Assembly: GCA_030637405.1 (NCBI GenBank)
Contig: DAOWGP010000040.1
Span: forward strand, 1-63,769
From: Candidatus Omnitrophota bacterium
Lineage (GTDB): Bacteria; Omnitrophota; Gorgyraeia; Zapsychrales; Zapsychraceae
Reading direction: 5' to 3'
Length of the DNA: 63,769 bases
Made by a program: the position numbers and the translations under genes. Shown piece after piece: positions 1 through 63,769 of this stretch (the stretch's first letter is position 1; each line of letters begins with the position of its first letter). The notes beneath the pieces were generated by a model. It searched no databases and had not been told where the DNA came from. It was given only the letters and a program-made list of their open reading frames with translations.

Positions 1-3
1 GTC

Positions 4-1224
4 TTGACCTTTCTAAGAAATTTTCCCAAGAAAACTCATCATGCCCTCCCCCCTCAAATCCAGTCACTTTATATCCATTTCTATTGGAAACTCTTATATA
101 TTCTTGATACCTATATTAAAACAATTCTAAGAACATACCTTCCGGTGTTTGTATTTGAAGGAACTGAAAAAGACGAAAAACAAGATTTGATCTTTGCCTA
201 TGCCGGGACCTGTTTGAACACGCAGGGCTACTGGGCACAGCGGCTATTCCCTTCCGGATTTCGCAAGCAATTCCTCGGCCGATATTGGTTCCGGAAAATT
301 CCTCAAATCTTGAAAGAAAGAAGTCCCGGCTGCGACCTATTACTAACCGAAACAAATGATCTGACATCAAAGATACTGTCACAAAAGCCGGGTTTTAAAA
401 CTGCGCGCTGGGTGCGCATGGAAATTGATATTTCTAAACCATTAAAAAAGATCTGGAAAAGAGGGAAAAACGATGTCCCAAGACGCATCCGAAAACACAA
501 ACTGGAATGCGAAATGACGCGTGATCTTACCAGCCTGGAGGATTTTTATTTCAATATGCATTTACCTTATATTAAAGCCCGCTTCGAGGCAACCGTTGAT
601 CTGCCCAGCTATTCTGAAACTAAAAAAATGCTTTCGATAGGCGAACTATTTCTCATTAAAAAACAGGATCGAACACTGGCCGGAACACTGCTTGAATACC
701 ATAAAAATAAACCAAAAATGCGCATATTGGGCGTCAGAGACGGAAACTGGGAGTACGTTCGTTACGGAGTTGTCGGAGCGACATATTATTTCTCAATTAT
801 TGAAATGCAAAAAAGAGGATTCAAAAAACTCCATATCGGCGGTACACGCCCAATTCTCAACGATGGCCTAACAAAATATAAAATCTCCATTAGCGCAGAA
901 ATCATTCCTGAGAAACCCACTTTCAAGCATTCTTTATGGATGACCCTCTTAAAAGACTCTCCTTCTTTGAGGGACTTTTTGACTAAAAACCCTTTTGTCT
1001 ATTTTTCTAAAGAAAATAAGCCTTGCCGGGCTTTTTTTATGAAAAAAAACCAAGATATGACACGAAATGAATTCCAAAAAAAATATAGATTAACCAATTG
1101 TGGGGGCCTGGAAAAAACAAAAATTTTTCTCTTCGACACAGACACGACACTTTCTGAGTGTTTATGTAGCATCCCCGATGCTCATGCCCACATAGAACCG
1201 GCGCATCTGCGCTTTATTAAATAA
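4..1224 (+). CDS. GNAT/FemAB-like (CelD-type) acyltransferase; 5' end may be truncated by the window edge
   Basis: 406-aa ORF and the only long plus-strand ORF. The frame is open back to position 1, and the track start is TTG. The C-terminal half (ELFLIKKQDRTLAGTLLEY...GVVGATYYFSIIEMQKRGFKKLHIGG) resembles the FemAB/CelD-type GNAT fold from memory. Confidence 0.45.
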   Translation: MTFLRNFPKKTHHALPPQIQSLYIHFYWKLLYILDTYIKTILRTYLPVFVFEGTEKDEKQDLIFAYAGTCLNTQGYWAQRLFPSGFRKQFLGRYWFRKIPQILKERSPGCDLLLTETNDLTSKILSQKPGFKTARWVRMEIDISKPLKKIWKRGKNDVPRRIRKHKLECEMTRDLTSLEDFYFNMHLPYIKARFEATVDLPSYSETKKMLSIGELFLIKKQDRTLAGTLLEYHKNKPKMRILGVRDGNWEYVRYGVVGATYYFSIIEMQKRGFKKLHIGGTRPILNDGLTKYKISISAEIIPEKPTFKHSLWMTLLKDSPSLRDFLTKNPFVYFSKENKPCRAFFMKKNQDMTRNEFQKKYRLTNCGGLEKTKIFLFDTDTTLSECLCSIPDAHAHIEPAHLRFIK

Positions 1225-1269
1225 AAAGTATTGAAAGAATGAGAAGCCGGACTGCTTGTATAGAAGAAA

Positions 1270-2292
1270 TTAAAGCGCTGAGGAAAGTAATTTAGAAAGG
1301 TACTGAAGATTATTAAGGTTTCCTTCAATCTTTCCTTCTTCTCTTTTGGTGTGAAGACTCAAGACCCCGAAAACGCGGTCCTTATCTTGCAAAGGCATGA
1401 CCAGAGCTTCTTTGATTTCCGGCCGTTTTAAGAACTGTTTAATGCGGTTATCCCCTTCTGTTCCATGGATAACAAAAGCGGCATTTTCCTGGGCGGCAAC
1501 ACCAGCTACCCCCTCACCCATTTTGACCTTTACCCCATGAACTTTTTGCGGATCAAGCCCGCGCGAAGCCTTGATCGTTAATTCCTCTTCGTCAGGATCC
1601 TTGACCATGATCGACCCGCATTCGGCATTGGTCATTTTTAACGCGACATCCAAAAGCGTTGCTAAAAGCCCATCAAGGTAAACTGCGGAATAAATCTCTT
1701 GAGCCGTTTCACTAAACTCTTCTGATAAAACCCCCATATCCGATTTCATCTTGTTAAGCTCCCGCTTCCTTAAGCTCAACTCAACATTATCACGGATAAT
1801 CTCAGAAAGCAGGTCCAGGATCGAATTGACCATGATGTTGGAAACAACGCGGATCCCGCCAAGTTCATTAAAAAGCTCCCTCTTGTCGCATCCATATCCT
1901 TCTGCAATTTCTTCATATTCAGAGGCCGAAAGACGCTTGTTCAAGATAACCGGTCCCATGACCATGTAGGCAATGATTTGATCATCTTCGATCTTAATGG
2001 GAATCGCAAAACTGTTAAGGCCATAACGATTGTATGATTCAAAGAATGCCCCGTATTGATCAAACTGCTTATCCACATTGATTGAATCATCCGCGAGATC
2101 AAACTTCAGGGACTGGTCAGTCAAAAGACGCCCGCCATAGCGCCCCCTCTCGGGAGGCAGAATGGTGCGGCCTTCGGCATCGATCACAAAAATATTGACG
2201 CGCAGGACATCGATAAAATGGGAAAGCATATCCCACCATTTCTCCTTATCGATCACTTCGCGCGCTAATTTTTTTAATTCTTCCGGTTTCAT
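1270..2292 (-). CDS. PocR-like sensory domain + GAF domain protein without a recognisable output domain
   Basis: 340 aa. The N-terminal part (VNIFVIDAEGRTILPPERG...) is PocR-like. The C-terminal part is GAF-like (AECGSIMVKD...MGEGVAGVAAQENAAFVIHG). Its start overlaps the stop of the upstream response regulator (2289-2292). Confidence 0.5.
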   Translation of the reverse strand: MKPEELKKLAREVIDKEKWWDMLSHFIDVLRVNIFVIDAEGRTILPPERGRYGGRLLTDQSLKFDLADDSINVDKQFDQYGAFFESYNRYGLNSFAIPIKIEDDQIIAYMVMGPVILNKRLSASEYEEIAEGYGCDKRELFNELGGIRVVSNIMVNSILDLLSEIIRDNVELSLRKRELNKMKSDMGVLSEEFSETAQEIYSAVYLDGLLATLLDVALKMTNAECGSIMVKDPDEEELTIKASRGLDPQKVHGVKVKMGEGVAGVAAQENAAFVIHGTEGDNRIKQFLKRPEIKEALVMPLQDKDRVFGVLSLHTKREEGKIEGNLNNLQYLSKLLSSAL

Positions 2293-3695
2293 TCGTCCCT
2301 CTTATTATCCCCGAAAATATCATACTTCTTCATTTTATTATAAAGCGTTGTCCGGTTGACCCCTAAAACCTCCGCGGCCCTGTTCCGGTTCCAATTGCAG
2401 TCATCAAGAACAGAAATAATGTACTCGCGCTCGGGTTCCTCGACCGCTTTTCTTAGCGTTTTACCGTTATTGTTGTTCAACACCGGATCAGAAATAAATT
2501 TAGAAATATTAGGGATATCCTCCTTGTTAACGATCTCAGTTTTGGCCATAATAACGGCCCCCTCGATCGCATTCTCGAGCTCCCTGACATTTCCTTGCCA
2601 GAAATAATTCTGAAATATATCGACAACCTCGTCTGAAAGCTCGCCAACCTTCTTGCTATTGATCCGGCTGTATTTCTCAAGAAAGTGTCCGGCGATTTGC
2701 TCAATATCCTCCTTGCGTTCCCGCAACGGCGGAGCCTGTATCGCGATAACATTAACCCGGTAATAAAGATCTTCACGGAATTTTCCGGTCGCCACTAAAT
2801 CCGTTAAAGTCTGATTGGTCGCCACAATGATCCGCGCATGCGTCTTTCGCGTCACATTATCCCCCACGCGCTCAAAAACACCATCTTGCAAAACACGAAG
2901 CAGCTTCACCTGAAGGCTTAATGAAAAGGCATCGATTTCATCTAAAAAGACCGTTCCGCCATCGGCATATTCAAAGCGCCCCTCCTTATCCTTGATTGCC
3001 CCGGTAAAAGCCCCTTTGACATGCCCGAAGAGTTCACTTTCCAACAATGTTTCAGAAAGAGCCCCGCAACTGACCTCAACAAACGGCTTCCCCTGACGGG
3101 TCTTATCATTTTCATGAATGGCCCTGGCAATCAGCCCTTTACCCGTACCGCTCTCCCCTGCAATGAGAATGGTCGCATTCGTACTCGCCACAGAATCAAT
3201 CATATGATAAACACTCTGCATTTTCTCACTGGAACCGATCATCGCCCCGTATGCACTTCGACGTTCCCGCGCTAAGAGTTCACGCAAAGTTTCATTTTCC
3301 CTAACGACCCGCTTATTTTCGATCGTCTTTTGTATAATGATCTTGATCTCATTGTCATTAATGGGCTTGGTAACATAATCATAAGCGCCCTTTTTCATGG
3401 CTTCAACCGCCGTCTCGATCGATCCGTATCCGGTGATCATAATAACCTCGGTTTTCGGGTATTCTTTCTTTACGGCCTCTAGAAGATCCATCCCGCTCAT
3501 CTTGGGCAATTTGAAGTCCGTGACAACGATATCAAACTCGTTTTTCGACATAAGCTGCAGGGCTTCCTTCCCTCCCTGGGCCATTTGAACACGGTAACCC
3601 TCAATACGCAGGATCTCATAGAGCGACTCGCGGATCAGAGGTTCATCATCGACGACAAGAATCCTAAAATTTTTATTTCTTTCTTTCAACGACAT
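2289..3695 (-). CDS. Sigma54-dependent response regulator (REC + AAA+ enhancer-binding + Fis-type HTH; NtrC/AtoC/PrsR-like)
   Basis: 468 aa. It has an N-terminal receiver (ILVVDDEPLIRESL...VVTDFKLP), Walker A GESGTGKG and the sigma54-contact loop GAFTGA. The C-terminal HTH reads AAEVLGVNRTTLYNKMKKY. Confidence 0.9.
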   Translation of the reverse strand: MSLKERNKNFRILVVDDEPLIRESLYEILRIEGYRVQMAQGGKEALQLMSKNEFDIVVTDFKLPKMSGMDLLEAVKKEYPKTEVIMITGYGSIETAVEAMKKGAYDYVTKPINDNEIKIIIQKTIENKRVVRENETLRELLARERRSAYGAMIGSSEKMQSVYHMIDSVASTNATILIAGESGTGKGLIARAIHENDKTRQGKPFVEVSCGALSETLLESELFGHVKGAFTGAIKDKEGRFEYADGGTVFLDEIDAFSLSLQVKLLRVLQDGVFERVGDNVTRKTHARIIVATNQTLTDLVATGKFREDLYYRVNVIAIQAPPLRERKEDIEQIAGHFLEKYSRINSKKVGELSDEVVDIFQNYFWQGNVRELENAIEGAVIMAKTEIVNKEDIPNISKFISDPVLNNNNGKTLRKAVEEPEREYIISVLDDCNWNRNRAAEVLGVNRTTLYNKMKKYDIFGDNKRDE

Positions 3696-4984
3696 TATTC
3701 CTTAACCGGTAAATTGATCGTGAAAACGGTTCCATTGCCGGGCTTGCTTTCAACATGGATCTTTCCATCATAGCTTTTAATGATCTCAGCGACAATGGTT
3801 AACCCCAAGCCGCATCCTTTATCCATGTCCTTTGTCGTGAAGAACGGCTCAAAGATCTGCTCCGCCTCTTCTTTTGATATTCCGCGGCCCGTATCACTGA
3901 CAATGATCGTTAAAATATTGTCCGTATACTTTGCCTGGACCGTGATCTTTCCGCCCTCATCTACGGCGTCGGCGGCATTGCGCAGGAGATTGGTCAAAAT
4001 TCCTTCGATCCCCAGGTCTAATATCGACGGAACGCGATCCTGAATCTTTTTCTCAACCTCAATATTTTTATGCGCGATCTCCGCTTTTAAACTTGCTAAA
4101 GCATAATCCAACGCTTCCTTAAAATCAGCCCGCTCTGTGGAAAGCGACTGATTGCGCGTGCACGCCAAAAGGTTCTTGACGATATTGGCCATGCGGTCGA
4201 GCCCGTGCTTTACCTCCAACAGATATCCCCTGACCACATCATCGTGGACATGCTCGAGGCTTAAATTCGTATAGCGCATAACCCCGTCTAAGGGATTGTT
4301 AAATTCATGGGCAATGCCGCCGGCTAATTTACCGAGCGTCGCGAGTTTTTCCTGGATATAGATCTGCTTCTTAAGATACACAGCCTCTTGATCGCTTTGC
4401 CCGAGTTTATCTTTTAAGCTCTGGGCCTCCTTAATGCTTTTCTGAAACTTCTGATAAAGCTGAATGCGCCTATAATTAAGAGCGATCTGACTTGATAAGA
4501 AATCCAGCAGCTGCATTTCATTAGCGTTAAAGTGCAATCCGGACTCTTTATCCGTTATATTGATCACTCCGACAAAATCATCCTTGATCATTAACGGGGC
4601 ACAAATGAACGAAGACGTCCGATATCCTTTTCGCGCCTTGAAATTCGCGAACCGTCCATCTTTGGCGATATCCTCGACAACAATGGGGCGCTTTTCTTCG
4701 GCAACCTTGCCGACAATACCACCTCCCATGCGCTTGACCATCTCCTTTTCTTCGCTACGCTGCATTCCGACTGCAATAGCCAGAACAAGATCGCGGCTAC
4801 CCTCCTTTAAAATAAAAATGGAACCGCGGTTCGCGCCGAACAAAGCCATGATCTTATGCAACGTGATCTCAAAGAGCTTTTCATTACTGTTGACAAAATC
4901 GACAACAGCACAAACATCGTTAATCTTATGAAAAAGATCGGTCTGCGGAATTTCTTCAAAAATAGATTTTTGCGGAATACTCAT
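3695..4984 (-). CDS. Cytoplasmic GAF-domain sensor histidine kinase
   Basis: 429 aa. GAF domain at the N-terminus, H-box GGIAHEFNNPL, and N/G boxes LLRNAADA, DTGRGI and GLGLTIV. No hydrophobic transmembrane segment is visible. It overlaps the regulator start by 1 nt (TAATG). Confidence 0.85.
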   Translation of the reverse strand: MSIPQKSIFEEIPQTDLFHKINDVCAVVDFVNSNEKLFEITLHKIMALFGANRGSIFILKEGSRDLVLAIAVGMQRSEEKEMVKRMGGGIVGKVAEEKRPIVVEDIAKDGRFANFKARKGYRTSSFICAPLMIKDDFVGVINITDKESGLHFNANEMQLLDFLSSQIALNYRRIQLYQKFQKSIKEAQSLKDKLGQSDQEAVYLKKQIYIQEKLATLGKLAGGIAHEFNNPLDGVMRYTNLSLEHVHDDVVRGYLLEVKHGLDRMANIVKNLLACTRNQSLSTERADFKEALDYALASLKAEIAHKNIEVEKKIQDRVPSILDLGIEGILTNLLRNAADAVDEGGKITVQAKYTDNILTIIVSDTGRGISKEEAEQIFEPFFTTKDMDKGCGLGLTIVAEIIKSYDGKIHVESKPGNGTVFTINLPVKE

Positions 4985-4985
4985 C

Positions 4986-5885
4986 TTATTTTAAGTCTGA
5001 AGCCTCAACGCCCTTTCCTCTGAGCTGATGAAAGGCGTCAATAACCTTTTCTAAATAACCATTCAAACGATGCCCGGGATTCCGGTCAATGATCCCCTGG
5101 TATAGCTTGATCGCGATATCGTAATCCTGAAGCTGATAGGCAGAAACAATGTTGATTGTCTTAATGGTCATATCCGCGTTTTCAATCGTCAAATATCCCG
5201 AATCCACGTACTTCTCGATAACAACGCCTAATGTCTCGACCGCCTCAGCCCATCGGTTTTGTTCAAGATAACAATTCGAAAGATAGCGCGTGGCGTTTAA
5301 ACCAACCCGCGTATTATCATGGTCAGAGGCCATTTTTTTATAATAACGCACAGCAACTTCATAAGCCTCCATAGTCCTTTGAAAATCATTCTCGTTCCTG
5401 TAATAATTCGCGATATAAATCGGCACGCGCATCGCCGTATCCGTTTTAGAATACTCGCGGATGATCACATTATAAACTTTGTTGGCCTCGACCCAATTCC
5501 GCTCAAATTCATGAGTCTGACCTATTTTAAACATCGCCTCAGCCGAAAGCTCTTGGTTCTCAGGATGCAGCTTGATAATGTCATTAAAGATCTTGCGCGC
5601 TTGCGCGTAATCCTTTTTAAGCGCGTACACCTCCCCAAGACGAATATGAAGTCCCGGCGTAAGGCGGGAATCAGGATGTTGGCTAATAATCTTTTCATAC
5701 TCCGCGATAACATCCTCAAAAGTTCTATCCGGAATAACAACTGGATCTTTGGCAATATCGATATGCTTTTGATAAAGCTTCCAAGCCTTTCTTTCAACAG
5801 TATAATCCCCCTTGTGGCCCAATACAAACAATACAGCAAACAGCCCAACCAGAATCGAGAGATAAATAACAAGGGCTTTCTTCAT
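4986..5885 (-). CDS. TPR-repeat protein with N-terminal membrane anchor/signal
   Basis: 299 aa. Hydrophobic N-terminus (ALVIYLSILVGLFAVLFVL) followed by repeated TPR-like 34-aa units (A..Y...G..Y..A). ATGA overlap with the upstream gene. Confidence 0.6.
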   Translation of the reverse strand: MKKALVIYLSILVGLFAVLFVLGHKGDYTVERKAWKLYQKHIDIAKDPVVIPDRTFEDVIAEYEKIISQHPDSRLTPGLHIRLGEVYALKKDYAQARKIFNDIIKLHPENQELSAEAMFKIGQTHEFERNWVEANKVYNVIIREYSKTDTAMRVPIYIANYYRNENDFQRTMEAYEVAVRYYKKMASDHDNTRVGLNATRYLSNCYLEQNRWAEAVETLGVVIEKYVDSGYLTIENADMTIKTINIVSAYQLQDYDIAIKLYQGIIDRNPGHRLNGYLEKVIDAFHQLRGKGVEASDLK

Positions 5886-6754
5886 GAGTGCTCTTTCTTT
5901 AATAGGTAATACATGGTAATAGCCGTATAAACCGTTGCGTCAATGAACACGGTGACCAAAATACTGACGATAATGACCAGCACGCGCGCTTCGGGAAATG
6001 TGGTCTGCGCGATACCGCCAATATTACCGCGCAATAACAAGACCGGCAAATAAAACACTGTCGGCAAAAACACAAGAACAGCGACAAACCAGAACGATCC
6101 CCAAAGATGCTTGAAATTTAATCCGATCGCCGGAAATATTTTTTTCTTCTCAATGGCAATAAGCGGAAAGACAAACGCGAAAACCGTGGTTACAAAAACC
6201 CCGATCAAAAGATTGAAATGCGGGGCCCCTTTAATAACAACCGTTTTTATAATAAAGAAAATACCTTCTGTTGAACTGATCGCTAAAGCACGAACGATCA
6301 TCAAACCATAAACCTTATGGAGACCGTAAAACATGCAAAATGATATCAGGGCCCCGACAAAGATATGCACATACTGCGAAAAAACATCCCGGCAAGCGGA
6401 TAAAAATCTGACTTTCCGGCCATCATTGATCGCGGCAATAATCGCTATGGCTACCGCAATAAAAAAGCTGCTAACAAAAATATACAAGGGGATCTGGGCA
6501 TATTGGAATAATTTGGGAAGAATAATGAAATTACTCGGATAGTGTATAAATTCTTCACCCCATAGCGTCCGGATAATGGGATTGAAAAAATCTGATAGCG
6601 GGAATCTTGGAACAAAATACAGTATTTCCAAGACAAAAACCTGGACAAAAGCTATGGTTACGAAAGGGACTAGTATGATCGGATGGGTTGTGAATGTATT
6701 GATCGCGCCTCGTAAGAGACCAACAAGCTCCTTAGGAACTTTTTTCCGTGGCAT
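5882..6754 (-). CDS. Polytopic inner-membrane protein, unknown function
   Basis: 290 aa with at least 6 hydrophobic helices. It is the first gene after the sigma70-like promoter at 6812-6840. Confidence 0.5.
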   Translation of the reverse strand: MPRKKVPKELVGLLRGAINTFTTHPIILVPFVTIAFVQVFVLEILYFVPRFPLSDFFNPIIRTLWGEEFIHYPSNFIILPKLFQYAQIPLYIFVSSFFIAVAIAIIAAINDGRKVRFLSACRDVFSQYVHIFVGALISFCMFYGLHKVYGLMIVRALAISSTEGIFFIIKTVVIKGAPHFNLLIGVFVTTVFAFVFPLIAIEKKKIFPAIGLNFKHLWGSFWFVAVLVFLPTVFYLPVLLLRGNIGGIAQTTFPEARVLVIIVSILVTVFIDATVYTAITMYYLLKKEHS

Positions 6755-6811
6755 TTGACATTCCTGACTATTTTTTCTGTAAATCTTTATATATGAATGA
6801 ATTAGAGTAAA

Positions 6812-6840
6812 ATTCTATCACAAACTCGTAAATGTGTCAA
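6812..6840 (-). promoter_or_regulatory. Sigma70-type promoter candidate for the membrane protein / TPR / kinase / regulator operon
   Basis: The minus strand reads TTGACA (6840-6835), a 17-nt spacer, then TAGAAT (6817-6812). This lies about 55 nt upstream of the ATG at 6754. Confidence 0.45.
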
Positions 6841-6900
6841 ATCGTATCAGCAACCTTCCTTATACATATTATATAGAATATTAATATTAATAGAGAGAGC

Positions 6901-6937
6901 AAAAAAATAAGGCAGATTATACAGTTCATAATCTACC
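6901..6937 (-). terminator. Rho-independent terminator after the PEP-CTERM gene pair
   Basis: Minus strand GGTAGATTAT-gaactgt-ATAATCTGCC forms a 10-bp stem with one G-U pair. It is followed by TTATTTTTTT. Confidence 0.6.
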
Positions 6938-7023
6938 CTATTATATACACTCTCCCCATAGTATATGTGGTTTTTATATATCCAATAGTTTCTTATTTTG
7001 AATTTTGTAATACGAAACTGCCG

Positions 7024-7302
7024 TTACTTTTTTCGACTTGAAAAATACGTCATCGCGGCTAAACCGCCGCCGATAAGCAACATACTGGCCGGTTCCGGAT
7101 TAACTAACGTCGCAACTTCAGCTCCACCTAATGTAGCATCCGCTGCAGCTCCCCCTAAGAGAGCGATCCCGCCTCCAATACCAGTACTGCCGAAAAGGAA
7201 GCTCGCTAATGAGCTGACGCCGCCTGAACCACATCCATAGACAAAAGGAAGGGCTCCAGCTAGAACAACGAGTTTTAGGAATTTAGAAAAACCTTTTCCC
7301 AT
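7024..7302 (-). CDS. Small Gly-rich PEP-CTERM protein (92 aa) with lipobox-like N-terminal signal
   Basis: The N-terminus is KFLKLVVLAGALPFVYGC. The C-terminus, NPEPASMLLIGGGLAAMTYFSSRKK, has the PEP motif, a hydrophobic helix and a basic tail. RBS GAGAGGAG lies upstream. Confidence 0.85.
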   Translation of the reverse strand: MGKGFSKFLKLVVLAGALPFVYGCGSGGVSSLASFLFGSTGIGGGIALLGGAAADATLGGAEVATLVNPEPASMLLIGGGLAAMTYFSSRKK

Positions 7303-7306
7303 TTTA

Positions 7307-7618
7307 CTACTCCTCTCTTTCTTGATTCTTTACTTGCTTATTATAACGATTTGCTTTCGACTTAAAATACGTCATTACCGCCAAACCACTTCCCAACAGT
7401 AACATGCTGGCAGGCTCAGGCTGACTCAATGTCGCAAGTTCAGTTCCAACACCTAGGCCAGTATCTTTTACAGTGGTTAAAAGGCCGATACCAGTACTTC
7501 CACCGAAAAGGAACCCGAGCAACGCGCCAGTACCAGCGCTTGATCCGCATCCATAGATGAAAGGAAGCGCTCCAGCTAGCGTAATGAGCTTAAGGAATTT
7601 TGAATATTTTTTTTCCAT
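7307..7618 (-). CDS. Small Gly-rich PEP-CTERM protein (103 aa), paralog of 7024-7302
   Basis: The start is moved to the ATG at 7618 (MEKKYSKFLKLITLAGALPFIYGC), which is preceded by AAAGGAGG. The C-terminal part is QPEPASMLLLGSGLAVMTYFKSK plus a 17-aa charged tail. The track ORF start at 7672 would overlap the upstream gene. Confidence 0.85.
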   Translation of the reverse strand: MEKKYSKFLKLITLAGALPFIYGCGSSAGTGALLGFLFGGSTGIGLLTTVKDTGLGVGTELATLSQPEPASMLLLGSGLAVMTYFKSKANRYNKQVKNQEREE

Positions 7619-7640
7619 TTTAATCTGCCTCCTTTCTTGT

Positions 7641-8489
7641 TTATCGCGCGCCTTCACCTGTTGCAACAACACGGAAGGTGCGCATCATGATATCAAAATC
7701 AGCCCAGAAACACATCTTCTTAACATAAAGAAGATCATATCTAAGTTTCTTTTTGACATCTTCAACTGTTTCATCATAACAATGCCAAACCTGAGCTAAT
7801 CCGGTAATCCCCGGCTTAACAGCAAGCCGTTGTTCATAACCAGAAATTTCTTCTTTAAATCTTTCAACAAAGATCGGCCTTTCCGGCCTCGGCCCGATAA
7901 GACTCATCTCCCCCTTGAGAATGTTGATAAACTGAGGAATCTCATCGATATGGGCTTTGCGCAGGAAACCACCAACAAGTGTCAAACGGCTATCATTCTC
8001 TGCCGCCCAAACAGGGCCTGTTTCCTTCTCCGCATCAATTGCCATGGTACGGAATTTATACATTTTAAAAAGTCTTCCCTTCTTCCCGACACGCACTTGA
8101 GAATAGAAAATAGGTCCTTTAGAGGTCAACCTCACCAGCAGTGCCGTAATAAGAAATAATGGTGAGAGAACAATAATCCCGACAATAGACGTAATCATAT
8201 CAAAAATGCGCTTTGCGAAGGCATACGTGCGCCGCATAAAGCTTATGATCATACCTAAGAGACCGCTCGCGAATAAAGCCATTGTTGTAGGCTCAGGAGC
8301 GCGCGCTCTTGGGGCTCTTTGTGCATCGTAAGAAGCCTCTGAATCTTCGGTATCTACACAAAGACGCGAACATTCAACGGATGTAATTGATGAAAATGCC
8401 GCCCAGGCGGTATCCACAAATAACGCGAATACTGTGACGACCGCAACAACGGCTAAAAGGCTCTTTATTCTTTTTCGGATTTTCTTCAT
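7641..8489 (-). CDS. Polyprenyl-phosphate sugar-phosphate transferase (bacterial sugar transferase domain) with N-terminal signal peptide and an embedded PEP-CTERM-like module
   Basis: 282 aa. Residues 1-30 are signal-peptide-like (…FVDTAWA/AF). Residues 65-87, APEPTTMALFASGLLGMIISFMRR, form the PEP-CTERM-like module. The sugar transferase core follows: KRIFDMITSIVGIIVLSPLFLITALLVRLTSKGPIFYSQVRVG ... IGPRPERP ... KPGITGLAQV. Confidence 0.85.
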   Translation of the reverse strand: MKKIRKRIKSLLAVVAVVTVFALFVDTAWAAFSSITSVECSRLCVDTEDSEASYDAQRAPRARAPEPTTMALFASGLLGMIISFMRRTYAFAKRIFDMITSIVGIIVLSPLFLITALLVRLTSKGPIFYSQVRVGKKGRLFKMYKFRTMAIDAEKETGPVWAAENDSRLTLVGGFLRKAHIDEIPQFINILKGEMSLIGPRPERPIFVERFKEEISGYEQRLAVKPGITGLAQVWHCYDETVEDVKKKLRYDLLYVKKMCFWADFDIMMRTFRVVATGEGAR

Positions 8490-8542
8490 AATATTTTCCG
8501 CTTTTGAAAGCGCTTTCTTTTTTTGATTCTTACCCGAAACAG

Positions 8543-8558
8543 AGCAAATACCATGCCA
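8543..8558 (-). promoter_or_regulatory. Sigma54 (-24/-12) promoter candidate
   Basis: Minus strand TGGCATGGTATTTGCT fits TGGCAC-N5-TTGCW, with GG and GC at canonical spacing. It lies about 54 nt upstream of the ATG at 8489. A sigma54 enhancer-binding regulator is encoded at 2289-3695. Confidence 0.65.
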
Positions 8559-8787
8559 ACAATAACCCTTTAGTAAAGAATTTTTGTGTGTTATAAATTA
8601 TTGGTAGTGAATATTTTGTGACACGAAAAAATCGAATAGTTAGACATTCCAGGATAGGTATGGACAGACTATACTAAATACCACATTATTCATGTTGACA
8701 TTTTTGAACACATGTTTAAAGGAGTCTACATTATATAGTAGTATTAATTTTTAATACTATACTATGTGGTAGCTAATAAGACTATGT

Positions 8788-9426
8788 TCAGGGGAGATAT
8801 TGATGCAGGTGGGGAACAATCAACCGGCCAAACTTCTTTATACGCTCGCTGGCCTCAGATTCATTCTCATGTTTGACTGTGGAAGAAATCCTTATAAGAG
8901 CGCTGCTGGCAGGACTCCCAAGAAAAGACTTCATGGCAATAAGCCCTTGTTGAATCCAGTAATTTGATGTGAAGGAATCGCCGACTTTGAACCAATAGAC
9001 AAAGATCTGCTCGGTCCTCCCCCTCTCTACCGTCAACCGGTTGACTTCGATTCTTTCATCTTCCGATACCGAAACAAAAGAATCATGAACATTGTTTAGG
9101 ATCGTGGCCCCTCCCCCGGTATAGCATATCTCCGGCGGGTGGGATACTTTCCGGTTGTTCTGGGAGTACACAACAAACAAGTAAACTTCTTCACCTTGTG
9201 TATTCGAATAACGCCGGACAAAAACATTATCCGTTTCAAGAAGGGCTTTATCATCCTTTGAAATCGGTATTTCTTCTGCCGCCCAACCCCCGATCTCCTT
9301 TGGGAAAAAATGAATATTGACACTATCTTCCTGACGGTAAACCTTGAAATAAACCCGCCATGACACAGTGCCGGCAAACACAAAAAGCACAAGAATGAAC
9401 CAATAGCTAAGATCCTTTAACTTCAT
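8788..9426 (-). CDS. EpsI-family exosortase-associated protein
   Basis: 212 aa with one N-terminal TM segment. Motifs include FPKEIGGW...E and VSHPPEICYTGGG, the latter analogous to the EpsI H.P..C..G.G motif. ATGA overlap with the exosortase gene. Confidence 0.7.
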   Translation of the reverse strand: MKLKDLSYWFILVLFVFAGTVSWRVYFKVYRQEDSVNIHFFPKEIGGWAAEEIPISKDDKALLETDNVFVRRYSNTQGEEVYLFVVYSQNNRKVSHPPEICYTGGGATILNNVHDSFVSVSEDERIEVNRLTVERGRTEQIFVYWFKVGDSFTSNYWIQQGLIAMKSFLGSPASSALIRISSTVKHENESEASERIKKFGRLIVPHLHQYLP

Positions 9427-10241
9427 TCCAAGATCCTCCCGGCAACGAACAGTAAAATAAAGGCAAGGGCAAAAACAAGAAAGCCTGAGGCGTCATGAAT
9501 AAACCCGACGGCATATTTAGGCCCCCAAATTTCAGCGATCGAAGAAAGGAAAATGATCCGCGCGACATTAGTTACGATAGCAATGGGAATAGTAATAATA
9601 AAAAGAAGATATTTTCTGACTATGGACGATTTCATCCAGTACGCAAAAATGCTTCCCAAAGCCATCAAAGAGATCAGTGACCTTAATCCACTGCAGACAT
9701 CATCAACGACGATTTGAGCATTGCGCATATGGATCAAGCTGCCTTCGCGCAAAGCCGGGATGCCGGCATTATTTAAAATATCCGTAGCAATTTTTGCCGC
9801 AAAAATCTTCATTTTGAAACTGATATTGGTAATGATCACTAACGGGACGGGAATCATAAAGACTAAAAACAGGACAGGAAAAAGGATTTTCTTGAAAACA
9901 GCAAAACCGTAAAAGAACAAGATCAACCCGACTAACACGATCAACATGGAAAATCCGGAAATAAAATAGACCCGCATCAGCGACGCGAAGATATGCATAA
10001 GCATGCCGGTGATGATCAGGAACATCCCCCATCCTGAACTGATCTTTTTGATCGAAGCGAGATCTTCCCTCTTCTGCCAGACCAGGAACACAACCACAAA
10101 GGGTATAAGAATGCCGTGGCTGTAATAGGAATCCCGCGCGAACCACCTATCCCACATCCAGATAAAAGTCGGAACATAGGTCAAAAGGAAGAGAATGGTT
10201 ATGGAGAACTGCTTAACGTAAGATTTGATAGAAATTTGCAT
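9423..10241 (-). CDS. Exosortase (EpsH/Xrt family), short 272-aa form
   Basis: Polytopic. It carries WDRWFARDSYYSHGILIPFVV, the catalytic-type motif VCSGLRSLISL, and the downstream VTNVARIIFL. Confidence 0.85.
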   Translation of the reverse strand: MQISIKSYVKQFSITILFLLTYVPTFIWMWDRWFARDSYYSHGILIPFVVVFLVWQKREDLASIKKISSGWGMFLIITGMLMHIFASLMRVYFISGFSMLIVLVGLILFFYGFAVFKKILFPVLFLVFMIPVPLVIITNISFKMKIFAAKIATDILNNAGIPALREGSLIHMRNAQIVVDDVCSGLRSLISLMALGSIFAYWMKSSIVRKYLLFIITIPIAIVTNVARIIFLSSIAEIWGPKYAVGFIHDASGFLVFALAFILLFVAGRILE

Positions 10242-10741
10242 TGAAATAGATTGTTTGAAATTAATGGAAATTATTTGTTCCGTTCGTTAGTGTTATTGTT
10301 TTTTGAATTATAGATCGCTTTGATAAAATTTGTTAATTTTAAGGATAAGTTCTCGGAAATTGCTTTCATAGAATCATATTTGTTTTAGAAGCTTTTTTCC
10401 GTTCATAGAGCAATTCCAACCAATGCGCGAAAGATTCACTTAAAGAAGCCCGAGAGGTATAATACTTGATCTTGTCTAAATAATGATACCTGCGATACCC
10501 CTCGGCTATATTGGATCCTACTGAATCTGTCGACTCAATAAATTGATCTCCCATAATCTTTTTATCTTGCCAGCTAAGCTCCTCGTATATTCCCCAAGCT
10601 ATTGATGACATTTTTCTTGCCAGCCCATAGACCTCTAGATCTTTTAATGGAATGTACTTATTCACCCGAAACACCTATTCGTCCGTCACAACCAATTTCA
10701 ATAAATTTCAATCAATTTCTACCAATTTCTATAAATTCCAA
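10241..10741. repeat. Four-helix-bundle gene cassette A bracketed by inverted arrays of GAAATT-type periodic repeats
   Basis: Left arm 10254-10272 is TTTGAAATTAATGGAAATT. The reverse complement of right arm 10694-10712 is ATTGAAATTTATTGAAATT, a 16/19 match. The right arm is a 5-unit AATTTC-N4-5 array (10691-10741). Confidence 0.6.
10366..10674 (-). CDS. Four-helix-bundle protein (23S rRNA intervening-sequence protein / Avd family)
   Basis: 102 aa. The signature (DQFIESTDSVGSNIAEGYRRY...Y..SRASLSE...WL) is typical of the TIGR02436/PF05635-type family as I recall it. Confidence 0.75.
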   Translation of the reverse strand: MFRVNKYIPLKDLEVYGLARKMSSIAWGIYEELSWQDKKIMGDQFIESTDSVGSNIAEGYRRYHYLDKIKYYTSRASLSESFAHWLELLYERKKASKTNMIL

Positions 10742-10784
10742 TCCCACACCCTCATCCTCGACTCACAACCCATACCCACCCAAA

Positions 10785-11933
10785 TCAATCCCTCGCCTTT
10801 TCCCACGTAATGTCCTGCCGCGCCGCAAAAAATCTTAAAAAACCGATCAGCGCGGAGAAATTCAATAAACAAAAAACATACGGGATATAACATACCTTTG
10901 AAACGGTCTTCAGAATACCATATTTTTGATGTCTTGCCAAGCCGCCAATCACCGCCATAATGTAGAACAGTTTCTGCAGGTCAAAAAGCATTTGATACAA
11001 TAGCTCCCCGGTCAGGCTCCAATTGATAAAAAAGAGCGCGACCATAAACAACGGGATCAATACACGCAAAAGCTTATGCGAGAATAACTGAAAAGCGATA
11101 GGGCTTTTCGCGGGATTGAACATCTCCCGAAAGACCCAAAAGATCTGATAATTCCCGAAAAGTGTCCGCGTCTTGCGCCGATGTTCCTCCCTCGAGCTGT
11201 CGGCAACCTCATCGTAGGCAATAGCTGAAGAGTCGAAAACCGCGCGATACCCACTTTGAATAATTTTAAATGGCACAAACATGTCATCAAGAACGATATC
11301 TTCCGGTATTTCCGTAAATAATTCCCTGCGGATCGCGTAGATCGCTCCGGTGGCCCCCAGCATCGAATGGACATGGCTCTCCGCGCGGCGAATGAACTTT
11401 TCATAATTCCAATAAAGGTTAATTCCCCGAGCAGTCGCTCCGTCTTTCTTGGAAAACATCAATTCGCCACTGACACACCCAACCTGAGAATCATTGAAAT
11501 TGCTGACCAGAACTTTAACCGCGTCCCTTTCAAAAATCTGCCGGGCATCGGTAAAGACAATGATCTCATTCTTGGCTTTCTTGACCAGATCATTGAGCGT
11601 TGCCATCTTTCCCCGTCGCTGAGCATCCTCGATCAAATGAACGCGGGGATCGATAAACTGCCGTATCATGTCATTGGTTTGGTCGCTCGAGCCGTCGGAC
11701 CCGATGAGGATCTCGATCTTTTCAGCCGGGTAATCTAAGGACAAGAGGTTCTTGATCTTGCTTTTAATGACATCTTCTTCGTTCCAAATGGAAAGGATGA
11801 CCGATACCGCCGGTTCACATTCCCCTTTTTCTATCGGGCGGCGCGGAATGTAACTGAGGCAGGCCACAACGACGGGATAACCGAAGTAACAGTAACAGAT
11901 AAGGAAAATGAGAGTCCAAAAAACAAAAGTCAT
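10785..11933 (-). CDS. Membrane-integrated family 2 glycosyltransferase (synthase-like topology)
   Basis: 382 aa. N-terminal TM, VSVILSIWNEE...GSDGSSDQT and TDARQ motifs, then C-terminal TM helices after EEHRRKTRTLFGNYQ. Confidence 0.75.
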   Translation of the reverse strand: MTFVFWTLIFLICYCYFGYPVVVACLSYIPRRPIEKGECEPAVSVILSIWNEEDVIKSKIKNLLSLDYPAEKIEILIGSDGSSDQTNDMIRQFIDPRVHLIEDAQRRGKMATLNDLVKKAKNEIIVFTDARQIFERDAVKVLVSNFNDSQVGCVSGELMFSKKDGATARGINLYWNYEKFIRRAESHVHSMLGATGAIYAIRRELFTEIPEDIVLDDMFVPFKIIQSGYRAVFDSSAIAYDEVADSSREEHRRKTRTLFGNYQIFWVFREMFNPAKSPIAFQLFSHKLLRVLIPLFMVALFFINWSLTGELLYQMLFDLQKLFYIMAVIGGLARHQKYGILKTVSKVCYIPYVFCLLNFSALIGFLRFFAARQDITWEKARD

Positions 11934-11970
11934 ATGTAATCTTATACTGGTTATGATACAAGATATAGTA

Positions 11971-12235
11971 GATTGAAATTGTTTGAAATTAGTGGAAATT
12001 CTTTGAAATTAATTGTGAGCATTTGAAAAAATTATCGTGACAGTGGTTTTTAAAACCATGCCATCCTCAAATAACATTTTTTCAGAGATCTCAACTAATC
12101 CCAAAAAATTTCTACCACTTTCTACTCATTTCAACAAATTTCAACCAATTACTACCAATCCCCATTCTCCCCCAAACATCTCGTCCCACAACTTACAACC
12201 CAACCAAATTTCTATCAATTTCCATCAATTTCAAC
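11971..12235. repeat. Gene-less element with the same GAAATT-type inverted repeat arrays (MITE-like derivative of cassette A)
   Basis: Left arm 11983-12010 is TTGAAATTAGTGGAAATTCTTTGAAATT. The reverse complement of 12207-12234 is TTGAAATTGATGGAAATTGATAGAAATT, a 23/28 match. There is an extra internal array at 12107-12150. No credible ORF lies between the arms. Confidence 0.55.
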
Positions 12236-12269
12236 TTCTTATATCGTGTGTCTTGCATCTTGTGTCTTT

Positions 12270-13046
12270 TTATATTTTCAACAATGTCTTGCGTATCCAA
12301 TCATACACCCCTTCGCCGAAAAATCTTTTAATAGCACTTTTGCTTTTACCAATCAGACGTTCATGAGCCGGAGTGTCGCCGGTAACAGCCTGTTTAAAAC
12401 GTTTAATCGGCCAGCTGGCTTTTACAGCCACGCGGCTTAAGCACTCTAAATTCAAAGCCCTCGGCCGGTCCGAAATGAACACGTATTTATAGCCGCAATC
12501 GTAAGCCATGCGAATCACTTTATTGTTGCAAAAACCCCTGGGCATTGAAAAAGCATCGACATTGATATTGAGATTACGCTCGAGATATCTTTTTGAAGCG
12601 CGCAATTCCTCTTCGACCTGCGAATCCAGAAGATTCGTGAGGATCTCGTGGCTGAATCCGTGAGAACCGATAACCATTCCTGCCTCATGCAGTGCCCGCA
12701 GCTCATCCCATCCCATATAACCGGGTTCACCGATGCGCTTAGCAATAATAAAGAAATGAGCGGGAAACCCGCATTTCTTCAAGACCGGAAGAGCCTGATC
12801 ATAATTATTCATCTCACCATCGTCAAAAGTCAATATGACCTGGCATGCGCCCGGAGCCGGCGCCGCCTCATTAAGAATATCAATTTTATATTGCTCTGCT
12901 TCCAGCCATTCCATTTGCTTCTGAAAGTTCACCGTCGCGACATCATAGAGATCCGCCCCCGCCTCCCTCTCTTTGGGAAGGGCCGTCCACTCAGAAACAA
13001 TACCGTGATACATAAGGACTAATGGTTGTAAAGATAGTTTGGACAT
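12270..13046 (-). CDS. Polysaccharide deacetylase (CE4 / NodB-type)
   Basis: 258 aa with the motifs ILTFDDGEMNNY and GSHGFSHE. Confidence 0.8.
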   Translation of the reverse strand: MSKLSLQPLVLMYHGIVSEWTALPKEREAGADLYDVATVNFQKQMEWLEAEQYKIDILNEAAPAPGACQVILTFDDGEMNNYDQALPVLKKCGFPAHFFIIAKRIGEPGYMGWDELRALHEAGMVIGSHGFSHEILTNLLDSQVEEELRASKRYLERNLNINVDAFSMPRGFCNNKVIRMAYDCGYKYVFISDRPRALNLECLSRVAVKASWPIKRFKQAVTGDTPAHERLIGKSKSAIKRFFGEGVYDWIRKTLLKI

Positions 13047-13052
13047 GGCTCC

Positions 13053-13550
13053 ATAAATGTCAAATGAAAAATGACAAATGCCAAATTAATGATAAATGAC
13101 AAATGTCAAATATTCAGGAATTTGCTTGTGATTTCTTAATGATACTGCTCAAAATCAGCAATATTTCATTACATTCCTTGATCGACCAGTCTAACTCGTT
13201 TTTAATCGATGTATTGTGGATCGGAACAATAGCTTTTAATAATTTTACCCAATGTCTGGATTCCCTTGCCTCCCGTCTCGATATCCCGACCTTATTAATA
13301 AAATCTTTCTTCGTTAATGCCCCATCTGCCTCTTCAAGATTAGCTCCTATTGATCCACTTGATCGGATCAATTGCCGGCCATATTCACTAACTGATATTC
13401 TTTCAGGCAGCTTTTCTATAAGCTTAACAGTTCTAACAGAAAACTCAAACACCCTGTCATATATATCAAATTTCTTTTTTCACTCATCGCTCAACCATTT
13501 ATTTATCATTTTTCATTTGGAATTCATTTGACATTTGTCATTTGTCATTA
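13053..13550. repeat. Four-helix-bundle gene cassette C bracketed by inverted arrays of CAAATG/TGTCATTTG periodic repeats
   Basis: Left array 13053-13112, right array 13501-13550. 13055-13068 (AAATGTCAAATGAA) is perfectly complementary to 13523-13536 (TTCATTTGACATTT). Confidence 0.6.
13114..13452 (-). CDS. Four-helix-bundle protein (23S-IVS/Avd family), N-terminally truncated relative to its paralog by a homopolymer frameshift
   Basis: 112 aa with a GTG start. Highly similar (the large majority of aligned residues identical by eye) to 15463-15837 (…LIRSSGSIGANLEEADGALTKKDFINKVGISRREARESRHW…). The upstream ATG at 13487 falls out of frame at the A6 run at 13475-13480; the paralog has A7. Confidence 0.7.
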   Translation of the reverse strand: MFEFSVRTVKLIEKLPERISVSEYGRQLIRSSGSIGANLEEADGALTKKDFINKVGISRREARESRHWVKLLKAIVPIHNTSIKNELDWSIKECNEILLILSSIIKKSQANS

Positions 13551-13566
13551 GCTTTCCTTCTTTGGT

Positions 13567-14196
13567 CTACTTCTCCACAACCGCCTTTTTCAGGCCCTTC
13601 ACTGTTGCCTTAAGCATATACAAGCCCTGTAGTTTCTTCCGCGCGGCATCATCGCCCGGGTCATTCTGAACTCTTTTCTCATATTCGCGGATACGCCCTT
13701 CGATGCGCTCAAGCTGCTGCCGGAACTGCTCCGGCGTCTTTTTGATCCCCTTAAAAGCATCGCCTTCAGACATGCGGTCTATGATATCTGCTTCCCGGAC
13801 TGTTTTTCTCATCGATGAATTCCAGCGGCGCTGGTTCTGGAGCAAGGCGCCCCGCTCTTGCGTTTTAATATTGTATTCCTCCGGGTCACTGAAGATTATC
13901 TCCGGTAGGACCTTCTCCTTGATCTGCTCAACGATCACAGGTTTCACCGGCAACCGCGCTGATAACGGCTTCCTTTTCTCCGGTATTTGGATCTTAAGCT
14001 GCCGATCAACCGAAATATTGATCGCCCGGAATGTGATAAAAAATACAAACACCGAGGCGATAATGGCATACAACGCATATCGATAATAATTATACTCCCT
14101 CACGTGCCTGGGAACTGACGCGCTTGCGCGCTTGCGCCGTTTTTTCGCCCTTGCGATCCTGGGCTCTTTTGCTCTTGTGCTCCTACGCTGTATCAT
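13567..14196 (-). CDS. Hypothetical bitopic protein (basic N-terminus, one TM, about 140-aa extracytoplasmic part)
   Basis: The start is moved to the ATG at 14196 (MIQRRSTRAKEPR…). It sits 1 nt after the upstream stop and is preceded by GGAGGG. TM segment: YALYAIIASVFVFFITF. Confidence 0.5.
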   Translation of the reverse strand: MIQRRSTRAKEPRIARAKKRRKRASASVPRHVREYNYYRYALYAIIASVFVFFITFRAINISVDRQLKIQIPEKRKPLSARLPVKPVIVEQIKEKVLPEIIFSDPEEYNIKTQERGALLQNQRRWNSSMRKTVREADIIDRMSEGDAFKGIKKTPEQFRQQLERIEGRIREYEKRVQNDPGDDAARKKLQGLYMLKATVKGLKKAVVEK

Positions 14197-14197
14197 G

Positions 14198-15325
14198 CTA
14201 TATTTCCCTCCACGAACTCGGATTCTTCGTGTAGCCGGAAACTCCGCCTCCCACCAAACCCTCAAATCCCGGAGGAACGACCCCTCTTTTTCTCATGTCC
14301 GCGTAATTAAAAGTTTTTGTCGACCAGACTTCACGGATAATGATCCCTTCATTGGCAACCACGCTGCCATTGGTCACCGACGTGTCGTGCATCTCATCAA
14401 AATAGGCGCTCCCATGAGTATAAATCATGCCATTGTGAATGCTGGGCAAGGCCGCGGTCTCAAAGTAATCCGACCAGGCAATAATATTCAACTGTGAATC
14501 TTTTTGCGCCAGGCCCGCCTGATTGTGCGTGACCGTGCCCGTCGCAATAACGGTCAGGCTTTGTCCTTTTTCAAGCGCCCCGGTAAACTGAATGATCGCA
14601 TTCCCCTCGCCTTCCCGCCGGCCTTCAATGTAAATGATCTTCTTGCCTTCAAGCGATTCATCCGGCGTGATCGTATAAGTGTCATTGCCCTGGATATAAA
14701 CCACTTCATCTTCCGGATAGCTGGCAATAAGATTACGGTAAAAAGCAATAAAGTCGGAGAACTCATCAGGAGTCCCATTACCGTCAGCATCGGGATAAGT
14801 TATCGAGACAAGCGCATCATTCACACCCTCCTGGACATCCTCAAAAAAGGTAAGCGGATACGTGGCCGTATTGATCACGTTCCCTCCGAGGCGTAATTTA
14901 TCATTGATCATCAGCGACGACTTACGCCCCTCGATGAACACGCTTCCCTTCGTTGACATAGTGCTCTCAAAGATCGTCGATAGAGCGGGATATTTGATCT
15001 GTATGCTCCGCCGGCTCCCCCCGGTGGTACCGGTCGACGTCACAAGCCGGTATTTCCGGTTGGAATCATCCTTGAGAATCTCGATCATCCCGTTTTCTTC
15101 ATTAATCATTTTTGATCCTGTTTCGTTAAGGATTTCCGGGTCCGCAAGGAATTGATTGATTCCTGCTTCGGCAAGCCAGAAAGCCGCCGTTGTATCCTGA
15201 TGCCGGCGCGCGTCATTGAGTTCGGTAAAATTGAAAAGCGCCACGCTTGACGACAATGTTACCAGAACGAACAAAGCCATGTAAACGGCAATTAAAACGG
15301 CCCCTTTATTGTTTGATAGGTTCAT
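14198..15325 (-). CDS. GspK/PilX-like minor pseudopilin (no Glu5-type prepilin motif)
   Basis: 375 aa. The N-terminus, NNKGAVLIAVYMALFVLVTLSS…AAFWLAEAGINQ, resembles the PilX_N/GspK N-terminal region. Confidence 0.55.
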   Translation of the reverse strand: MNLSNNKGAVLIAVYMALFVLVTLSSSVALFNFTELNDARRHQDTTAAFWLAEAGINQFLADPEILNETGSKMINEENGMIEILKDDSNRKYRLVTSTGTTGGSRRSIQIKYPALSTIFESTMSTKGSVFIEGRKSSLMINDKLRLGGNVINTATYPLTFFEDVQEGVNDALVSITYPDADGNGTPDEFSDFIAFYRNLIASYPEDEVVYIQGNDTYTITPDESLEGKKIIYIEGRREGEGNAIIQFTGALEKGQSLTVIATGTVTHNQAGLAQKDSQLNIIAWSDYFETAALPSIHNGMIYTHGSAYFDEMHDTSVTNGSVVANEGIIIREVWSTKTFNYADMRKRGVVPPGFEGLVGGGVSGYTKNPSSWREI

Positions 15326-15347
15326 AACGTGTCTTTAGCTAGTTAAC

Positions 15348-15909
15348 AAAAATGCCAAATGAAAAATATCAAATGATACATCGCGCTTCGCGCAAGTACT
15401 CCTCGCAATAATCCCGAGCAAAGCGAGGGGAAAATAAATGTCAAATTCCAAAATCTAAATAATTAAGAACCCTTCTGGGTTTTCTTAATGATACTGCTCA
15501 AAATCAATAATATTTCATGGCACTCATTAATCAACCAATCTAATTCCTTTTTATCGGATATATTCTGAATCGGAACAACAGCTTTCAATAACTTTAACCA
15601 ATGCCGAGATTCCCTTGCCTCTCTCCTGGATATTCCAACCTTATTAATAAAATCCTTCTTCGTTAATGCCCCATCTGCTGCCTCAAGATTAGATCCCATT
15701 GAACCACTTGACCTAATTAATTGCCGACTATATTCTCTGGCTGATATACTTTTAGGCAATTTCTCTAGAAATTTAACTGTTCTTGCGGAAAACTTAAATA
15801 TCCGATCATATATATCAAACTTCTTTTTTTCGATCATTTTTCAACTATCCAATTTGTCATTTATCATTTGGTTTTCATTTGACATTTGTCATTTGCTCAT
15901 TTGTCATTA
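15348..15909. repeat. Four-helix-bundle gene cassette D bracketed by inverted CAAATG-type periodic repeat arrays (with a nested small palindrome)
   Basis: Left array 15348-15379 plus 15431-15458; right array 15851-15909. 15354-15378 matches the reverse complement of 15861-15883 in two blocks (12 and 9 nt). There is a nested CCTCGC…GCGAGG hairpin at about 15400-15430. Confidence 0.55.
15463..15837 (-). CDS. Four-helix-bundle protein (23S-IVS/Avd family)
   Basis: 124 aa. Full-length paralog of 13114-13452. Confidence 0.8.
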   Translation of the reverse strand: MIEKKKFDIYDRIFKFSARTVKFLEKLPKSISAREYSRQLIRSSGSMGSNLEAADGALTKKDFINKVGISRREARESRHWLKLLKAVVPIQNISDKKELDWLINECHEILLILSSIIKKTQKGS

Positions 15910-15921
15910 TTAACAATGTTT

Positions 15922-16419
15922 TTAGCGGAAGAACGGCGTTTTTGAACGTAAAGCAACCCTTTCCTTTAATGCCGCTTTTGCCATCTGCCCATCCGACATC
16001 CGCTTGCTTGCTGTAATATCGATAATCACGACATCTTTCAAATATTGAAAAGAAAGATCGGAAATGTATTGTGCCATGATCCGTTTTTTAAAACGGTTCC
16101 GCCGGATGATCCTGCCGGCATCGCGCCCTTTATTCCTCCAAATATACGAAACAGGGCCGGTCAACGGGATATAAAAATGGACGGCGCTCCCGTCGGGGCC
16201 CTCAATGACCCGCACATTTTCGGCCGCCCGCAGTTCATTGACCATCCCTAAAAGAGCCCTACGCGCTTCCCGTCTTGCCGCGACCGAATCGTTATAATGA
16301 ACCCAGGCCTTGTTCCCGACGATATAGGTTGAATAGATCCCCGCGAAGACAACCGTAGAAATGAGAGCCGTAACCAGCGCCTCGACAAGAGTAAATGCTT
16401 TTTTATTATGTGTCCTCAT
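15922..16419 (-). CDS. GspJ/PilW-like minor pseudopilin with prepilin-type N-terminal methylation motif
   Basis: The start is moved to the ATG at 16419 (ATGA overlap with the upstream stop). The N-terminus reads MRTHNKKAFTLVEALVTALISTVVFAG, followed by ARREARRALLGMVNELRAA. Confidence 0.65.
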   Translation of the reverse strand: MRTHNKKAFTLVEALVTALISTVVFAGIYSTYIVGNKAWVHYNDSVAARREARRALLGMVNELRAAENVRVIEGPDGSAVHFYIPLTGPVSYIWRNKGRDAGRIIRRNRFKKRIMAQYISDLSFQYLKDVVIIDITASKRMSDGQMAKAALKERVALRSKTPFFR

Positions 16420-16802
16420 TTTGCGACCTTTGTTATGAACGTGACGCCATGGCTTCTCAATTTCCGCGTCCAATTCACCGTTACCTGCATATCGAGTAAA
16501 TTGCTGCTTGGTTCCGAAAAGATAATATCGATGGTTTCACCGGGAAGCGTGTTCAATCCTTGGTCCACGGCCCACTCTTCCCAATTCATGACCAGAATAC
16601 TGCCGATCGAGTCGCTTCTTTGAGCTTCTTCCAGAACGTACTCGGCATGCGATGTCGCGACGGTCATATCCCATGCCAGCTGCGATGAGATCATCGAAGT
16701 CACATACAATAAAAGCACCCCGCCGATCGCGACAGCCAAAATAAACACGGCAATAAGCAGCTCAACAAAAGTAAATCCTTTATTATTGCGTTTAAGAGAC
16801 AT
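16416..16802 (-). CDS. GspI/PilV-like minor pseudopilin with prepilin-type N-terminal cleavage/methylation motif
   Basis: 128 aa. The N-terminus reads KRNNKGFTFVELLIAVFILAVAIGGVLL. Confidence 0.75.
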   Translation of the reverse strand: MSLKRNNKGFTFVELLIAVFILAVAIGGVLLLYVTSMISSQLAWDMTVATSHAEYVLEEAQRSDSIGSILVMNWEEWAVDQGLNTLPGETIDIIFSEPSSNLLDMQVTVNWTRKLRSHGVTFITKVAK

Positions 16803-16876
16803 AAAACTTCCTGATTGGGTTATAAAAACTCGTTTTTATTATATAGGCGAGACCCATGAAAGAAAAGCCATAAATT

Positions 16877-17060
16877 GTCATTCTGATGCCCGAAGGGCCG
16901 AAGAATCTCAACAGTGGCCCCCCCGGCAGGGGAGCTCTGGCCTTCGGAAGCCTTGAGATCCTTCGTACTTGTTTTCCAAAATCATTTAGATGAAACCAGC
17001 ACGTAATGTTTCCCTCTAAATTAAGTATTAAGGAAAAACATGCGCTTCGCTCAGGACGAC
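16877..17060. repeat. MITE/REP-like palindromic element (GTCATTCTG family)
   Basis: It starts GTCATTCTGATGCCCGAAGGGCCGAAGAATCTC and ends GCGCTTCGCTCAGGACGAC, an imperfect terminal inverted repeat. Its internal segment CTTCGTACTTGTTTTCC…TAGATGAAAC is shared with 59684-59840. Confidence 0.6.
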
Positions 17061-17065
17061 ATTAC

Positions 17066-17110
17066 AAAAAAATGAGCAGCAGCCTATCACTTTGAACAAG
17101 GCTGCTGCTC
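17066..17110 (-). terminator. Rho-independent terminator after the 1042-aa gene
   Basis: Minus strand GAGCAGCAGCC-15 nt-GGCTGCTGCTC forms a perfect 11-bp stem. It is followed by ATTTTTTT. Confidence 0.75.
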
Positions 17111-17142
17111 TTCCGCGCTTCATAATCCCAAAAGCCGGCCTT

Positions 17143-20100
17143 TTATTTTTCTCCTAAACCTGCAAACCAATTGCGTATATCCTGCCAGAGTTTTTTAACC
17201 CCGTCCTGAAAGGCTTCCAAGATATCCTTTTCCTCTTCTTCGATGACCTCTTCAGTAGCAAGAAGCCCTTCAACATCCTCGGGCTCTGTCTGTGCGTCCA
17301 GAAGCTTCTTCCTGAGATCCGCGTATGTTTCAACTTCCAGATCCGTCATCTCTCCTTCTATGAGTTCCTCAATTTTCACTTCGTCTTCTTTTGTCAATAC
17401 CTGAAGGACTTCTCCTCCATCAGATACCGATAATGTCGTATCTATCAATCCTTCACTACCAGTGGTTGTTCTGCTAGTGGTGGCTGTTCTGGTACTGGTC
17501 GTCGTTCTGGTGCTGGCTGTACTCGTTACACTAGTAGAATCATTTGATTTGGTTTTGGTCTTGCCGGAATTGCTTCGGCTGGAACCCGAGCTTCCACCGC
17601 CGCCGGAACTGGAGCTGCTTTTATTCGATTTTTCTTTCGTATGGCTGGATCCCGTAGCCGCTGTTTCTTCGACACTTGCAGGCTCTACGATCGCCGTATT
17701 TAAAACAGTTGGCTCTACGGTTGTTCCGGATGATTGTTTTGTTGACGTTTCTTCCTCCTGCGGTTCAGGGGTCACATGACATGCATTGTTATACCAATAG
17801 TGACCGTTCTTCTCGCAGTCTGGTTTGTTTTTACAAAGCGAAATACTATCGGCGCATGTCAATTCCGGTTCCGGTTCTACCTGAGGTTCTATGACCGGTT
17901 CGGGACCGGCATTACAGGTATTGTCATACCAGAAATATCTATTATTTTCACAGTCCGGTTTATTCTTGCAATACAGAATATTTTCCGCGCATGTCGGTTC
18001 CGGTTCAGGGGCAAGATGGCACGTATCATCATACCAGTAGCGCCCAGCGATGATACAGTCCGTCGAGGTTAAACAATACTGGATCCCGTCGGCACATGTC
18101 GGCTCCGGTTCCGGTACCGGTTCCGGCTCGATACAATTCGGCCACTCCGCGCTGGGTTTCGCGCAGGGATTTCCGCAGGAATCTGTACCACCTGTAAGCG
18201 GCGTCTGTCCGCATTCGATCAACGGAAGATCGCACCATGTCGGAACGCAGGCCTCAGACTCCGGTTCAGGATCCGGTACTACGGGCTCCTGAACAAGGTT
18301 GCATGTGTTGTTGTACCAATAATAACCATTCTCAGCGCAATCGCCCGAGGTTAAACAATATAAGATATCATCAGCACAGGTCGATGACGGTTCACGTTGT
18401 GCGTGGCAGGCATTGTCGTACCAGAAAAAAGCCCGTCCTAGACATTCAACTTCAGTTAAACAGTACTGAATACCGTCAATACACGTCGGTTCAGACTCGG
18501 GGTCCACATTGCATATCCCGTCATACCAGAAATACTCATTCTCGGTACAATCCGTTTCTGTCTCGCAATATTGAATATCTGCCGCGCACGTCGGATCCTC
18601 TCCAACCGTATCATATTCAATGGCTCCTATGTCCCAGACTTCCCCGCGGTTTTTCTTCTTATAATCTAGGCTTGATTTACCAACTAACGTAAGGCCTTTC
18701 CTTACTGCGGGGCTAGTTGATTTTAAACTAGCGTTAAATTCATTTCCCGTGAAATATTTAATAGCCCCATCCAAAAGTTCAGGATCCTCGCATATGGAAT
18801 GTTCCTTGCCATTACAATCTGTCGCGAAATTTTTAGTATTCCAAATAACGGAATAATCATCCTCCATATCAATATCTCCGCAAGGACCATCGCCATTTCC
18901 TGTTATCCCTCCGGGCCAATAAAGCGCTGATTTGTCATAACCGTCATTAAACTCCGTTCCGCCTAAATAGATATTGTTTCTTGAAATAATTCTCTCAGAT
19001 CCATCGCATGTACTTCCGCCCGAAGTTGTCATCGTATCGCCATTGCTCGTTATCGTCGAATTATAGATCTCGATTTGATATCCCGTACGGAGCCTCATCG
19101 CAAGAGCGCTCCCGGCAGCCCGGCAATTATTAAAAGTCGATGTTTTCCATGTAATAGGATTATCAGCGAAATACGCACAATTCCCGATTAAAAGAGAATT
19201 TTCAATGAGGGCGTCTGATGCTATTTTGACCTGATTACCGGCATTTCCTTCAAATAGCGAACGTTTGATCGTGATCGATCCGTTTCCACTGTGATATAAC
19301 AGGTCAAGACCGTCAGATACGTTATGACTGATATCACACTCGTTAAAGATCCAGTCTCCATTCGTTTTCTCTGTTCCCAATCCATCACCGTAACCGCCTT
19401 GGTCCTGACTATAACAGTTATAAGGCTGCTTTCCAGGATAGGTTTCCCCGCATCCGTTAAATTGAATATCCGTTCGATTGAAGAGTATTGTTCCGGAATT
19501 AGACGATGTTGTTGATCCAAGATCACCGTCCCATCCAACAAAAGAATTGGCAACAATTTTTGAATCCTCGATGGTCCAGTCTTTGATCCGGGCCGCCCAC
19601 ACCCCTTTAAAAGCCATACCATGAATATTAACGTTTTTAATTAAAACACTCTCGCTATCTTTCCCCGTTAATCCTATAACTCCCCATTCTCCAAAAGGAG
19701 GATAATCTCTATTACATGGATTTGGTCCATGCTCTTGACAATCCGAATGATCCGTCACTTCCAAACATTGAACTTCCACATTATCGCTGCCATTCAAATT
19801 CAATATCCTGGTGACCCTTTCTGTACCCCATAATTGAGGCGGGTTAGCACATCCGGTATCCCAACCCTTCCCCAATATACGGGTAGGATGTGCCGGGTCC
19901 GGTCCGGAAGGAATAGAACGCATATAACACTCGTAGGCTGCCGCGGGATAACACTTGCTGGTATTAGACGCGCCATCACCGATCATATATTCCGCATTGT
20001 CTGAACCGTCAATAATGAGAGTATCGCCGCCAACCATTACGGTAGAATGGCCGATCGGCGAAATAGCCCAAAATGGATGCGAGAAAGCACAATTCTGACC

Positions 20101-20271
20101 TAAGCCCGAACCAGAATAAGCCGCATCAGCAAGCCCCGTGCACTCGCTGCTGCTGCCGCCGTCCTTTCGAACATAGTAAATCGCGCTCCAAGAGGGAAAA
20201 ACAATGAGAAAACAAAAACCCAAAGCAAGAATATTAGTAAAAACGCCGCGTTTCAAAATATGTCTGTCCAC
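17143..20271 (-). CDS. Secreted 1042-aa right-handed beta-helix protein with six 4-Cys repeat modules, a Ser/Thr-rich spacer and an acidic C-terminal tail
   Basis: GTG start preceded by AAGGGGG. Signal peptide …VFPSWSA/IYYV. The beta-helix part shows characteristic features (IYYVRKDGGSSSECTG…, repeated N/D-x-G turns). Repeats of C-x6-C-x5-C-x11-C occupy aa 561-831, separated by PEPEP linkers. Aa 842-940 are S/T/G-rich. Confidence 0.8.
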   Translation of the reverse strand: MDRHILKRGVFTNILALGFCFLIVFPSWSAIYYVRKDGGSSSECTGLADAAYSGSGLGQNCAFSHPFWAISPIGHSTVMVGGDTLIIDGSDNAEYMIGDGASNTSKCYPAAAYECYMRSIPSGPDPAHPTRILGKGWDTGCANPPQLWGTERVTRILNLNGSDNVEVQCLEVTDHSDCQEHGPNPCNRDYPPFGEWGVIGLTGKDSESVLIKNVNIHGMAFKGVWAARIKDWTIEDSKIVANSFVGWDGDLGSTTSSNSGTILFNRTDIQFNGCGETYPGKQPYNCYSQDQGGYGDGLGTEKTNGDWIFNECDISHNVSDGLDLLYHSGNGSITIKRSLFEGNAGNQVKIASDALIENSLLIGNCAYFADNPITWKTSTFNNCRAAGSALAMRLRTGYQIEIYNSTITSNGDTMTTSGGSTCDGSERIISRNNIYLGGTEFNDGYDKSALYWPGGITGNGDGPCGDIDMEDDYSVIWNTKNFATDCNGKEHSICEDPELLDGAIKYFTGNEFNASLKSTSPAVRKGLTLVGKSSLDYKKKNRGEVWDIGAIEYDTVGEDPTCAADIQYCETETDCTENEYFWYDGICNVDPESEPTCIDGIQYCLTEVECLGRAFFWYDNACHAQREPSSTCADDILYCLTSGDCAENGYYWYNNTCNLVQEPVVPDPEPESEACVPTWCDLPLIECGQTPLTGGTDSCGNPCAKPSAEWPNCIEPEPVPEPEPTCADGIQYCLTSTDCIIAGRYWYDDTCHLAPEPEPTCAENILYCKNKPDCENNRYFWYDNTCNAGPEPVIEPQVEPEPELTCADSISLCKNKPDCEKNGHYWYNNACHVTPEPQEEETSTKQSSGTTVEPTVLNTAIVEPASVEETAATGSSHTKEKSNKSSSSSGGGGSSGSSRSNSGKTKTKSNDSTSVTSTASTRTTTSTRTATTSRTTTGSEGLIDTTLSVSDGGEVLQVLTKEDEVKIEELIEGEMTDLEVETYADLRKKLLDAQTEPEDVEGLLATEEVIEEEEKDILEAFQDGVKKLWQDIRNWFAGLGEK

Positions 20272-20363
20272 TTTATTTGCCCCCTTATTAAATTGTTTGA
20301 ACCGCCGAACTGTCTCTCATTGTACACAGATCCAACATTATAATCAAATGCCGTGACAAGTTC

Positions 20364-20394
20364 AAAAAAAAACCCACTCTTTGACACAAAGAAT
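20364..20394 (-). terminator. Candidate intrinsic terminator / expression platform in the leader of the 1042-aa gene
   Basis: Minus strand ATTCTTTG-TGT-CAAAGAGT forms an 8-bp stem with one G-U pair, followed by GGG and T9. Its 3' arm GAGTGG is also complementary to the 5' arm (CCACTC) of the upstream GAAA hairpin. Confidence 0.4.
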
Positions 20395-20420
20395 AGGCTC
20401 GCACATTCCACGGGAATCCC

Positions 20421-20557
20421 GCTGTTTGGCAACTGGCTGCCCTATACCTTTCGACCGAGGGCCCTATAGCTTTGTCGGTATAAATTCTATACACCGTACT
20501 TGAATCAAAAGATTCAAGTAGTCCCACCCTTTCGAGTGGTTTACCTTGATCAACAGC
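20421..20557 (-). promoter_or_regulatory. Candidate c-di-GMP-I (GEMM-I)-like riboswitch aptamer with an atypical two-hairpin insertion
   Basis: Minus-strand RNA: GCUGUU…AAGGUAAACCACUCGAAAGGGUGGGAC-[UACUUGAAUCUUUUGAUUCAAGUA][CGGUGUAUAGAAUUUAUACCG]-ACAAAGCUAUAGGGCC…UAUAGGGCAGCC…AACAGC. The GAAA-capped hairpin and its flanks resemble the GEMM-I core (GGCAAACC-stem-GAAA-stem-GGGACGCAAAGCC) as I recall it. It is closed by a 6-bp GCUGUU/AACAGC helix. Confidence 0.4.
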
Positions 20558-20578
20558 ACATCGTATACATCCTTAGGA

Positions 20579-20607
20579 AGTATGCCACACGGCTATCTGT
20601 ACGTCAA
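20579..20607 (-). promoter_or_regulatory. Sigma70-type promoter candidate for the riboswitch-led transcript
   Basis: The minus strand reads TTGACG (20607-20602), a 17-nt spacer, then CATACT (20584-20579). This is just upstream of the candidate aptamer. Confidence 0.4.
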
Positions 20608-20772
20608 GGTAATTGGCAAAGAAATTCACTTCTTTCTAAAAACTTTTTTCAGCTTCCTTAGATAACATACACACTGGCTGATAAAAGGCACATACAAAGC
20701 AAATAATAAGCATATAGCCGGACGCGCAAAGAATACCCATAAAAGTTTTTCTTAAAATATTCCTTAGCTTCC

Positions 20773-21642
20773 TTAAATACACCCGCTTAAAAAAGCCCTT
20801 CGGCCCATTAACCAATACCCTTTAACGATTTCGTTCAAAATAAATCGCTTTTGTTCACCGTTCAAAGAATCAGCTTTCACATCAAGAAAGTCCTGAAATA
20901 TTCTAATAGAAGTTGAGTCGATCATATCCCCTTGATTCGATAAATTATCTTTATGCCATCGGCGGTTAACCAAAACTTCGTCTATGTATCCGACCTTTAA
21001 ATTATCAATCGTATTGATCGTTCGGGCATAAACTTCCCGCACGGGATAACGGGAATCCATAAAACCTTTCTCTAAAGCAAAATGCCGTGTCATCAGCATG
21101 GTCGATGGATGTATAAAACCGTCATGCAAAAAAGCATCAAAAAGAGATGTTGTATAGATCCTTCGGCGGCCGTCTTTTTGACATGGCAGTTCTTGAAAAC
21201 GTTTCATGGGCCGGGTAAAAGATCCCACAATCACTCCCCGCTCATCAAATTCGCTAAAATCAGATATAATAAAATCCAACTCGGGATACTTCTCAAGAAA
21301 ACTAACCTGTTCCTGTATTTTATTCGGTTCAAAAATATCATCGGCGTCTAACAAGCAAATATAGTGGCCTGTCGAACTCATGATCCCGGCATTTCGGGCG
21401 GCAATAATGCCTTTCTTAGTTTTATTGATATAATTGATCCGGTCTAAATAAGGCTTTAAAACTTCATACGTATTATCGCTCGACATCCCATCGACAACAA
21501 CGATCTCGATATTTTTATACGTTTGAGAAAGAACGCTCTTGATCGCGTCTTCAATATAACAACCGAAATTGTAAGTCGGGATTATAACGCTGACTTTGAG
21601 TTCTTTTTCATCTTCCATCCTAAAAGCCTCTTTTTTGTGCAA
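20773..21642 (-). CDS. Family 2 glycosyltransferase
   Basis: 289 aa with VSVIIPTYNFGCYIEDAIKSVLSQTY…VVVDGMSSDNT and LLDADD. An alternative start at 21618 (MEDEKELKV) lies just after the upstream stop. Confidence 0.8.
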   Translation of the reverse strand: MHKKEAFRMEDEKELKVSVIIPTYNFGCYIEDAIKSVLSQTYKNIEIVVVDGMSSDNTYEVLKPYLDRINYINKTKKGIIAARNAGIMSSTGHYICLLDADDIFEPNKIQEQVSFLEKYPELDFIISDFSEFDERGVIVGSFTRPMKRFQELPCQKDGRRRIYTTSLFDAFLHDGFIHPSTMLMTRHFALEKGFMDSRYPVREVYARTINTIDNLKVGYIDEVLVNRRWHKDNLSNQGDMIDSTSIRIFQDFLDVKADSLNGEQKRFILNEIVKGYWLMGRRAFLSGCI

Positions 21643-22618
21643 GCATATTAACCCTTTGAAATATCTTATCTTCTTTCATTCGTTGAAATAATTGTAAAGT
21701 AAACATATTTGCTCCTTCGTGGTTCACATGCATATCATCAGGGAAAAGCTGATCATCAGACTCAAATATGTTGTACATATTATAAAAATACATGCCATGC
21801 TTTTTGGCTATCGCGTCCACCTTATCCCAATGATGCTTAAGAAAGAAAAACCTTTTTTCCTTAACGGAAGAACTCCCCTTCACCGGGCTTTGTACAATCA
21901 CCCCGATCTTCCCCTTTTCTCTTAGATCTGCCAATAATTGATCGAGAGCTTCATAACTGCCAGGTTGAAAACGGGTCTCCGTTAATTCATCCTGCCAATA
22001 ATGTTTCCGTACGTTTTCTTCCGGAACATCCAATAAAACACCTCCGCCCTCATCATACTTAAGCGAACCTAAAAAGTCATTCGTTCTCCGGCGCTTAGCA
22101 GTAGACCAAATTCTCCTGGAAAAACCCGATGCGTGATATTTTAAATAATACAAGAGGGTGGGTCTTCCTTGAATATAACGTCTGATATCCGTTCCGTTAA
22201 TCGGATCGTCATCCGACTTATTAAAATCAAAAAACGAAATACCGATAATCAAAATTTTAGAGTCGTGGATTTGATCAAAAATTTTCCAATGACGCAATGT
22301 CGACTCCATCGTTAAACCCCAAGAAGAGAAATTAAGATATCTTTTTCCCACAACCGGATCATCAAAGAATACCTGACTTGAAATATTATTCAATGCCGAC
22401 GATGAACCAATCGTGACAACATCAGCATTGATCGGATAATGCATGCGTAAAAACCGTATTTTTTCGTCCATCGACACTCTTCCCGTAAATATCGGCGCGG
22501 GCAGGGTGTCTGTCTTTATTAAATAAAAGACCCCGGCAATGACTGTCACGAGAAATAAAAGAAATGCCGCCAAAAACGCTTTTGGAATCTTTTTAGAATT
22601 GGAAATAGATGAATTCAT
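21620..22618 (-). CDS. DltD/AlgX-like SGNH-fold acyl-transfer protein (membrane anchored)
   Basis: 332 aa. N-terminal TM, VVTIGSSSALNNI (nucleophile-type block) and the C-terminal FPDDMHVNHEG (DxxH-type block). It lies directly downstream of the MBOAT gene. Confidence 0.5.
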   Translation of the reverse strand: MNSSISNSKKIPKAFLAAFLLFLVTVIAGVFYLIKTDTLPAPIFTGRVSMDEKIRFLRMHYPINADVVTIGSSSALNNISSQVFFDDPVVGKRYLNFSSWGLTMESTLRHWKIFDQIHDSKILIIGISFFDFNKSDDDPINGTDIRRYIQGRPTLLYYLKYHASGFSRRIWSTAKRRRTNDFLGSLKYDEGGGVLLDVPEENVRKHYWQDELTETRFQPGSYEALDQLLADLREKGKIGVIVQSPVKGSSSVKEKRFFFLKHHWDKVDAIAKKHGMYFYNMYNIFESDDQLFPDDMHVNHEGANMFTLQLFQRMKEDKIFQRVNMLAQKRGF

Positions 22619-24026
22619 CAGCGCCGAAATCCCCGTAAAATGTTAGTAGTATTAAACATGCGTAATAAAAACAAACTCTCAGCGGTATTTGCGATTTAAG
22701 GACAACCAATAAATCCTTTTTCATATATTGGAAAACTTGGACCAAGATCAGGATGCATGTGTAACCTGCTATCTGTCCTATCATGCGCGTTGCCCCGTCA
22801 AACCAACTCAAATGAAAAACCATGGCCCGGGTCATATCAAAAATTTGCCTGCCCCATTGCGCCCGGAATATCAGCATACCAAACGTAATAAGCTGAAACA
22901 TAAAGAGCATTCTCAATCCGGCCCATAATCTTTGCCCGATAATACTCTTGGGTTTGATCCAATCTCTGCAGTTATCCCTTATAACCTTACAGGCCACCAA
23001 AAGAACCCCGTGATACAGGCCCCAAATAATAAAGATCCAGCTAGCCCCATGCCATAGCCCCATAATTGCCATCGTAATAAGGATCGTAATGGAAATCCTG
23101 AGATTAGCATTGACCTTCCGTATAGAAAAGAAAATCGGCATATAAACATAATCACGCACCCAAGTGCTCAGGCTGATATGCCACCGGTTCCAGAAATCTT
23201 GAATATTCGTCACAAAATAGGGCAAGTCAAAATTGAGCATGAGATCAAATCCCATCATCTTAGCCAATCCTCTAGCCATACAAGTATAACCTTCAAAGTC
23301 GCAGAAGATCTGGAATGTAAAGGCATAAGCGGCCAACAAAACTTCCAGGCCGTTATACGGCGGACTAGCCGCAAAAACAGGCGCAACAATGTTGGCTAAG
23401 TTATCGGCGATAAAAACCTTAAGAAACAGTCCCCAGAAAAAAAGATGGCTGCCCTCGAAAAAACGGTCGAACGTTATTGCGCGCTTAGTAAGCACCTGCG
23501 GCAGGAGGTTTTTTGCCCGCTCAATGGGGCCGGCGACCAATTGCGGGAAAAATGATACAAACAGGGCGAAACTAACAAAATCACGGGTAGGCTTCATTCC
23601 TTTTCTGTAAATATCGATCGTATAACTCAGTGACTGAAGCGTAAAAAAGGAAATCCCCAAGGGAAGAATAATGTAAAATGTAGTGAAATGAAATGATAAA
23701 CCGATATATTGGAACAAGCCGTTAAGATTTTCTATAAAAAATTTGAAATATTTAAAGAATCCCAAAACAAATAAATTTCCCGCGATACTGATAAACACGA
23801 TCCTTTTTCTTACTTTCACATCCTCGGACTGATAGATTTTTAACCCGCAAAAATAATTCAGAACAGTTGAAAAAAGGATCAAAGAGGAAAACCGCCAATC
23901 CCAAAACGCGTAGAATATATAACTGGCCGCGAGAAGCATTCTGTTTTGCCACTTTAGCTGCAGGGCAAAATAAAGCCCATAGACAATGACAAAGAATACT
24001 AGAAAGTGAAGTGAATTAAATACCAT
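22593..24026 (-). CDS. MBOAT-family membrane-bound O-acyltransferase (DltB/AlgI-like)
   Basis: 477 aa, polytopic. It carries FWNRWHISLSTWVRDYVYMPI with the conserved His region. Confidence 0.85.
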   Translation of the reverse strand: MVFNSLHFLVFFVIVYGLYFALQLKWQNRMLLAASYIFYAFWDWRFSSLILFSTVLNYFCGLKIYQSEDVKVRKRIVFISIAGNLFVLGFFKYFKFFIENLNGLFQYIGLSFHFTTFYIILPLGISFFTLQSLSYTIDIYRKGMKPTRDFVSFALFVSFFPQLVAGPIERAKNLLPQVLTKRAITFDRFFEGSHLFFWGLFLKVFIADNLANIVAPVFAASPPYNGLEVLLAAYAFTFQIFCDFEGYTCMARGLAKMMGFDLMLNFDLPYFVTNIQDFWNRWHISLSTWVRDYVYMPIFFSIRKVNANLRISITILITMAIMGLWHGASWIFIIWGLYHGVLLVACKVIRDNCRDWIKPKSIIGQRLWAGLRMLFMFQLITFGMLIFRAQWGRQIFDMTRAMVFHLSWFDGATRMIGQIAGYTCILILVQVFQYMKKDLLVVLKSQIPLRVCFYYACLILLTFYGDFGADEFIYFQF

Positions 24027-24071
24027 TATTTCATACCGGTTATCATTTAATGAGTTTCTAAGACGTATCGG

Positions 24072-24326
24072 CTACAAGGCGATGGCTTTACCGCAGTGGA
24101 ACACAAGACCCTCCAGCGTTGTAAATTCCGACGGGTCAAGTTCCGCGAAATTAATGTGGATATTAAACTCTTGTTCGATCGACATCAAAAGTTCAAGAAA
24201 GCCAAACGAGTCAATGACACCGGATTCAATGAAGTTCTCCTCCATATTGATATTCTCAATGTCTCCCACTCTTTTGCGAAGTTCAGAGAGAATAAAATCC
24301 TTTACCTTTTGTTTAATATCTTCCAC
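24072..24326 (-). CDS. Small acyl/aminoacyl carrier protein (DltC-like)
   Basis: 84 aa with a GTG start overlapping the upstream stop by 1 nt. The phosphopantetheine-type motif is GVIDSFGFLELL. Confidence 0.65.
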   Translation of the reverse strand: MEDIKQKVKDFILSELRKRVGDIENINMEENFIESGVIDSFGFLELLMSIEQEFNIHINFAELDPSEFTTLEGLVFHCGKAIAL

Positions 24327-25936
24327 TACGCGCTCATCCCCTTATCCAACATTTCCTTTAATTGTAATCTATCCATCTTTCCGTTGCTGTTTAACGGTAT
24401 ATCCTTAATAAAATAAAGTTTCCTGGGAACCATATATTCCGGCAGCTCGCTTCTGCAATACTCGAAGATCTGGGCTTCTTCGGCATTATTTTGCCCTCCG
24501 ATAAACCCGACAACACCGGCAGCCATGCCGTCTTTTATCGGCCAAGCGACCGACAGGGCCATTTCGGTACCCGAAGCTTTGCGCAGCGCATGGTCGACTT
24601 CCTGCAACTCAACACGATGCCCGAGGATCTGAACCTGATTGTCGATCCGCCCTAAATAATATAAACATCCATCCTCATCTTGTTTAACCAAATCTCCTGT
24701 CCGATACCACGTATTTTCCCCCACGGAAGGGATCTTGATATATTGTGACCGCGTCTTTTCGGGATTATTGAGATATCCTTTTGTGACTTGCGAACCGCTA
24801 AGGCACAATTCCCCCGGCTGGCCGGTAGCGGCCACATTGTGCTGTTTATCAATAAGGCGGCATTTTTGGCCATCAAATATCGTTCCGATCGGGACAATTC
24901 CATTCGTACATTTTTCAGGCGTAGAGTTACTATCCCACGTATGGTAGGAAATCGCTATCGTGGCCTCTGTCGGGCCGTACAAATTCTCAACAACCGAGTT
25001 CGGTGCCGCTTCCTGCCATTGCGCGGCAAGGACAGAAGAAAAAGGTTCCCCGCAAAATAAACTGCAGCGTAAAGTCGGATAAACACCCGGATTCAGCATT
25101 CTGAATTTTGACATAAACATTGCGACCGATGGAACGGAGAACCACATTGTCAGTTTCTTTTCGTTAATAAATTTCGCCGGCGCCATGACAGATTTCTGGG
25201 GAATGCTGCAAAGACAGGCCTCGCGCTGCCAGCAGACGAACATATCGTGGACGCTTAAGTCAAAAGTCATATCAAATGTTTGCGAAAAGCGGTCATGTTC
25301 ATTAACATCATACCGGTCACAAATATATTCCACATAGGAAATCACATTGTTATGGCTTACCGGTACCCCTTTAGGAATCCCTGTACTGCCGGAAGTAAAA
25401 AGTAAATACGCCGTCCCTTCACCGTCAACCTCAGGCTCCTTAACGGGATCCTGATGATCGGGCATATCACTTGAAAAGATATAGCGATGTACCGGATAAT
25501 TCTTCACCAAATCCTCCTGCGCTTCGGTATCCGGTAGAATAATCGTTAAAGACTGCTTGATCAATGGCAAAAGGTTCTTTAATTCTTTAAGACATTCATT
25601 TCCGACAATAAGAACATTCACCTTTGATAATGAAATCATCCGGAATGTACGTTCTGTCGGAAATTCCGGATTTAGGGGTACGTACCCTTTTCCAGAAATA
25701 AGAACACCTAAAACACCCGCATAAGCCGAAAAACTTCTATACCCTAAAACACCAGCAAGACTATTGGCCGTAAGCTCATAGGCCTTTATCGACGCTGCTA
25801 TGTCCTGCGCTCTTTTCCCTAGCTGTTGATATGTGTAGGTTTGATCATCGACCTCAAGGGCGGGGCGATCAGGAAATTCTCCTACCGCCTTTAGAAATCC
25901 GGAAACAATACTTTTTGTGCTTTTTGTGATGGTCAT
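24326..25936 (-). CDS. Adenylate-forming amino-acid/acid-carrier protein ligase (DltA / NRPS A-domain-like)
   Basis: Motifs: LLFTSGSTGIPKGV, YGPTE, YRTGDL, GRIDNQVQILGHRVEL, NSNGKMDR. The start is moved to the ATG at 25936 (MTITKST), preceded by AAAGGAAA. The track start at 26005 adds 23 aa of doubtful sequence. Confidence 0.8.
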   Translation of the reverse strand: MTITKSTKSIVSGFLKAVGEFPDRPALEVDDQTYTYQQLGKRAQDIAASIKAYELTANSLAGVLGYRSFSAYAGVLGVLISGKGYVPLNPEFPTERTFRMISLSKVNVLIVGNECLKELKNLLPLIKQSLTIILPDTEAQEDLVKNYPVHRYIFSSDMPDHQDPVKEPEVDGEGTAYLLFTSGSTGIPKGVPVSHNNVISYVEYICDRYDVNEHDRFSQTFDMTFDLSVHDMFVCWQREACLCSIPQKSVMAPAKFINEKKLTMWFSVPSVAMFMSKFRMLNPGVYPTLRCSLFCGEPFSSVLAAQWQEAAPNSVVENLYGPTEATIAISYHTWDSNSTPEKCTNGIVPIGTIFDGQKCRLIDKQHNVAATGQPGELCLSGSQVTKGYLNNPEKTRSQYIKIPSVGENTWYRTGDLVKQDEDGCLYYLGRIDNQVQILGHRVELQEVDHALRKASGTEMALSVAWPIKDGMAAGVVGFIGGQNNAEEAQIFEYCRSELPEYMVPRKLYFIKDIPLNSNGKMDRLQLKEMLDKGMSA

Positions 25937-26216
25937 AATTTCCTTTTCAATGAAATGCAAACCTTCTGTAACATAACTATATAGAGTGATAGAAGCAAGA
26001 AGCATACCAATTCCGGGATTTCCTCAAGCATATACCAATAATCATATAAGTATATTTATACCAATATGTTACGTATTAAAAGGCCAATTTAACTTATAAA
26101 ATCAGGCCATAGATAGATAATCCCAGACAAACCACCCCAACTTACCGTTTAATTTTTACAACATATGTGTAAAATAGAAAGGTATATATCACAGTAATTT
26201 ATGAAATATTCCAGGA

Positions 26217-27896
26217 TCAGTTTGACTGACTTGGTTCTGTAAAACGAATTTCCAATAAATTAACAGAATGCGCCGGAATATCATAGGTGAACTTTTTCTT
26301 AACGCCTGATAGATCATACTTTTTTATATCAACAGTTCCAGGCGACCCGTCATTTTGCGCTTCAAGATCAGGGCCATTTAGGATCCAGACATACCCGGTA
26401 TCCTGCGGATTTACGCCTTCCAGTGATATATTGACCTTAAAATTCTGACTGGCATGTTTATTGGTTAAAACAATAGCAATCTTCCTTTCCTGAGAGAACG
26501 TACTGGCATAAGCCTCAACATACGGAACTTCCCCGGTGTAAGAATCCGCTCTCCAATCCCGCTTTTTGTCATAGTTTGGTGAGCCTTTCATTTTACTTTC
26601 GATCAGGATATCGCCAAAATGCCGGGCAAAAAGTTTCAAGGCCAAGGCTTTCGGGCGAATGGTCTTTCCGTCCCAGCGGCTCCCCCCCCAACCAGCCTCC
26701 TTATCCCAGCCGCGGATCAAACCAAACATGACTTCCTGAAAACAGAACTGATGCGCCATCAAAATACCATGCCGGGCATAATGTCCCAGCGTATCGGCAT
26801 AAAATATTCCGTTGGCCAGCGACCACATCATCCCCTTATATTCAAATTCCAGATCTGAAGGTACCGCGTCCCAAGATCCATCCCATTCCAGAAAAGCGAT
26901 CTTGATCTTTCCTTTTCTATGCGGGGCATATTCATCGATCATCCGCGTGACCCTGTCAACGATTTCTCCAACAGCCATTGAGTTGGCCATGATCTCCTTC
27001 GGCAGGGGATGGAACCTCCCTTTATATTTATGATACTGGTCGACGTGATTGGGATACCAATGGAAAGACAAAAAATCAAAATAATCCGCGGCCTCCTTCA
27101 TAATAGCTTCATCAAATACGGAATATCTCGGCCCTCCCCAATTAGCTCCAATTTTAATAGTTGGATCAGCTTGTTTCATTGCCTGTGAATAAGCTTTGAT
27201 GATTTTGGCATATTCTTGACCAGGCATGTACGCCGTATCCCAATCCCCGTAGACTTCATTGCCCAACTCCCAGTAATCAACCCGCATCCCTTCACTGCTC
27301 TGGTTCATGAATCTTACCCAATCAGCAGCTTCTTGAGGTGTTCCGGATTCGATATTGACCATGATGATAATATTGACGCCGACAATTTTAGAAAACTTTA
27401 TGACATTTTTAATTTCTGACAGAGGCGCGTTATCAAAACGGTCCGAAAAGTCAAACGTCCCTAATTTCCAGCGATAGCCGGACGATCCCCCGCCGGGAAA
27501 ACGAAAACTTGTGATCCCGGTATCTTCCGCGAATTTCGCGACATCCATTTCAAATTCTGTTTTTGTATCTAAATTAGCTCCGTAGATCATCGGATTGATC
27601 TCTCTGATCTTCCGCTTTGGATGAACAGCTAAACTTAAAATTCCCGTAAATTTCTCGTCTTCTTTATCATCCCGCCCCTTTCTGAAAGAAAGCTTATCTA
27701 TCGCTTTCCACTTGATTTGAGAGACCATGTTGCGCGCGTAACGGATATATTCTTCCTTCGGCCTTTTCAAATTAATACGGTCCCGCAAGACATAGGCAGC
27801 GACACCGGCCCCTAACATCAGACCAATACCGCATAAAATGACGCTAATGATGACAAATTTAATAAATTTCTTCTTTTTAGGCTTTGTATTTTTCAT
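26217..27896 (-). CDS. Membrane-anchored clan GH-A glycoside hydrolase (GH51/GH79-like)
   Basis: 559 aa. N-terminal TM, then FRFPGGGSSGYRWKLG and YWELGNEVYGDW (GNE acid/base-type motif). Confidence 0.55.
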   Translation of the reverse strand: MKNTKPKKKKFIKFVIISVILCGIGLMLGAGVAAYVLRDRINLKRPKEEYIRYARNMVSQIKWKAIDKLSFRKGRDDKEDEKFTGILSLAVHPKRKIREINPMIYGANLDTKTEFEMDVAKFAEDTGITSFRFPGGGSSGYRWKLGTFDFSDRFDNAPLSEIKNVIKFSKIVGVNIIIMVNIESGTPQEAADWVRFMNQSSEGMRVDYWELGNEVYGDWDTAYMPGQEYAKIIKAYSQAMKQADPTIKIGANWGGPRYSVFDEAIMKEAADYFDFLSFHWYPNHVDQYHKYKGRFHPLPKEIMANSMAVGEIVDRVTRMIDEYAPHRKGKIKIAFLEWDGSWDAVPSDLEFEYKGMMWSLANGIFYADTLGHYARHGILMAHQFCFQEVMFGLIRGWDKEAGWGGSRWDGKTIRPKALALKLFARHFGDILIESKMKGSPNYDKKRDWRADSYTGEVPYVEAYASTFSQERKIAIVLTNKHASQNFKVNISLEGVNPQDTGYVWILNGPDLEAQNDGSPGTVDIKKYDLSGVKKKFTYDIPAHSVNLLEIRFTEPSQSN

Positions 27897-29076
27897 AAAC
27901 TTTTAATAATGTCCTTCCGATAATGTTCCAATCATAACGTTCCTCAACCAATTGACATCCGGCTAAACCAACCCGGTGAAGGGTCGACGGATCGTCGAGC
28001 AATGTTAAGACCTTTCGGGCGAAATCTTCAGGTTTATCAGCTATGATAATATCATGGCCATCCCGGCAGGCAATACCCTCGGCTCCGATAGATGTTGAGA
28101 CAACAACCCTTTGCATGGCCATGGCTTCCAGTATTTTTAATCTCGTCCCGCCGCCGATCCTCAGCGGCACAACAAAGATCCTAGATCTCTCGACATAAGC
28201 GCGCACATCATCGACCCTTCCGGTTAAGATAATACGATCATCAGATCCCGCGTATTCACTAAGACGGGCTGACGGGCTCTTTCCGATGACATAGAATTTG
28301 ACCTTCGGATTTTCCTTCCAGACCAACGGCAAAATATCTTTGCAGAAATAAAGCGCCGCATCATCATTAGGCAGCCAATCCATCGATCCGGTAAACACCA
28401 CCGCCTCTTCTTCTGACCCCTGACTCCTGACCCCTGATCCCTGAAAATACCCCGTATCCACTCCATTTGAAATCACATGCCCAAGAGCGCTATCAGCCCC
28501 TAAATCAACCAGAAGGTTTTTGTCCTCATCCGAAACCGCTAAATAGGCGGAAAATTTCTTCACGTGATCAGCTTCGAACTTTTTCATCTTGCGCGCCTGC
28601 CCTTTAAAAATAAATCTTTTAAGCGCTGATTTTTCCACATCCGCGCAGCGTTCAAGAATCTTGTATTCCACATTATGCTCGTCAAGGACGCACGGCAAGC
28701 CGTCAAAACAGCCGCGGTAATGCGCCATATGCAAATGGTCGATATGCGCGGCATCAAACTGGTTCGTCTGATGTAATTCCGATAATATGCCCTCCATCAC
28801 GTCCGAATAGTATTTTGACACGGATACCGGTTCGGAACCCGTCAGCACGCGTATTATTTTATCCGCGAATGACAGTTCTTTGATCGGAACCAAAATCACC
28901 TCGATGCCGTCACTTTTCAGTGCCGAAGAGAATTCTTGGTCTTTTTCATCAAATGAAAAGCAGACGAAATGGATCCTTGCGCAAGAAGCTAGTTGCTTGA
29001 GAATATTCAGCGTCCTAATCTTACCGCCGGTATCCGCGGGAATTGGAAGCCTCGGCGCGATAAATAAAATATGCAT
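27877..29076 (-). CDS. GT4-family (GT-B) glycosyltransferase
   Basis: 399 aa. MHILFIAPRLPIPADTGGKIRTLN…; the C-terminal GGGTRLKILEAMAMQRVVVST is an E-x7-E-type region. Confidence 0.8.
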   Translation of the reverse strand: MHILFIAPRLPIPADTGGKIRTLNILKQLASCARIHFVCFSFDEKDQEFSSALKSDGIEVILVPIKELSFADKIIRVLTGSEPVSVSKYYSDVMEGILSELHQTNQFDAAHIDHLHMAHYRGCFDGLPCVLDEHNVEYKILERCADVEKSALKRFIFKGQARKMKKFEADHVKKFSAYLAVSDEDKNLLVDLGADSALGHVISNGVDTGYFQGSGVRSQGSEEEAVVFTGSMDWLPNDDAALYFCKDILPLVWKENPKVKFYVIGKSPSARLSEYAGSDDRIILTGRVDDVRAYVERSRIFVVPLRIGGGTRLKILEAMAMQRVVVSTSIGAEGIACRDGHDIIIADKPEDFARKVLTLLDDPSTLHRVGLAGCQLVEERYDWNIIGRTLLKVYEKYKA

Positions 29077-29092
29077 TTCTTTTCTATCCCCT

Positions 29093-31447
29093 CTATAATA
29101 AATTTAAGATCTCGCTATAGACCTTCTTGTATTCCCGGCACATTCTCTCAAGCGAATAGTTAGACTTTACAAAACCACGTACTGATCCTGATATTTCCCG
29201 CGCCTTTTCTTTATTCGCGATTAATTCGTTCATCTTACCTCTCAAGGCATCGGCATCCCGCGAATTAACAAGAAGGCCGTTTTTTCCATCATTGATAATT
29301 TCCGGTATGCCGCCAACGCGCGTGGCAATAACGGGCAGTTCCATGGCCATAGCTTCCAGTAGCGTCAAGGGCGCGCCTTCGGTCAACGAAGATAAAACGA
29401 ATATATCCATCGATGAGTACGCGCTGACAGTATCCCGCATTAAGCCGGTAAACAGGACCCTGTCTTCCAGATGCCTCGCCGCCGCGAATTGTTTTAACTC
29501 CGCCTTTTTAGGCCCGTCGCCAACAATAAGAATTTTAATGCGCTCATCTTTCCTCATTATCGGATAGGCGGCCTCCAGGATCATGATCTGATTTTTTTCA
29601 TAGCTTAATCGCCCGACAGTTCCGATAACAATATCTTCATTCCCAATGTGATATAGCCTGCGCGTCTCATGCCCCCTGGATTCGTCTCTTTTCAATTGGC
29701 CGATATCGACCCCGTTGGAGATAACACGCTTTTTCTCTTTTGGAAAATCTTTGAGCATGCTGTTTGTCACAACAACGATCCTTTTGAAAAAAGATTTCAA
29801 GACCCATCGGTCCAGCTTTTCATAAAGAGAAACCGAGCGCGTCATGTCGGTAAATCCGTGCGCTGTGGCCATGACCGGAACCCCCGTCAGCCGGGAAACC
29901 AGAAACCCGATCACGTCCGACTTGTAGTTATGCGTGTGCAAAAGATCAATACCGTTCTCTATGATATATTTCTTCAGCCGGAATACAGCCCCTAAATCAA
30001 AGCGGCCATGACACTTGAAAAAGCATGATTCAATTCCTAATTCTCTGGATTTTTCGATAATCTCAGGTTCAGGGCGCCTCGGATCATGTAAAGCTCCCAC
30101 AATAGAATGATATGTTTTATCTCGTATATTTTTCCCTAAAGACAATACGATGTTTTCCGCCCCGAACAAACCACTGCTACTGATCAAATGCAGGACATTG
30201 ATACCTTTTTTCTTAAACGTTATCTTCTTATCACGCCTAAAATAACTAAAAATTTTTCCGGTCATTTTGGTGAAAACGACTCTTACGAGTTTTGCGTAGA
30301 CAATAAACCACGGCCCCCAATCATCAAAAGCAAAATACGTATGCGCTATTTTTTTTGCTTTTAATCCCTTGAGCCACTCTAAAAAGGTTATTTCTCCCTG
30401 TTTTCTTAAACGAAACAAACATCCCAGATCTAACTCAATATTCCATAACTTAACGTTCTTCACATAATCATTTTCTCTTACCGTATGCTCGCCGAAAACA
30501 AGATTTCTATAGATCAAATACGGAAAATCCACGCCGGAAGCTACCGCGAGTTCACCAAAAAAAGATGTCCTTAAATTCGCCTCCAAAAATATGGGCTGCT
30601 GATTCCGCCCATCGATCTTAAACTCAAGAGCGATCATTCCCTTGTAAGGCATTGCGCCTAACACTTTTTTTCCCATCTCGACAATCAAAGGATTTTCAAC
30701 ACTTTCACACAGGCAGGCAATACCGAAGTGCGGTGGATACTGGCGGATCTTGCGGCAGCAAAATGACGCGAGGATCTCTGATTTCTTATTACAGAAAGCC
30801 AGAAACTGATAGATATTATTATCGGACCCCGGAATGATCTGCTGGATGACGACATTAAGCCGGTGCGCCTTTACCTGATCATAGACATCCGCCAATTCCT
30901 TACCGGAGTTAACAACGAAAGCCTTCTTTTCATCAAAATACTGCCTCCAAATATGTGAATCCTGCGGCTTAATAATGCACGGATATTCAATGGTGCCTAA
31001 CACCTTTTCCAACAGCTCATCATGTTCCAAAAAGAATGTTTTAGGATGAGGAATATTGTGCGTTTCGCAGAATTCGGAAGTTTTACGCTTGTCGAGAAAA
31101 CTTTCGATAATTTCCGGGGATGAAAAAAGAAAATCAAAGCGCTGGACCAGCTCATTCCGGTTCGCCGATACAAAAGAAACATATTCGTCGGCCGTCGCCA
31201 ATAAGACAGGCCTGCGGGAAAACCGCTTGCCTATCGATAAAAGAGCGCCAAGCAATTCCTCGCCCGATCCGGTCCCGGGAGCAAGAATAAATTCCCGGAC
31301 ATACCGTGAAAACCGCGCGGGCCCGCAAGATGAACTATCGACACCGATCACGGGGATCCCTTTGCGGCCTAGCGATCTTGCGACCGACAGACCGTTAGCA
31401 CTTAGCCCGAGGACGATCGCCGGATTTTTCTCGGATTCTTTGATCAT
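29093..31447 (-). CDS. Fusion protein: N-terminal ATP-grasp carboxylate-amine ligase-like domain + C-terminal GT4 glycosyltransferase
   Basis: 784 aa. Aa 1 to about 400 are ATP-grasp-like (YPCIIKPQDS…VVIQQIIPG…IALEFKIDGRNQQPIFLEANLR). Aa from about 415 to the end are GT4 (NVLHLISSSGLFGAENIV…EGAPLTLLEAMAMELPVIATRVGGIPEII). Confidence 0.7.
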   Translation of the reverse strand: MIKESEKNPAIVLGLSANGLSVARSLGRKGIPVIGVDSSSCGPARFSRYVREFILAPGTGSGEELLGALLSIGKRFSRRPVLLATADEYVSFVSANRNELVQRFDFLFSSPEIIESFLDKRKTSEFCETHNIPHPKTFFLEHDELLEKVLGTIEYPCIIKPQDSHIWRQYFDEKKAFVVNSGKELADVYDQVKAHRLNVVIQQIIPGSDNNIYQFLAFCNKKSEILASFCCRKIRQYPPHFGIACLCESVENPLIVEMGKKVLGAMPYKGMIALEFKIDGRNQQPIFLEANLRTSFFGELAVASGVDFPYLIYRNLVFGEHTVRENDYVKNVKLWNIELDLGCLFRLRKQGEITFLEWLKGLKAKKIAHTYFAFDDWGPWFIVYAKLVRVVFTKMTGKIFSYFRRDKKITFKKKGINVLHLISSSGLFGAENIVLSLGKNIRDKTYHSIVGALHDPRRPEPEIIEKSRELGIESCFFKCHGRFDLGAVFRLKKYIIENGIDLLHTHNYKSDVIGFLVSRLTGVPVMATAHGFTDMTRSVSLYEKLDRWVLKSFFKRIVVVTNSMLKDFPKEKKRVISNGVDIGQLKRDESRGHETRRLYHIGNEDIVIGTVGRLSYEKNQIMILEAAYPIMRKDERIKILIVGDGPKKAELKQFAAARHLEDRVLFTGLMRDTVSAYSSMDIFVLSSLTEGAPLTLLEAMAMELPVIATRVGGIPEIINDGKNGLLVNSRDADALRGKMNELIANKEKAREISGSVRGFVKSNYSLERMCREYKKVYSEILNLL

Positions 31448-31450
31448 TGT

Positions 31451-32593
31451 TTAACTCTTCTCTTTGCATAAGCCGCTAAACAGCCGCTCATATTTCTGGA
31501 CCATCTCTTCAATACTGAAGCGCTCGATAACATTTTCCCTCGCTTTAGAACCAAAGCGCTCGCATTCTCGCGGGTTTTTTAAAAAATACAATAGTTTATC
31601 GGCTAAATCCTCCGGATCCGAAGGATTGACCAGCAATCCGGTTATACCGTCGGAAATGACTTCCGGATTGCCCCCGACATGAGTTGCCACAATGGGTTTC
31701 CCGGCGGACATATATTCGAGAAGCGTATTCGACAGCCCTTCGCTTAATGAAGGCAATACGCAAATATCAACGCTCTTGAGAATTTCGGGAACATCTCTTC
31801 TTAGACCTAAGAATTGAATATTGTTTTCCAACCCCAATTTGTTCGCTTGATCTTTCAACATCTCTTTTAATTGCCTCTCTTTCATTCCCATTCCGCCGAT
31901 CATCAGAAGACAAACTTCCGGGAATTTCCCAACAATGCGCTTGATGGCTTCAATAAGATACTTATGCCCTTTAATAGAACGCAAATTCCCGACACATGCG
32001 ATCACCTTTGAACTTCTTGATATCCCCAACTCATCTCTCATGGCGCTTGGGCTGCTTTGGCTATTAAAGCGCTTGAGATTAATTCCGTTATGAATGACCA
32101 CGATTTTCTCGGAGCCGACCCTTTCTGACTTTAAAACAGCTTCCCGGACGTCGTTTGAGACAACAACGATTTTGGAAACCAATTTATCCAAAATCTTGTA
32201 CGAAAACACATGCGCCCAGTTTTTCCAAAAACCGGCATCCCGCCTATTGGATACAATCACCGGAACTCTTGCGTATTTTCCAAAAACGGAACCCCAAATA
32301 TCAGAACCGAAATGATAGGTCATAAGAACGTCAATTTTCTCATCTTTCAGAAATCTCGCGAACTTTAATCCTTGTCTTAATCCCCGGAAATCGTAAATAC
32401 GTTTAATATGCAGATGAATAATCTTGATCCCGAAAGTTTCCAATTGCTTGAAAAAGCGCCGATAGCCCGAAAAACAGGCGATATAGATTTTATATTCATT
32501 TTTATCTATATTTTTTAGAAGCTCAACAATCTGCCTCTCCGCCCCACCATTTATCGAGTAAAACACATCGACTAATATTAAAACTTTTCTCAT
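31451..32593 (-). CDS. GT4-family glycosyltransferase
   Basis: 380 aa with EGLSNTLLEYMSAGKPIVATHVGGNPEVI. Confidence 0.8.
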   Translation of the reverse strand: MRKVLILVDVFYSINGGAERQIVELLKNIDKNEYKIYIACFSGYRRFFKQLETFGIKIIHLHIKRIYDFRGLRQGLKFARFLKDEKIDVLMTYHFGSDIWGSVFGKYARVPVIVSNRRDAGFWKNWAHVFSYKILDKLVSKIVVVSNDVREAVLKSERVGSEKIVVIHNGINLKRFNSQSSPSAMRDELGISRSSKVIACVGNLRSIKGHKYLIEAIKRIVGKFPEVCLLMIGGMGMKERQLKEMLKDQANKLGLENNIQFLGLRRDVPEILKSVDICVLPSLSEGLSNTLLEYMSAGKPIVATHVGGNPEVISDGITGLLVNPSDPEDLADKLLYFLKNPRECERFGSKARENVIERFSIEEMVQKYERLFSGLCKEKS

Positions 32594-33609
32594 GACCCTG
32601 ACTTTACTCTAGATTTTTTGTTCAGCCTTAAAATCGATAGAAATTGATTTCTTGTTTGACTTAATTGAAGAACAACGCTCGGAGATATTATATAGGTTAA
32701 ATATAACAACGTCATCGACCTCAGATGAAATCCCTGTCCAAGAAGCCGTTCCCATACTTCTCTTGCTTTTTCAAAATCCCCTTTAACAAAATCATATTTA
32801 CCAAGTAAAAATTGCGCTTTAATCAATTCCTTCTTAAGATATTTTCTGCATTGCGCGTCCATCCAAGAATACCCAAGTGCTTTCTGATAAATCTCGATCG
32901 TACTCAGAAAGACTTTTTCCATATTAAGAGTTGTGTTGGTCCCGTGAATACGGCGGTGTGCCAGCACCTCATCAATATACCCTAAACCCAATAAATGGAT
33001 AGATTGAGTCCCGAACTCATGAAACTCCCTAACATAAGCGCTTGTTTCGAATATTTTTAATTCCTTACAAGTTTTTACTCGGACCATAAAGGTGCACTGG
33101 ATAATAAAATCCCCTCTCAGATAATCATAAGTAACATCTTCCGTGAAAATCTTGCAATTTGAACCGGCTTTTAATGCTGTTTTATGCGACATGCCACGGA
33201 TCACCTTATTTTGATCAAAGAAATTCCTTCCTATCGGTCCATCACTATTAAAATTCTGGAAATTTGAGAATATTAAATCAACTTCAGGATATTCATCCAG
33301 AAATTTAACCTGCTTCTCCAGTTTATCCAGCACCCATAAGTCGTCATTATCGATCAAGGCAATATATTCTCCCTGGGATTCCTGCAAACCTAATAATCTT
33401 GCGGAATTAGCCCCACCATTTTCCTTACGCAGATATTTGACCTTATCCGCGAAAGGCAATAACATCTCTTTCACATCAACACTTGAACCATCATCCACAA
33501 TAATAACCTCACAATCTTTGAACGACTGAGCGAATACACTCTCTAAGCATTCATGCAGATGCTCTTTCACAGGATTATAAGCCGGAATTAGAACGCTAAC
33601 TTTTGACAT
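32590..33609 (-). CDS. Family 2 glycosyltransferase
   Basis: 339 aa with VSVLIPAYNPVKEHLHECLESVFAQSF…IIVDDGSS and IDNDD. Confidence 0.8.
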   Translation of the reverse strand: MSKVSVLIPAYNPVKEHLHECLESVFAQSFKDCEVIIVDDGSSVDVKEMLLPFADKVKYLRKENGGANSARLLGLQESQGEYIALIDNDDLWVLDKLEKQVKFLDEYPEVDLIFSNFQNFNSDGPIGRNFFDQNKVIRGMSHKTALKAGSNCKIFTEDVTYDYLRGDFIIQCTFMVRVKTCKELKIFETSAYVREFHEFGTQSIHLLGLGYIDEVLAHRRIHGTNTTLNMEKVFLSTIEIYQKALGYSWMDAQCRKYLKKELIKAQFLLGKYDFVKGDFEKAREVWERLLGQGFHLRSMTLLYLTYIISPSVVLQLSQTRNQFLSILRLNKKSRVKSGS

Positions 33610-33625
33610 ATCATTAACTCTATTT

Positions 33626-35029
33626 CTAAGCTAGATTTTTGAATTTGTCCTTATAAACTTTCGACAGAACAAATCTGTACTTCCCTGAAGCTTCCCGCTC
33701 GATCTTATCAACAAACACGACCTTAACCCTGGCTTCATTATTTAAAAGATCGCGGTATTTTTCCTCCAAACTAACCGTATCGTCTTGCGTATAGGCGATC
33801 CCTTTAACGATTTTTAATACGACTTCATCTATATTGTCCTGATAGATCTGGAACGCCTTAATTTTCTCGCTTTCATTTTCTAAAAAAGCGTGCGAAGGTG
33901 AAATGCCCCGCATCCCGCTTCGGGTCACAATTAAGTCTTTATTCCCTCCCCCGACGACCTTTATAAGCGGCATTCGAGAACCGCACGCGCATTGTTTATC
34001 GAGAAAACAGCCGTAATCACCCGTCGCGTAGCGCATAAGAGGCATGGAATAATTATGAAGGCCCGTAACAACAAACTCTCCGACTTCTTGCGGCCGGCAC
34101 GGTCTCCCGTCTTTAATGATCTCTAATATCCCGGAATCAAAGAACGCGTGCATATTTCCCTTCGGGCATTGCGCGGCATAGAATAAACGTTCCTCCATCC
34201 CGAAAAAGTCATAAACGTTCGCCTGGAAAACCTCTTTCATAACCTCCCGATGTTGAGGATAGAGTTTTTCCGCGCCTGATATGACCGATTTGAAACTCAT
34301 TTTAATATTGTTTCTGCGCGCGAAATCCGACAAATAAAACATATACGATGGATATGTAATGAGAACAGAAACATCGTGCTGTTCAATAATGTCAAAGGCC
34401 TTAGAAAGGCCGTGGTCATCGTTCAATAAATGTGTGTTGATCTCAAGCATCTTTGTTAACGGATCATAAAAATACCGCTTTTGAGTTTCGACTGCTCGCG
34501 AGCGGTATCCTATAGGCTGGCGAACGATCACAAAGGGATCATTATAATAATAGCCGGCCCAATTAAACCGCCTCCACCCTAAAGCATCGACAAATGAGAT
34601 GATGTTGTTATCCACATAAAATTTAAAAGGCCTTCCTGTTGACCCGCTTGTATGTTGTTCAACCGGATGATATCTTTTAAAATCATCAGCTTTGAATAAT
34701 TCGATATGATCCTTAACAAAATTCTTATCGATCATCGGAAGCTTAGCCAGGTCTTCAGCGTCTTGGATGTCATTGACAGTAAGATTTCTTTTCTGAAATT
34801 CACCGCGATAATAAGGCACCTTCTCATAGACATGGCGTATTAATTTGCTCAGCTTCGCCTTCTGATACGCGTTCATTCTTTCCAATGAGTAACGCTCATG
34901 CCTTCGGACGATCCCTCTATAGACAAAGAACTTTATCCCGTGCCTTTTTAACAGGTAAATCTGATGGGAAAAGGGCAATCGCGCAAGAACTCTGACGATG
35001 ATCCGCTTTATTTTTTTAACAATCGGCAT
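33626..35029 (-). CDS. PaaK / coenzyme F390 synthetase / CapK-like adenylate-forming enzyme (paralog 1)
   Basis: 467 aa with HTSGSTGRPFKFY and a C-terminal lysine region GKYRFV. Confidence 0.7.
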   Translation of the reverse strand: MPIVKKIKRIIVRVLARLPFSHQIYLLKRHGIKFFVYRGIVRRHERYSLERMNAYQKAKLSKLIRHVYEKVPYYRGEFQKRNLTVNDIQDAEDLAKLPMIDKNFVKDHIELFKADDFKRYHPVEQHTSGSTGRPFKFYVDNNIISFVDALGWRRFNWAGYYYNDPFVIVRQPIGYRSRAVETQKRYFYDPLTKMLEINTHLLNDDHGLSKAFDIIEQHDVSVLITYPSYMFYLSDFARRNNIKMSFKSVISGAEKLYPQHREVMKEVFQANVYDFFGMEERLFYAAQCPKGNMHAFFDSGILEIIKDGRPCRPQEVGEFVVTGLHNYSMPLMRYATGDYGCFLDKQCACGSRMPLIKVVGGGNKDLIVTRSGMRGISPSHAFLENESEKIKAFQIYQDNIDEVVLKIVKGIAYTQDDTVSLEEKYRDLLNNEARVKVVFVDKIEREASGKYRFVLSKVYKDKFKNLA

Positions 35030-35048
35030 ACTGCCCCTTTCATTTCAC

Positions 35049-36452
35049 TTAAATTTCTAAAGGCACTTCTGAATCGACATATTTGTACTTGCCGGACTTC
35101 GTGCGCGCAATGCTGTCGACATATTCAATGGAAATATTAATGGAGTTCCTGAAATAGTTCCCGACGCGTTTTTTGATCTGAGATTCATCTAAATTGACCG
35201 CCTTGTCCTTCTTGACCAAACGGATAATAAGATTTTTCATGTCTTTCTGGTAAAATTGAACGTGATTGATCCCTTCATTCACCCCTTCGATAATCAGCGG
35301 CACTCCGGACATCACATTGAAATAACCCTTTTCCGTCACGATCAGGTCCTTCGCCCGCGAGCCCGTAACCTCAAGAATAGGCGATTGACGCCCGCACGCG
35401 CACGTCTCTTTTTTAATGCGTCCGTAATCACCCATCGCATAGCGGATCAACGGCATTGAATGGTTTAAAAGGGTTGTCCCTACTATTTCCCCAACCTCCC
35501 CGGGCGCGCACGGCTTACCATCTTTAATAATTTCGGTGATCCCCATTTCCTCATTAAGGTGAAGGCTATGATGGTCGCATTCCGAGGCAAAAGTAATATA
35601 TTCATACATCGCGTATAATTCGAAACAAGGGCAGCCAAACGCGCTCTTAACAAGGTCCCGGTGCTCAGGATAGACTTTCTCCGCGCGTAAAATAACCGAT
35701 TCGGGACGGATCTCATACGACTTGTTCTTTAATAAGTACTGCGCGAATATGGAAATGATCGAAGGATAAGCGTGTATATGATCGGGCTTGAAATCTTCTA
35801 ACAGGCGGCAAAGTTCCGGCAGTGTTTCCTTATTCATAAGCCCTGTATTAAGTTTTAATATTTTTCCCGTCGAGTCCAGTTGATAAAGATTTTTTAAGTC
35901 AATTTCTCCGGTTTCATAATCAAACGGCGGGCCCATATAGACCGACTTATCGTGAAACCGGCATCCCGCCCAGTTATAGTGCCGCCAAATCACCGCGTGG
36001 ACAAACGAAACAACGGCCTGGTCTACTAATATTTTGAATGGTGTTCCTGTTGACCCGCTGGTTTTATTTGTTTTTGGATTAAACTGTTCATAGCCGGATG
36101 CTCTGAAATCCTCCGGCTGATCCCGGACTTTATATTTATCGACGATCGGGATCTTTCTAAGATCTTCAACGGTTCTTATCTCACCAGGATCAATGCCCTC
36201 GCGATCAAACAGGTCCTTATAATAGGGGACATTTTTATAGCTATATCTGATCATTTCAGAGAGCTTTTCCTGTTGATAACTAGCTATTTTCTCAGCGGAA
36301 AACCATTGGCTTTTATTTAGAAAATCGTAATTCTCAATAAATTTTTCCTTCATAAGATAGTTTATATAGTATTTATGATAGGCCGGAAAAGCGCCTAAGA
36401 GACGCTGCAGAGCACGCTTAATGAAAAAAGATAGTTTTTTAAGAAACAACAT
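35049..36452 (-). CDS. PaaK / F390 synthetase / CapK-like adenylate-forming enzyme (paralog 2)
   Basis: 467 aa with KTSGSTGTPFKIL and SGKYKYV. Same architecture as 33626-35029. Confidence 0.7.
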   Translation of the reverse strand: MLFLKKLSFFIKRALQRLLGAFPAYHKYYINYLMKEKFIENYDFLNKSQWFSAEKIASYQQEKLSEMIRYSYKNVPYYKDLFDREGIDPGEIRTVEDLRKIPIVDKYKVRDQPEDFRASGYEQFNPKTNKTSGSTGTPFKILVDQAVVSFVHAVIWRHYNWAGCRFHDKSVYMGPPFDYETGEIDLKNLYQLDSTGKILKLNTGLMNKETLPELCRLLEDFKPDHIHAYPSIISIFAQYLLKNKSYEIRPESVILRAEKVYPEHRDLVKSAFGCPCFELYAMYEYITFASECDHHSLHLNEEMGITEIIKDGKPCAPGEVGEIVGTTLLNHSMPLIRYAMGDYGRIKKETCACGRQSPILEVTGSRAKDLIVTEKGYFNVMSGVPLIIEGVNEGINHVQFYQKDMKNLIIRLVKKDKAVNLDESQIKKRVGNYFRNSINISIEYVDSIARTKSGKYKYVDSEVPLEI

Positions 36453-37503
36453 TCAATAGCTCCTGGCCTTTAAGATAACGCTCCATATTCATGATAAAAA
36501 GTTCGAAAAGTTCTCTTTGCGACGATTCCGACGCGTGCGCGCTATAATGCGTTAAAATAACATTATCAAACTTGTAAAAAGGATGATTAGGAAGCTGCAT
36601 TTTATTGTGGAAGACATCAAAAATCGCCCCCCCTATGGCCTTTTCCTCAAGAGCCTTAATGAGAGCTTTCTCATTAATGACCGTACTCCGGCCCAAATTA
36701 ATAATAAACGCGCTCCTCTTCATGAAGGAAAGTTCTTTAAAACTGATCAACCCCTCTGTTTCAGGTGTTAAGGGAAGGCAAATAATAAAAAAATCCGACC
36801 TCTCGATAACTTCCCTTAACCGGTCCAGCGCCATGATCTCTAAAAAATTATCATTCGCGCTTGACTTAAGATCGCATCCGATCACTTTAACGCCCAAAGC
36901 ACTGCATTTCGCCGCAACGGCATTTCCAATACTTCCTGCCCCTAAAATGCCAACCGTTTTCCCTTTTAGGTCGACGGACTCTATTTCCCCCCATTTTTTC
37001 CGGCGTTTAAGGTCAATGTGGCGGTAAATACGTTTTGAAATACTAAACAAGCACGCCAAAGCAAACTCCGCGATTCTTTCTGAATGCACGCCCCGGGAAT
37101 TTGTCACGGTTATCTTATTTTTTTCAGTAAAATCAGGATCCAGATAATCGATACCTGTTTTTATCGAATGTATCCACTTGAGATTAGGCAAGTACGGGAT
37201 GACTTGTTTAAAGGCATCCTTATCAACAACCCAAGAAACCAGGAAAACATCAATATCTTCCAATGGGCTCACCAGAAGTTTTCCATCCGCGTAAAAGAAG
37301 TATTTTCTTTGAGGCCCGCATACACGTTCGATCCGTTCATAGAGCCCGTAGGAAAGAACACGGCTTGCAATATTTCTGAGAATTTTGCGTGTAATGTTTT
37401 CTTTAATAACAACCCTTAGAATAACAAGCTCGACGTCATAAGACATGGCTTTGAGCTTCTCAATATCTTTGGGGGGCGTGTGGTCTGGGATAAGTATTTT
37501 CAT
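36439..37503 (-). CDS. D-isomer-specific 2-hydroxyacid dehydrogenase family, NAD-binding
   Basis: GKTVGILGAGSIGNAVAAKC (GxGxxG). The start is moved to the ATG at 37503 (MKILIPDH). The first 10 codons of the track ORF (MGINPWGSST) lie inside a repeat element. Confidence 0.7.
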   Translation of the reverse strand: MKILIPDHTPPKDIEKLKAMSYDVELVILRVVIKENITRKILRNIASRVLSYGLYERIERVCGPQRKYFFYADGKLLVSPLEDIDVFLVSWVVDKDAFKQVIPYLPNLKWIHSIKTGIDYLDPDFTEKNKITVTNSRGVHSERIAEFALACLFSISKRIYRHIDLKRRKKWGEIESVDLKGKTVGILGAGSIGNAVAAKCSALGVKVIGCDLKSSANDNFLEIMALDRLREVIERSDFFIICLPLTPETEGLISFKELSFMKRSAFIINLGRSTVINEKALIKALEEKAIGGAIFDVFHNKMQLPNHPFYKFDNVILTHYSAHASESSQRELFELFIMNMERYLKGQELLNVVS

Positions 37504-37505
37504 AG

Positions 37506-37721
37506 TACTGGAACCCCATGGGTTTATACCCATGGCTCCTTTTTATTCTGTTATTCGATCCGCGATCGACGAACCATCATTCATCCATGACTTTACAATC
37601 ATGGAATTCTGCCGCTCGAATAGCGGAGATCCTTCGACGCGCTCGCTTTCGCTCGCTTGCTCAGGATAGTTCGGCGTTCTGTTCCAATGGTGAGCAAGCG
37701 AAGCGCGCCGAACCATTAAAA
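37506..37721. repeat. Mosaic hairpin-rich intergenic element, copy 1 (216 nt)
   Basis: Near-identical to 50069-50338 apart from a 56-nt insertion in copy 2. It contains CCATGGGTATAAACCCATGG, CCATGATTGTAAAGTCATGG, a GAGATCCTTCGACGCG…CTCAGGAT REP-like core and a GGTTCGGCG…CGCCGAAC stem. Confidence 0.75.
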
Positions 37722-38933
37722 GTGCCTGTTTGTAATATATTTAACGGCGAATTTTCTCAATAGAGCGTCAGCTTTGACTTTGGCCAGGAATTTATAGAAC
37801 ATCCATAACATCCTCGGCAAAGAAGTCTTCTCAATAAAGGACATATCGCGCTCTTTTTCAACTAACCGCGTATTACGCGAGCAGCGTTCTCGAGCGACAT
37901 CCGGTATTGACCTGCCTCGGTCCTTCGCTTCCGCGATGAGCCTTCCTACATTTGCCGAAAAACCATTTAAAATAATATCCTTAACTGTTTCGTTGTCAAA
38001 TCTCTGTTCGCTGAAATAATAGCTGAGTATGCCTCCGGCATTCGAAACAAACCCGGGAACAAAAATAATCTCCCGCTTGTAAAGCATCTGCTCAACTTCC
38101 TGCGTTGCGGCAATGTTTGCGATCGGGACAATAACCTTGAACTTTAGATCGCCGGCATTCTCCGGATTAATGCTGTCCGGCCGCGCTCCGGGAATAAAAA
38201 CATCCGCTTCTCTGCTAAAAAGCTCCTCTTTCGGGATCTCTGTATCCTTGTCATACTGCTTAACAGCGCGGTCACCATATTCCGCTTTCAGATTGCTCAT
38301 CTTTATAACATCAAGGCCTCGCGCGTCAAAAACAGCGCCATCAACCGTAGATAGTCCCAGGATCTTCCCTCCATCAGCAAAAACCAGCTTCGCGAGATGC
38401 TCTCCGACCTTCCCGAACCCTTCAATAATAAACGACGTTTCTTTGATATTCCTATTTCGCGCGCTAAGGATCTCCCGGAGCGTTAAATAAACCGTAAAGG
38501 CGGTAAAATACGCTGAGTCGATCTCATCCTTACGCTTGACAAAATGGATTCCTGCCCCGAACAATATCTCCTGAAGATCCGCGGCATTAGTTCCCAGGTC
38601 TTGTCCGGGAAAATATTTTCCGCCCCCTATTAGATCATTGATCTCCTCTCCAAACGCTTTGCGCAGGACCTTTTTCTGCTCATCGGTTTCCAATCCGGAA
38701 GTCGTAATACCCGCTTTTGCGCCGTCTTTTTTTATCTTGAAGAAAGCATATTTCATGGTCATTTCATACGCTAAGTTAGCGATTTCATCTAAAGTAACAT
38801 TCGGGGCCATGCGGATGCCGCCGGTTGCGATACCGTTGGCTTGCCGATGCACCACAATATAGCCTTTAAGCCCGGCAGATTCGTTAATGACTTCGCGATA
38901 AAAATCAGGTTTTAATTTAGTTACGGATTCCAT
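37716..38933 (-). CDS. Glu/Leu/Phe/Val-type amino-acid dehydrogenase family
   Basis: GIATGGIRM and DGAKAGI blocks, plus the dinucleotide fold IIEGFGKVGEHLA. The start is moved to the ATG at 38933 (MESVTKL), preceded by AAAGGAAAA. It overlaps the upstream gene by 17 nt. Confidence 0.65.
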   Translation of the reverse strand: MESVTKLKPDFYREVINESAGLKGYIVVHRQANGIATGGIRMAPNVTLDEIANLAYEMTMKYAFFKIKKDGAKAGITTSGLETDEQKKVLRKAFGEEINDLIGGGKYFPGQDLGTNAADLQEILFGAGIHFVKRKDEIDSAYFTAFTVYLTLREILSARNRNIKETSFIIEGFGKVGEHLAKLVFADGGKILGLSTVDGAVFDARGLDVIKMSNLKAEYGDRAVKQYDKDTEIPKEELFSREADVFIPGARPDSINPENAGDLKFKVIVPIANIAATQEVEQMLYKREIIFVPGFVSNAGGILSYYFSEQRFDNETVKDIILNGFSANVGRLIAEAKDRGRSIPDVARERCSRNTRLVEKERDMSFIEKTSLPRMLWMFYKFLAKVKADALLRKFAVKYITNRHF

Positions 38934-40305
38934 AACTGTTTTCCTTTTTGATTTCCTGTATATAGATCGATGTTTTTCCGTTCTTTGTTTGATGAATATG
39001 TTCCGTAAAAATAATCTCAATATCCATATTGCCGCCGAATTTTTCCTCCAGTTTCTTTTGTATCTTTTCTAAATCGGTTTCCTGGAATTCACTTTTTTTG
39101 ATAATACGAAGTTCCATAACCCCGCGTTTCTTTTGCGCGAACTGGAATTGGACAATATGGTTCGTAACATTTGGAATGTCAATATTCGCAACCGGGATAT
39201 GCGCCCCGTCTTTCCCGATCGCGAAACTTTTTTCCCGTCCGCCCTGCAGGCAGAACAAAGGAAAGCCGCGTTTGCAGGAACAGCGCTCATTGAGAAGATA
39301 ACCGACGTCCCCGGTATCATAGCGGATCAGGGGCATGGCATAGTTCGTTAAGCTTGTCGCGATGATCCTTTTAAATCCGCTTTTTTGATCATCCTCAAAC
39401 TCCGTAATACCGTAATCTGAGCAAAGATGCAATCCTTTATGCTGTTCACACTCGACACCTAAAATGACGCGCTCTTCCAATCCGTACCAATCAAAGCATT
39501 TACACCCCCAAAACTCTTCAATACCGGCGCGCTGCCAATCATGGAGACATTCCGAATGGCAGAAAACGCCCTTGAGGTTTACCGGCCGCGATATTCCTTT
39601 TGCCTTCAGAAATTTGACCATCAGCTCAATGCTGCTGGGGTATCCCACTAAATAGTTCACACTATATCTCTTTAAACCTTCGACGTACTCCTTGACATTA
39701 CTCTCACTTAAAGCGTACGCCGAAAGCAATAAAAGGTTCCTGACGGGATTGTAAGAATAAACTTTTCCCGGTGGAAGAGTCCAGGCGGAAAGCTTGGCCG
39801 CGCGACCTCCGAGCTTTTGGCCGGCCCAGCCAAAATACCGCCAAATATAAGGGTCAAAATTCAAATAATCGCGTTCTTTATTATAATATAATGTCAACGG
39901 CTTACCGGTGGTCCCGCTCGTATAGAGTTTCACGACCTCATTATCCCTAAAATTCCTTGCCCTTAAACGCTCAAGATTATTCCGTATCATGTCCTTTGTT
40001 AAGACCGGGATCTTGACCAGGTCCTTGACAGATCCAATGTCATCCGGGAGCAAATTGGCCGACTTAAACAGGTCATGATAATAAGGAACATGATCATAGG
40101 CGTGCCGGACCAAGAGCCTCAGCTGCTCACTCTGATAGTTTTCCAATTCTTGGGCGGACCACCATTGCGACTCCTCGAGAAAACGGCATTGGCGGAAGAA
40201 TTCCTCACCGAGCCTTAACCTCAAAGGCACCCGGCTGTAAACCCATTTAAGAGTATCTTTAACGCCGCCTGGAATTTTTTTATAGGCATCAAATGCCGTT
40301 AACAT
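38917..40305 (-). CDS. PaaK / F390 synthetase / CapK-like adenylate-forming enzyme (paralog 3)
   Basis: YTSGTTGKPLTLY and NGKTSIY. The start is moved to the ATG at 40305 (MLTAFDAYKK), just after the upstream stop. Confidence 0.7.
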   Translation of the reverse strand: MLTAFDAYKKIPGGVKDTLKWVYSRVPLRLRLGEEFFRQCRFLEESQWWSAQELENYQSEQLRLLVRHAYDHVPYYHDLFKSANLLPDDIGSVKDLVKIPVLTKDMIRNNLERLRARNFRDNEVVKLYTSGTTGKPLTLYYNKERDYLNFDPYIWRYFGWAGQKLGGRAAKLSAWTLPPGKVYSYNPVRNLLLLSAYALSESNVKEYVEGLKRYSVNYLVGYPSSIELMVKFLKAKGISRPVNLKGVFCHSECLHDWQRAGIEEFWGCKCFDWYGLEERVILGVECEQHKGLHLCSDYGITEFEDDQKSGFKRIIATSLTNYAMPLIRYDTGDVGYLLNERCSCKRGFPLFCLQGGREKSFAIGKDGAHIPVANIDIPNVTNHIVQFQFAQKKRGVMELRIIKKSEFQETDLEKIQKKLEEKFGGNMDIEIIFTEHIHQTKNGKTSIYIQEIKKENSYGIRN

Positions 40306-40309
40306 AAAT

Positions 40310-41620
40310 TTACCTTCGCCTTCCCGCGACAGCCTTATTATCTTTTGGATCAATATCGATAATGATCAATCTGGAAACCAAAGCGGCAAAAACCCATAAG
40401 TTAGAACTGACCTCAATATAGCTCCACCGGTCGCCGAAGAAATTATTGACCATTAAAACAATAACACACATCATAAATCCTAATCCTAACCCTCTTGATT
40501 CACCGTCCTCCCCGCCTGAAAAAAGTTTAACGCCCTGCACAAAAAATATAAATAACAGAAACAGGAAAATGAAGATGCCCACAAGGCCTTGTTCAGCCAA
40601 GGTTCTCAAATAGGTATTATGTGTATCCATATGCTTGAAGCTTGAGTACCGGAAAGTGCGGTACCCAACGCCAATGACCGGGCTTTCAGAAAATAAATCA
40701 AGGGCATGCTGCCACAATACCAACCGCGCTTCGGATGAGCGGTCTAACTCACCGTATTCATTGGCCGTCTCCGTGATGCGGTCTTGTACTTTATCCGGCA
40801 AAGCGACCTGCCAGAAAAAGACAACAAGGATCAGCGGGATGAGAAGGACTCTTTTTTTGATCGCGAAAAGAAAAAACAATCCGATCGCGAAGGCGCCGTA
40901 AGACGCCCGGGAAAATAAAAACATCACGATGAATGAATTCCAGAACATCAAACCATATAACATCATTTTCATTTTCCCACGCTTCATCATAAAGCAAAGG
41001 CTTAAAAGAAGGACCGTATACTGAGCGTAAAAGGCGGCCACTTCATTAGGGCCTAAATAGGAAAAAGTGCCATGAATTTTTTTCCGGGAAACAATACTTG
41101 AATACCAGGCGATTTGCTGAGTTAAATAATAATTCATTAAAACCATACTGACGCACATAACAACGACCGTTATCCAGACATGTTTTTTAGTCCTGATATT
41201 GCTTAACGTTATGAAATAAAGCGCGGGAAGCGCGCATAGATTTTTCCAAGCTTGGACGCGCGGGTCCATAAGATCAAATAACTTAAAAGAGTTCAGATGA
41301 AAGGACCCCTGGAGAAGAGATAAAAAAGTATACCCTATGAAAATGACGACGATCGTATTGATCGGCGACTTGTTGGAAATTGTTTGTTTATCTGTAAAGT
41401 TCTTAACGACCGTTCCCACCAGCAGGATCAAGATAAAAATATCCACAAGATCTTTTCCAAGCGGGTACATGTGCAGTTTTTCAATAATATTACGCAACGG
41501 CAAAAGGGCGATCACAAACCATAAAAGCCATTCCGTCTTCCCTGTCAAGGCCCTTAATATAAGAAATATACCTCCTACATACAGAACCACCGGAGCTAAA
41601 TTCTTTACGAAACCGATCAT
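40310..41620 (-). CDS. O-antigen ligase / Wzy-like polymerase family membrane protein
   Basis: 436 aa with at least 10 TM helices. The periplasmic loop carries GVGYRTFRYSSFKHMDTHNTYLRTLAEQGLVG (Wzy_C-type H-N-x-Y-L block). Confidence 0.65.
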   Translation of the reverse strand: MIGFVKNLAPVVLYVGGIFLILRALTGKTEWLLWFVIALLPLRNIIEKLHMYPLGKDLVDIFILILLVGTVVKNFTDKQTISNKSPINTIVVIFIGYTFLSLLQGSFHLNSFKLFDLMDPRVQAWKNLCALPALYFITLSNIRTKKHVWITVVVMCVSMVLMNYYLTQQIAWYSSIVSRKKIHGTFSYLGPNEVAAFYAQYTVLLLSLCFMMKRGKMKMMLYGLMFWNSFIVMFLFSRASYGAFAIGLFFLFAIKKRVLLIPLILVVFFWQVALPDKVQDRITETANEYGELDRSSEARLVLWQHALDLFSESPVIGVGYRTFRYSSFKHMDTHNTYLRTLAEQGLVGIFIFLFLLFIFFVQGVKLFSGGEDGESRGLGLGFMMCVIVLMVNNFFGDRWSYIEVSSNLWVFAALVSRLIIIDIDPKDNKAVAGRRR

Positions 41621-42180
41621 ACCCCTTGTCCTTTCTCTTTACACTGTATAATCCTGGCAGGAACACCAACGGCTGTAGCGCCATCAGGAACATCTTTAAT
41701 AACAACGGCATTCGCGCCGATCTTGACATTATTACCGATTTTAACAGCTCCCAGAATCTTACATCCCGTTCCGATATAAACATTATTCCCGATAACAGGA
41801 ACGCCTCCCTTACCGACTCCCCTCTCACCTATGATCGTGCAGGGACCGATACTTAAATTTTTCCCCGCCTTTACGCCGGGATGCACGCGGATGACTCCTG
41901 TATGCCCAATATAGAGCCCCGGGCCAATATCCGCCGTGGGGATAATAGCCGCGCCAAGAAAGATCTCTGAAAATTTTTGTAACACGATGGCGATCAGCCG
42001 CAGGAAGATCCTGAGAATAGGCGCGTCAATAACAAATAACATCCTGCTCACGCGGTAGAAAATCGTCGCCCAGAAACCCTGCTCGAGAAATATGTAAAAT
42101 AATTCTTTGAGCGATCGGTATTTCCATCGTTTTAAGTCGCGATATAAATATTTACACTGGCAAGCCGCTTTTGTGATCAT
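41617..42180 (-). CDS. Hexapeptide-repeat (LbH) O-acetyltransferase, serine acetyltransferase-like
   Basis: 187 aa with the repeats IGNNVYIGTGCKILGAVKIGNNVKIGANAVV. Confidence 0.75.
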   Translation of the reverse strand: MITKAACQCKYLYRDLKRWKYRSLKELFYIFLEQGFWATIFYRVSRMLFVIDAPILRIFLRLIAIVLQKFSEIFLGAAIIPTADIGPGLYIGHTGVIRVHPGVKAGKNLSIGPCTIIGERGVGKGGVPVIGNNVYIGTGCKILGAVKIGNNVKIGANAVVIKDVPDGATAVGVPARIIQCKEKGQGV

Positions 42181-42974
42181 TTTTCATTCCTTTTCCTAAC
42201 CAAAATACAATTGATCCGGTTGATAAATAACTCCCTGAACAATGGGAGATGACCTAAAAAATCCATGTCCTTGACGCAATCATATTTCCTATAGCGCGTT
42301 TCCATTCCGCATTCTTTGATAATATGTTCAAATTTGCGCGCGCTCATTTTATTAAGCCCTGATTCAACGTCTTCATAGCGCGTGGCCCCGTCATCCCGGA
42401 AATTCCCGCGGACATTCATGACGGCCCGTTGTGAGAAAATGATATTGGCCCAGGGAATCGTAAGGAAGTAATTCATATGGCTTCCGTGAGGAGCGAACCA
42501 CGGCGGACCGAATGTTACAAAGAGCTCGCCCTCAGGCGTTAGCGCCGACTTCATTGTCGCGAGGATGCCGGCCGGATCAAAAAAATGCTCCATGCTGTTT
42601 TGCGAAATAACAATATCAAATTGACCGACCTCATCGGACCCGATGTTATTGCGAAATTCAACCGATTTCTCTAAGTCTAATCCGCGGATCAATTCTCTCG
42701 CCTTTAATAATGACTTGTCATTAATATCGACGCCTACGACCCGCTTCGCCCCGGACATGGCTAATGCCGCGGATTGGCCTCCGCCTCCGCACCCGAAATC
42801 TATGATCGTCTTGCCGCTGATATGATCGAGGAAATCAGGAAAAACCTCAGTCAATATCGCGAGGCCCTCGCGCGGATCCCAATCTTCTTGATCCACCGGC
42901 TGGCGGATTACCTCCGGCTCCTTTGTTAACGAATTAAGAATTTTCTCTTCCAATTTAGCGAACATCCCGGCCAT
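42177..42974 (-). CDS. Class I SAM-dependent methyltransferase
   Basis: 265 aa with IIDFGCGGGGQS (motif I) and DIVISQNSMEH. Confidence 0.75.
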   Translation of the reverse strand: MAGMFAKLEEKILNSLTKEPEVIRQPVDQEDWDPREGLAILTEVFPDFLDHISGKTIIDFGCGGGGQSAALAMSGAKRVVGVDINDKSLLKARELIRGLDLEKSVEFRNNIGSDEVGQFDIVISQNSMEHFFDPAGILATMKSALTPEGELFVTFGPPWFAPHGSHMNYFLTIPWANIIFSQRAVMNVRGNFRDDGATRYEDVESGLNKMSARKFEHIIKECGMETRYRKYDCVKDMDFLGHLPLFRELFINRINCILVRKRNEK

Positions 42975-43004
42975 CTCCTTATCTTCGCCCCCGTAATAAT
43001 TTGA

Positions 43005-44546
43005 TCATGCCAATAGCGCCTTTGGGATAAACTTGGCGATTTTTGTCCCCTTGAGAACACCCCTGATCATTTGATTTTCGCTATGCTTAAATCCCAGAAT
43101 ATAGACCAGTATCATAAAAATACAACTTTGCAGACACGCGAGCAGGAAAATATTTAAATAATTAGGCCGGATAAAGCTTTGATAGCACAAATAGGGTATT
43201 CCGACGAATAGAGCGCAGCGCGCAACCACGCCGATCAAACATTCCATATAATATTTTCTTAAACTGATATTGAGAACCGAACATATATGTTGCGGCAAAA
43301 ACAAAAACAGTTTAATAAGCAGAGGTATCGTTGTTCCAAAAGCAACACCCATTAAACCGAATCTTTTAACCAGGAGAATGCTAAGGATAACATTAGAAAA
43401 CGCCTCGCCTAAATTAACGACAGCAGAAACTTGGTGCTTAGAAATGCCGTGAAGAACTTCAAAAACCGACCGCTGCATTTGACCGCCCAATATGCCGATA
43501 ATTAATACCACTAAAATATTATAGGCATAGATATAGTCTTCCCCCATCCATCGCTCAATAAAGAATCTTCCAAAGATCACAAGGACGCTCGCGACCAAAA
43601 TGGATAAATAGCCGTTTACTTTTGTGATAAATACAAACTTCTCACGGATCGCGTCATAATTTCCGCTGCCTTCATACCGGCTGAATAACGGCATCATCAT
43701 CCCTAAAGCATTGGACATAAAATTCATAAAATAACGGATCAGCCGCGACGCGATAGAATATAAAGTGACATGGCTCAACCCCATGAAGGCGACGATAACA
43801 AGATTATCAATATTAAAACGCATCTGCTGCGATACCTGATTCATAAAAACAAAGCTGCTGTATTTAATAAGCCCCTTAATCTTGGAAATTTGAATTAAGC
43901 TCTTTGAAAACCTTAATTGGGGATATATCTTTCTGACTAATATATAAAGGGTGACCCGGAAAACCACATCGGTACCTAGGGTTATCCATGCCAGAGCGAT
44001 GATCCCGTAACCCATTTTCAGGAAACAATAAATCAGAGAGGCCCTTAAAATAACTAATCCGAAATTTGCGATATTAACCATATCAAAGCGCAAAAACGAT
44101 CTTAAGATCCCCGAGAATACGCGCATGGGAAAATTAAAGGCGAAACTCAAACCCAAAATGATAAAGACTTGCCGGAAAATGATAACATCGCTAATATTGT
44201 TTATGAAATATGGCATCGCGTAAGCGACAATTGCGGAAATAAGCAAAATCGTCAGGCCCCCAAGGGAATAGAGGAATAAACCCGTGTTGACAACAATATT
44301 GATCTCATAATTATCTTTTTTCCCGACGGCTCTTGAAATTCCGCGTTCAACAGCCGTGCTGATCCCGAAATCAACAAGCCAGTAATAACCCAGCACGGAT
44401 CCAACCACCACCCACAGCCCATACATTCTGTCTCCCAGGAAATGTATGATAAAAGGCATCAAAAGAAACGCTATGACGATATTTGTAATAAAAAGGCTTA
44501 TCCGTAAAGCGGAACTTTTTGCTAATAATTTAGATTTTGATGACAT
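43005..44546 (-). CDS. Wzx-like polysaccharide flippase (MOP superfamily)
   Basis: 513 aa with about 12-14 TM helices. The composition and length are typical of the family. Confidence 0.65.
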   Translation of the reverse strand: MSSKSKLLAKSSALRISLFITNIVIAFLLMPFIIHFLGDRMYGLWVVVGSVLGYYWLVDFGISTAVERGISRAVGKKDNYEINIVVNTGLFLYSLGGLTILLISAIVAYAMPYFINNISDVIIFRQVFIILGLSFAFNFPMRVFSGILRSFLRFDMVNIANFGLVILRASLIYCFLKMGYGIIALAWITLGTDVVFRVTLYILVRKIYPQLRFSKSLIQISKIKGLIKYSSFVFMNQVSQQMRFNIDNLVIVAFMGLSHVTLYSIASRLIRYFMNFMSNALGMMMPLFSRYEGSGNYDAIREKFVFITKVNGYLSILVASVLVIFGRFFIERWMGEDYIYAYNILVVLIIGILGGQMQRSVFEVLHGISKHQVSAVVNLGEAFSNVILSILLVKRFGLMGVAFGTTIPLLIKLFLFLPQHICSVLNISLRKYYMECLIGVVARCALFVGIPYLCYQSFIRPNYLNIFLLACLQSCIFMILVYILGFKHSENQMIRGVLKGTKIAKFIPKALLA

Positions 44547-44562
44547 ATTGAACCTTCCGAAA

Positions 44563-46569
44563 CTATTTCCTATAAAATGCTCTCAGCAGATATACCCGAA
44601 ATAAACTCATCGGCCAGCAAGGACAAACCCTCTTAAGGAACCAACGGTCCTCAGCTTCCCGGTTAGCTCCATACTCCGTTGAACTGATGCTTGCAAAACC
44701 GGTGTCCCGGCAAAATTGGCCTAACTCGGCAATGAAATCTTCAGCGCGGCCGTTGGGAAACGCGAAATGTTTTATCGCGTGGCCAAGATGTTTCTCAATT
44801 TGACGCTTTGATTCCAGAATTTCTTGTTTGGCTTCTTCAACAGGCATGCGCGAGAGTATGGGATGACTCACGGAATGAGCCCCGAAAGTGATTCCCGCGT
44901 TCTCCATCTCCCGCACTTCTTCCCAATCGAGCATTATACGGTCTTTAGACGGCTGATAGTTTAATTTCTCCTCTATTTTAGAAAGAGCATCCTTCCTCTC
45001 CCCAACGGGCAATCCTTTAAGCCACCCCGCGAGCGTATTATAGGAAGCATATTTCTGGGCCTTACTTGAAAGGTCGTAAATGCCCGCCCCGTCATGATTT
45101 CCCTGGAGTTTTAAATCGCGCTCTTTCGTCTTTGATATAGCTTCCAATAACCTGTCCACCCATATCTTCTCTTCTGTTGAGATAAAACCGGCGGCCAAGA
45201 ATATCGTAGCCGGGATCTGTTTTTCTTTTAAGACCGGGAACATTGTCGTATAGTTATCCCTATAACCGTCATCAATAGTAACGGCGATAACCGGCCTGTC
45301 AAAATCCTTGCCCGTTTTAAGATGGTCCACCAAGGCATCCAGGGAAATAACATCGAAATACTTCAAAATAAAATCGAGAGTCTTCCGGAATTTATCCAAT
45401 GAGAGGTTTACGGCTGCTCCGGGATCGATTATCCCGCTATCCTCCGAAGAAAAACTATGATAATTCATGATCACAGCCGGAAAGCTTTTCTTTTTCAAGA
45501 AGACATACTTAATAAATAAATACAGTCCTCCCGTATAATAAAGAGACCAGCAAAATAAAAGTTTCGTGAGACGTCTTACTTTTTGTAAAATATTCACATC
45601 CGTTGACGGCTGACGCGCCTGCTTATAATTTCTCCTAAATTGTGAAATGATCCCGGCATGGAGAAACAAAGAGTTCCATAGCTCTATAAACTTTCTCTTG
45701 TTGAAAATATTGAAAAGCAGCTTGAATGCGGATTGCGTGACTTCCCGGATGGCATAGCGCGGAATCCCGAAATAGTAAACCAATTTGTCCGCCGCTAAAA
45801 CCTGATCATCGATCAAGACAAGATACCGCCCGAATGACATTTTGTATTTAGCGATATACCGGAGATTCATTCTTTTTTCATCAACCGGATGCCAGACAAG
45901 GGCCCTGCCGCAGTAAAAGATCTTTTTATGTGACCGCGCTAACCTGAAATAGAACTCAGTATCATCCCCTACAGTTCCCTTACCGGCCCCAATATCGATC
46001 CGGAAAAATCCGCGCTCATTGTATAACTCCTTTCTAAAAGCCATATTAGCGCCAACGAAAGGCTTCATCTGCGGCGTCTGATAAACTTTTGTTTCTTCAC
46101 CGTAATCATGCTTTACGATCGGCCCCGAAAGAAGGTCCGCGTGGTCCTTGATCCATTGGGGTGTCTTCTCTGGGTATACCGGCAATATCCGACCCCCGAC
46201 GGCATCACAATCATTTTCCTTAAAACAAGTCCATAATTGAAGAAGCCAATCCTCGCTCAAGACAACATCGTCATCCGTAAAAACAATGATATCTCCCAAA
46301 GCCTCGCCAATACCCCTGTTGCGCGCGAATGATAAGCCTTGCATTTTTTCAAAAACATATTTTACCCTGTTATCAGGTCCCCGCATGAGACCCTGGACAA
46401 ACTCTTTCGTCTGATCTGTCGAATTATTGTCGATAAGAAGCACCTCATAATCAAAATCATCCCGGCGCTTCTGCTTGATCACGCTTTCAAGAGTTTCTTT
46501 TAAACTCTCACAGCGGTTATACGTGCAGACCACTACGCTTATAAAATTTTTCGGGTTTCTTGTTTCCAT
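44563..46569 (-). CDS. Fusion protein: N-terminal GT2 glycosyltransferase + TM linker + C-terminal CE4 polysaccharide deacetylase
   Basis: 668 aa. ISVVVCTYNRCESLKETLESV…LIDNNSTDQT…FTDDDV; TM segment (LFCWSLYYTGGLYLFIKYVFL); then VIAVTIDDGYRDNYT and GAHSVSHPIL. Confidence 0.75.
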   Translation of the reverse strand: METRNPKNFISVVVCTYNRCESLKETLESVIKQKRRDDFDYEVLLIDNNSTDQTKEFVQGLMRGPDNRVKYVFEKMQGLSFARNRGIGEALGDIIVFTDDDVVLSEDWLLQLWTCFKENDCDAVGGRILPVYPEKTPQWIKDHADLLSGPIVKHDYGEETKVYQTPQMKPFVGANMAFRKELYNERGFFRIDIGAGKGTVGDDTEFYFRLARSHKKIFYCGRALVWHPVDEKRMNLRYIAKYKMSFGRYLVLIDDQVLAADKLVYYFGIPRYAIREVTQSAFKLLFNIFNKRKFIELWNSLFLHAGIISQFRRNYKQARQPSTDVNILQKVRRLTKLLFCWSLYYTGGLYLFIKYVFLKKKSFPAVIMNYHSFSSEDSGIIDPGAAVNLSLDKFRKTLDFILKYFDVISLDALVDHLKTGKDFDRPVIAVTIDDGYRDNYTTMFPVLKEKQIPATIFLAAGFISTEEKIWVDRLLEAISKTKERDLKLQGNHDGAGIYDLSSKAQKYASYNTLAGWLKGLPVGERKDALSKIEEKLNYQPSKDRIMLDWEEVREMENAGITFGAHSVSHPILSRMPVEEAKQEILESKRQIEKHLGHAIKHFAFPNGRAEDFIAELGQFCRDTGFASISSTEYGANREAEDRWFLKRVCPCWPMSLFRVYLLRAFYRK

Positions 46570-47759
46570 TATTTCCTTGGATCACCTAATCCCAATAACT
46601 CAACAGCATTGTTCCTGTAAGGGATCACCGTGTGCTTTTCCAGAACGAATTTCCGCGCGTTACTTGCCATCTCATTTCTTTGCTTATCAGAAAGGGCAAC
46701 AGCTTTTGTAAGCCCGTTTAAAACTCCTGCCCGGTTTTTTTCCACCAAATAGCCGTTGACACCGTCTTGTATAATCTCGCTGGGACCCGGCGTCTTTGTC
46801 GCGACACACACTAATTCACTGGCCATCGCTTCTAACGCGGCCGTGGCGATCCCTTCAATATCTGATGACAAAACGTATAGATCGCTCATTCTCAGGTAAT
46901 CCGCGACGTTCTCCTTAAACCCCAGGAATTTTATCCGGTCAAAAGAAACTTTTTCACTCGCTAATTTTTCCAAGTCAGGCCGCAGCGGTCCATCGCCGAC
47001 AAGCAATAACCAGCAACGGCTGTTTTCCATCCATAATTGATCGAAGGCATTAATAAGACGGTCAACGCATTTTTCTCCTGATAGCCGCGCCGTGCTGATA
47101 ATAACAGTATCTTTTTCCGGGATATTATATTTTTGGCGCGTTTTATGACGGATCTCATCACCGCGCGAAAACGTCTCAACATCAATAGCGGTAGCCACAG
47201 TTAAAACCCTTCCTTTAGGATAATGATACCAATTCACCATCCGGTCTCTGACCTCCTCACCCACAGCCAGGGTTAACTTAGAGATCCATCCCCTCAACGC
47301 CAAAAAAAACATTTCCTTATACCACCATAAAGCAAGTCCTGAAAAACATTTAAAATAACGTTTGCTGGTTTTTAAGGAAGGTTCCCGGGCCCCCAACACC
47401 TCCAGCGAAAAAACATGGCCTTTCGTAATAAAAAATCCCGCGAGAAACTCCGGCAGCCTGAAGTCCAGGAATGATCCCTGCACAAAAACGACCCTATCAG
47501 GTTTCAGGACTTTCAATAATTTGAACATATGCCTAAAGTTCTTTATAAAGCTATTTTCTGACGAAAGCGGAAAACTTGCCACCTCAACGGGTATACCCCT
47601 CTTAGAGAATTCCCGCGTGAAAATATCATGCGTTGCCATCAAGGTAATCCGATTCCGGCTGTAATCCGCATCCTTGAAATAACGGCAGACCCTGTTCTCG
47701 CATCCGCCCCAATGAGCGCTTTTATGAAATTTCCGTATAAACACATAATGTTTCATCAT
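46569..47759 (-). CDS. GT4-family glycosyltransferase
   Basis: 396 aa with STARLSGEKCVDRLI and EGIATAALEAMASELVCVATKTPGPSEII. Confidence 0.75.
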   Translation of the reverse strand: MMKHYVFIRKFHKSAHWGGCENRVCRYFKDADYSRNRITLMATHDIFTREFSKRGIPVEVASFPLSSENSFIKNFRHMFKLLKVLKPDRVVFVQGSFLDFRLPEFLAGFFITKGHVFSLEVLGAREPSLKTSKRYFKCFSGLALWWYKEMFFLALRGWISKLTLAVGEEVRDRMVNWYHYPKGRVLTVATAIDVETFSRGDEIRHKTRQKYNIPEKDTVIISTARLSGEKCVDRLINAFDQLWMENSRCWLLLVGDGPLRPDLEKLASEKVSFDRIKFLGFKENVADYLRMSDLYVLSSDIEGIATAALEAMASELVCVATKTPGPSEIIQDGVNGYLVEKNRAGVLNGLTKAVALSDKQRNEMASNARKFVLEKHTVIPYRNNAVELLGLGDPRK

Positions 47760-47787
47760 AAAACCTTACAAGCCTTCTTTAAGAAGC

Positions 47788-48732
47788 CTAAAAACACTTC
47801 GCCAATTGAATATAGTCCCTACAAACGCTCTCAATGGATGTACGCTTTCGCACTTTGCGTATCATATCCAGCGCGCTTTCCCAGATTTTACTCCCGTATG
47901 TCTCCTTTGAATAGGCCACGGCCTCTTTGACGCTCTTTAAATCGCCGCTCGTATAATACGGATAAGACGCGTCGAGCAATTCAAGATTCGAATAATCGCG
48001 GCTCAAAATAATATTTGAGTCTGTCGCGCTGGCAAATGATAATTTGACCGCCGGTTTATATTTAAAGCTTTCGGAATGATCTTCCCGGACAGAAAAATGA
48101 CAATTGTAATCCCGGATCTCCTGGAGTAAATCGATAAAGAGTTGCTCGCTATTGCACCTTAGGCAATGCAGGTTCTTGATCTCTCTGATATGTTCCGGCG
48201 CGATGTTTTCCGGCGTCGTATCACCGAAATATAACAATTTGTATCGCGAAGCGTGATTCACCCGGCACCGCTTATCCCAATGATGAGGAACCACTCCATA
48301 CCGGCAATCCTTCCTGAAGTAGTCTGCCGTCTCGCCGATGCACTGATCATTCATGAAAATAACACCGTCGAACATCCGCGCTTCCGGATCACTCCGTAAT
48401 TCCACAAGGCTGTCTAACGGATCCCAGATCAGAATATTTCCATTCTTTTTCAGGATCGAGAAAATATCGGCGCTATTCTGGGATGCCGCTTTAACAATGA
48501 TAAAAATACTATCCTTGACCTGCTCAAGCTTTTTAGGCCTGTAGTCCAGTTCAAACACGCGGGAATAGATCCCGAGTTTATTAAGCTGCCCGCTTATTTG
48601 ACAACCCCGGGTGATCGCCGATCCGATATGAAAATTAGGGACAAGAAAATGGATCCTTTTCCCTTTCTCACCGGCATTCCGGTTAATTAACAAATTCCAA
48701 TATTGCTTGGTAGTCATTCTGTATTTGTTCAT
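47788..48732 (-). CDS. Hypothetical protein (possibly a divergent glycosyltransferase-like enzyme)
   Basis: 314-aa soluble ORF in operon context. I recognise no motif. Confidence 0.3.
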   Translation of the reverse strand: MNKYRMTTKQYWNLLINRNAGEKGKRIHFLVPNFHIGSAITRGCQISGQLNKLGIYSRVFELDYRPKKLEQVKDSIFIIVKAASQNSADIFSILKKNGNILIWDPLDSLVELRSDPEARMFDGVIFMNDQCIGETADYFRKDCRYGVVPHHWDKRCRVNHASRYKLLYFGDTTPENIAPEHIREIKNLHCLRCNSEQLFIDLLQEIRDYNCHFSVREDHSESFKYKPAVKLSFASATDSNIILSRDYSNLELLDASYPYYTSGDLKSVKEAVAYSKETYGSKIWESALDMIRKVRKRTSIESVCRDYIQLAKCF

Positions 48733-48758
48733 AAATACTCATCTCGCGATTTCTTAAT

Positions 48759-50039
48759 TTACTCTTTTCTAAGGGCCTTTTCGCTTCTTCCGATCCAGCC
48801 GTTAAGCATTTCACGGTATGACTTCGCTTCATAGATATCATATGATTTCCGGAAGTAATTCAGCGCTTTAGCATAATCTTCCATTTCGAAATATGTTTTT
48901 CCGGCAGAAGTTAATATTTCCGCCTTCTCCCAATCTTCTTGAGCCTCGGGATACCGGGCATTATCTTTTTCAATGGCTTTCATAAATTCAATCCGGGCGC
49001 GGTCCTCCCGCTTAAGCAGTTTAAGAATTCTTCCGGCTCTAAGGTTCGGTTTTGGTTTATCCGGATTTTCTTGAGCTCGCTTATATTCCCGCGCGAGCGC
49101 CCGCCGGAAAATTCCGGAGGCTTCCTCTTCTTTCCCCTGCGAGCTTAATACCATGCCGTATTCATAAAGAGTTTCTTCCGTCATCCATTGAGGATTCCCT
49201 ATTAAGAACCGGAACACCGTCTCAGACTGCGCGTACGCCCCTGCCTTGGGATAAAACTTTCCCGCGAAAAGGTTCAAAGTTTTTTTCAAATAGCCTTCGT
49301 TCGCCCGGCACGAAACAAGAACGCCTGTCATGCTTACGGTAAGCATCATCAGCGCGACCCCTAAAACAGGGGCCGGCACAAAAGACAACGGCCGTTTTCC
49401 AGGTGTCGTCATCAAAATATCTTTCGCGAACAACAGAAAAGCAAATCCTAAAAACAATTCGCCGATTTCATCGGATCTGATCGTCACAGGATCAAAAAGA
49501 AAGACAAGTACCAGAATAAAAAAGGGCCATTGCTGTACCGGAACCAGGGGAATACCCAGTTTACTAATCCATCGATCCATCATTTTGGATTTCGACCGCA
49601 GGAATGGGAGCGCGACCATCCAGCCCAAAATAACAATAGCGGCTATTAACTCTAAAGGCAGGGGCCTAAACAAATTGTGAACATTGATCTCTTCCTGAAA
49701 ATTATACTGGGCTATGATATGAGGGGTTTCTACTCCTACAATCCTTTGCCCCCAACTGATTTCCTCCATCCCCAAAAAGAAAAGTCCCAGTGTAAATAAA
49801 AAATACCCGGATTTTCTAAGACTTTTATCGCGGAACATCGCCCAGATTATGAGAAAGGCCGCGAGCAAACAGCAGACAGCGGTTCCATACTCCCCCCAAT
49901 AATCTTCAGTAACTAAATAGGTGTATAGAACAGGCCTCCGGTAACACAAGAATTCGATGATGCCCCAAAGCGCGACGGCAATAAGTGTATTGAGAATGGT
50001 TTTCTTGTAATTTATATCCGTATTAATATTGTTCATCAT
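48759..50039 (-). CDS. Polytopic membrane protein with C-terminal TPR-like domain
   Basis: The start is moved to the ATG at 50039 (MMNNINTD). The first 9 codons of the track ORF (MGVNPWGSS) are encoded inside the repeat element; codons 10-19 lie between the element and the revised start. About 7 TM helices, then TPR-like repeats (…AGKTYFEMEDYAKALNYFRKSYDIY). Confidence 0.55.
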   Translation of the reverse strand: MMNNINTDINYKKTILNTLIAVALWGIIEFLCYRRPVLYTYLVTEDYWGEYGTAVCCLLAAFLIIWAMFRDKSLRKSGYFLFTLGLFFLGMEEISWGQRIVGVETPHIIAQYNFQEEINVHNLFRPLPLELIAAIVILGWMVALPFLRSKSKMMDRWISKLGIPLVPVQQWPFFILVLVFLFDPVTIRSDEIGELFLGFAFLLFAKDILMTTPGKRPLSFVPAPVLGVALMMLTVSMTGVLVSCRANEGYLKKTLNLFAGKFYPKAGAYAQSETVFRFLIGNPQWMTEETLYEYGMVLSSQGKEEEASGIFRRALAREYKRAQENPDKPKPNLRAGRILKLLKREDRARIEFMKAIEKDNARYPEAQEDWEKAEILTSAGKTYFEMEDYAKALNYFRKSYDIYEAKSYREMLNGWIGRSEKALRKE

Positions 50040-50068
50040 GCCTGTCCTAATGAAGTAATGTCCGTCGA

Positions 50069-50338
50069 TACTGGAACCCCATGGGTTTACACCCATGGTC
50101 CCTTTATTATTCTGTTATTCGATCCGCGATTGACGGACCATCATTCATCCATGACTTTACCGTCATGGAATTCTGCTACTCAAATAGCGGAGATCCTTCG
50201 ACGCGCCCGCTTTCGCTCGCTCAGGATGGTTCGGCGCTCCGTTCCAGTGGTGAGTCCTTCGGCAAGCTCAGGATACCTCTCGACCAAATTATCCCGAGCG
50301 AAGTCGAGGGACAAGCGAAGCGCGCCAAACCATTAAAA
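50069..50338. repeat. Mosaic hairpin-rich intergenic element, copy 2 (270 nt, with a nested 56-nt REP-like insertion)
   Basis: Collinear with 37506-37721. The insertion TCCTTCGGCAAGCTCAGGATACCTCTCGACCAAATTATCCCGAGCGAAGTCGAGGGA lies inside the loop of the conserved GGTT(T/C)GGCG…CGCCGAAC stem. Confidence 0.75.
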
Positions 50339-50370
50339 CAATTTTCAGGCCAAATTTAATCCGCTTATCA

Positions 50371-50877
50371 TCAGGCCCGGAACACCCAAAGCTTGTACCC
50401 GATGAAATTTAAAAGAGTTATCGACCCGTTAACACCTATCCACGTGACGCGGTAGGGCCATGATAATAAGTCCACAAAGACAAAGATCCCTGCCGTGCTT
50501 AATACGACGCAAAGAACGTTAAAAACAATAAACCGCCGGAACTGCCGGGGGTCTTTGTGAACAATTTTAAATGTCCATTTTTTATTTAAAAGATAACTAT
50601 TGAGTATCCCCGCGAGATAACCCAAGGTATTGGCAACGGCTCCGTCAAGAGATGTGATCCCGAATTGATCGAGGAGATTGACAACTGATAGCCCCCAACC
50701 CGGCTCACCTCCGCCTGTGAGAACAGATAACTTCGCGTAATTAAAGATTAAATAGTAGACGCTGAAGCTTACGATAAAATTAGAAACGCCGACAATGCCG
50801 AACTTTATAAATTGCCTCAATTCTTCAGAGCGCAAATAATCCCGCGTGTCAAAATCACTGTCTTTGCTCAAGAGCAT
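50371..50877 (-). CDS. GtrA-family membrane protein
   Basis: 168 aa with 4 TM helices and RQFIKFGIVGVSNFIVSFSVYYL. Confidence 0.7.
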   Translation of the reverse strand: MLLSKDSDFDTRDYLRSEELRQFIKFGIVGVSNFIVSFSVYYLIFNYAKLSVLTGGGEPGWGLSVVNLLDQFGITSLDGAVANTLGYLAGILNSYLLNKKWTFKIVHKDPRQFRRFIVFNVLCVVLSTAGIFVFVDLLSWPYRVTWIGVNGSITLLNFIGYKLWVFRA

Positions 50878-51863
50878 TATAATCGGCCCTTTTCAAAGAT
50901 GTTAAACCCGGCGTGCTCCTGCACGAGATACCGCGGACGGCCCCTGACCTCAATGAGAATACGTCCGATATATTCCCCGATGATCCCCATCAATATAAAA
51001 AGGATCCCGAACATCAAAGATACAATCCCAATAGCTGATGCCCAACCCGGAACAGCCCTGTCCGTGAATAATTTGACATATATGGCGTCACCAAGCTGAT
51101 AGAACGCGACGAAACTTGTAAAAATTCCCAGGATAATTGAGATCCGCAATGGCACAATGGAGAATGATGTAATGCCCGTCCAGGCAAACTTGATCATTCT
51201 GCTCAATGTATATTTACTCACCCCCTTGAACCGGTCCTGGCATTGATACTCAATAGTCGCGCTCGTATAACCAAGCGTTTGAACGATCCCTCTTAAAAAA
51301 AGTCCTTCCTCGCGGAATAAAAGAATATGGTCAACGACCTTACGGTCTAATAAGCGGAAGTCCGCCATACCGCTTTCAATGGGAATCCCGCTAAGAAATG
51401 AAAATACTTTATAATATAATTTGGATGTCACCTTTTTATAAAGAGGAAGCTTCCGCGGTTCAATACGGGCACTATTGACAATTTTGTTTCCACTCTCCCA
51501 CGTTTCAATCATGCGTGGAATAACATCGGGCGGATGCTGCAGATCAGCGTCCATCGTGACCACTGCGTCCCCTTTCGTCTGTACTAATCCGGCAAAAAGA
51601 GCGTATTGATGCCCGAAATTCCTGGAAAAACGGATTCCCCTAATACATTTATTGGCTTCACACAACTTCCTGATCTTAACCCACGAGCCGTCCTTGCTTC
51701 CGTCATCGACAAACAGAATTTCCCAAGTCAGCCCGGTAGCATTCAGGGTTTTTTGCAACTCTTCAAAAAGTTTATCCAAATTCTCCTCTTCATTGAAAAC
51801 CGGCACAACAATGGAAAGGCGGCAACTTTGCTGATCGCTTATTTGATCATTGGATTTGCTCAT
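50877..51863 (-). CDS. Polyprenyl-phosphate glycosyltransferase (GT2; GtrB/ArnC/DPM1-like)
   Basis: 328 aa with LSIVVPVFNEEENL…ILFVDDGSKDGS and MDADLQHPP, plus two C-terminal TM helices. Confidence 0.8.
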   Translation of the reverse strand: MSKSNDQISDQQSCRLSIVVPVFNEEENLDKLFEELQKTLNATGLTWEILFVDDGSKDGSWVKIRKLCEANKCIRGIRFSRNFGHQYALFAGLVQTKGDAVVTMDADLQHPPDVIPRMIETWESGNKIVNSARIEPRKLPLYKKVTSKLYYKVFSFLSGIPIESGMADFRLLDRKVVDHILLFREEGLFLRGIVQTLGYTSATIEYQCQDRFKGVSKYTLSRMIKFAWTGITSFSIVPLRISIILGIFTSFVAFYQLGDAIYVKLFTDRAVPGWASAIGIVSLMFGILFILMGIIGEYIGRILIEVRGRPRYLVQEHAGFNIFEKGRL

Positions 51864-53517
51864 TTCTATTTCCCCTCAATTTTGTTTTATCGAAATAAAA
51901 AAGCTCGATCGGTTTGTTGAAATCATCTATTTCCCGATACAGTAATGTCAATCCCTCCTTTTGTTCTCTCGATATCCATTCCTGATAGAACGGATATTTC
52001 TTTAACAATCTGTGCTCAAAAAACATAAAATCGATCTCATTTAAACCGCAATACCTTATAAATTTCTCATAAGTTGTGTAGGGAATCGGGAAACCTTCCA
52101 TCTTCGCGTAAAAAGCCAGGTTCCCTTTTCTTGAGACGATTTTCGGGGCTTCCATGGATGCCTCGCGCGCATATTGATTGAGATGACCGGCCAACCGTTT
52201 CACTGTCGCGGGATTATAGTCAAAATTATATTTCGGCTGGTCAAGATAAATCGTTTTTAGAGGCATGCAGAAGGCCCCGATAACGGCGCAAAGAGATACA
52301 GCCGGAACAAGGACCTGCCCGTAATGACGGGGGGCCTTATCTTCCGTAATGACATTTGTAAGATAGGCAATGCCCACGCCTTCGATAAGCATGATCAGCG
52401 GGGCAATGACCGCGATATGGCGTATCGTCACATTATGGATAAGCGGAGCGACTAGCGCGGACGCGATAAATGCCAGGAAAATGAAACACTCAGACCGGCA
52501 GCCTCCCTGAAAAAGCGCCAGCAGCCCCAAGGCAAAAAAGATTATGCCCAACGGGCCGATCAAAATACCGAGATTCTTTTGATAGAGCGTGTCAAATTCA
52601 TGAAGAGAATTCTTCACGAAACTTTTTATTTCCGTTTTCGCGGAAAGCTCATCGATCGCTTCCGGATGGCTTTGAACATAGCCGAGATTGATCCTCTTTG
52701 AGCTATAATCCAGTCCCAAGATCTTTTCATGGTAGGATTTCTGATCATTGTTTTTTAGGATCAGTGTCCAAACCTGCCTCCCGTTAATGGCAAACCTTCC
52801 GATTCTTTGACTGACACGCCAAATTTGCGGGCCGGCCATAATAGAAAAGAAAAGCACGTAAAGCAGGACCGAGCCTATTAACTTCTTAACGCCGTAATCT
52901 TTTCGGTTGAATAATAAATAACAGGTTACTTGGATAAAGGGAATAATAGCTATATACAGGAGCCCCTCGGTCCGGCTTAAGAAACTCAATCCGAATACAA
53001 TGCCAAGCAATGCCGATTGCCACAGCTTGGGATTCCGGTATTGAACAAGAAACAGCCACAAGCCCAAATAACATATAGCAATATAAGATGACTCCGTCAG
53101 GATGCTGTACGATAGAGGGATCAATGTCGGGTTGAAGCTCAATATGAGAAGCCCGAACAAGACCGCGTATTTCTTGGCGAACCGGTTCCCGATCAGGAAT
53201 ACAAAGAAAAACAAAAGGGCGCTGAAGACCATCGAAGAAAGCCGCGCCCCGAATTCAACGGACCAGCCCGGGAGGCTGCACAAAGCACTGAAGAACGGGT
53301 ACAACGGTGTGGCATCCGCGCGCAACGCGATGATCTTGCTTAAATTAAAAGTCATGAAGGTCTTAATGTCGTACATCAGGTAAATACTGTCGGGATCTTC
53401 CAGAAGAACCGTGACACTCCAGGCAAGGCCTCTTAGCCCGATGTAGATAAAAAAGACCAGCCAGCACCAAAGGTGCAACGTCTTGTTTTCTTTATTTTCA
53501 ATATTTAAATTATCCAT
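51847..53517 (-). CDS. GT-C fold glycosyltransferase (ArnT/PMT, GT39/GT83-like)
   Basis: 556 aa with at least 10 TM helices. The first periplasmic loop has an acidic LEDPDSIYL motif, and there is a C-terminal soluble domain. Confidence 0.55.
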   Translation of the reverse strand: MDNLNIENKENKTLHLWCWLVFFIYIGLRGLAWSVTVLLEDPDSIYLMYDIKTFMTFNLSKIIALRADATPLYPFFSALCSLPGWSVEFGARLSSMVFSALLFFFVFLIGNRFAKKYAVLFGLLILSFNPTLIPLSYSILTESSYIAICYLGLWLFLVQYRNPKLWQSALLGIVFGLSFLSRTEGLLYIAIIPFIQVTCYLLFNRKDYGVKKLIGSVLLYVLFFSIMAGPQIWRVSQRIGRFAINGRQVWTLILKNNDQKSYHEKILGLDYSSKRINLGYVQSHPEAIDELSAKTEIKSFVKNSLHEFDTLYQKNLGILIGPLGIIFFALGLLALFQGGCRSECFIFLAFIASALVAPLIHNVTIRHIAVIAPLIMLIEGVGIAYLTNVITEDKAPRHYGQVLVPAVSLCAVIGAFCMPLKTIYLDQPKYNFDYNPATVKRLAGHLNQYAREASMEAPKIVSRKGNLAFYAKMEGFPIPYTTYEKFIRYCGLNEIDFMFFEHRLLKKYPFYQEWISREQKEGLTLLYREIDDFNKPIELFYFDKTKLRGNRNEQIQ

Positions 53518-53537
53518 GGCTCGCCGTCATTCGTTTC

Positions 53538-55082
53538 TTATTTATTGATTAGCTCAGATTTATACTGGATCATCTTATCTTTTTTCATCACGCGCGTCTT
53601 TTCTAATTGGATCAGGTACAGCATTTTCGGAGGACAGACCCACCAGTTATTTCCTTTGACTAAATATTGGAGCAGTCTCGGCATCATGTACCCGATCCGT
53701 GTATATTTCCCCGCCGACTTCATTTCCTTGATGATATGGACTAAAAGTTTTCCGACAAATTCATTACGATAGCCCCTCGGATCCTGTCCCGGGATACTCT
53801 TATCTTCAAACCGGATATCATTGAATTTAGGATAAGCGCGAAGGATCGCTCTTGTATGAAACATGCGGTCGAGGAAATATTTAGGATCTAACGCGGAAAG
53901 AAAATCATACAGGTCATGATCTAAATAAGGGCTATAAACAGTTTTGATATTCCCTAAAATGGCATTCGGTGATAATGTGATCTCACGCCTGGTCCTGTTC
54001 CAGAGAACAAACTGCATCAGCGGATTGGGCGTGTGCATATGTCTCTTTAATTCGCTTGTTATATACTCTATGACCTCTTCCCGGCCCATGAGTTTCTGAT
54101 ATTCGTCACGGAACAAAGATTTGAAAACATCCTCAGAAAAGCAATCATTATTCCAACCTTTAATAATTTCATCGGATAATTCACGCAGTTTCCCGGCCTT
54201 CAACAGATTCACTTTATGTTCATTAACAAAAAATCCGGCCGAGACAACCGCGCCGGCAAGTCCGTCGTAAAGCACATTTGTCTTTCCCCGGTAATAATCA
54301 GCACAGCCGAAGCTTTCCTGCAATTCATCGCTGCAAAAATTGGTCACCACATTTCTTTTCATCTCGGTATTAAAAAAAGCGTCTTTTTGGTCCAAGATGA
54401 AGTGTTCAATATTGAGCCTTTTAGTGATTATTTTCGCGATATCGATATCTTCATGATTTTGAGGGGGGAAAAGCCGTGATGTCATGCAGCTTTTCGGCGT
54501 GTAGCCTAATTCGTTTAAAACAAATAAGATCTGCCGCGAATCTCTCCCGCCGCTGATCGGAACAGCGAAGTTCTCATCCGTAGGCAATCGCCGTTTGATC
54601 GATTGACGAAACAAAGCTATGTGCCGGTCGAGCGCGTCATCATAGGGTATTTCCTTGTGCGAGCCGCCGCAATCGAATTTGCCGGATACTTCCAGTTTCC
54701 CGTTCGTCCATTGGAAAACAGCGTTGGGCGGTACGGCGCGGATTGCCTTAAACGGCGTATCATCGCCGATAAAAAATCCGATCCTCAAGAATACGGATAA
54801 TGCCCGGTAATCCAGGTCGTTAGGCGCGCCTTCGGCCAAGACCCGCGTGATCGAGGGCGAAACGCATATCTCGCCGTTCTTGGTATAGTAGTAGAGCGGG
54901 TACATGCCATAGCGGTCATTTTCCACAGAAAGCGTATTGCCGTCCCATGACCACTCGACAAAGATACCGTCGGATTTACGCCCCGGCGTATGATCGACCC
55001 TATGCCCCAGGAAATTATGATGCCTGCCGCGCGTTTCAACCTTGCCCTTCTGATATCGCGCGTAAAAATAAAATTCATCCAT
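53538..55082 (-). CDS. Asparagine synthase (AsnB)-related PP-loop ATP pyrophosphatase; no N-terminal catalytic Cys seen
   Basis: FAVPISGGRDSRQILF (SGGxDS PP-loop). The start is moved to the ATG at 55082 (MDEFYFYARY), giving an ATGGATGA overlap with the upstream stop. Confidence 0.55.
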   Translation of the reverse strand: MDEFYFYARYQKGKVETRGRHHNFLGHRVDHTPGRKSDGIFVEWSWDGNTLSVENDRYGMYPLYYYTKNGEICVSPSITRVLAEGAPNDLDYRALSVFLRIGFFIGDDTPFKAIRAVPPNAVFQWTNGKLEVSGKFDCGGSHKEIPYDDALDRHIALFRQSIKRRLPTDENFAVPISGGRDSRQILFVLNELGYTPKSCMTSRLFPPQNHEDIDIAKIITKRLNIEHFILDQKDAFFNTEMKRNVVTNFCSDELQESFGCADYYRGKTNVLYDGLAGAVVSAGFFVNEHKVNLLKAGKLRELSDEIIKGWNNDCFSEDVFKSLFRDEYQKLMGREEVIEYITSELKRHMHTPNPLMQFVLWNRTRREITLSPNAILGNIKTVYSPYLDHDLYDFLSALDPKYFLDRMFHTRAILRAYPKFNDIRFEDKSIPGQDPRGYRNEFVGKLLVHIIKEMKSAGKYTRIGYMMPRLLQYLVKGNNWWVCPPKMLYLIQLEKTRVMKKDKMIQYKSELINK

Positions 55083-56511
55083 TTGCCGATATCTCCTTAC
55101 GCTTTCTAAACATATTCTCAATAGATCTCATAATTGCCCCTTGAACAACTTTCCATATTTTTAACGGCAATTTCGGCGCGATTCCAAAAAACATCGGAAG
55201 CGATCGGCACCTTTTGATTTCCCTCACGCATCCTTTAGCGTCAATTTTCAGATAATCTTTGGCGAGCAAAGAAAGAAATTCCTTATCATTAAAATGACCG
55301 GCCGCGTCAATTAATTCCGGGAAGATTTCCGGAACCCGGAAGTGGTCCGGATAAAGATCACGAATCTCCTTATACAATCGACTGGAATCCTTTGTTTCTC
55401 CGCTATGAATATGATATTTCATGAATGAAATGGCGCCTCGAAAATATAAATGGTATTGACACACAAGATGGCCTAAAAAGCGCGCCCGGGCCGCGTTTTT
55501 AGAGGTCCGATTATCACCTCGCTTACGATACTCTACCGTAACCTTTTTGATATGTTTAAATTCAAATTTCAGGGCATACTTTAACCAAAAATCCCAATCC
55601 TGGGAAATCAGCAGATCTCCGTTAAATAAACCTTCTTCAAATAAAATTTCCCGTTGAAACATAGCGGAACATGTTGTCACGTATACGTATTTTAAAAGGA
55701 TATTCTTGTTAAAATCCTGATCGCTGATCCCTCTTACTTTTTCCTCTTTAAATACCCCGTCGCGTGTCACGCCATTAACTTTCTTAGTACTCGAATAGAC
55801 AACCTTGTATTGCCCTTCATCCATGACTTTGACAAGCTCTCTCAAATGGTTGGGGTAATAAATGTCATCATCATCTAAAAAGGAAATATACTTTCCTTCC
55901 GAGTTTAAGATCGCCTCGTTCCTGGATTTTGCGGGTCCGGAATTTTCTTCTAACCGGTAATACTTGATCTTTGCGGACTCAAAAGCGGCCACGATACTCT
56001 TTAAATCATCGGAACCGCCGTCATTAATAATAATTAGCTCAAAGTCTTGAAATGTCTGGCCCAAAACACTTCTGATGCTGTCCTTTAATTCGTCGATCCT
56101 TCGCCCCCGCGTGCAGGTAATGACTGAAACGGTATATTTATTTTCCTGTAACTTCTTGGGAAATTCAGTCTGTGAAATTTTTTGGACCGATTGAGAAAGC
56201 TCATATATTTCCGGCTGACGGCAATTGAACCTTAACGACTCAACTAAACACATGTAAGCCAATGACGGCTTATTGTCATTAAGATATAATCCGGCTAACA
56301 TATTTAAATAGCGCCATGGGTCGCTCTCGTACTGATGTTTTAATTGGTAATATTTTACCTGTTCATCATGACTATGCCCGCTTATGCGGTCATAGGCCGC
56401 GAAGTACTCTATAACAGCTTCCCTGTCGCGTGGATTTCTATAGGCGAAATCCGCTATTCGCGCGAAATCCTTGGTATGTCCGCGATTTTCGTTCATAGTA
56501 AATTTGCCCAC
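55075..56511 (-). CDS. Family 2 glycosyltransferase with N-terminal helical (TPR-like) extension
   Basis: 478 aa with VSVITCTRGRRIDELKDSIRSVLGQTFQDFELIIINDGGSDD and FLDDDD. Confidence 0.75.
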   Translation of the reverse strand: MGKFTMNENRGHTKDFARIADFAYRNPRDREAVIEYFAAYDRISGHSHDEQVKYYQLKHQYESDPWRYLNMLAGLYLNDNKPSLAYMCLVESLRFNCRQPEIYELSQSVQKISQTEFPKKLQENKYTVSVITCTRGRRIDELKDSIRSVLGQTFQDFELIIINDGGSDDLKSIVAAFESAKIKYYRLEENSGPAKSRNEAILNSEGKYISFLDDDDIYYPNHLRELVKVMDEGQYKVVYSSTKKVNGVTRDGVFKEEKVRGISDQDFNKNILLKYVYVTTCSAMFQREILFEEGLFNGDLLISQDWDFWLKYALKFEFKHIKKVTVEYRKRGDNRTSKNAARARFLGHLVCQYHLYFRGAISFMKYHIHSGETKDSSRLYKEIRDLYPDHFRVPEIFPELIDAAGHFNDKEFLSLLAKDYLKIDAKGCVREIKRCRSLPMFFGIAPKLPLKIWKVVQGAIMRSIENMFRKRKEISANG

Positions 56512-57611
56512 TTAGCCCAAGTTTCCGTCATAGCCATTCCTCGCTCGAAATCAAACGCGGGTTGATAATCAAGCAGTCTTTTAGCCTTGTCTATTTTTAC
56601 AATGGCCTTTGCCTGAAGAATTTTAAAAATGACTTCATTCGGCATTCTTGTCGGCTTGCGCGGATCTTCCTTTTTGATCTCAACTTGACCAACGGAAGTT
56701 TTAAACAACAAATACCCTTTGACCATCAACGGATATTCCCGCAAAACCTGCCGGATCGGAAACAAGAGTTTTCCAACACCGCTTTCAAGAAATTTCTGCC
56801 AGCGAATATGCGCTTTTAATGTCTTCGGATCTTTGTACACAAGAGAATTCACCCCTAACATCTTTTCATAGGCCCCGTAAAAGTCTTTCCAGCGCGCGGG
56901 CTCTTCCCCCGAGATCAGAAACGTTTCTCCAACCGCCTTCTCCTTAACCGAAGCTAAAACAAGGGCCTCGACAACATCATCAACATAGACGGCGTTACAC
57001 AAGCCTTCCCCGTCATCCAATGCCAAATACATCTTTTTAAGCCTCATCAAGGGATTGACCGTCCAAATGGTCGACCACGGGCCGTAAATAGTCGTCGGCT
57101 GGACAGTGACAACCGGAACGCCCTTTTCGCTAAAAGACCGGACGATCTCCTCGCACCGCAGTTTTGTGTCTGGATAAACATTACCCGTATACCGGCGCGC
57201 GGAGTCCTCTGTTATATATCCCTTCTCCCGGTCCGGATAAACAGCTTGTGAACTGACAAAGATCGTTCTTTTGACTTTTTCCCTTTCCGCGGCGCGTAGT
57301 ATATTCTTAAGCCCTTCAATATTGCTTTGTTTTGTCTCTTTTTCATTGTGTTTATCACTGTAGCTCCAAGCGCAATGGATAACGATGTCACAATCCTTCA
57401 CGGCGGAATCAACGTTATCCGGATCCGTCACATCTCCCTTGATTATTTCGATCCCAAACCGCGCGATCCTGGCCGCTTTGTTAAAATTCCGAATTATTAC
57501 CCTGACCCGCGCGTTATGATCGATGATCAGCTTCTCCACTAATCTGGAACCCAAAAATCCCGTTGCCCCTGTGACAAGAACGCGTTGATTGGATAAATCG
57601 ATATTACGCAT
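56493..57611 (-). CDS. NAD-dependent sugar-nucleotide epimerase/dehydratase (extended SDR)
   Basis: 372 aa with VLVTGATGFLGSRLV and YPDTK (YxxxK). Confidence 0.8.
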   Translation of the reverse strand: MRNIDLSNQRVLVTGATGFLGSRLVEKLIIDHNARVRVIIRNFNKAARIARFGIEIIKGDVTDPDNVDSAVKDCDIVIHCAWSYSDKHNEKETKQSNIEGLKNILRAAEREKVKRTIFVSSQAVYPDREKGYITEDSARRYTGNVYPDTKLRCEEIVRSFSEKGVPVVTVQPTTIYGPWSTIWTVNPLMRLKKMYLALDDGEGLCNAVYVDDVVEALVLASVKEKAVGETFLISGEEPARWKDFYGAYEKMLGVNSLVYKDPKTLKAHIRWQKFLESGVGKLLFPIRQVLREYPLMVKGYLLFKTSVGQVEIKKEDPRKPTRMPNEVIFKILQAKAIVKIDKAKRLLDYQPAFDFERGMAMTETWAKWANLL

Positions 57612-58626
57612 GACCTATCTCCTTCACGTGAGGGCCTAACCAGGGCAGGTCCAAGAACTTCCGGTTGCGATAGCACGTCTCAATGAATTCAATCGACCTT
57701 CGCCCCTCATGCCCGTCGACGAGCGGTTTTCTCTTTTCTGTAATAGCCGCGGCGAATTCCTCTAATTGCTGCCGCATGATCTCGATGTATTCCTTTTGCG
57801 GATTCCGCGGCATCGCCATGGCGCCTTCTAACTGTGCCTCATCCCCGTTGAATTTCAATATGACCGGCGGATTCGCCCAGTTCGCTCCTACCTCTATGGT
57901 GGCCTTTTCACCGGTAATTTGATAAGTTTGACGGAGTGCGCGTGTGCGGCTGATCTCCACGATCCCTGAGCAGCCATTTTTCATTGTGATACGCAATTCA
58001 CAATTTGCCTCAACACCCCCCATGGCATCGTCATAATATTCAACCCTTTTATAATCCCCCAGCCACCAAAGCAATAGGTCTAACGTATGCGGTCCTGTAC
58101 TCGCGAGAACACCGCCGACTTCCTTACGATACAAAAAATCGGACGCGGCGGGCCAGCTGAAGATCGTACCGTCGCGGAAATCGAACGACTTGATATCTCC
58201 TAAAAGCCCCTCGTCAATAGCCCTTTTAACGAACTGGTGAGCATGAAAAAATCTTTTACTGAGGCCAACGGTCAAAATACAGTTATTCTGCCGCGCTAAT
58301 TCGATCATCTCATCACAGTCTGCCGCGGTCATCGCCATGGGTTTTTCGACAAGGACATGAATGCCATTGGAAAGCATTTCCTTTGATATCGACGCGTGTA
58401 AATGATTGGGTACAGCTATAACCGCGGCATTAACATGACCGATCATTTCACGATAATCATCAGTTATCTTCGCGATGTCGCGTCCCTCCCCTAAAGACCT
58501 GGCGCCGGCGATATTTTTATCGGCTAAGGCGTTTATTTTGAACAAAGAGGATTTTTTAAGTATAGGAAAATACTGCTGTTTTGTTATCGCTCCGCATCCG
58601 ATGATCCCAAGTCTGATCTGTTCCAT
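57604..58626 (-). CDS. Gfo/Idh/MocA-family oxidoreductase
   Basis: 340 aa with IRLGIIGCGAITKQQYFP and HVLVEKPMA. Confidence 0.8.
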   Translation of the reverse strand: MEQIRLGIIGCGAITKQQYFPILKKSSLFKINALADKNIAGARSLGEGRDIAKITDDYREMIGHVNAAVIAVPNHLHASISKEMLSNGIHVLVEKPMAMTAADCDEMIELARQNNCILTVGLSKRFFHAHQFVKRAIDEGLLGDIKSFDFRDGTIFSWPAASDFLYRKEVGGVLASTGPHTLDLLLWWLGDYKRVEYYDDAMGGVEANCELRITMKNGCSGIVEISRTRALRQTYQITGEKATIEVGANWANPPVILKFNGDEAQLEGAMAMPRNPQKEYIEIMRQQLEEFAAAITEKRKPLVDGHEGRRSIEFIETCYRNRKFLDLPWLGPHVKEIGHA

Positions 58627-58640
58627 TATCTTTTCCTTGC

Positions 58641-59678
58641 TTATCCAGTATGCTTTAGCCCCTGAATAACCCGCCTTAAGCCTAAATGCTTAAGCAGTAT
58701 TTTCTTCACACGCGCTTTTAAAATAATCCACCGGTAATACATCAGGTCAACCGGGTAATATCCCGGCAATTCGATCTTTGTTCCAAGAATCGGATTTACT
58801 TCCTCTGCCAGGTTGAATACCTTTGTCCTGAGCCTAAATAGCTTCGCTGCCTGCGGCACAAAACCGGCTAACTGTTGAGGCACTATAAAAGTAACTTCTT
58901 TTAAACCTGCCAGGCCTTCGAACATTTTCTCCAAACGGTTGATATCACCATCACCCAACATCCATGAATGATAGGTGACCTGCAATACCGCCGTTGTTTT
59001 CAGTCTTTGTATGTCGGAAATCAACCCGGGCAGCTGAAACATTTCCTGGTCGCGCAAACAATAGTCCATTAAATTTAATTTTTCTGAAACAGCGGAATGC
59101 CGTGAACATAAAACATGTTCGAAGCCTTCCTCACCTAATATCTCAAGGCTTGTCTCGTTGATCCGGTCCCACGGAAAAACAAAGGTCCTTACCGGCGCTC
59201 CCAATATTTCCGTCAAAAGCCTTTTGCCTTCAACAATCTTCTCCCATTGCTGTTTTTCCCGCAGGCCGTTAAATTCACTATACCCCTCCGGACTGGCAGG
59301 GTTATAACCGGTCCATTCCCGGTCAATACCCTCAACTTTACTAATATCCATCTGTTGGCTGGGATGCCGGTCATTGGTCTGGTGGGTAAATCCATGCTGC
59401 GCTATTTCAAGGAGCCCCTTCGTATGATATTCCTTCAATAAGGCCACGATCTGTGGATTCTCATTTAACGGATGAAATTTATTGAGCCGGCAATTATGCG
59501 GGTCCTCGCTCATATTCGGAACAACGCTGATCACCTGGGGGATCTCGCGCTTTTCAAAAACTTCAAGAACCCTTCTTTCTTTGGCAGGATCGCTCAACGC
59601 GCAGAGGTCGTCATTCCGGATTATAATAAACACATTTTTCCTCGACACAATTAACCTCTCTTCATCATTACTGTCCAA
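58641..59678 (-). CDS. Polysaccharide deacetylase-like protein (DUF2334/CE4-superfamily-like)
   Basis: 345 aa with IIIRNDDLCA, AQHGFTHQ and SEFNG, consistent with the DUF2334-type pattern as I recall it. Confidence 0.45.
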   Translation of the reverse strand: MDSNDEERLIVSRKNVFIIIRNDDLCALSDPAKERRVLEVFEKREIPQVISVVPNMSEDPHNCRLNKFHPLNENPQIVALLKEYHTKGLLEIAQHGFTHQTNDRHPSQQMDISKVEGIDREWTGYNPASPEGYSEFNGLREKQQWEKIVEGKRLLTEILGAPVRTFVFPWDRINETSLEILGEEGFEHVLCSRHSAVSEKLNLMDYCLRDQEMFQLPGLISDIQRLKTTAVLQVTYHSWMLGDGDINRLEKMFEGLAGLKEVTFIVPQQLAGFVPQAAKLFRLRTKVFNLAEEVNPILGTKIELPGYYPVDLMYYRWIILKARVKKILLKHLGLRRVIQGLKHTG

Positions 59679-59683
59679 ATTAC

Positions 59684-59840
59684 GTCATTCTGCCCGCGAG
59701 CAAAGAAGGAGAAAAATCTCAGACCATCGAGATTCTTCAGCCCTTCGGGCTTCATACTTGTTTTCCTTAAATTCGATAGATGAAACAAGTATAGTACTTG
59801 CTTCATCTAAATATTTAAAGGAAAGCAAGTACAGAATGAC
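59684..59840. repeat. MITE/REP-like palindromic element (GTCATTCTG family), 157 bp
   Basis: Perfect 9-nt terminal inverted repeat GTCATTCTG…CAGAATGAC. There is an internal long imperfect hairpin (ACTTGTTTTCCTTAAAT…ATTTAAAGGAAAGCAAGT). It shares a core with 16877-17060. Confidence 0.65.
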
Positions 59841-59924
59841 AGAGTGAAATTTATATTTCGAAATCGTCCTATCATCGATAAACACCTTATAATTTGGACA
59901 CGCGTGTTTCCTCATCTATACAAA

Positions 59925-61250
59925 TTACTTTTTGAGTGCCGTTAAGTTTTCTTCATTGATCTTATCCGCCGCGCGCTTGCCGCTCATAATGCTGTGGTCC
60001 ATATTAAAATATTCCCATTCACCAAATCGCCCGCAGGGATAAATCCCGACACCGCGCAAGTAATCATGAATTGTATTCACGTTCTTTCGATGGTTTAAAT
60101 CGTAAATCACATAGGCGTATTTCAACGAAAGGATATCGCTCACCAGGATTTTGTCCTCTTTCTTAAGAATCCCGGCCCTTGTCAGGTCATCGATCGTCTT
60201 CTGAATAATATTTTTCTTGCCCTTAACTTCAAGGGGGCGGTATTTGGAATAGGCGATCTCGCAACAGACCGAACTCGTCCCCGGCGGCGCTGTTTTCTCC
60301 GAACAATTCATCGGAAAGCTGATCCGGTGAAAAATAAAATCCTTTTCATGGAAATACAGCCAGTGATGGGGACTGATATCGGGACGGTCAACGCCGATAT
60401 TCACGCAAATGATCGAATTATGCTCAAGGTCACCCGCGGCTTTCTTAACATCTGCCGGAACGTCATCGATCAGGTCAACGACAACCGGAAGCGGCAGCGT
60501 TGATATGAGGCGGTCATATTTGACGCGGGTTTTACGGTTAAATTCTACTTCGTTTTCTTTTGGGAATATTTTTGAGGCTTTCATATCCAGATGGATATTC
60601 TTAACGCCCTTTCCTAAAGATGTCGGGAGCGATTCAATCCCGCCGTGGACCGGATACCAGAAATCATTATTAAATCCTGTCAGCGCCGTCGCGTCCGTTA
60701 AGGCCCCTTCTAAAATCGTGTTAAAGTCGGGCTCCGGGATCCTGCGGTCGATCCAATCATAATTCATTCTCCGCGTGCTGATCGTCCATATCTTCTCGGA
60801 ATAGGGGATCATTAAATGCTCGGCGATTCCCTTGCCGAAACGCTGGTAGATCCACTCTTCATAATGCTTCGGGGTTGGCTTATCGCGCGTCCGCAGAACC
60901 TCGACCACGCCTTTTAAGCAATCCATAATAACGGATGCCGGCAGGCCATAGAGATGCGCCTGAAACGGGAACTGTGTATAAAGATCATATTTCCCGTGAT
61001 AAATAAAGGCCTCGCGCTTCTTGATCTTAAGATTTCCGCTAAGCAGTTTATGGATCAGTTCCGAGGCGTACGGATCGACCGTGTAAAGAATATGCGGCGC
61101 GTAATCGAAAATAAAGCTGTCCACTTCCTCAGAACGGCACAGCCCGCCGATCTCCGGCTGCTTTTCATAAATGGCATAACTGTCATTTAAATGATACCCG
61201 GCGCTTAATCCCGCTAATCCGGCGCCTAAAATTATGTTTTTGTGATCCAT
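59925..61250 (-). CDS. FAD/NAD(P)-binding oxidoreductase, UDP-galactopyranose mutase-like
   Basis: 441 aa with IILGAGLAGLSAGYHL (GxGxxG) and the C-terminal GRFGEWEYFNMDHSIMSG, which resembles the Glf C-terminal block. Confidence 0.5.
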   Translation of the reverse strand: MDHKNIILGAGLAGLSAGYHLNDSYAIYEKQPEIGGLCRSEEVDSFIFDYAPHILYTVDPYASELIHKLLSGNLKIKKREAFIYHGKYDLYTQFPFQAHLYGLPASVIMDCLKGVVEVLRTRDKPTPKHYEEWIYQRFGKGIAEHLMIPYSEKIWTISTRRMNYDWIDRRIPEPDFNTILEGALTDATALTGFNNDFWYPVHGGIESLPTSLGKGVKNIHLDMKASKIFPKENEVEFNRKTRVKYDRLISTLPLPVVVDLIDDVPADVKKAAGDLEHNSIICVNIGVDRPDISPHHWLYFHEKDFIFHRISFPMNCSEKTAPPGTSSVCCEIAYSKYRPLEVKGKKNIIQKTIDDLTRAGILKKEDKILVSDILSLKYAYVIYDLNHRKNVNTIHDYLRGVGIYPCGRFGEWEYFNMDHSIMSGKRAADKINEENLTALKK

Positions 61251-61272
61251 AATAAATTACTTCCTTTAATTT

Positions 61273-61398
61273 AATGACAAACGCCCAATGTCAAATGCCG
61301 AATAAATACCAAAATCCAAATTCCAAATGGCTTAACCCGACATTGGACATTGGTTATTTGAAATTAATTTGTCATTTGATGTTTTTCATTTGTCATTT
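61273..61398. repeat. Gene-less element with CAAATG-type inverted repeat arrays plus a TTGAAATTAAT motif
   Basis: Left: AATGACAAACGCCCAATGTCAAATGCC…CCAAATGG. Right: TTTGTCATTTGATGTTTTTCATTTGTCATTT. The centre contains ATTTGAAATTAATT, also found at 12003-12014. Confidence 0.5.
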
Positions 61399-61424
61399 AT
61401 CTCGAATTAATAATTGCTTATAGC

Positions 61425-62282
61425 TCAACTTTCTATTTTCTTTATAAACCGCTCCGTCGCGTCCTGCCATGTCGGTATAGAAACATTGAGCGCGTCGCGG
61501 ATCCTCTTATTGGCCATCGGCGTCGCGGCCGGCCGCGTGGCTTTCACCGGAAATTCAGCCAGAAAGGCGGGTTGAACTTCGGTGGCAATCCCCTTCTTGT
61601 CAAAAAAATACTTCGCCCATTCATAGCGCGAACACTTTCCGCTGTTGGTCAAATGATACGTCCCCCGCAGGCCTTTTTCTAAAGCCAGTAAAACCATTTT
61701 AACCACATCTTCGGTGAACGTCGGCACAGAGACCTCATCGGAAACAACCTTCAGGGTCTCCTTGCCCTCGGCCCATTGCAGAAGTTTATAAAGGAAATTC
61801 TGACGGCCCGCGCCGAAAACCCAGCTTAAGCGGAAAATGAGAAAATGATCCAAGCGCTCGCGCAGCGCCTCTTCACCTTTTAATTTGCTTTCCCCGTAAA
61901 TATTAATAGGATTCGGCTTGTCCTCTTCCGTATAAAGATCTTTTTTCTTGCCGTCAAACACATAATCCGTGCTGAAATGCGCGGGAAATACATTGGCGTC
62001 TTTACAAACCAAGGCCAAAATGGATACCGCTCGCGCGTTGACCTTAAAGGCCATCTCCGGTTCGTCTTCGGCTTTATCGACAAAATTATAAGCCGCGCAA
62101 TTGAGAAGAATATCCGGCTGATAATCCTTGACCATGTCCCGGACTTGGTCCGCGTTCGTAATATCAAATTGATCTTCCGGCGGCGCCAGAAAATCCGATC
62201 CCTGTCTTGTCAAAGAAGAAGCGAATTCTTTTGCTAACTGCCCGCTTGCTCCTGTAATAAGAAATTTTTTATCGTTTATCAT
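61425..62282 (-). CDS. rmlD: dTDP-4-dehydrorhamnose reductase
   Basis: FLITGASGQLAKEF and YGESK (YxxxK). The start is moved to the ATG at 62282 (MINDKKFLITG), which overlaps rmlC by 14 nt. Confidence 0.85.
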   Translation of the reverse strand: MINDKKFLITGASGQLAKEFASSLTRQGSDFLAPPEDQFDITNADQVRDMVKDYQPDILLNCAAYNFVDKAEDEPEMAFKVNARAVSILALVCKDANVFPAHFSTDYVFDGKKKDLYTEEDKPNPINIYGESKLKGEEALRERLDHFLIFRLSWVFGAGRQNFLYKLLQWAEGKETLKVVSDEVSVPTFTEDVVKMVLLALEKGLRGTYHLTNSGKCSRYEWAKYFFDKKGIATEVQPAFLAEFPVKATRPAATPMANKRIRDALNVSIPTWQDATERFIKKIES

Positions 62283-62832
62283 AACTAAAATTATTATCAA
62301 TCTTATCCAATCGCGGCGAAGCCGCGTCTTTCTGAGATAGGATCGGATCTTCCACCGGCCACTTGACGCCAACTACCGGATCATTCCATGATAATCCGCG
62401 CTCATGTTCAGGAGAATAAACCTCGGTGCAATAATAAATAATCTGGGCCGTTTCCGAGAGAGTGACAAACCCATGGGCAAAACCTTCCGGAATATAAAGC
62501 ATGTCCTTTTTTTCCGCGTTGAGTATTCTTGAAACCCACTTCCCGTAGGTCGGCGACCCCTTCCTGAGATCAACCGTAACATCAAAAATTTCCCCCTCAA
62601 TCACAGTAATAAGTTTTCCCTGCGCTTTGGGTTCTATTTGATAGTGCAGCCCGCGTAGCGTACCTTTGGAACTTCTTGAATGATTAACCTGCGCGAAAGA
62701 TCTTGTTATACCTTCTTTCTCGAATTCAGGATATTTATAAACTTCAGAAAAGAAACCTCTTTGGTCAGGATAAATATCCGGCACAATATAAATGATCTCC
62801 GGAATATCTAATTTTTTGAATTGAAAGGCCAT
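62269..62832 (-). CDS. rmlC: dTDP-4-dehydrorhamnose 3,5-epimerase
   Basis: 187 aa with DQRGFFSEVYK, NHSRSSKGTLRGLHYQ and VDLRKGSPTYGKW. Confidence 0.9.
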   Translation of the reverse strand: MAFQFKKLDIPEIIYIVPDIYPDQRGFFSEVYKYPEFEKEGITRSFAQVNHSRSSKGTLRGLHYQIEPKAQGKLITVIEGEIFDVTVDLRKGSPTYGKWVSRILNAEKKDMLYIPEGFAHGFVTLSETAQIIYYCTEVYSPEHERGLSWNDPVVGVKWPVEDPILSQKDAASPRLDKIDNNFSYDKR

Positions 62833-62833
62833 T

Positions 62834-63706
62834 TTAATTCCCCTGAGCGGTTCTTTTTAAATACTCGCCGTAGTTTGTGTTGATTTCACCTGCCAGTTTG
62901 AGCAATTGTTTCTCATCAATAAATTTCATGCGGTAAGCCACTTCTTCAACACAGCCGATCTTCAAACCCTGCCGGTCTTCGATGGTCTTTATAAAAACAG
63001 ACGCGTCGATCAGGGAATCATAAGTGCCGGTATCCAGCCACGCGTATCCGCGGTTTAACCGGACAACCTTTAACGATTTACGCCTAAAATACTCATTATT
63101 GACATCGGTGATCTCCAACTCTCCCCGTTTCGAAGGCGCGATGGACTTTGCGATCGCGACAACGTCATTGTCATAAAAATAAAGCCCCGTAACCGCGTAA
63201 TTGGTTTTCGGAGCCTTTGGCTTTTCCTCAATGGAAATCACATTATCTTGTTTGTCGAATTCGACAACACCATATCTTTGAGCTTCTTTAACGTAGTAAG
63301 CGAAAATCGTCCCGCCGCTGTTTTTTGCCGCCTCCTGAAGAATCTCATGAAATCCATCCCCATAGAAAATATTATCCCCCAAAATAAGGGCAACGTGATC
63401 GTCCCGGATGAATGCCTCACCGATAATAAAAGCATCCGCTATTCCCTTGGGTTCATTCTGCAAAGCATAACTGATATTGATCCCTAACTGGCTTCCATCA
63501 CCCAACAAATCCTTAAATAAAGGCAGCGCCTGCGGCGTGGAAATGATCAAAATGTCGCGGATACCCGCGATCATCAGAATCGAAAGGGGATAATAGATCA
63601 TCGGCTTATCATAAACGGGCAAAAGCTGCTTGCTGACCGTTTTTGTGATCGGATACAATCGTGTCGCCTTACCGCCGGCTAAAATGATTCCTTTTGTTTT
63701 AGACAT
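62834..63706 (-). CDS. rmlA: Glucose-1-phosphate thymidylyltransferase
   Basis: 290 aa with [25 protein letters not shown] and GDNIFYG. RBS GAAGGAG lies upstream. Confidence 0.9.
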
Positions 63707-63769
63707 TTGAAATTCTCCTTCATAGCCATCTACATATCGTGATTCTCTATTAATATTAATACTATTTAA

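Follow-up and report, generated by a model that had tools for sequence, protein, structure and literature searches.

What is there for an exosortase to act on in a protein that appears to consist of little else than two sorting signals? The question is raised by two neighbouring genes, A and B, in a 63.8-kb stretch of DNA (hereafter the window, i.e. the whole of the sequence analysed) from the Omnitrophota, a widely distributed phylum for which metagenome-derived genomes are almost the sole source of information. Exosortases were reportedly predicted in 2006, and we know of no system in which the exosortase acceptor, i.e. what gets joined to the cleaved C-terminus, has been identified. Typical exosortase substrates are large, heterogeneous and probably glycosylated, making analysis of their products hard. 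A first-pass annotation had described A and B as two tandem, tiny, Gly-rich proteins, each with a lipobox-like Cys and a PEP-CTERM signal. Both open reading frames are indeed present at the positions given below, and both signals are conserved throughout a family of such proteins.

Two tandem genes with a signal at each end

The two genes and their parts are as follows:

7024-7302, minus strand: gene of small protein A, 92 aa (MGKGFSKFLKLVVLAGALPFVYGC...NPEPASMLLIGGGLAAMTYFSSRKK), made up of a signal peptide with lipobox, a Gly-rich linker and a PEP-CTERM
7231-7233, minus strand: Cys24 codon of A
7027-7098, minus strand: PEP-CTERM of A
7307-7618, minus strand: gene of small protein B, 103 aa (MEKKYSKFLKLITLAGALPFIYGC...QPEPASMLLLGSGLAVMTYFKSKANRYNKQVKNQEREE), made up of a signal peptide with lipobox, a Gly-rich linker, a PEP-CTERM and a tail of basic residues followed by about 9 extra residues
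7547-7549, minus strand: Cys24 codon of B
7355-7420, minus strand: PEP-CTERM of B

Genes A and B are separated by a gap of 4 nt, a strong Shine-Dalgarno sequence stands ahead of each, and their products are 61% identical in a pairwise comparison. At the N-terminus they share the pattern M-x-K-x-x-SKFLKL...LAGALPF(V/I)YGC, the lipobox Cys being residue 24 in both, and at the C-terminus (N/Q)PEPASMLL.G.GLA.MTYF, followed by basic residues. A longer reading of B from a GTG at 7672 was rejected because it would overlap the transferase gene and because relatives begin with MEKKYSK. The first-pass annotation had also pointed to an unusual 17-aa extension of B. There are 18 residues past YF in B, the first 9 of which align with the basic tail usual in the family and are thus normal; what stands of the claim is a real excess which, judged from this alignment, amounts to about 9 residues. 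The last codons of B, GAA AGA GAG GAG, form the ribosome-binding site of A, 7 nt before the ATG of A, and it is this overlap with the ribosome-binding site of the downstream gene that mostly accounts for the extension.

Gene A also has a counterpart among environmental transcripts. A 323-nt contig from a hydrothermal-vent metatranscriptome spans positions 6989-7298 with 95-99% identity, and 10 of the 12 listed differences from gene A are synonymous third-position changes. This bias shows purifying selection on gene A. The contig suggests that the gene is transcribed; it is the sole one of its kind, is short, and comes from a vent metatranscriptome unrelated to the cold-seep samples that are the source of the window, so that DNA carry-over is possible.

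A family defined by its lipobox and its PEP-CTERM

A first search recovered 45 close relatives, all of 88-119 aa and from Omnitrophica/Omnitrophota MAGs and metagenomes, two relatives frequently being found on one contig; L18, Y22, G23, C24 and L37 are invariant in their alignment. A profile search over 1.84 billion representatives, with clusters at 50% identity, returned 387 clusters at E<=1e-3, of which 107 at E<=1e-10. Among the best 150 of the 387 clusters, all but one match end to end and are 68-149 aa long, the lone exception being a 410-aa protein in which the match is confined to the PEP-CTERM. The objection that A and B might be fragments of larger genes was therefore rejected: relatives are full-length and of the same size in 149 of the best 150 clusters. 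Distant members are all singletons on short metagenome contigs. Two useful full-length loci, L001 and L002, were among the matches listed for a scan of genome contigs in which the family alignment was represented by the generic pattern PEPAS[MLV]LL[LVI]G; among those listed for a scan of metagenome contigs with the same pattern, there was no further useful full-length locus. In Pfam and NCBIfam, the 45 members match no family except the PEP-CTERM models, and none of the curated PEP-CTERM subfamilies covers A or B. Glycine-zipper Pfam families (including Rick_17kDa_Anti) were rejected as a home for these proteins, none of the 45 members matching at E<=1. Our literature search found no paper pairing PEP-CTERM with Omnitrophica, nor one on a mini-protein with lipobox and PEP-CTERM. 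A and B are members of a large family that is new to curated databases and to the literature searched.

For the N-terminal signal, we used a rule of the PROSITE PS51257 type, i.e. a Cys at position 15-35, an uncharged h-region before it and an n-region with K/R, as well as a strict criterion, [LVI][ASTVI][GAS]C. The PROSITE-type rule is satisfied by both A and B, and a six-frame scan of the window with it returned only these two and one internal-start artefact. It is also satisfied by 46 of 47 family members in one set and by 125 of 147 in another, most failures being PCLYGC variants. Under the strict criterion, A (VYGC) and B (IYGC) fail through their Tyr at -2, and relatives with ITAC, LTGC, LAGC or ISGC pass. 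The first-pass annotation was thus right to call this Tyr non-canonical, and Tyr at -2 is rare among studied lipoproteins; yet within the family it is the majority state (106 of 188 members, with Ala, Thr or Ser in 51). The Cys is invariant in the 188 members, and in nearly all of them it is the sole Cys past the signal peptide; Gly is found at -1 in 185, Pro at -5 in 152 and Leu at -6 in 153. Canonical lipoboxes occur among the relatives (LLTGC, FLAGC, LLAGC, VLTGC and LISGC, together with FITAC in the Omnitrophota locus L002), and members with Ala, Thr or Ser at -2 indicate that a true lipobox is meant. By motif, A and B would be lipoproteins; Lgt, LspA and Lol are not encoded within the window.

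At the other end, the HMM check proposed with the first-pass annotation was passed by A, which scores above both PEP-CTERM cut-offs (PF07589, 23.4 bits against 20.7; TIGR02595, 17.5 against 16), and narrowly missed by B, which falls less than 1 bit under both (20.1 and 15.3). The two models are matched by 44 of the 45 close relatives. PEP itself is invariant (188 of 188 members) and is followed by ~16 hydrophobic residues and then K/R, in a flavour of the signal that is the family's own: [LIV]-A-T-[ILV]-H-N-PEP-A-[ST]-M-L-L-L-G-[SG]-G...A-M-x-Y-F-K. Within the window, a PEP-CTERM-like pattern occurs only in A, B and the neighbouring transferase. A signal peptide is present, and an exosortase is encoded in the same genome, in the cassette that contains A and B. 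On sequence grounds, A and B qualify as PEP-CTERM proteins.

The stretch between the Cys and the PEP motif, put at ~45 residues in the first-pass annotation, amounts to 44 (A) and 42 (B) residues, with a median of 47 aa and a range of 31-93 among the 188 members. It is composed of 30.6% Gly, 13.9% Ser, 10% Ala, 10% Leu and 6% Thr, with K and R together at 0.5%. Directly past the Cys comes [G/N/Q]-G-G-G-G; 147 of the 188 members then have, ~12 residues further on, a motif of the LFG type (FLFG, SLFG; LGSLFG/GFLFG). AlphaFold, run with the family alignment, gave a pTM of 0.29 and predicted helices in the signal peptide, at residues 30-39 (low confidence, pLDDT about 55) and in the C-terminal membrane segment, with residues 40-61 disordered (pLDDT below 50). 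Together with the absence of any domain-family match, this model supports the earlier impression that almost nothing globular would be left once both signals are removed, though the Gly-rich, hydrophobic segment that contains the conserved LGSLFG/GFLFG motif might instead lie in a membrane. In the distant homologue of L001, the middle is plain Gly/Ala/Thr/Pro (also given as Gly/Ser/Thr/Pro) filler, which points to a linker and not to a folded or zipper element.

The exosortase cassette and its sigma-54 promoter

The surroundings of A and B contain the following features:

12270-13046, minus strand: polysaccharide deacetylase, in the conserved cassette head
10785-11933, minus strand: PgaC-like family-2 glycosyltransferase, in the conserved cassette head
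9423-10241, minus strand: exosortase of the EpsH family (PF09721, 237 bits; TIGR02602, 183 bits)
8788-9426, minus strand: EpsI (DUF3485), exosortase-associated protein, by HMM match
8590-8714, minus strand: conserved upstream region, from an alignment of ten loci
8691-8714, minus strand: palindrome CATGTGTT-N8-AACATG, common to the ten loci
8652-8671, minus strand: TGTC repeats, common to the ten loci
8590-8605, minus strand: IHF-like CAA-N4-TTA, common to the ten loci
8543-8558, minus strand: sigma-54 (-24/-12) promoter TGGCATGGTATTTGCT, located 54 nt ahead of the ATG of the transferase gene
7641-8489, minus strand: polyprenyl glycosylphosphotransferase (PF02397, 225 bits; TIGR03025, 303 bits), first gene of the operon
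6906-6942, minus strand: intrinsic-terminator-like hairpin past gene A, a 16-bp stem then a U run
6812-6840, minus strand: sigma-70-like promoter of the 290-aa membrane protein gene
5882-6754, minus strand: conserved polytopic membrane protein of 290 aa, in all cases encoded next downstream
1270-5885, minus strand: regulatory tail of the cassette, four genes
4986-5885, minus strand: TPR protein, without lipobox
3695-4984, minus strand: GAF histidine kinase, in the regulatory tail
2289-3695, minus strand: sigma-54-dependent response regulator, NtrC-type (PrsR model TIGR02915, 408 bits, cut-off 502.6)
1270-2292, minus strand: PocR-GAF protein, in the regulatory tail

All genes around A and B lie on the minus strand and form a compact cassette of about 12 genes. 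Its order is deacetylase, PgaC-like family-2 glycosyltransferase, exosortase, EpsI, polyprenyl glycosylphosphotransferase, B and A, and past A the 290-aa membrane protein, TPR protein, GAF histidine kinase, sigma-54-dependent response regulator and PocR-GAF protein. This order is repeated in L001, L002, L009, L011 and L015, with variants in L014, L025, L026 and L028; the order of the deacetylase and glycosyltransferase head recurs in L009, L011 and L026. The exosortase contains the motifs CSGLRS, NVARI and FIHD, which hold the proposed Cys, Arg and His residues of exosortases (bioRxiv 10.1101/2023.06.07.544157). It scores under the cut-offs for XrtA (185 against 208), XrtD and XrtW, and is presumed to be the processing enzyme for A and B. 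Exosortase and EpsI are found 1.2-2.6 kb upstream of A and B here, and, wherever a locus has enough flank, no more than about 2.5 kb upstream. Beyond the cassette, the window is occupied by a polysaccharide cluster of >50 kb and of Wzx/Wzy type, which also encodes a Dlt-like module. The Wzy_C protein of the window has as its sole NCBIfam match TIGR03097, the exosortase-A-associated putative O-glycosylation ligase, at 59.7 against a cut-off of 188.

Two proteins flanking the small genes deserve description. The glycosylphosphotransferase is unusual for a sugar transferase in bearing a sorting signal: its N-terminus has a signal peptide that looks cleavable and, within the chain, a PEP-CTERM motif (residues 64-87; PF07589, 23.6 bits), with the catalytic domain after them. 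This N-terminus is conserved in six loci, and a search with its 97 residues gave no match at E<=1e-3. The 290-aa membrane protein belongs to no Pfam or NCBIfam family, GPDPase_memb being weakly touched by only 2 of 40 members, and its AlphaFold model, a confident one, retrieved no PDB fold at E<=1e-3 (the best, yeast PNS1, has E 0.019 and TM 0.46).

The first-pass annotation had proposed a search for similar small proteins at other exosortase loci. Such a gene, single or duplicated, is present just downstream of exosortase-EpsI in 9 of the 10 cassettes examined, two of the 9 having been reached independently via the 290-aa neighbour gene. Usually it comes after the PEP-CTERM-bearing sugar-phosphate transferase. 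In some loci one to five ordinary PEP-CTERM proteins are inserted between transferase and small gene, pointing to the small protein as the constant substrate and to the larger ones as variable. One locus, L014, has a small-gene pair without an adjacent transferase. The small protein is not indispensable, however, since L028 is an otherwise complete cassette without it and L027 consists of the downstream half of the cassette alone.

The window was searched for sigma-54 promoters with the consensus TGGCAC-N5-TTGCW, allowing one mismatch, and the element at 8543-8558 is the only 1-mismatch match. All 11 loci contain TGGCAY-N5-TTGCT just once, at the equivalent position; at L014, where there is no transferase, it stands directly ahead of the small-gene pair. 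The conserved region at 8590-8714 is the likely enhancer of this promoter. The response regulator of the cassette resembles PrsR, the 'PEP-CTERM-box' regulator. At the other end of the transcription unit, the terminator-like hairpin folds with -38.9 kcal/mol (z = -5.46). The sigma-54 promoter, this hairpin and the sigma-70-like promoter of the next gene together delimit a unit composed of promoter, transferase, B, A and terminator. PEP-CTERM genes of XrtA systems are likewise sigma-54 dependent (PMC1569441, PMC9850573).

Candidate functions and comparison with known systems

Our preferred answer, to which we give somewhat better than even weight, is a composite one: A and B would be minimal dual-signal substrates of the adjacent exosortase, lipid-anchored at the N-terminus, cut and transferred at the C-terminus, and serving as a flexible tether. 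The kinase and enhancer-binding regulator of the cassette itself would activate the sigma-54 promoter and thereby the transferase-B-A operon. Sec would export the precursor, Cys24 would be diacylglyceryl-modified and the signal peptide removed, leaving a lipid-anchored new N-terminus, with the PEP-CTERM helix keeping the C-terminal end in the inner membrane. The exosortase, with EpsI, would then cut at the PEP motif and pass the new C-terminus to an acceptor. The product would be a lipopeptide of ~45 residues, Gly/Ser-rich, Lys/Arg-free and intrinsically disordered, which could fasten the cassette's polysaccharide, or another exosortase acceptor, flexibly to the membrane. The data show that the genes are real, that the family, its two signal motifs, the gene order and the promoter are conserved, and that a fold is lacking; lipidation, exosortase cleavage, acceptor and tether role are what we infer, and the tether-to-polysaccharide idea is drawn by analogy. 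The role as acceptor, primer or anchor suggested in the first-pass annotation is compatible with these data but would still need proof. The genomic context, i.e. the operon with a priming sugar transferase and the exosortase and EpsI beside it, fits an anchor or acceptor role.

A bolder version, which is plausible although unlikely, makes the lipopeptide the built-in, lipid-anchored partner of the exosortase, its C-terminus becoming amide-linked to an amino group of the polymer or else the peptide being lipidated at both ends. Candidate amino groups would be those of de-N-acetylated sugars (adjacent deacetylases) or of aminoacyl esters (Dlt-like module). As the transferase bears the same PEP-CTERM handle, a single exosortase would bring together enzyme, glycan and peptide. 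If true, the acceptor chemistry of a bacterial exosortase would be defined for the first time, and a novel mode of capsule attachment to the cell would be revealed.

Close to the primer or acceptor of the first-pass annotation is a reading of the peptide as a glycan carrier ('proteoglycan core'). We judge it rather unlikely that the peptide is lipid-anchored and O-glycosylated on Ser/Thr by a PglL/Wzy_C-type ligase, with the transferase starting the undecaprenyl-linked glycan and the exosortase merely freeing the C-terminus. The mature part, with 14% Ser and 6% Thr, would suit such a role, as would the sharing of one operon with a priming transferase and the match of the window's Wzy_C protein to the O-glycosylation ligase model, and glycosylation has been proposed for Ser/Thr-rich PEP-CTERM proteins (bioRxiv 10.1101/2023.06.07.544157). 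However, that match is far under its cut-off, so that the protein may simply be the cluster's Wzy polymerase, no Ser/Thr position is conserved from the LFG motif to the pre-PEP motif, and the pair at L014 does without an adjacent transferase.

An unprocessed two-helix membrane hairpin, in which the signal anchor stays uncleaved and the PEP-CTERM helix is never cut, would have to accommodate the invariant Cys, the Gly at -1 where the h-region ends and the canonical lipoboxes of the relatives, features not readily accounted for unless signal peptidase II acts, and also a PEP motif with flanks conserved as in cleaved substrates. Such a hairpin, acting as an inner-membrane subunit, as a decoy or regulator in the exosortase's substrate site or as an exosortase-transferase scaffold, is thus quite improbable, even though both ends are hydrophobic helices with basic residues flanking them on the cytoplasmic side and the transferase has a like helix whose cleavage would be of no obvious use.

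The spacing of glycines in B (G31, G35, G39 and G43, in G-x3-G-x3-G register), the frequency of the LFG-type motif past the Cys and the short AlphaFold helix at residues 30-39 recall glycine-zipper outer-membrane lipoproteins of the OsmB/SlyB/YMGG kind. GALLGFLFGG would then be an oligomerising helix that stabilises the envelope, and the PEP-CTERM a sorting aid. We hold this to be very doubtful: the helix is of low confidence, such spacing is expected by chance in a sequence with 31% Gly, and distant members such as that of L001 have plain filler in place of the segment. Finally, that A and B are chance ORFs or leftovers of larger PEP-CTERM genes, as small size and low-complexity composition might suggest, can be dismissed in view of the hundreds of relatives that are full-length and alike in size, the synonymous bias in the vent transcript, the strong ribosome-binding sites and the conserved operon position.

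If A and B are indeed substrates of the adjacent exosortase, the family constitutes a natural minimal substrate, with a processed length of ~45 residues, no fold and, as we infer it, a defined lipid at the N-terminus. Encoded beside its enzyme, such a substrate would be tractable for settling exosortase chemistry, for example whether the enzyme is a transpeptidase. With this family, the Omnitrophota also gain a conserved component of their envelope.

In their signal peptide, PEP motif, transmembrane helix and basic cluster, A and B are like known PEP-CTERM/exosortase substrates (Haft et al. 2006, PMC1569441; PepA, a floc protein, PMC9850573), and the locus shares with those systems a polysaccharide setting with exosortase and EpsI, a sigma-54 promoter and a PrsR-like regulator (PMC1569441, PMC9850573). 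Ordinary PEP-CTERM substrates, however, are 200-1000 aa long, combine a passenger region with an ordinary signal peptide and differ from genome to genome, whereas A and B are of ~100 aa, without passenger, with a lipobox, and a conserved fixture of their cassette. The logic resembles that of the XrtA/Prs system in that the sigma-54 promoter stands ahead of PEP-CTERM genes, but all XrtA/Prs models score under their cut-offs here (XrtA 185/208, PrsR 408/502.6, PrsK 95/300, PrsT 27/312). OsmB, SlyB/Pcp and YMGG, also <160 aa, have a lipobox followed by a short Gly-rich hydrophobic segment; unlike A and B, they carry no C-terminal sorting signal, have no link to an exosortase and show no HMM similarity.

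Braun's lipoprotein, Lpp, is also very small, with its N-terminus lipid-anchored and its C-terminus joined by a transpeptidase to an envelope polymer, peptidoglycan. The likeness to A and B is a functional analogy only, the proteins being related neither in sequence nor in structure: Lpp forms a helical trimer and is attached via its C-terminal Lys by L,D-transpeptidases, whereas A and B are predicted to be disordered, have no Lys in the mature part and would be joined by an exosortase. In the PGF-CTERM/archaeosortase A, GlyGly-CTERM/rhombosortase and T9SS C-terminal domain/PorU systems, the C-terminal signal is swapped for a lipid or glycolipid anchor (bioRxiv 10.1101/2023.06.07.544157; PMC7468200), and if the exosortase acts in the same way, the peptide would be anchored at both ends. 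Those systems use other enzymes and signals on large, folded substrates, and no substrate described for them (bioRxiv 10.1101/2023.06.07.544157; PMC7468200) joins its signal to a lipobox in a passenger-less peptide. PEP-CTERM substrates as such are already known; what is new here is a proposed exosortase substrate that is passenger-less, carries two signals and belongs to the core of its cassette.

A sorting signal at the N-terminus of the transferase

The first gene of the transferase-B-A operon, and its counterparts in five loci with related cassettes on other contigs, are listed here; all encode a polyprenyl glycosylphosphotransferase.

7641-8489, minus strand: transferase of the window
5347-6222 (L001), 8071-8925 (L002), 4819-5670 (L009), 4283-5131 (L011) and 3228-4076 (L015): transferases of the other loci

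N-terminal to the catalytic domain lie a signal peptide (…TAWA|), approximately 35 variable residues and then a conserved internal PEP-CTERM sequence, R-A-PEP-TTMALFGSG…SFVRR, and this layout is kept in six loci. Thus, the N-terminus of a cytoplasmic enzyme bears a sorting signal for exosortase, which suggests that the transferase docks to the exosortase or is trimmed by it. We found no description in the literature of a transferase with such an N-terminal signal.

Promoter, probable coupling and alternative joins of the small genes

Two elements relevant to the expression of the small genes were located.

8543-8714, minus strand: enhancer-dependent promoter of complete architecture
7303-7324, minus strand: C-terminal codons of B forming the Shine-Dalgarno sequence of A

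The promoter is composed of a palindrome, TGTC repeats, an IHF-like site and a -24/-12 element; this architecture is conserved in ten loci from different Omnitrophota. Further downstream, where B and A are spaced by 4 nt, the last codons of B (…GAA AGA GAG GAG TAG) provide the Shine-Dalgarno of A, 7 nt 5’ of its ATG; translation of the two paralogues is probably coupled.

Alternative A/B joins were also observed at 7042-7551 of the window (7095→7551, 7104→7266 and, running backwards, 7310→7042), all in one low-depth contig from DNA run X1 of the source cold seep (~7x versus ~50x). They may come from related strains that differ in copy number, or the tandem paralogues may have recombined.

Membrane protein and neighbourhood of the cassette

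5882-6754, minus strand: 290-aa polytopic membrane protein, always 3’ of the small genes
13567-16473, minus strand: prepilin-like ORFs, immediately upstream of the cassette
17143-20271, minus strand: 1042-aa secreted-looking protein with a highly acidic C-terminus

The 290-aa protein has at least 102 homologues (44-80% identity), among which E43, H71, Y128, H130 and D272 are invariant. No family match was obtained in Pfam or NCBIfam, and its confident AlphaFold model (pLDDT 86.6, pTM 0.83) gave no significant match to PDB folds. A Pfam search with the 1042-aa protein was also without match. One prepilin-like ORF (15922-16473) contains …KKAFTLVEALV… and a further one (14198-15325) encodes 375 aa; such ORFs are seen again, with an N_methyl match, in another locus (L025, 1-1922), and pseudopilins may belong to the conserved neighbourhood of the cassette.

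The same cassette is present in L001 (contig CAYZIY010000011.1), from a MAG labelled ‘Planctomycetales’; there, an insertion of five PEP-CTERM proteins of the ordinary kind precedes the small lipoprotein. This means either that the small-protein family is not confined to Omnitrophota or that the bin carries a wrong label.

Adenylating enzymes and a Dlt-like module in the polysaccharide cluster

44563-46569, minus strand: 668-aa fusion of a family-2 glycosyltransferase and a polysaccharide deacetylase
33626-36452 and 38917-40353, minus strand: three paralogous PaaK/F390-synthetase-like adenylating ligases
22593-26005, minus strand: Dlt-like module
24072-24326, minus strand: 84-aa carrier-protein-like ORF of this module (…GVIDSFGFLELL…)

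The ligases are adjoined by a 2-hydroxyacid dehydrogenase and a Glu/Leu/Phe/Val-type amino-acid dehydrogenase. Besides the carrier-like ORF, the Dlt-like module comprises a DltA-like amino-acid adenylation enzyme, which passes TIGR01733, and a DltB-like MBOAT. This gene content suggests that the polymer of the cluster undergoes aminoacyl esterification, which would give it extra free amino groups.

Follow-up and report, generated by a model that had tools for sequence, protein, structure and literature searches.

Does a PEP-CTERM sorting signal really lie inside a polysaccharide-priming enzyme, in front of its catalytic domain, and what could it do there? This question was raised by a phosphoglycosyl transferase (PGT) gene in the window (the whole 63,769-bp stretch of DNA analysed). 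To our knowledge, the recognition and processing of PEP-CTERM signals by exosortases, and the constant location of exosortases in EPS loci, have been unresolved since 2006. A conserved family with a sorting signal between an exported peptide and a cytoplasmic priming enzyme would give a direct physical link between sorting and polysaccharide priming.

The PGT gene and its product

The ORF (7641–8489, minus strand) had an ATG start and encoded 282 aa followed by a stop codon. Its features, all on the minus strand, were as follows.

7641–8489, minus: PGT gene, signal peptide + spacer + PEP-CTERM module + monotopic phosphoglycosyl transferase (PF02397 and PF07589 matches)
8400–8489, minus: predicted Sec-type signal peptide with an A-W-A signal peptidase I site, residues 1–30 (sequence reading and homolog columns)
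8301–8399, minus: predicted periplasmic spacer, residues 31–63, variable, ~30 aa, net acidic, ending in a conserved [KR]-x-R (column entropy, AF2)
8229–8300, minus: internal PEP-CTERM module, residues 64–87, A-PEP, 18-residue helix and RR (PF07589, TIGR02595)
8118–8228, minus: predicted cytoplasmic basic loop and re-entrant membrane helix, residues 88–124, with K93-R94, D97 and an S109-P110 kink (alignment A1, PglC/WbaP alignment, AF2)
7644–8117, minus: PGT catalytic domain, residues 125–282, with a D182-E183 dyad and P200-R201-P202 (PF02397, Foldseek)

The internal PEP-CTERM signal before the PGT catalytic domain was confirmed. A database search yielded more than 120 full-length homologs, and the 282-aa architecture was repeated in more than 100 independent contigs (ENA, JGI, NCBI and Logan). 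An artefact, whether a fortuitous motif, a misassigned start codon or two genes joined through a frameshift or misassembly, has a negligible probability: nothing speaks for it except low absolute bit scores, as with any 24-residue profile, and it is already refuted by these contigs, the protein-level conservation of the upstream part, the conserved promoter before the long start, the conservation of the PEP and the PF07589 matches of 40 of 40 homologs. Since the upstream part was conserved as protein and a conserved promoter preceded the long start, an internal start at M70 or M80, giving a plain PGT, was also rejected.

The initial annotation had placed a cleavable signal peptide at residues 1–30, and the homologs bore this out. 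A basic n-region (MKKIRKRIKS) was followed by a hydrophobic core and then DTAWA/AF, the assignment being based on the -3/-1 rule and charges. Among 120 homologs, A occupied position -3 in 100, W position -2 in 94 and A position -1 in 111; the first mature residues (T-[LVI]-S) were conserved as well. The spacer had a median length of 30 aa among homologs and a column entropy of 2.94 bits, and residues 44–66 were disordered in the AF2 model. Mean charges of the N-tail across homologs were 3.7 (K+R) and 0.25 (D+E), and the charge pattern was +3.7 in the N-tail, a net negative spacer, an uncharged helix of 18 residues and +4.0 over the next 11 residues. This fits a topology of N-in, spacer-out, helix and loop-in, with the PEP predicted to be periplasmic and the basic cluster cytoplasmic.

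A sugar transferase core had been proposed to follow the module, and PF02397 indeed matched residues 93–276 (E 4.4e-67). The EPS_sugtrans model TIGR03025 scored 303 bits (cut-off 295.55) over profile positions 247–445 of 445 only, and its N-terminal hydrophobic domain was absent from the PGT in the NCBIfam profile comparison. Residues 88–124 aligned to the helix of PglC and WbaP; K93, R94, D97 and P110 were invariant and S109 was at least 90% conserved in alignment A1. D182, E183, P200 and R201 were invariant in 150 cluster representatives; P202 was conserved in at least 90% of them and did not vary in A1. PDB sequence matches to WbaP and PglC began at about residue 90. In the AF2 model (mean pLDDT 71.7) the helix was kinked or broken at residues 108–109, and Foldseek retrieved the PglC structures 8e37 and 8g1n (target TM-score 0.77–0.79; 8e37_A, E 4e-12, 0.79) and WbaP (8t53, E 8e-10), indicating a predicted PglC-like fold downstream of the PEP helix.

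The gene encoded the sole PGT within the 64-kb, Omnitrophota-like exopolysaccharide cluster of Wzx/Wzy type. Judged by sequence, its product is a PglC-like polyprenyl-phosphate phosphoglycosyl transferase and the predicted priming enzyme of this cluster. It shared with the small monotopic PGTs of PglC type (PF02397; 8e37, 8g1n) the re-entrant helix K-R...D...S-P, the Asp-Glu dyad, the PRP and the fold. PglC, however, has the re-entrant helix at its very beginning, on the cytoplasmic side, whereas this PGT carried ~90 additional N-terminal residues with a predicted signal peptide, periplasmic spacer and complete transmembrane helix. Up to residue 87, the precursor looks like a miniature PEP-CTERM protein.

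The internal PEP-CTERM module

A PEP motif, a hydrophobic helix and a basic cluster had been recognized at residues 65–87 (8229–8297) and taken as a genuine internal sorting signal, and profile scores and homolog conservation upheld both statements. Residues 64–87 (APEPTTMALFASGLLGMIISFMRR) scored 23.6 bits with PF07589 (gathering cut-off 20.7) and 16.4 bits with TIGR02595 (cut-off 16). All three parts were present, namely P65-E66-P67, 18 uncharged residues and R86-R87, on a protein that also had an N-terminal signal peptide with n, h and c regions and an A-x-A site. The 24-residue string of the initial annotation started at A64 (8298–8300), one residue before 65, a trivial offset.

The module was nearly invariant, with the profile P-E-P-x-T-[ML]-x-L-F-G-[SG]-G-x-L-G-M-x-x-[SG]-F-[VI]-R-[RK]-T-Y, in which G10, G12, G15, M16, F20, R22 and Y25 hardly varied. 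PEP was retained in 116 of 119 close homologs, with SEP in the remaining three. Orthologs thus kept the PEP and the basic cluster and not just a generic transmembrane helix. Column entropy was 0.74 bits in the module and 0.68 bits in the catalytic domain, so the module was conserved like the catalytic domain and unlike the spacer, pointing to strong purifying selection. Because all 40 aligned homologs (59–86% identity) matched PF07589, P65, E66 and P67 were invariant in alignment A1 and the module entropy was low, a chance match was excluded; by descent and profile the module is a true PEP-CTERM signal.

Its descent was indicated by sister fusions. In the P0129 family (~20 members, 470–513 aa), a signal peptide and a 215-aa domain preceded the PEP-PGT, and this domain shared 57% identity (E 1e-101) with canonical PEP-CTERM proteins that stand alone, e.g. 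P0294, whose own PEP-CTERM signal was C-terminal. The same domain thus occurred both fused and free-standing, and therefore the internal signal derives from an authentic sorting signal. P0149 and P0271 were fusions of a PKD domain, PEP and PGT. In all of these and in P0126, which had a comparable exosortase locus, the PEP, helix and basic cluster led straight into the K-R...D of the re-entrant helix, as in the PGT of the window. The sister fusions differed from it in having folded extracytoplasmic cargo domains rather than a short spacer, an extra basic loop in the PGT domain, and separate clusters at <50% identity. P0126 and the two PEP-CTERM proteins encoded beside it aligned in their sorting modules alone, so that homology of its N-terminal domain to these neighbours was rejected.

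With canonical PEP-CTERM proteins (PF07589, TIGR02595) the PGT shared the signal peptide, PEP, hydrophobic helix, basic cluster and above-cut-off HMM matches, together with a gene beside an exosortase and predicted sigma-54 control. It differed in position. The usual place ~10 residues from the C-terminus was not occupied: the basic cluster was followed by 195 residues of cytoplasmic enzyme after R87, and the PEP lay 218 residues from the end, a distance that recurred without change in almost every main-family locus inspected (L097 had 219 aa). The "cargo", moreover, comprised only ~33 variable residues. In an earlier survey 87% of PEP-CTERM signals ended ≤10 residues from the C-terminus, this placement held "virtually without exception", and atypically placed signals were suggested to be possibly non-functional (Haft 2006, PMC1569441). 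The working assumption that non-C-terminal matches are non-functional noise is corrected by the present family.

The architecture had been thought undescribed. In support, literature searches found no published description of signal peptide + PEP-CTERM + PGT, and no dedicated NCBIfam model for PEP-CTERM + PGT was found, but precomputed Pfam annotations already listed PF07589 with PF02397 on many database entries.

The PGT modules also had a sub-signature of their own, in which A preceded PEP, position 5 was T, positions 9 and 20 were F, and RRTY followed. On the periplasmic side there was a conserved pair of basic residues ([KR]-x-R-A-PEP). Both traits were unlike the canonical tails within the same loci and could mark a non-substrate role.

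The exosortase locus

Neighbouring features, all on the minus strand, were as follows.

10785–11933, minus: GT2 glycosyltransferase, conserved immediately upstream of the exosortase (family matches, synteny)
9423–10241, minus: exosortase, unclassified subtype, C183/R228/H249 conserved (PF09721, TIGR02602)
8788–9426, minus: EpsI, exosortase-associated protein (TIGR02914, 101 bits, cut-off 42.8; PF11984)
8543–8558, minus: sigma-54 type -24/-12 promoter TGGCATGGTATTTGCT, 54–69 nt upstream of the PGT start codon
7307–7618, minus: small canonical PEP-CTERM protein, 103 aa (PF07589, 19.8 bits; gene call from L115)
7024–7302, minus: small canonical PEP-CTERM protein, 92 aa (PF07589, 23.4 bits; TIGR02595, 17.5 bits)
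5882–6754, minus: polytopic membrane protein, conserved, 290 aa (synteny)
4986–5885, minus: TPR protein (TPR family matches including a weak TIGR02917; synteny conserved)
2289–4984, minus: GAF histidine kinase (3695–4984) and sigma-54-dependent response regulator (2289–3695) (synteny conserved)

The exosortase gene lay two genes upstream of the PGT. Its product scored 237 bits with PF09721 and 183 bits with TIGR02602 (cut-off 105.55) and stayed below the cut-offs of the named subtype models (score/cut-off: XrtD 200.6/400, XrtW 186.6/425, XrtA 185/208 and XrtV 157.8/313); C183, R228 and H249 were invariant in 11 loci. A search of genome contigs with the full-length alignment gave mostly generic PGTs among the matches listed, L003 and L006 being informative, and a metagenome search with the N-terminal alignment gave at least 14 family loci, many of them short. 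The exosortase and EpsI genes were directly upstream of the PGT in 10 of 10 informative family loci, and in two further ones the end of EpsI lay upstream of the PGT at the contig edge. Among divergent relatives, the pair was directly upstream in L084 and L116 and 6–8 kb upstream in L117 and L120. In three PEP-PGT loci (L006, L083 and L118) an exosortase was not found within 8–10 kb. The link to the exosortase that had been supposed thus took the form of a tight association with the exosortase-EpsI pair in family loci.

The sigma-54 box was the only perfect match in the window, and the same box had an identical placement in 14 of the 16 main-family loci; one of the two exceptions, L091, had too little upstream sequence. 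No Rfam match occurred across the window, the 298 bp preceding the PGT included. PEP-CTERM genes in XrtA systems are RpoN-dependent (PMC9850573). By gene order and promoter, the PGT module is tied to the exosortase-EpsI pair and to a sigma-54 operon common with canonical PEP-CTERM substrates.

The two downstream proteins ended in typical tails (...QPEPASMLLLGSGLAVM... for 7307–7618 and ...NPEPASMLLIGGGLAAMTYFSSRKK for 7024–7302), and the signature PEP-x-[ST]-M-x-L said to be common to them and the PGT was found in all three. Canonical PEP-CTERM genes were downstream of the PGT in related loci also. Identity between the module and canonical tails was 0.467 within a locus and 0.418 across loci, a difference matched in 12 of 5000 permutations in a test that ignores shared ancestry. 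In L120, for example, the PGT carried IPEPGTLLLFGTGLLGMIG and its neighbours IPEPGSMLLFGTGLIGLIG. The internal module thus appears to track the local flavour of canonical tails.

The 5882–6754 protein had no Pfam or NCBIfam match, and homologs occupied the same position in L001, L003, L092, L094, L096, L097, L116, L120 and L124; by synteny it travels with the PEP-PGT/exosortase system. The TPR protein may have a PrsT-like role. TIGR02915 (408 bits, cut-off 502.6) and TIGR02916 (95 bits, cut-off 300) matched the 2289–4984 region below their cut-offs, and the regulator and kinase may be analogous to PrsR and PrsK. The locus as a whole resembled those of EpsB/EpsB2 (TIGR03013), likewise priming sugar transferases of exosortase-linked exopolysaccharide loci, in which PrsK/PrsR-like regulators, a TPR protein and RpoN dependence are also found (XrtA/PEP-CTERM EPS loci, PMC9850573). 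TIGR03013 scored 269.6 bits on the PGT, below its cut-off of 393.35; only its C-terminal positions 252–443 (of 443) matched, and its N-terminal part was not recovered.

Possible roles of the module

The best explanation, which we hold to be probable, is that the exosortase binds the PEP helix and probably cleaves at PEP, the membrane-anchored PGT staying beside the exosortase. A Sec signal peptide would export the N-terminus and be removed at A-W-A, leaving the ~30-aa spacer in the periplasm and the PEP motif at the outer face of the inner membrane. The 18-residue helix would recross the membrane, with the RR/KR cluster fixing the cytoplasmic side, and the re-entrant helix and catalytic domain would adopt a normal PglC-like position in the cytoplasm. 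The neighbouring exosortase may then bind the PGT helix like any substrate, with a probable cut at PEP. The N-terminal peptide, whose place is taken by a real cargo domain in sister families, would be carried off by the exosortase, while the TM-RR-PGT, as the "leaving group", would stay membrane-bound at the exosortase or close to it. Working sorting machinery might in this way set the site of polysaccharide priming and perhaps also be a condition for it. We know of no experimentally defined exosortase cleavage site. Counted against cleavage were the PGT-module sub-signature, the PEP-less L124 and P0130, the M-PEP start of L117 and L118, and the loci L006, L083 and L118, with no exosortase found within 8–10 kb.

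A further step can be put forward tentatively, as possible but not the likelier case: the leaving group would be a working PGT and not a disposable stub, and cleavage at PEP would mature, position or license it, so that sorting gates EPS initiation. The PGT and a sorted cargo or peptide would then be synthesized as one polyprotein, making the gating stoichiometric and spatial, and the PGT product may supply the acceptor for attachment of PEP-CTERM proteins. Transpeptidation onto the PGT itself, which the initial annotation had proposed, found no support; a sortase-like reaction would make the PGT the C-terminal leaving group and not the acceptor.

It is rather less likely that the module only docks, i.e. 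that the PEP-TM helix, as a tether or a pseudo-substrate that escapes cleavage, sits in the substrate groove of the exosortase or on EpsI and recruits the priming enzyme to the sorting complex, the signal peptide and spacer merely orienting the helix. The L117 and L118 relatives started directly at M-PEP, without signal peptide or spacer, so that nothing could be cleaved off, and yet kept PEP-TM-basic-PGT; in one of the two loci, exosortase and EpsI lay at a distance of 6 kb. These and the PEP-less relatives would leave room for such a role, which also agrees with the distinct PGT sub-signature, more rigid than canonical tails, the basic pair before PEP and the unconserved spacer sequence. Against docking alone speak the sister families, in which real cargo is fused and the free-standing homologs are ordinary PEP-CTERM proteins, presumably for release, as well as the conserved signal peptidase site and first mature residues and the spacer length held near 30 aa.

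It is improbable that the module is now no more than a relic anchor, a two-helix N-terminal hairpin left when a small PEP-CTERM gene long ago became fused in frame to the PGT downstream. The hairpin would be a membrane anchor or topogenic element only, much as larger PGTs have variable hydrophobic domains at their N-termini, and the PEP would be kept structurally (e.g. as a helix cap) and without exosortase interaction. PglC-type PGTs do tolerate many N-terminal extensions: when the 150 cluster representatives (alignment A3) were screened by motif and hydrophobicity, >200 aa preceded the re-entrant helix in 85. But a minimal PGT needs no extra helix, as PglC has ~200 aa and 11 of the 150 had ≤40 aa there. 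PEP-less versions with the same helix were found in exosortase loci (L124, where the PGT was 4 kb from the exosortase, and P0130), and PGTs adjoined exosortases without any PEP in Gemmatimonadales loci. Against a mere anchor stand the active-site-like conservation of the module among sequences differing by ~40% elsewhere, the match to the full 24-residue profile beyond PEP alone, the strict synteny with exosortase and EpsI, and covariation with the local canonical tails. L122 and L123 had hinted that loss of PEP accompanies loss of the exosortase; L124 contradicted this.

For the favoured reading, in which the exosortase probably cuts at PEP, the PGT makes a convenient reporter, both products of the putative cleavage being defined and one having assayable activity, and the free-standing (P0294) and fused (P0129) forms of the 215-aa cargo domain provide a natural control pair.

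Domain make-up, topology and conservation of the PGT

The phosphoglycosyl transferase (PGT) gene and the features near it were as follows.

8543–8558, minus strand: sigma-54 −24/−12 box, TGGCAC/T-N5-TTGCT, ~50–70 nt upstream of the PGT start
7641–8489, minus strand: PGT, ORF of 282 aa
7307–7618, minus strand: small canonical PEP-CTERM protein, directly downstream of PGT
7024–7302, minus strand: small canonical PEP-CTERM protein, directly downstream of 7307–7618
5882–6754, minus strand: polytopic membrane protein, 290 aa, no Pfam or NCBIfam match
4986–5885, minus strand: TPR protein, 299 aa, following the membrane protein

The PEP motif, helix and basic cluster that the initial annotation had read as PEP-CTERM matched PF07589 at residues 64–87 (Pfam, 23.6 bits, gathering score 20.7) and TIGR02595 (NCBIfam, 16.4 bits, cut-off 16), and several NCBIfam PEP-CTERM subfamily models matched weakly at the same place. 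The DNA assigned to it (8229–8297) indeed encodes residues 65–87, but the quoted string begins at A64. The sugar transferase core claimed to follow directly was Bac_transf (PF02397, residues 93–276, E 4e-67); TIGR03025 (EPS_sugtrans) scored 303 bits vs 295.55, with a match limited to the C-terminal half of the model. The N-terminus comprised a basic n-region, a hydrophobic core and A-W-A/A. The signature PEP-x-[ST]-M-x-L, said to be common with the two downstream proteins, was seen in the tails of both.

PDB sequence matches to the PGT were WbaP and PglC, beginning at about residue 90. The AlphaFold2 model (mean pLDDT 71.7) contained a helix (2–43), disorder (44–66), a long helix (67–107), a kink at S109–P110 and a second helix (109–122), followed by the catalytic domain. 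Foldseek matched this model to PglC (8e37 and 8g1n, target TM-score 0.77–0.79) and to WbaP. K93, R94, D97, P110, the D182–E183 dyad and the PRP motif were conserved. Judged by sequence and model, the enzyme domain is that of an ordinary small PGT, and the protein belongs to the known kind of monotopic PGTs.

Charged residues by segment across the PGT family (averages)
N-tail: K+R 3.7, D+E 0.25
Spacer: K+R 2.1, D+E 4.3
18-residue helix: K+R 0, D+E 0
11 residues after helix: K+R 4.0, D+E 0

This charge pattern predicted that the PEP motif lies at the periplasmic face, and not in the cytoplasm, with the basic cluster in the cytoplasm, the same orientation as in the PEP-CTERM model of Haft 2006 (PMC1569441). 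The predicted topology would suit both roles simultaneously, as the chain would reach the cytoplasmic side where the PglC-type re-entrant helix starts.

Protein searches found at least 120 homologs of 58–86% identity, nearly all of ~282 aa at full coverage and, where the source was named, from Candidatus Omnitrophica/Omnitrophota MAGs; PF07589 and PF02397 were precomputed together on many of those listed. P65, E66 and P67 were invariant in a 40-sequence alignment, as were L72, F73, G76, M80, R86 and Y89, and PF07589 was matched individually by 40/40 sequences. The module profile of 119 homologs was P-E-P-x-T-[ML]-x-L-F-G-[SG]-G-x-L-G-M-x-x-[SG]-F-[VI]-R-[RK]-T-Y, with most positions >95% conserved and SEP instead of PEP in three. 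Orthologs thus kept the PEP and basic cluster, not merely a generic TM helix. The number of homologs, the invariant PEP and the PF07589 matches ruled out a chance match or artefact as the source of the module.

The module (mean column entropy 0.74 bits) was about as conserved as the catalytic domain (0.68), unlike the spacer (2.94) and the signal-peptide core (2.64). At the predicted signal peptidase site, A was found at −3 in 100, W at −2 in 94 and A at −1 in 111 of 120 homologs, followed by T-[LVI]-S. In almost every main-family locus examined, the distance from PEP to the C-terminus was exactly 218 residues (L097, 219).

Exosortase neighbourhood and sigma-54 promoter

The gene order was GT2, exosortase, EpsI, a ~300-bp gap, PGT, two PEP-CTERM genes, the 290-aa membrane protein, the TPR protein, a GAF histidine kinase, a sigma-54 response regulator and a PocR/GAF protein. 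It was repeated around a 61%-identical PGT homolog on a 1-Mb contig and in every related locus listed with enough upstream DNA. In 10/10 informative loci listed, exosortase and EpsI lay directly upstream of the PGT; in two further loci the end of EpsI was at the contig edge. No named subtype among NCBIfam models matched the window exosortase; its C183, R228 and H249 were kept in 11/11 loci.

The single perfect TGGCAY-N5-TTGCW match of the window was the box at 8543–8558, within the EpsI–PGT gap. Such a box preceded the PGT in 14 of the 16 main-family loci listed (L002 9935, L003 7910, L088 2586, L092 6237, L094 7780, L096 7769 and others); of the remaining two, L091 was short of upstream sequence. 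From this conserved box, the PGT is predicted to head a sigma-54 unit with canonical PEP-CTERM genes, rather than to belong to the exosortase operon. This agrees with XrtA systems, where PEP-CTERM genes are under RpoN and PrsK/PrsR control (PMC9850573). An rpoN gene was found at the end of the L124 locus.

The rest of the window was taken up by a single long Wzx/Wzy-type exopolysaccharide cluster on the minus strand (flippase, Wzy_C, many GT1, GT2 and GT4 enzymes, deacetylases, MBOAT and an AMP-binding enzyme), and tblastn found no second PGT anywhere in the 64 kb.

Every related locus listed had the membrane and TPR proteins behind its PEP-CTERM genes; L083 had both without a nearby exosortase, and in L124 the membrane protein directly followed the PGT. 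The called start of the 7307–7618 protein was ATG at 7618 (the mechanical ORF list has GTG at 7672, overlapping the PGT). Both small PEP-CTERM proteins shared an N-terminus, ...FLKL..LAGALPF[IV]YGCGS, resembling a lipoprotein signal (lipobox-like YGC), so they may carry an N-terminal lipid anchor signal plus the C-terminal sorting signal.

Origin and proposed role of the internal signal

When 1.84 billion cluster representatives were searched by profile, the Omnitrophota PGT family was reduced to a single 50% cluster (P0010). Of the 150 closest representatives, 15 had, just ahead of the re-entrant helix, PE[PA] with a hydrophobic helix and a basic cluster. These included short-spacer fusions (P0121, P0123 and P0124) and fusions with folded extracytoplasmic domains (P0149/P0271, PKD domain; P0126, P0129, P0186 and P0242, 160–245 aa), and PF07589 was above cut-off in P0126, P0129, P0141 and P0271. 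Exosortase, EpsI, PGT and several PEP-CTERM genes were again present in L084 and L116.

The P0129 family had ~20 full-length members. Its 215-aa extracytoplasmic N-terminal domain, without a Pfam match, was 57% identical (E 1e-101) to free-standing 267–277-aa proteins (P0294–P0298) terminating in a normal C-terminal PEP-CTERM signal; one free-standing protein with this domain was encoded in an exosortase locus (L124, 8001–8834), two genes downstream of a PGT. Thus an authentic PEP-CTERM cargo protein existed both alone and joined at the basic cluster to a PGT, indicating that the internal module is, by these sequence relationships, a real sorting signal by descent. The L120 internal module (IPEPGTLLLFGTGLLGMIG...) shared 61% identity with the tails of the two canonical PEP-CTERM proteins whose genes lie just upstream. 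Over 15 loci, identity of module to canonical tails was 0.467 within and 0.418 across loci, a gap reached in 12 of 5000 permutations, with shared ancestry a caveat.

The comparisons showed a genuine, selected PEP-CTERM module, in the predicted right topology, on the cluster's only priming enzyme, which is co-located and, by its promoter, co-regulated with an exosortase that looks active and with that exosortase's canonical substrates. The exosortase would bind the PGT helix and most likely cleave at PEP, taking the N-terminal peptide or, in sister families, the cargo, while TM-RR-PGT would stay in the membrane near the exosortase. In such a reaction the PGT would act as leaving group rather than as acceptor. 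Speculatively, the arrangement may serve positioning, licensing or stoichiometric coupling; PGTs are described as regulatory checkpoints (PMC12802240).

A role of the PEP module in docking only is a less likely alternative to cleavage, and a role as relic anchor is less likely still. Several findings weakened the case for cleavage. In two singletons (L117 8001–8705 and L118 8001–8711) the PGT ORF began at M-PEP or a few residues earlier, lacked a signal peptide and had no coding potential upstream, placing the sorting module at the extreme N-terminus; one was 6 kb from an exosortase. Some relatives kept the helix but lost PEP (P0130, and L124 inside an exosortase locus), and three PEP-PGT loci had no exosortase within 8–10 kb. 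The main-family module had a sub-signature of its own vs canonical tails, and a [KR]-x-R-A directly before PEP (window 8301–8309, minus strand, residues 61–63), on the predicted periplasmic side, was family-wide and absent from canonical tails of the same loci. Gemmatimonadales MAGs (L016, L018, L058, L060 and L067) and L020 had a PGT immediately upstream of the exosortase with a different, Arg-rich N-terminus and no PEP module, indicating that unfused PGT–exosortase adjacency is common elsewhere.

The PGT resembles a PEP-CTERM substrate only in part, since its signal is internal, whereas the C-terminal position is defining for canonical substrates. Atypically placed PEP-CTERM signals were regarded as probably non-functional in Haft 2006 (PMC1569441). 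Full-text literature searches turned up neither a fusion of PEP-CTERM with a PGT nor an internal PEP-CTERM signal described as functional; Haft 2006 and Haft 2023 describe none either, and NCBIfam release 20 lacks a model of its own for this architecture. These results agree with the initial annotation, which knew of no description of the architecture; the domain pair is nevertheless visible in precomputed Pfam annotations.

Other genes and loci

At E ≤ 1e-8, Pfam matched none of the large cluster ORFs 33626–35029, 35049–36452, 26217–27896 and 38917–40353 (all minus strand); two adjacent ORFs among these unmatched ones were of 467 aa. Two type IV pilin-like genes (PF07963 N_methyl; 15922–16473 and 16416–16802, minus strand) lay within the cluster, adjoined by a 1042-aa protein (17143–20271) without a recorded Pfam match in L115, the locus used for gene calls. 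The corresponding position in L001 held a 1040-aa protein with Wzy_C and a beta-helix, a positional counterpart.

The taxon labels of two MAGs look doubtful: L003 (CAYZIY010000011.1, 'uncultured Planctomycetales') had full Omnitrophota-type synteny at 56–64% identity, and L006 (CAYTYR010000003.1, 'uncultured Clostridia') encoded PEP-CTERM proteins, unexpected for Clostridia.

Three small PF05635 genes (23S_rRNA_IVP, four-helix-bundle; 10366–10674, 13114–13452 and 15463–15837, minus strand) lay among the exopolysaccharide genes, and similar genes broke up the exosortase–EpsI–PGT region in L116 and L120.

Follow-up and report, generated by a model that had tools for sequence, protein, structure and literature searches.

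Three small four-helix-bundle genes lie in intergenic spacers of a giant exosortase/polysaccharide operon, each between inverted arrays of a short repeat unit. The window, the whole 63,769-nucleotide stretch of Candidatus Omnitrophota DNA that was analysed, has 57 genes, 51 of them on the minus strand, as are these three, here called A, C, and D. In profile searches they score 48.6, 57.8, and 60.5 bits against PF05635 (curated cut-off 33.8) and 42.6, 75.1, and 78.1 bits against TIGR02436 (cut-off 24), and they are the only genes of either family in the window. The first-pass annotation had read the ORFs at 10366-10674, 13114-13452, and 15463-15837 as four-helix-bundle genes oriented with the operon, and these scores and strands bear it out; its description needs correction in that A and C are not intact, both being frameshifted. 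Clade profiles match two probable structural relatives, 2RLD (2.9e-25, 3.8e-7) and 2GSC (1.5e-3), entries with five chains each. The features are listed below by position.

10242-10784, minus strand: cassette A, the whole spacer from a GT2 glycosyltransferase gene (10785-11933) to that of exosortase EpsH (9423-10241)
10688-10742, minus strand: upstream arm of A, about five 10-nt units of (T/A)GAAATTNNN (periodic array 10694-10742; Tandem Repeats Finder, period 10, 4.9 copies)
10366-10674, minus strand: A-type four-helix-bundle ORF, 102 aa, frameshift-truncated (PF05635 1.1e-12; homologues 125-130 aa)
about 10274-10384, minus strand: out-of-frame remainder of ORF A, with last helix YDSMKAISENLSLKLTNFIKAIYNSKNN (tblastn E=1e-7 to residues 98-125 of homologue P0122)
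10218-10278, minus strand: downstream arm of A, AATTTC units (periodic array 10231-10267)
11934-12269, minus strand: element B, an ORF-less hairpin with GAAATT-type arrays (spanning 11973-12232; fold z=-2.65)
13047-13566, minus strand: cassette C, the spacer from a 209-aa gene to a polysaccharide deacetylase gene
13497-13550, minus strand: upstream arm of C, heptamer units AATGACA (periodic array 13497-13549; Tandem Repeats Finder, inverted-arm search)
13114-13487, minus strand: D-type four-helix-bundle gene of C (ancestral ATG 13487-13485; open frame from GTG 13452)
13053-13112, minus strand: downstream arm of C, TCATTTG units (periodic array 13055-13111), ending 6 nt before the deacetylase ATG
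14119-14182, minus strand: remnants of CACAAGAG-type arrays inside the 209-aa gene, in the stretch that codes for the N-terminus
15326-15921, minus strand: cassette D, the spacer from a pilin-like gene (15922-16473) to a 375-aa gene; in the orthologous operon L177 this spacer is 15 nt
15852-15908, minus strand: upstream arm of D, about eight heptamer units AATGACA (Tandem Repeats Finder, period 7, 8.4 copies)
15463-15837, minus strand: intact D-type four-helix-bundle gene, 124 aa (PF05635 2.2e-16, TIGR02436 5e-22; PDB 2RLD 2.9e-25 by clade profile)
15348-15462, minus strand: downstream arm of D (periodic array 15348-15376), split by a GC-rich insert at about 15378-15430
28413-28444, minus strand: in-frame run of heptamers, GGGTCAG x4.6, translating as QGSGVRSQGSE within a loop of a glycosyltransferase
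61251-61424, minus strand: element E, an ORF-less CAAATG-type hairpin (periodic array 61273-61398; fold z=-3.25)

The arms of the three cassettes pair at 77-96% complementarity (A, 77% over 39 nt; C, 82% over 50 nt and 96% over 25 nt; D, 90% over 21 nt), in keeping with the inverted arrays first noticed around each ORF. Recomputation reproduced both the 16 of 19 complementary positions in the arms of A and the perfect complementarity of 13055-13068 to 13523-13536 in C. The period of 10-12 nt originally claimed for all three is right for A, where the GAAATT unit spans 10 nt, and wrong for C and D, where the unit is the 7-nt CAAATGA. A 10-nt period occurs only at A and B; C, D, and E combine the 7-nt unit with occasional 11-nt units. 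The last units of the downstream arm of A overlap the start of the exosortase gene, and the GC-rich insert in D contains GCTTTGC and GCGAAGC mini-hairpins. C and D are 81.5% identical in DNA; compared with D, the A-run of C at 13475-13480 is one A short, a loss that cuts the ancestral ATG off from the body of the gene. The frameshifts of A and C are identical across four to five independent assemblies of the same organism, and the out-of-frame remainder of ORF A has the same sequence in four other assemblies.

Tandem Repeats Finder and motif clustering confine periodic arrays in the window to A, B, C, D, and E plus two short intragenic arrays. Such arrays are not a feature of most spacers, six others of at least 200 nt being free of them. 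In element B, inner arrays (12207-12232 and 12107-12159 versus 11973-12015) are nested in outer ACACAAG/CTTGT arms, and no ORF remnant was found in it.

Distribution, gain, and loss of the cassettes

Orthologous operons differ in which cassettes they carry and where. L177 lacks all four cassettes, and the genes that flank C overlap one another there. The site of A is empty or overlapping in L176, L177, and L179; the site of B is occupied by a full A-type cassette in L179 and by an arms-only nested hairpin in L176. One T2SS operon has its cassette at one site in L009 and at another in L010, and the site left vacant holds an arms-only hairpin. Empty, alternative, and arms-only sites thus occur among orthologous operons, and cassette gain/loss is clearly polymorphic (L177, L179, L176, L009/L010). 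Identity between the filled and the empty sites that were compared is only about 70-78%, and no target-site duplication is readable in them. Near-identical copies at unrelated loci were not found, so no recent transposition is seen; the exact-protein copies examined, P0126 and three Nostoc flagelliforme copies, are set in the same context. No transposase, reverse transcriptase, or other catalytic domain was found near the cassettes. The first-pass annotation had reported no reverse transcriptase, transposase, or template/variable repeat pair in the window, and this agrees with the roughly 50 Pfam-assigned window genes, none of which is a reverse transcriptase or a transposase, and with a self-comparison of the window, which returned only the C/D pair, a pair of 190-nt leaders, and one pair of small paralogues.

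The same arrangement recurs far outside this operon, in many bacterial phyla; neither this breadth, nor the ORF-less derivatives, nor the identity of the repeats with the STRR type figured in the first-pass annotation. Across 156 non-redundant related loci, arm complementarity is above z=4 at 64-65% of four-helix-bundle genes versus 3.7% of 271 control genes from those loci (Mann-Whitney p=7e-39); about one third of the 156 are without significant arms. A unit on one side recurs inverted on the other (GAAATT, GATACT, GTAATT, TATTGGT, AATGACA, TAATGTA, CTTCAAA, and others), the downstream arm being the reverse complement of the upstream arm. The unit varies by protein clade, and so does its period: A-clade periods are 10/11 or 7/8 nt, and 87 of 115 D-clade arrays have a period of 7 nt. 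Both neighbours are co-oriented with the cassette at 108 of 135 loci versus 65% of gene triples (p=1e-4), with exceptions (L190, L191, L201) in which the cassette is antisense to its neighbours or the arrays are direct instead of inverted. Host operons include T2SS, glycosyltransferase, gas-vesicle, RND efflux, cas, DISARM, and RM operons, and further four-helix-bundle genes separate cas2 from cas1 and csx2 from cas1. Conserved rRNA motifs are absent from all 189 related loci examined. A-type proteins are 70-80% identical among Omnitrophota, Planctomycetota, Patescibacteria, and Bacteroidota, and a median dN/dS of 0.095 over 36 pairs indicates strong purifying selection on the four-helix-bundle protein.

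In cultured cyanobacteria (Nostoc, Dolichospermum, and Planktothrix), four-helix-bundle genes lie between perfect inverted 4x7-nt arrays of the STRR type; STRRs are hairpin-capable tandem heptamers between genes of heterocystous cyanobacteria and have no established function (PMC2670836). Cyanobacterial protein pairs 91%, 86%, and 81% identical have a common unit, and in a pair 78% identical the units differ at one of seven positions. Eleven of the 15 heptamer arrays on pAfl69 lie within 4.5 kb of the gene (p=1.5e-7), as do four of six on Planktothrix p1, where the other two are in the gene's operon; the sole heptamer array of p057_F adjoins the gene. A, C, and D are instances of a widespread cassette design, a gene with repeat arms, whose unit corresponds to the protein clade and whose arrays cluster at the genes.

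Separately, pAfl69 carries solo in-frame arrays within defence genes, without a pairing partner, and in Nostoc and Anabaena a cassette lies antisense between cas2 and cas1.

Predicted transcript hairpins, proposed mobility, and alternative readings

We propose, giving it about an even chance, that these are mobile cassettes, a PF05635 gene between inverted arrays of a clade-specific 7-11-nt unit, which in the transcript resemble an intervening sequence (IVS). They would lodge sense-oriented in the spacers of long operons, sometimes clipping the ends of neighbouring genes, and would probably be expressed by read-through transcription. Such cassettes would be gained, lost, moved among sites, and spread across phyla, and would decay in place into arms-only hairpins, of which B and E would be remnants. 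In the transcript the two arrays are predicted to pair as a long stem with the ORF looped out, as in ORF-bearing 23S rRNA IVSs; this stem would make the insertion tolerable and offer an RNase III-type substrate that RNase III might cut. Propagation would presumably be a DNA-level process acting on the repeat unit, and the putatively pentamer-forming protein would most likely recognise its own unit, with host enzymes supplying catalysis.

Minimum-free-energy RNA folding predicts an arm-to-arm closing stem for A, C, and D, the check envisaged for them at the outset, and for B and E as well. None of the three outcomes that the first-pass annotation had named as refuting was observed: most spacers are free of arrays, closing stems are predicted, and orthologous loci differ in cassette presence. 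The initial description of IVS-like selfish cassettes in mRNA spacers stands to the extent that these are discrete cassettes whose inverted ends loop out a PF05635 ORF. No signal separating RNA-level pairing from DNA-level symmetry was found: the arms at related loci show no G:U excess (156 G:U versus 133 A.C mismatches, not significant), the difference in duplex energy between sense and antisense strands is the same as in shuffled sequences, and a mirrored unit order between arms was not found. Many loci keep only a 5-nt core amid variable spacers and so make poor helices.

One rather unlikely alternative has the hairpins come first: STRR-like hairpins would pre-exist independently, the four-helix-bundle gene would be a passenger that entered, or was kept in, the apical loop, and the arms would belong to the target, with a parallel in rRNA IVSs, which sit in loops of 23S helices 25 and 45. 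ORF-less hairpins do occur at many sites (B, E, L177 3558-3738, L176, L009, and Planktothrix 23376-23669), one arm type is nested inside another at B, L176, and L193, and the 'empty' A site of L177 keeps a tiny (GACACAT)3/(GTGTGTC)4 hairpin. STRR hairpins without an ORF are also reported from intergenic positions and from within the gene for RNase P RNA (PMC2670836; Vioque 1997 via a citing paper). However, unit and protein clade correspond closely, even in differences of 1 nt, and on three whole plasmids the arrays lie almost only at or near the gene; where an arms-only form stands opposite a full cassette in a relative, loss of the ORF fits better than an unoccupied target.

We also consider it unlikely that the cassettes are a domesticated RNA module of the operon, in which host-beneficial processing or stabilising hairpins set how strongly operon segments are expressed relative to one another, the protein is an RNA-binding helper, and mobility does not go beyond ordinary gene gain and loss. 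The enrichment of sense orientation, the strong selection on the protein, and arms that adjoin downstream genes at their ribosome-binding sites and start codons speak for this, as do positions conserved in Algoriphagus species and, in several Bacteroidota, between RND-pump and TolC-like genes; STRR hairpins have been suggested to stabilise transcripts or couple translation (PMC2670836). Yet the host operons are functionally unrelated, the close orthologous operon L177 works with none of the cassettes, near-identical proteins occur across phyla, frameshifts affect two of the three copies in the window, and solo arrays lie inside coding regions.

A switch at the DNA level is very unlikely. On this reading the arrays would invert the enclosed segment, or act as slippage-prone contingency loci that toggle neighbouring surface-polysaccharide or defence genes, with the four-helix-bundle gene incidental. 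With units of 7, 8, 10, and 11 nt, gaining or losing a copy shifts the frame, and no array has a period of 9 or 12 nt; the in-frame arrays in pAfl69 defence genes, the antisense cas2-cas1 cassette of Nostoc and Anabaena, and array SNPs between samples (L005) point the same way. Against it, no orientation or copy-number variants appear among five to eight assemblies of the window organism, the arrays are mostly intergenic, where frame shifts have no effect, and the reading leaves unexplained why the protein is constantly present and conserved. Scarcely credible is an orphan avd left by a diversity-generating retroelement, chance low-complexity sequence, or an assembly artefact: the family includes Avd, one gene has a weak bAvd match and the sequences are A/T-rich, but no reverse transcriptase or template/variable repeat pair was found, the window proteins lack a PF22296 match, the arrays recur in independent assemblies and finished genomes of cultured strains, and the comparison with control genes excludes chance.

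Returning to mobile cassettes as the favoured reading, the term 'non-autonomous' in the first-pass annotation is doubtful, given a dN/dS of about 0.1 and a protein clade that tracks the repeat unit; together these suggest that the protein may be the element's own specificity factor. We tentatively extend this, as a possibility that we hold to be less than likely, to PF05635 as the sequence-specific factor of an unrecognised transposase-less mobile cassette. Each clade would recognise its own 7-11-nt unit; aided by host enzymes, it would lay down arrays of this unit, keep them uniform, and extend them both around its gene and into the loops of hairpins in transcribed DNA.

Relation to known repeat elements and intervening sequences

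Four-helix-bundle genes have been described inside cas operons, for example between cmr3 and cmr2, and read as a possible CRISPR-linked function (PMC3936711); these cases share the placement of the same family between genes of an unrelated operon, whereas flanking repeats are not described there. Like Avd, the cassette proteins belong to a homologous four-helix bundle whose solved relatives crystallise with five chains. Avd is the nucleic-acid-binding accessory protein of diversity-generating retroelements; the cassettes, in contrast, have no reverse transcriptase or template/variable repeat pair, and A-type and D proteins give no match to the bAvd family PF22296 even at E<=10. A 117-aa gene of L179 matches the bAvd family weakly.

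The inverted arrays qualify as terminal inverted repeats, as in transposons and MITEs, but no transposase was found, and C and D, at 81.5% identity, are not near-identical copies. Correia/NEMIS elements of Neisseria are miniature inverted-repeat elements, co-transcribed and folding into RNase III substrates; like REP/BIME and ERIC, they end in unique terminal inverted repeats, show target-site duplications, and are moved by known transposases. The cassettes are likewise small, set in operon spacers, and predicted to form hairpins in mRNA, and the arms-only B and E resemble such elements. The known elements lack an ORF and do not have tandem arrays as arms. Tn7 and Mu build each end from a series of direct copies of a single binding site, with the two ends inverted relative to each other; Drosophila foldback elements are also comparable. 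The cassette unit too is direct within an end, inverted between ends, and co-varies with the element's protein; unlike those elements, the cassettes have no transposase or catalytic protein, their units are only 7-11 nt, and no target-site duplication is evident.

The rRNA IVSs of Leptospira and Coxiella burnetii share PF05635 with the cassettes, along with inverted ends that surround the ORF and pair as a stem in the RNA (predicted for the cassettes), and an ORF that can decay in place, as in A and C. In Coxiella, excision by RNase III is proven, the IVS is seen as selfish and horizontally acquired, and its S23p ORF is reported to be undergoing reductive evolution and apparently is not produced in vivo (PMC4990558). 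IVSs differ in lying in helix 25 or 45 of 23S rRNA, not between protein-coding genes, and the cassette protein is under strong purifying selection, in contrast to the reductive evolution reported for Coxiella S23p. The cassette arms are short tandem-repeat arrays.

Nearest in their repeats are the STRRs. C, D, and E consist of tandem heptanucleotide units of period 7 in operon spacers and are predicted to form hairpins; A and B, with a period of 10, are not heptanucleotide arrays. The unit of C, D, and E, AATGACA, is one base from the D-clade unit AATGACC, which, read as TGACCAA, we take to be the complement of the classical STRR unit TTGGTCA. STRRs come from heterocystous cyanobacteria and were described without an associated gene, whereas here, in a window that matches an environmental assembly (GCA_023136835.1) with its nearest homologues named Omnitrophota, a four-helix-bundle gene lies between the arrays; in the literature searched, we found no earlier description of a link between STRRs and these genes, or of a gene-plus-repeat-arms cassette. 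The cassette design appears to link rRNA intervening sequences that carry an ORF with STRR heptamers. If PF05635 is indeed the specificity factor, one mechanism would cover STRR repeats, intervening sequences with an ORF in rRNA and in RNase P RNA, and four-helix-bundle genes that stand isolated in cas, restriction-modification, DISARM, and polysaccharide operons.

Inverted-array cassettes in the window operon

The window is a polysaccharide/PEP-CTERM-exosortase cluster (glycosyltransferases, Wzy, a flippase, deacetylases, exosortase EpsH/EpsI and pilin-like genes) in which 51 of 57 genes lie on the minus strand. We identify three cassettes in it, A, C and D, each a four-helix-bundle gene bracketed by inverted arrays of short tandem repeats (its arms), together with two ORF-less versions, B and E. 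The protein family proposed for the three ORFs in the first-pass annotation holds, as all score above the curated cut-offs of both family models, and they are the only PF05635/TIGR02436 genes of the window.

Four-helix-bundle genes and ORF-less elements of the window operon
10366-10674, minus strand: ORF A, PF05635 and TIGR02436 above cut-off
13114-13452, minus strand: ORF C, PF05635 and TIGR02436 above cut-off
15463-15837, minus strand: ORF D, PF05635 and TIGR02436 above cut-off
11934-12269: element B, ORF-less, periodic arrays
61251-61424: element E, ORF-less, periodic arrays

Within the window, periodic arrays occur in the flanks of A, C and D, in B and E, and as two short intragenic arrays; six other long spacers are free of them. 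The arms are inverted over 39 nt in A (77% complementary), 50 nt in C (82%) and 21 nt in D (90%), and two specific base pairings earlier claimed for them proved exact on recheck. The repeat period first given, about 10-12 nt, fits the 10-nt unit of A and B but not C, D and E, where the unit is 7 nt. ORF A is frameshifted, with its last helix coded out of frame, and ORF C is one base short in an A-run close to the gene start; both frameshifts are identical across independent assemblies from other samples. No ORF remnant is detectable in B or E. An assembly of the same organism from another sample (L005) differs from the window by five single bases, all in the upstream GAAATT array of cassette A, and by one further base in B; the array differences suggest population variation or assembly ambiguity within arrays.

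Other repeats were noted as well. Small, GC-rich mini-hairpins with GCGAAGC or GCTTTGC cores sit between the repeat units of many arrays (window 15378-15430; related loci L018, L025, L026, L045, L054, L059 and L179). A different class of palindromic element, bounded by GTCATTCTGA...TCAGAATGAC and GC-rich in the middle, is present in other operon spacers (window 16803-17142 and 59679-59924; spacers of L178). A 190-nt non-coding direct repeat (37506-37694 and 50069-50254, 89.5% identical, no Rfam match) covers the gene start and about 160 nt of upstream sequence at two minus-strand genes, a 2-hydroxyacid dehydrogenase (36439-37533) and a TPR protein (48759-50096); it may represent a leader or promoter common to both. 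The direct repeat at 7221-7324 and 7537-7639 (79% identical) corresponds to two small adjacent paralogous genes.

Recurrence across phyla, and gain and loss of cassettes

The combination of gene and inverted arrays recurs across phyla. Among Omnitrophota, Planctomycetota, Patescibacteria and Bacteroidota, homologues of A show 70-80% identity; those of D come chiefly from Omnitrophota. The operons that house the first four D-type loci inspected are unrelated: one locus separates two T2SS F genes, one follows such genes, and the other two belong to a glycosyltransferase operon and a gas-vesicle operon. All four carry AATGACAAATG... upstream and TTTGTCATTTG... downstream. In a set of 156 non-redundant loci, each with both flanks complete, the upstream and downstream sides were complementary at z>4 for 64-65% of four-helix-bundle genes, versus 3.7% of 271 controls drawn from those loci (p=7e-39). 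The array units are diverse (GAAATT, GAAATA, GATACT, GTAATT, GATATT, TATTGGT, AATGACA, AATGTCC, TAATGTA, CTTCAAA, TGATGTGC and others); despite this variety, the downstream unit is the reverse complement of the upstream one. Unit type tracks protein clade, with periods of 7, 8, 10 or 11 nt in the clade of ORF A and 7 nt in that of ORF D. The encoded protein, a conserved four-helix bundle related to five-chain structures, is under strong purifying selection (median dN/dS 0.095), and both neighbouring genes are co-oriented with its gene at 80% of loci versus 65% expected (p=1e-4). An Rfam search of the cassettes gave no match at gathering or E<=1 level, a search for phages or plasmids that carry A-clade genes found none, and PADLOC defence-system families gave no match.

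Periods of 9 and 12 nt occur in 0 of 108 A-clade arrays (L017-L095). An account of the A-clade periods (7, 8, 10 and 11, never 9 or 12) by three-frame stops failed, arrays as three-frame translational stops having no support beyond base composition, and cyanobacterial units follow no consistent rule in this respect.

Cassettes are polymorphic in presence and in site, and ORF-less derivatives occur. The first-pass annotation would have been contradicted most directly by genes fixed at the same sites in all relatives; loci orthologous to the window operon instead show empty or alternative sites. One (L177, glycosyltransferase 71% identical) lacks all four elements, and its genes abut or overlap. 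In L176, site A is empty and site B holds an arms-only hairpin with outer arms CACAAGAG and inner arms CAAATGA. In L179, site A is empty, site B holds a full A-type cassette and site C another four-helix-bundle gene with arms ACCCAG/CTGGGT. Two T2SS-operon loci show the same pattern: in L009 a cassette separates the two F genes, which in L010 are 9 nt apart, and in L010 a cassette follows the second F gene, at a site held in L009 by an arms-only hairpin. Given these orthologous-site comparisons, the best reading of B and E is as former cassettes whose ORF has been lost. Where a cassette has inserted, a few codons at the end or the start of the adjoining genes are trimmed or replaced, and no target-site duplication is demonstrable at the filled and empty sites compared in the window-operon orthologues and the T2SS operon. 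Two candidates gave no evidence of recent transposition: protein P0126 occurs exactly on at least 24 contigs, in one context throughout, and the Nostoc flagelliforme gene, present in three identical copies, is part of a homologous plasmid module each time. The cassette-less L177 has, at 6166-6290, a tiny (GACACAT)3/(GTGTGTC)4 hairpin within the overlap of its glycosyltransferase and exosortase genes, where it codes one protein's tail and the other's N-terminus.

Cyanobacterial heptamers and solo arrays

A subgroup of the D clade has the unit AATGACC, that is, TGACCAA. This is the complement of TTGGTCA, which we take to be the classical unit of the cyanobacterial short tandemly repeated repetitive (STRR) heptamers. 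An exact-sequence look-up of the STRR2-like D-clade loci returned no cyanobacterial names. STRR are hairpin-forming heptamer arrays between genes of filamentous cyanobacteria, with a function described as still not known (PMC2670836), and, by the title of a cited paper, also lie inside the RNase P RNA gene. On finished plasmids of cultured cyanobacteria, four-helix-bundle genes stand between perfect inverted heptamer arrays.

Arrays flanking four-helix-bundle genes in cultured cyanobacteria
Nostoc punctiforme pNPUN02: upstream AATTCGC x4, downstream GCGAATT x4
N. flagelliforme: upstream TTCAAAA, downstream TTTTGAA
Nostoc C052: upstream TTCGTAA, downstream TTACGAA
N. punctiforme pNPUN01: upstream GTCGGAG, downstream CTCCGAC
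Dolichospermum: heptamer arrays on both sides
Planktothrix: nested arrays upstream and downstream

Here too, unit identity follows protein identity. On three whole plasmids, heptamer arrays are almost confined to the gene or its vicinity: 11 of 15 on pAfl69 lie within 4.5 kb of a four-helix-bundle gene (p=1.5e-7), four of six on Planktothrix p1 are at the cassette and the remaining two in the same DISARM operon, and the single array of p057_F adjoins the gene. Units correspond to clades, and arrays cluster at the gene. The main rival explanation is that STRR-like hairpins are independent targets and that the gene inserts into their loops. Two further plasmids (Nostoc TCL26-01 and Anabaena cylindrica; L190, L191) carry the gene between cas2 and cas1 on the opposite strand, with AGTAAAA arrays direct on both sides and an inverted array further downstream.

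Some arrays stand alone within coding sequence. Between 27263 and 33647 of Dolichospermum pAfl69 (L202/L203), seven in-frame arrays of the cassette unit AATTACG, all in one orientation and read as (ITNYELR)n, sit in the helicase-related, hypothetical and DNA methyltransferase genes flanking the four-helix-bundle gene. A small counterpart in the window (28413-28444), GGGTCAG x4.6 on the sense strand, is read as QGSGVRSQGSE in an inter-domain loop of the GT4 glycosyltransferase at 27877-29076. Pairing cannot be how such solo arrays act; they point to a process at the DNA level by which the unit is seeded or spread in its neighbourhood. On pAfl69, both large ORFs end in opposite-orientation arrays, with TAA in every frame.

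Folding, proposed mechanism and known elements

Minimum-free-energy RNA folds of A, C and D are closed by an arm-to-arm stem, as the first-pass annotation had supposed, and those of B and E are long hairpins (z = -2.65 and -3.25). G:U-compatible and A.C mismatches in the arms do not differ significantly (96 versus 76, and 60 versus 57), giving no G:U excess, and a sense-strand advantage of about 4 kcal/mol in RNAduplex was equal in shuffled sequences and is purely compositional. Many arrays conserve only a 5-nt core, with variable spacers between cores. Unit order was mirrored between arms to an individually significant degree in 0 of 44 cassettes under unit-order shuffling, with a small overall excess; the arms have a unit in common, not an exact mirror image. 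The sequences give no sign that RNA pairing is selected and do not discriminate between RNA and DNA as the level of complementarity.

We propose that the cassette would be transcribed together with its operon, that its arms would pair and be cut by RNase III, and that the protein may recognise its own repeat unit, with catalysis left to host enzymes. No reverse transcriptase or transposase was found among about 50 window genes with Pfam assignments, and no TR/VR pair in the window, in agreement with the first reading; there was no bAvd or defence-family match. Recognition of its own unit by the protein, if real, would amount to a novel code linking proteins to repeats and to a novel mechanism of mobility. 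Cultured carriers (Nostoc punctiforme, Dolichospermum flos-aquae CCAP 1403/13F, Planktothrix agardhii) make the question experimentally open. Operons that are otherwise coherent (cas, restriction-modification, DISARM, polysaccharide, T2SS, gas vesicle) very commonly contain a gene annotated as 'four helix bundle protein', which can be taken for an insertion and not for a system part. Contigs that carry homologues are mostly 1-2 kb long, and the arrays help explain why metagenome assemblies fragment at such loci.

There is a substantial chance that the cassette is a new type of mobile element. Four-helix-bundle genes have been noted inside cas operons (PMC3936711) and in rRNA insertions of candidate-phyla-radiation bacteria; the literature searched, outside which most subscription journals lay so that a prior description is possible, held none of the repeat-array arms or of the STRR link. 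Conserved rRNA motifs occur in 0 of 189 related loci, and the link to 23S rRNA intervening sequences (IVS) therefore comes from protein family and architecture only. The cassettes bear on the origin and movement of ORF-bearing rRNA IVS and on the nature of the STRR heptamers. The closing stem of the predicted cassette folds resembles that of an rRNA IVS. The Coxiella IVS is documented to be excised by RNase III and to have a decaying S23p ORF, and its horizontal acquisition was inferred without a mechanism (PMC4990558). What we describe is an IVS-like element in mRNA spacers with tandem-array arms, and we suggest that ORF-bearing rRNA IVS and STRR heptamers are two faces of a single element, present in many phyla, in which repeat-array arms enclose a four-helix-bundle gene.
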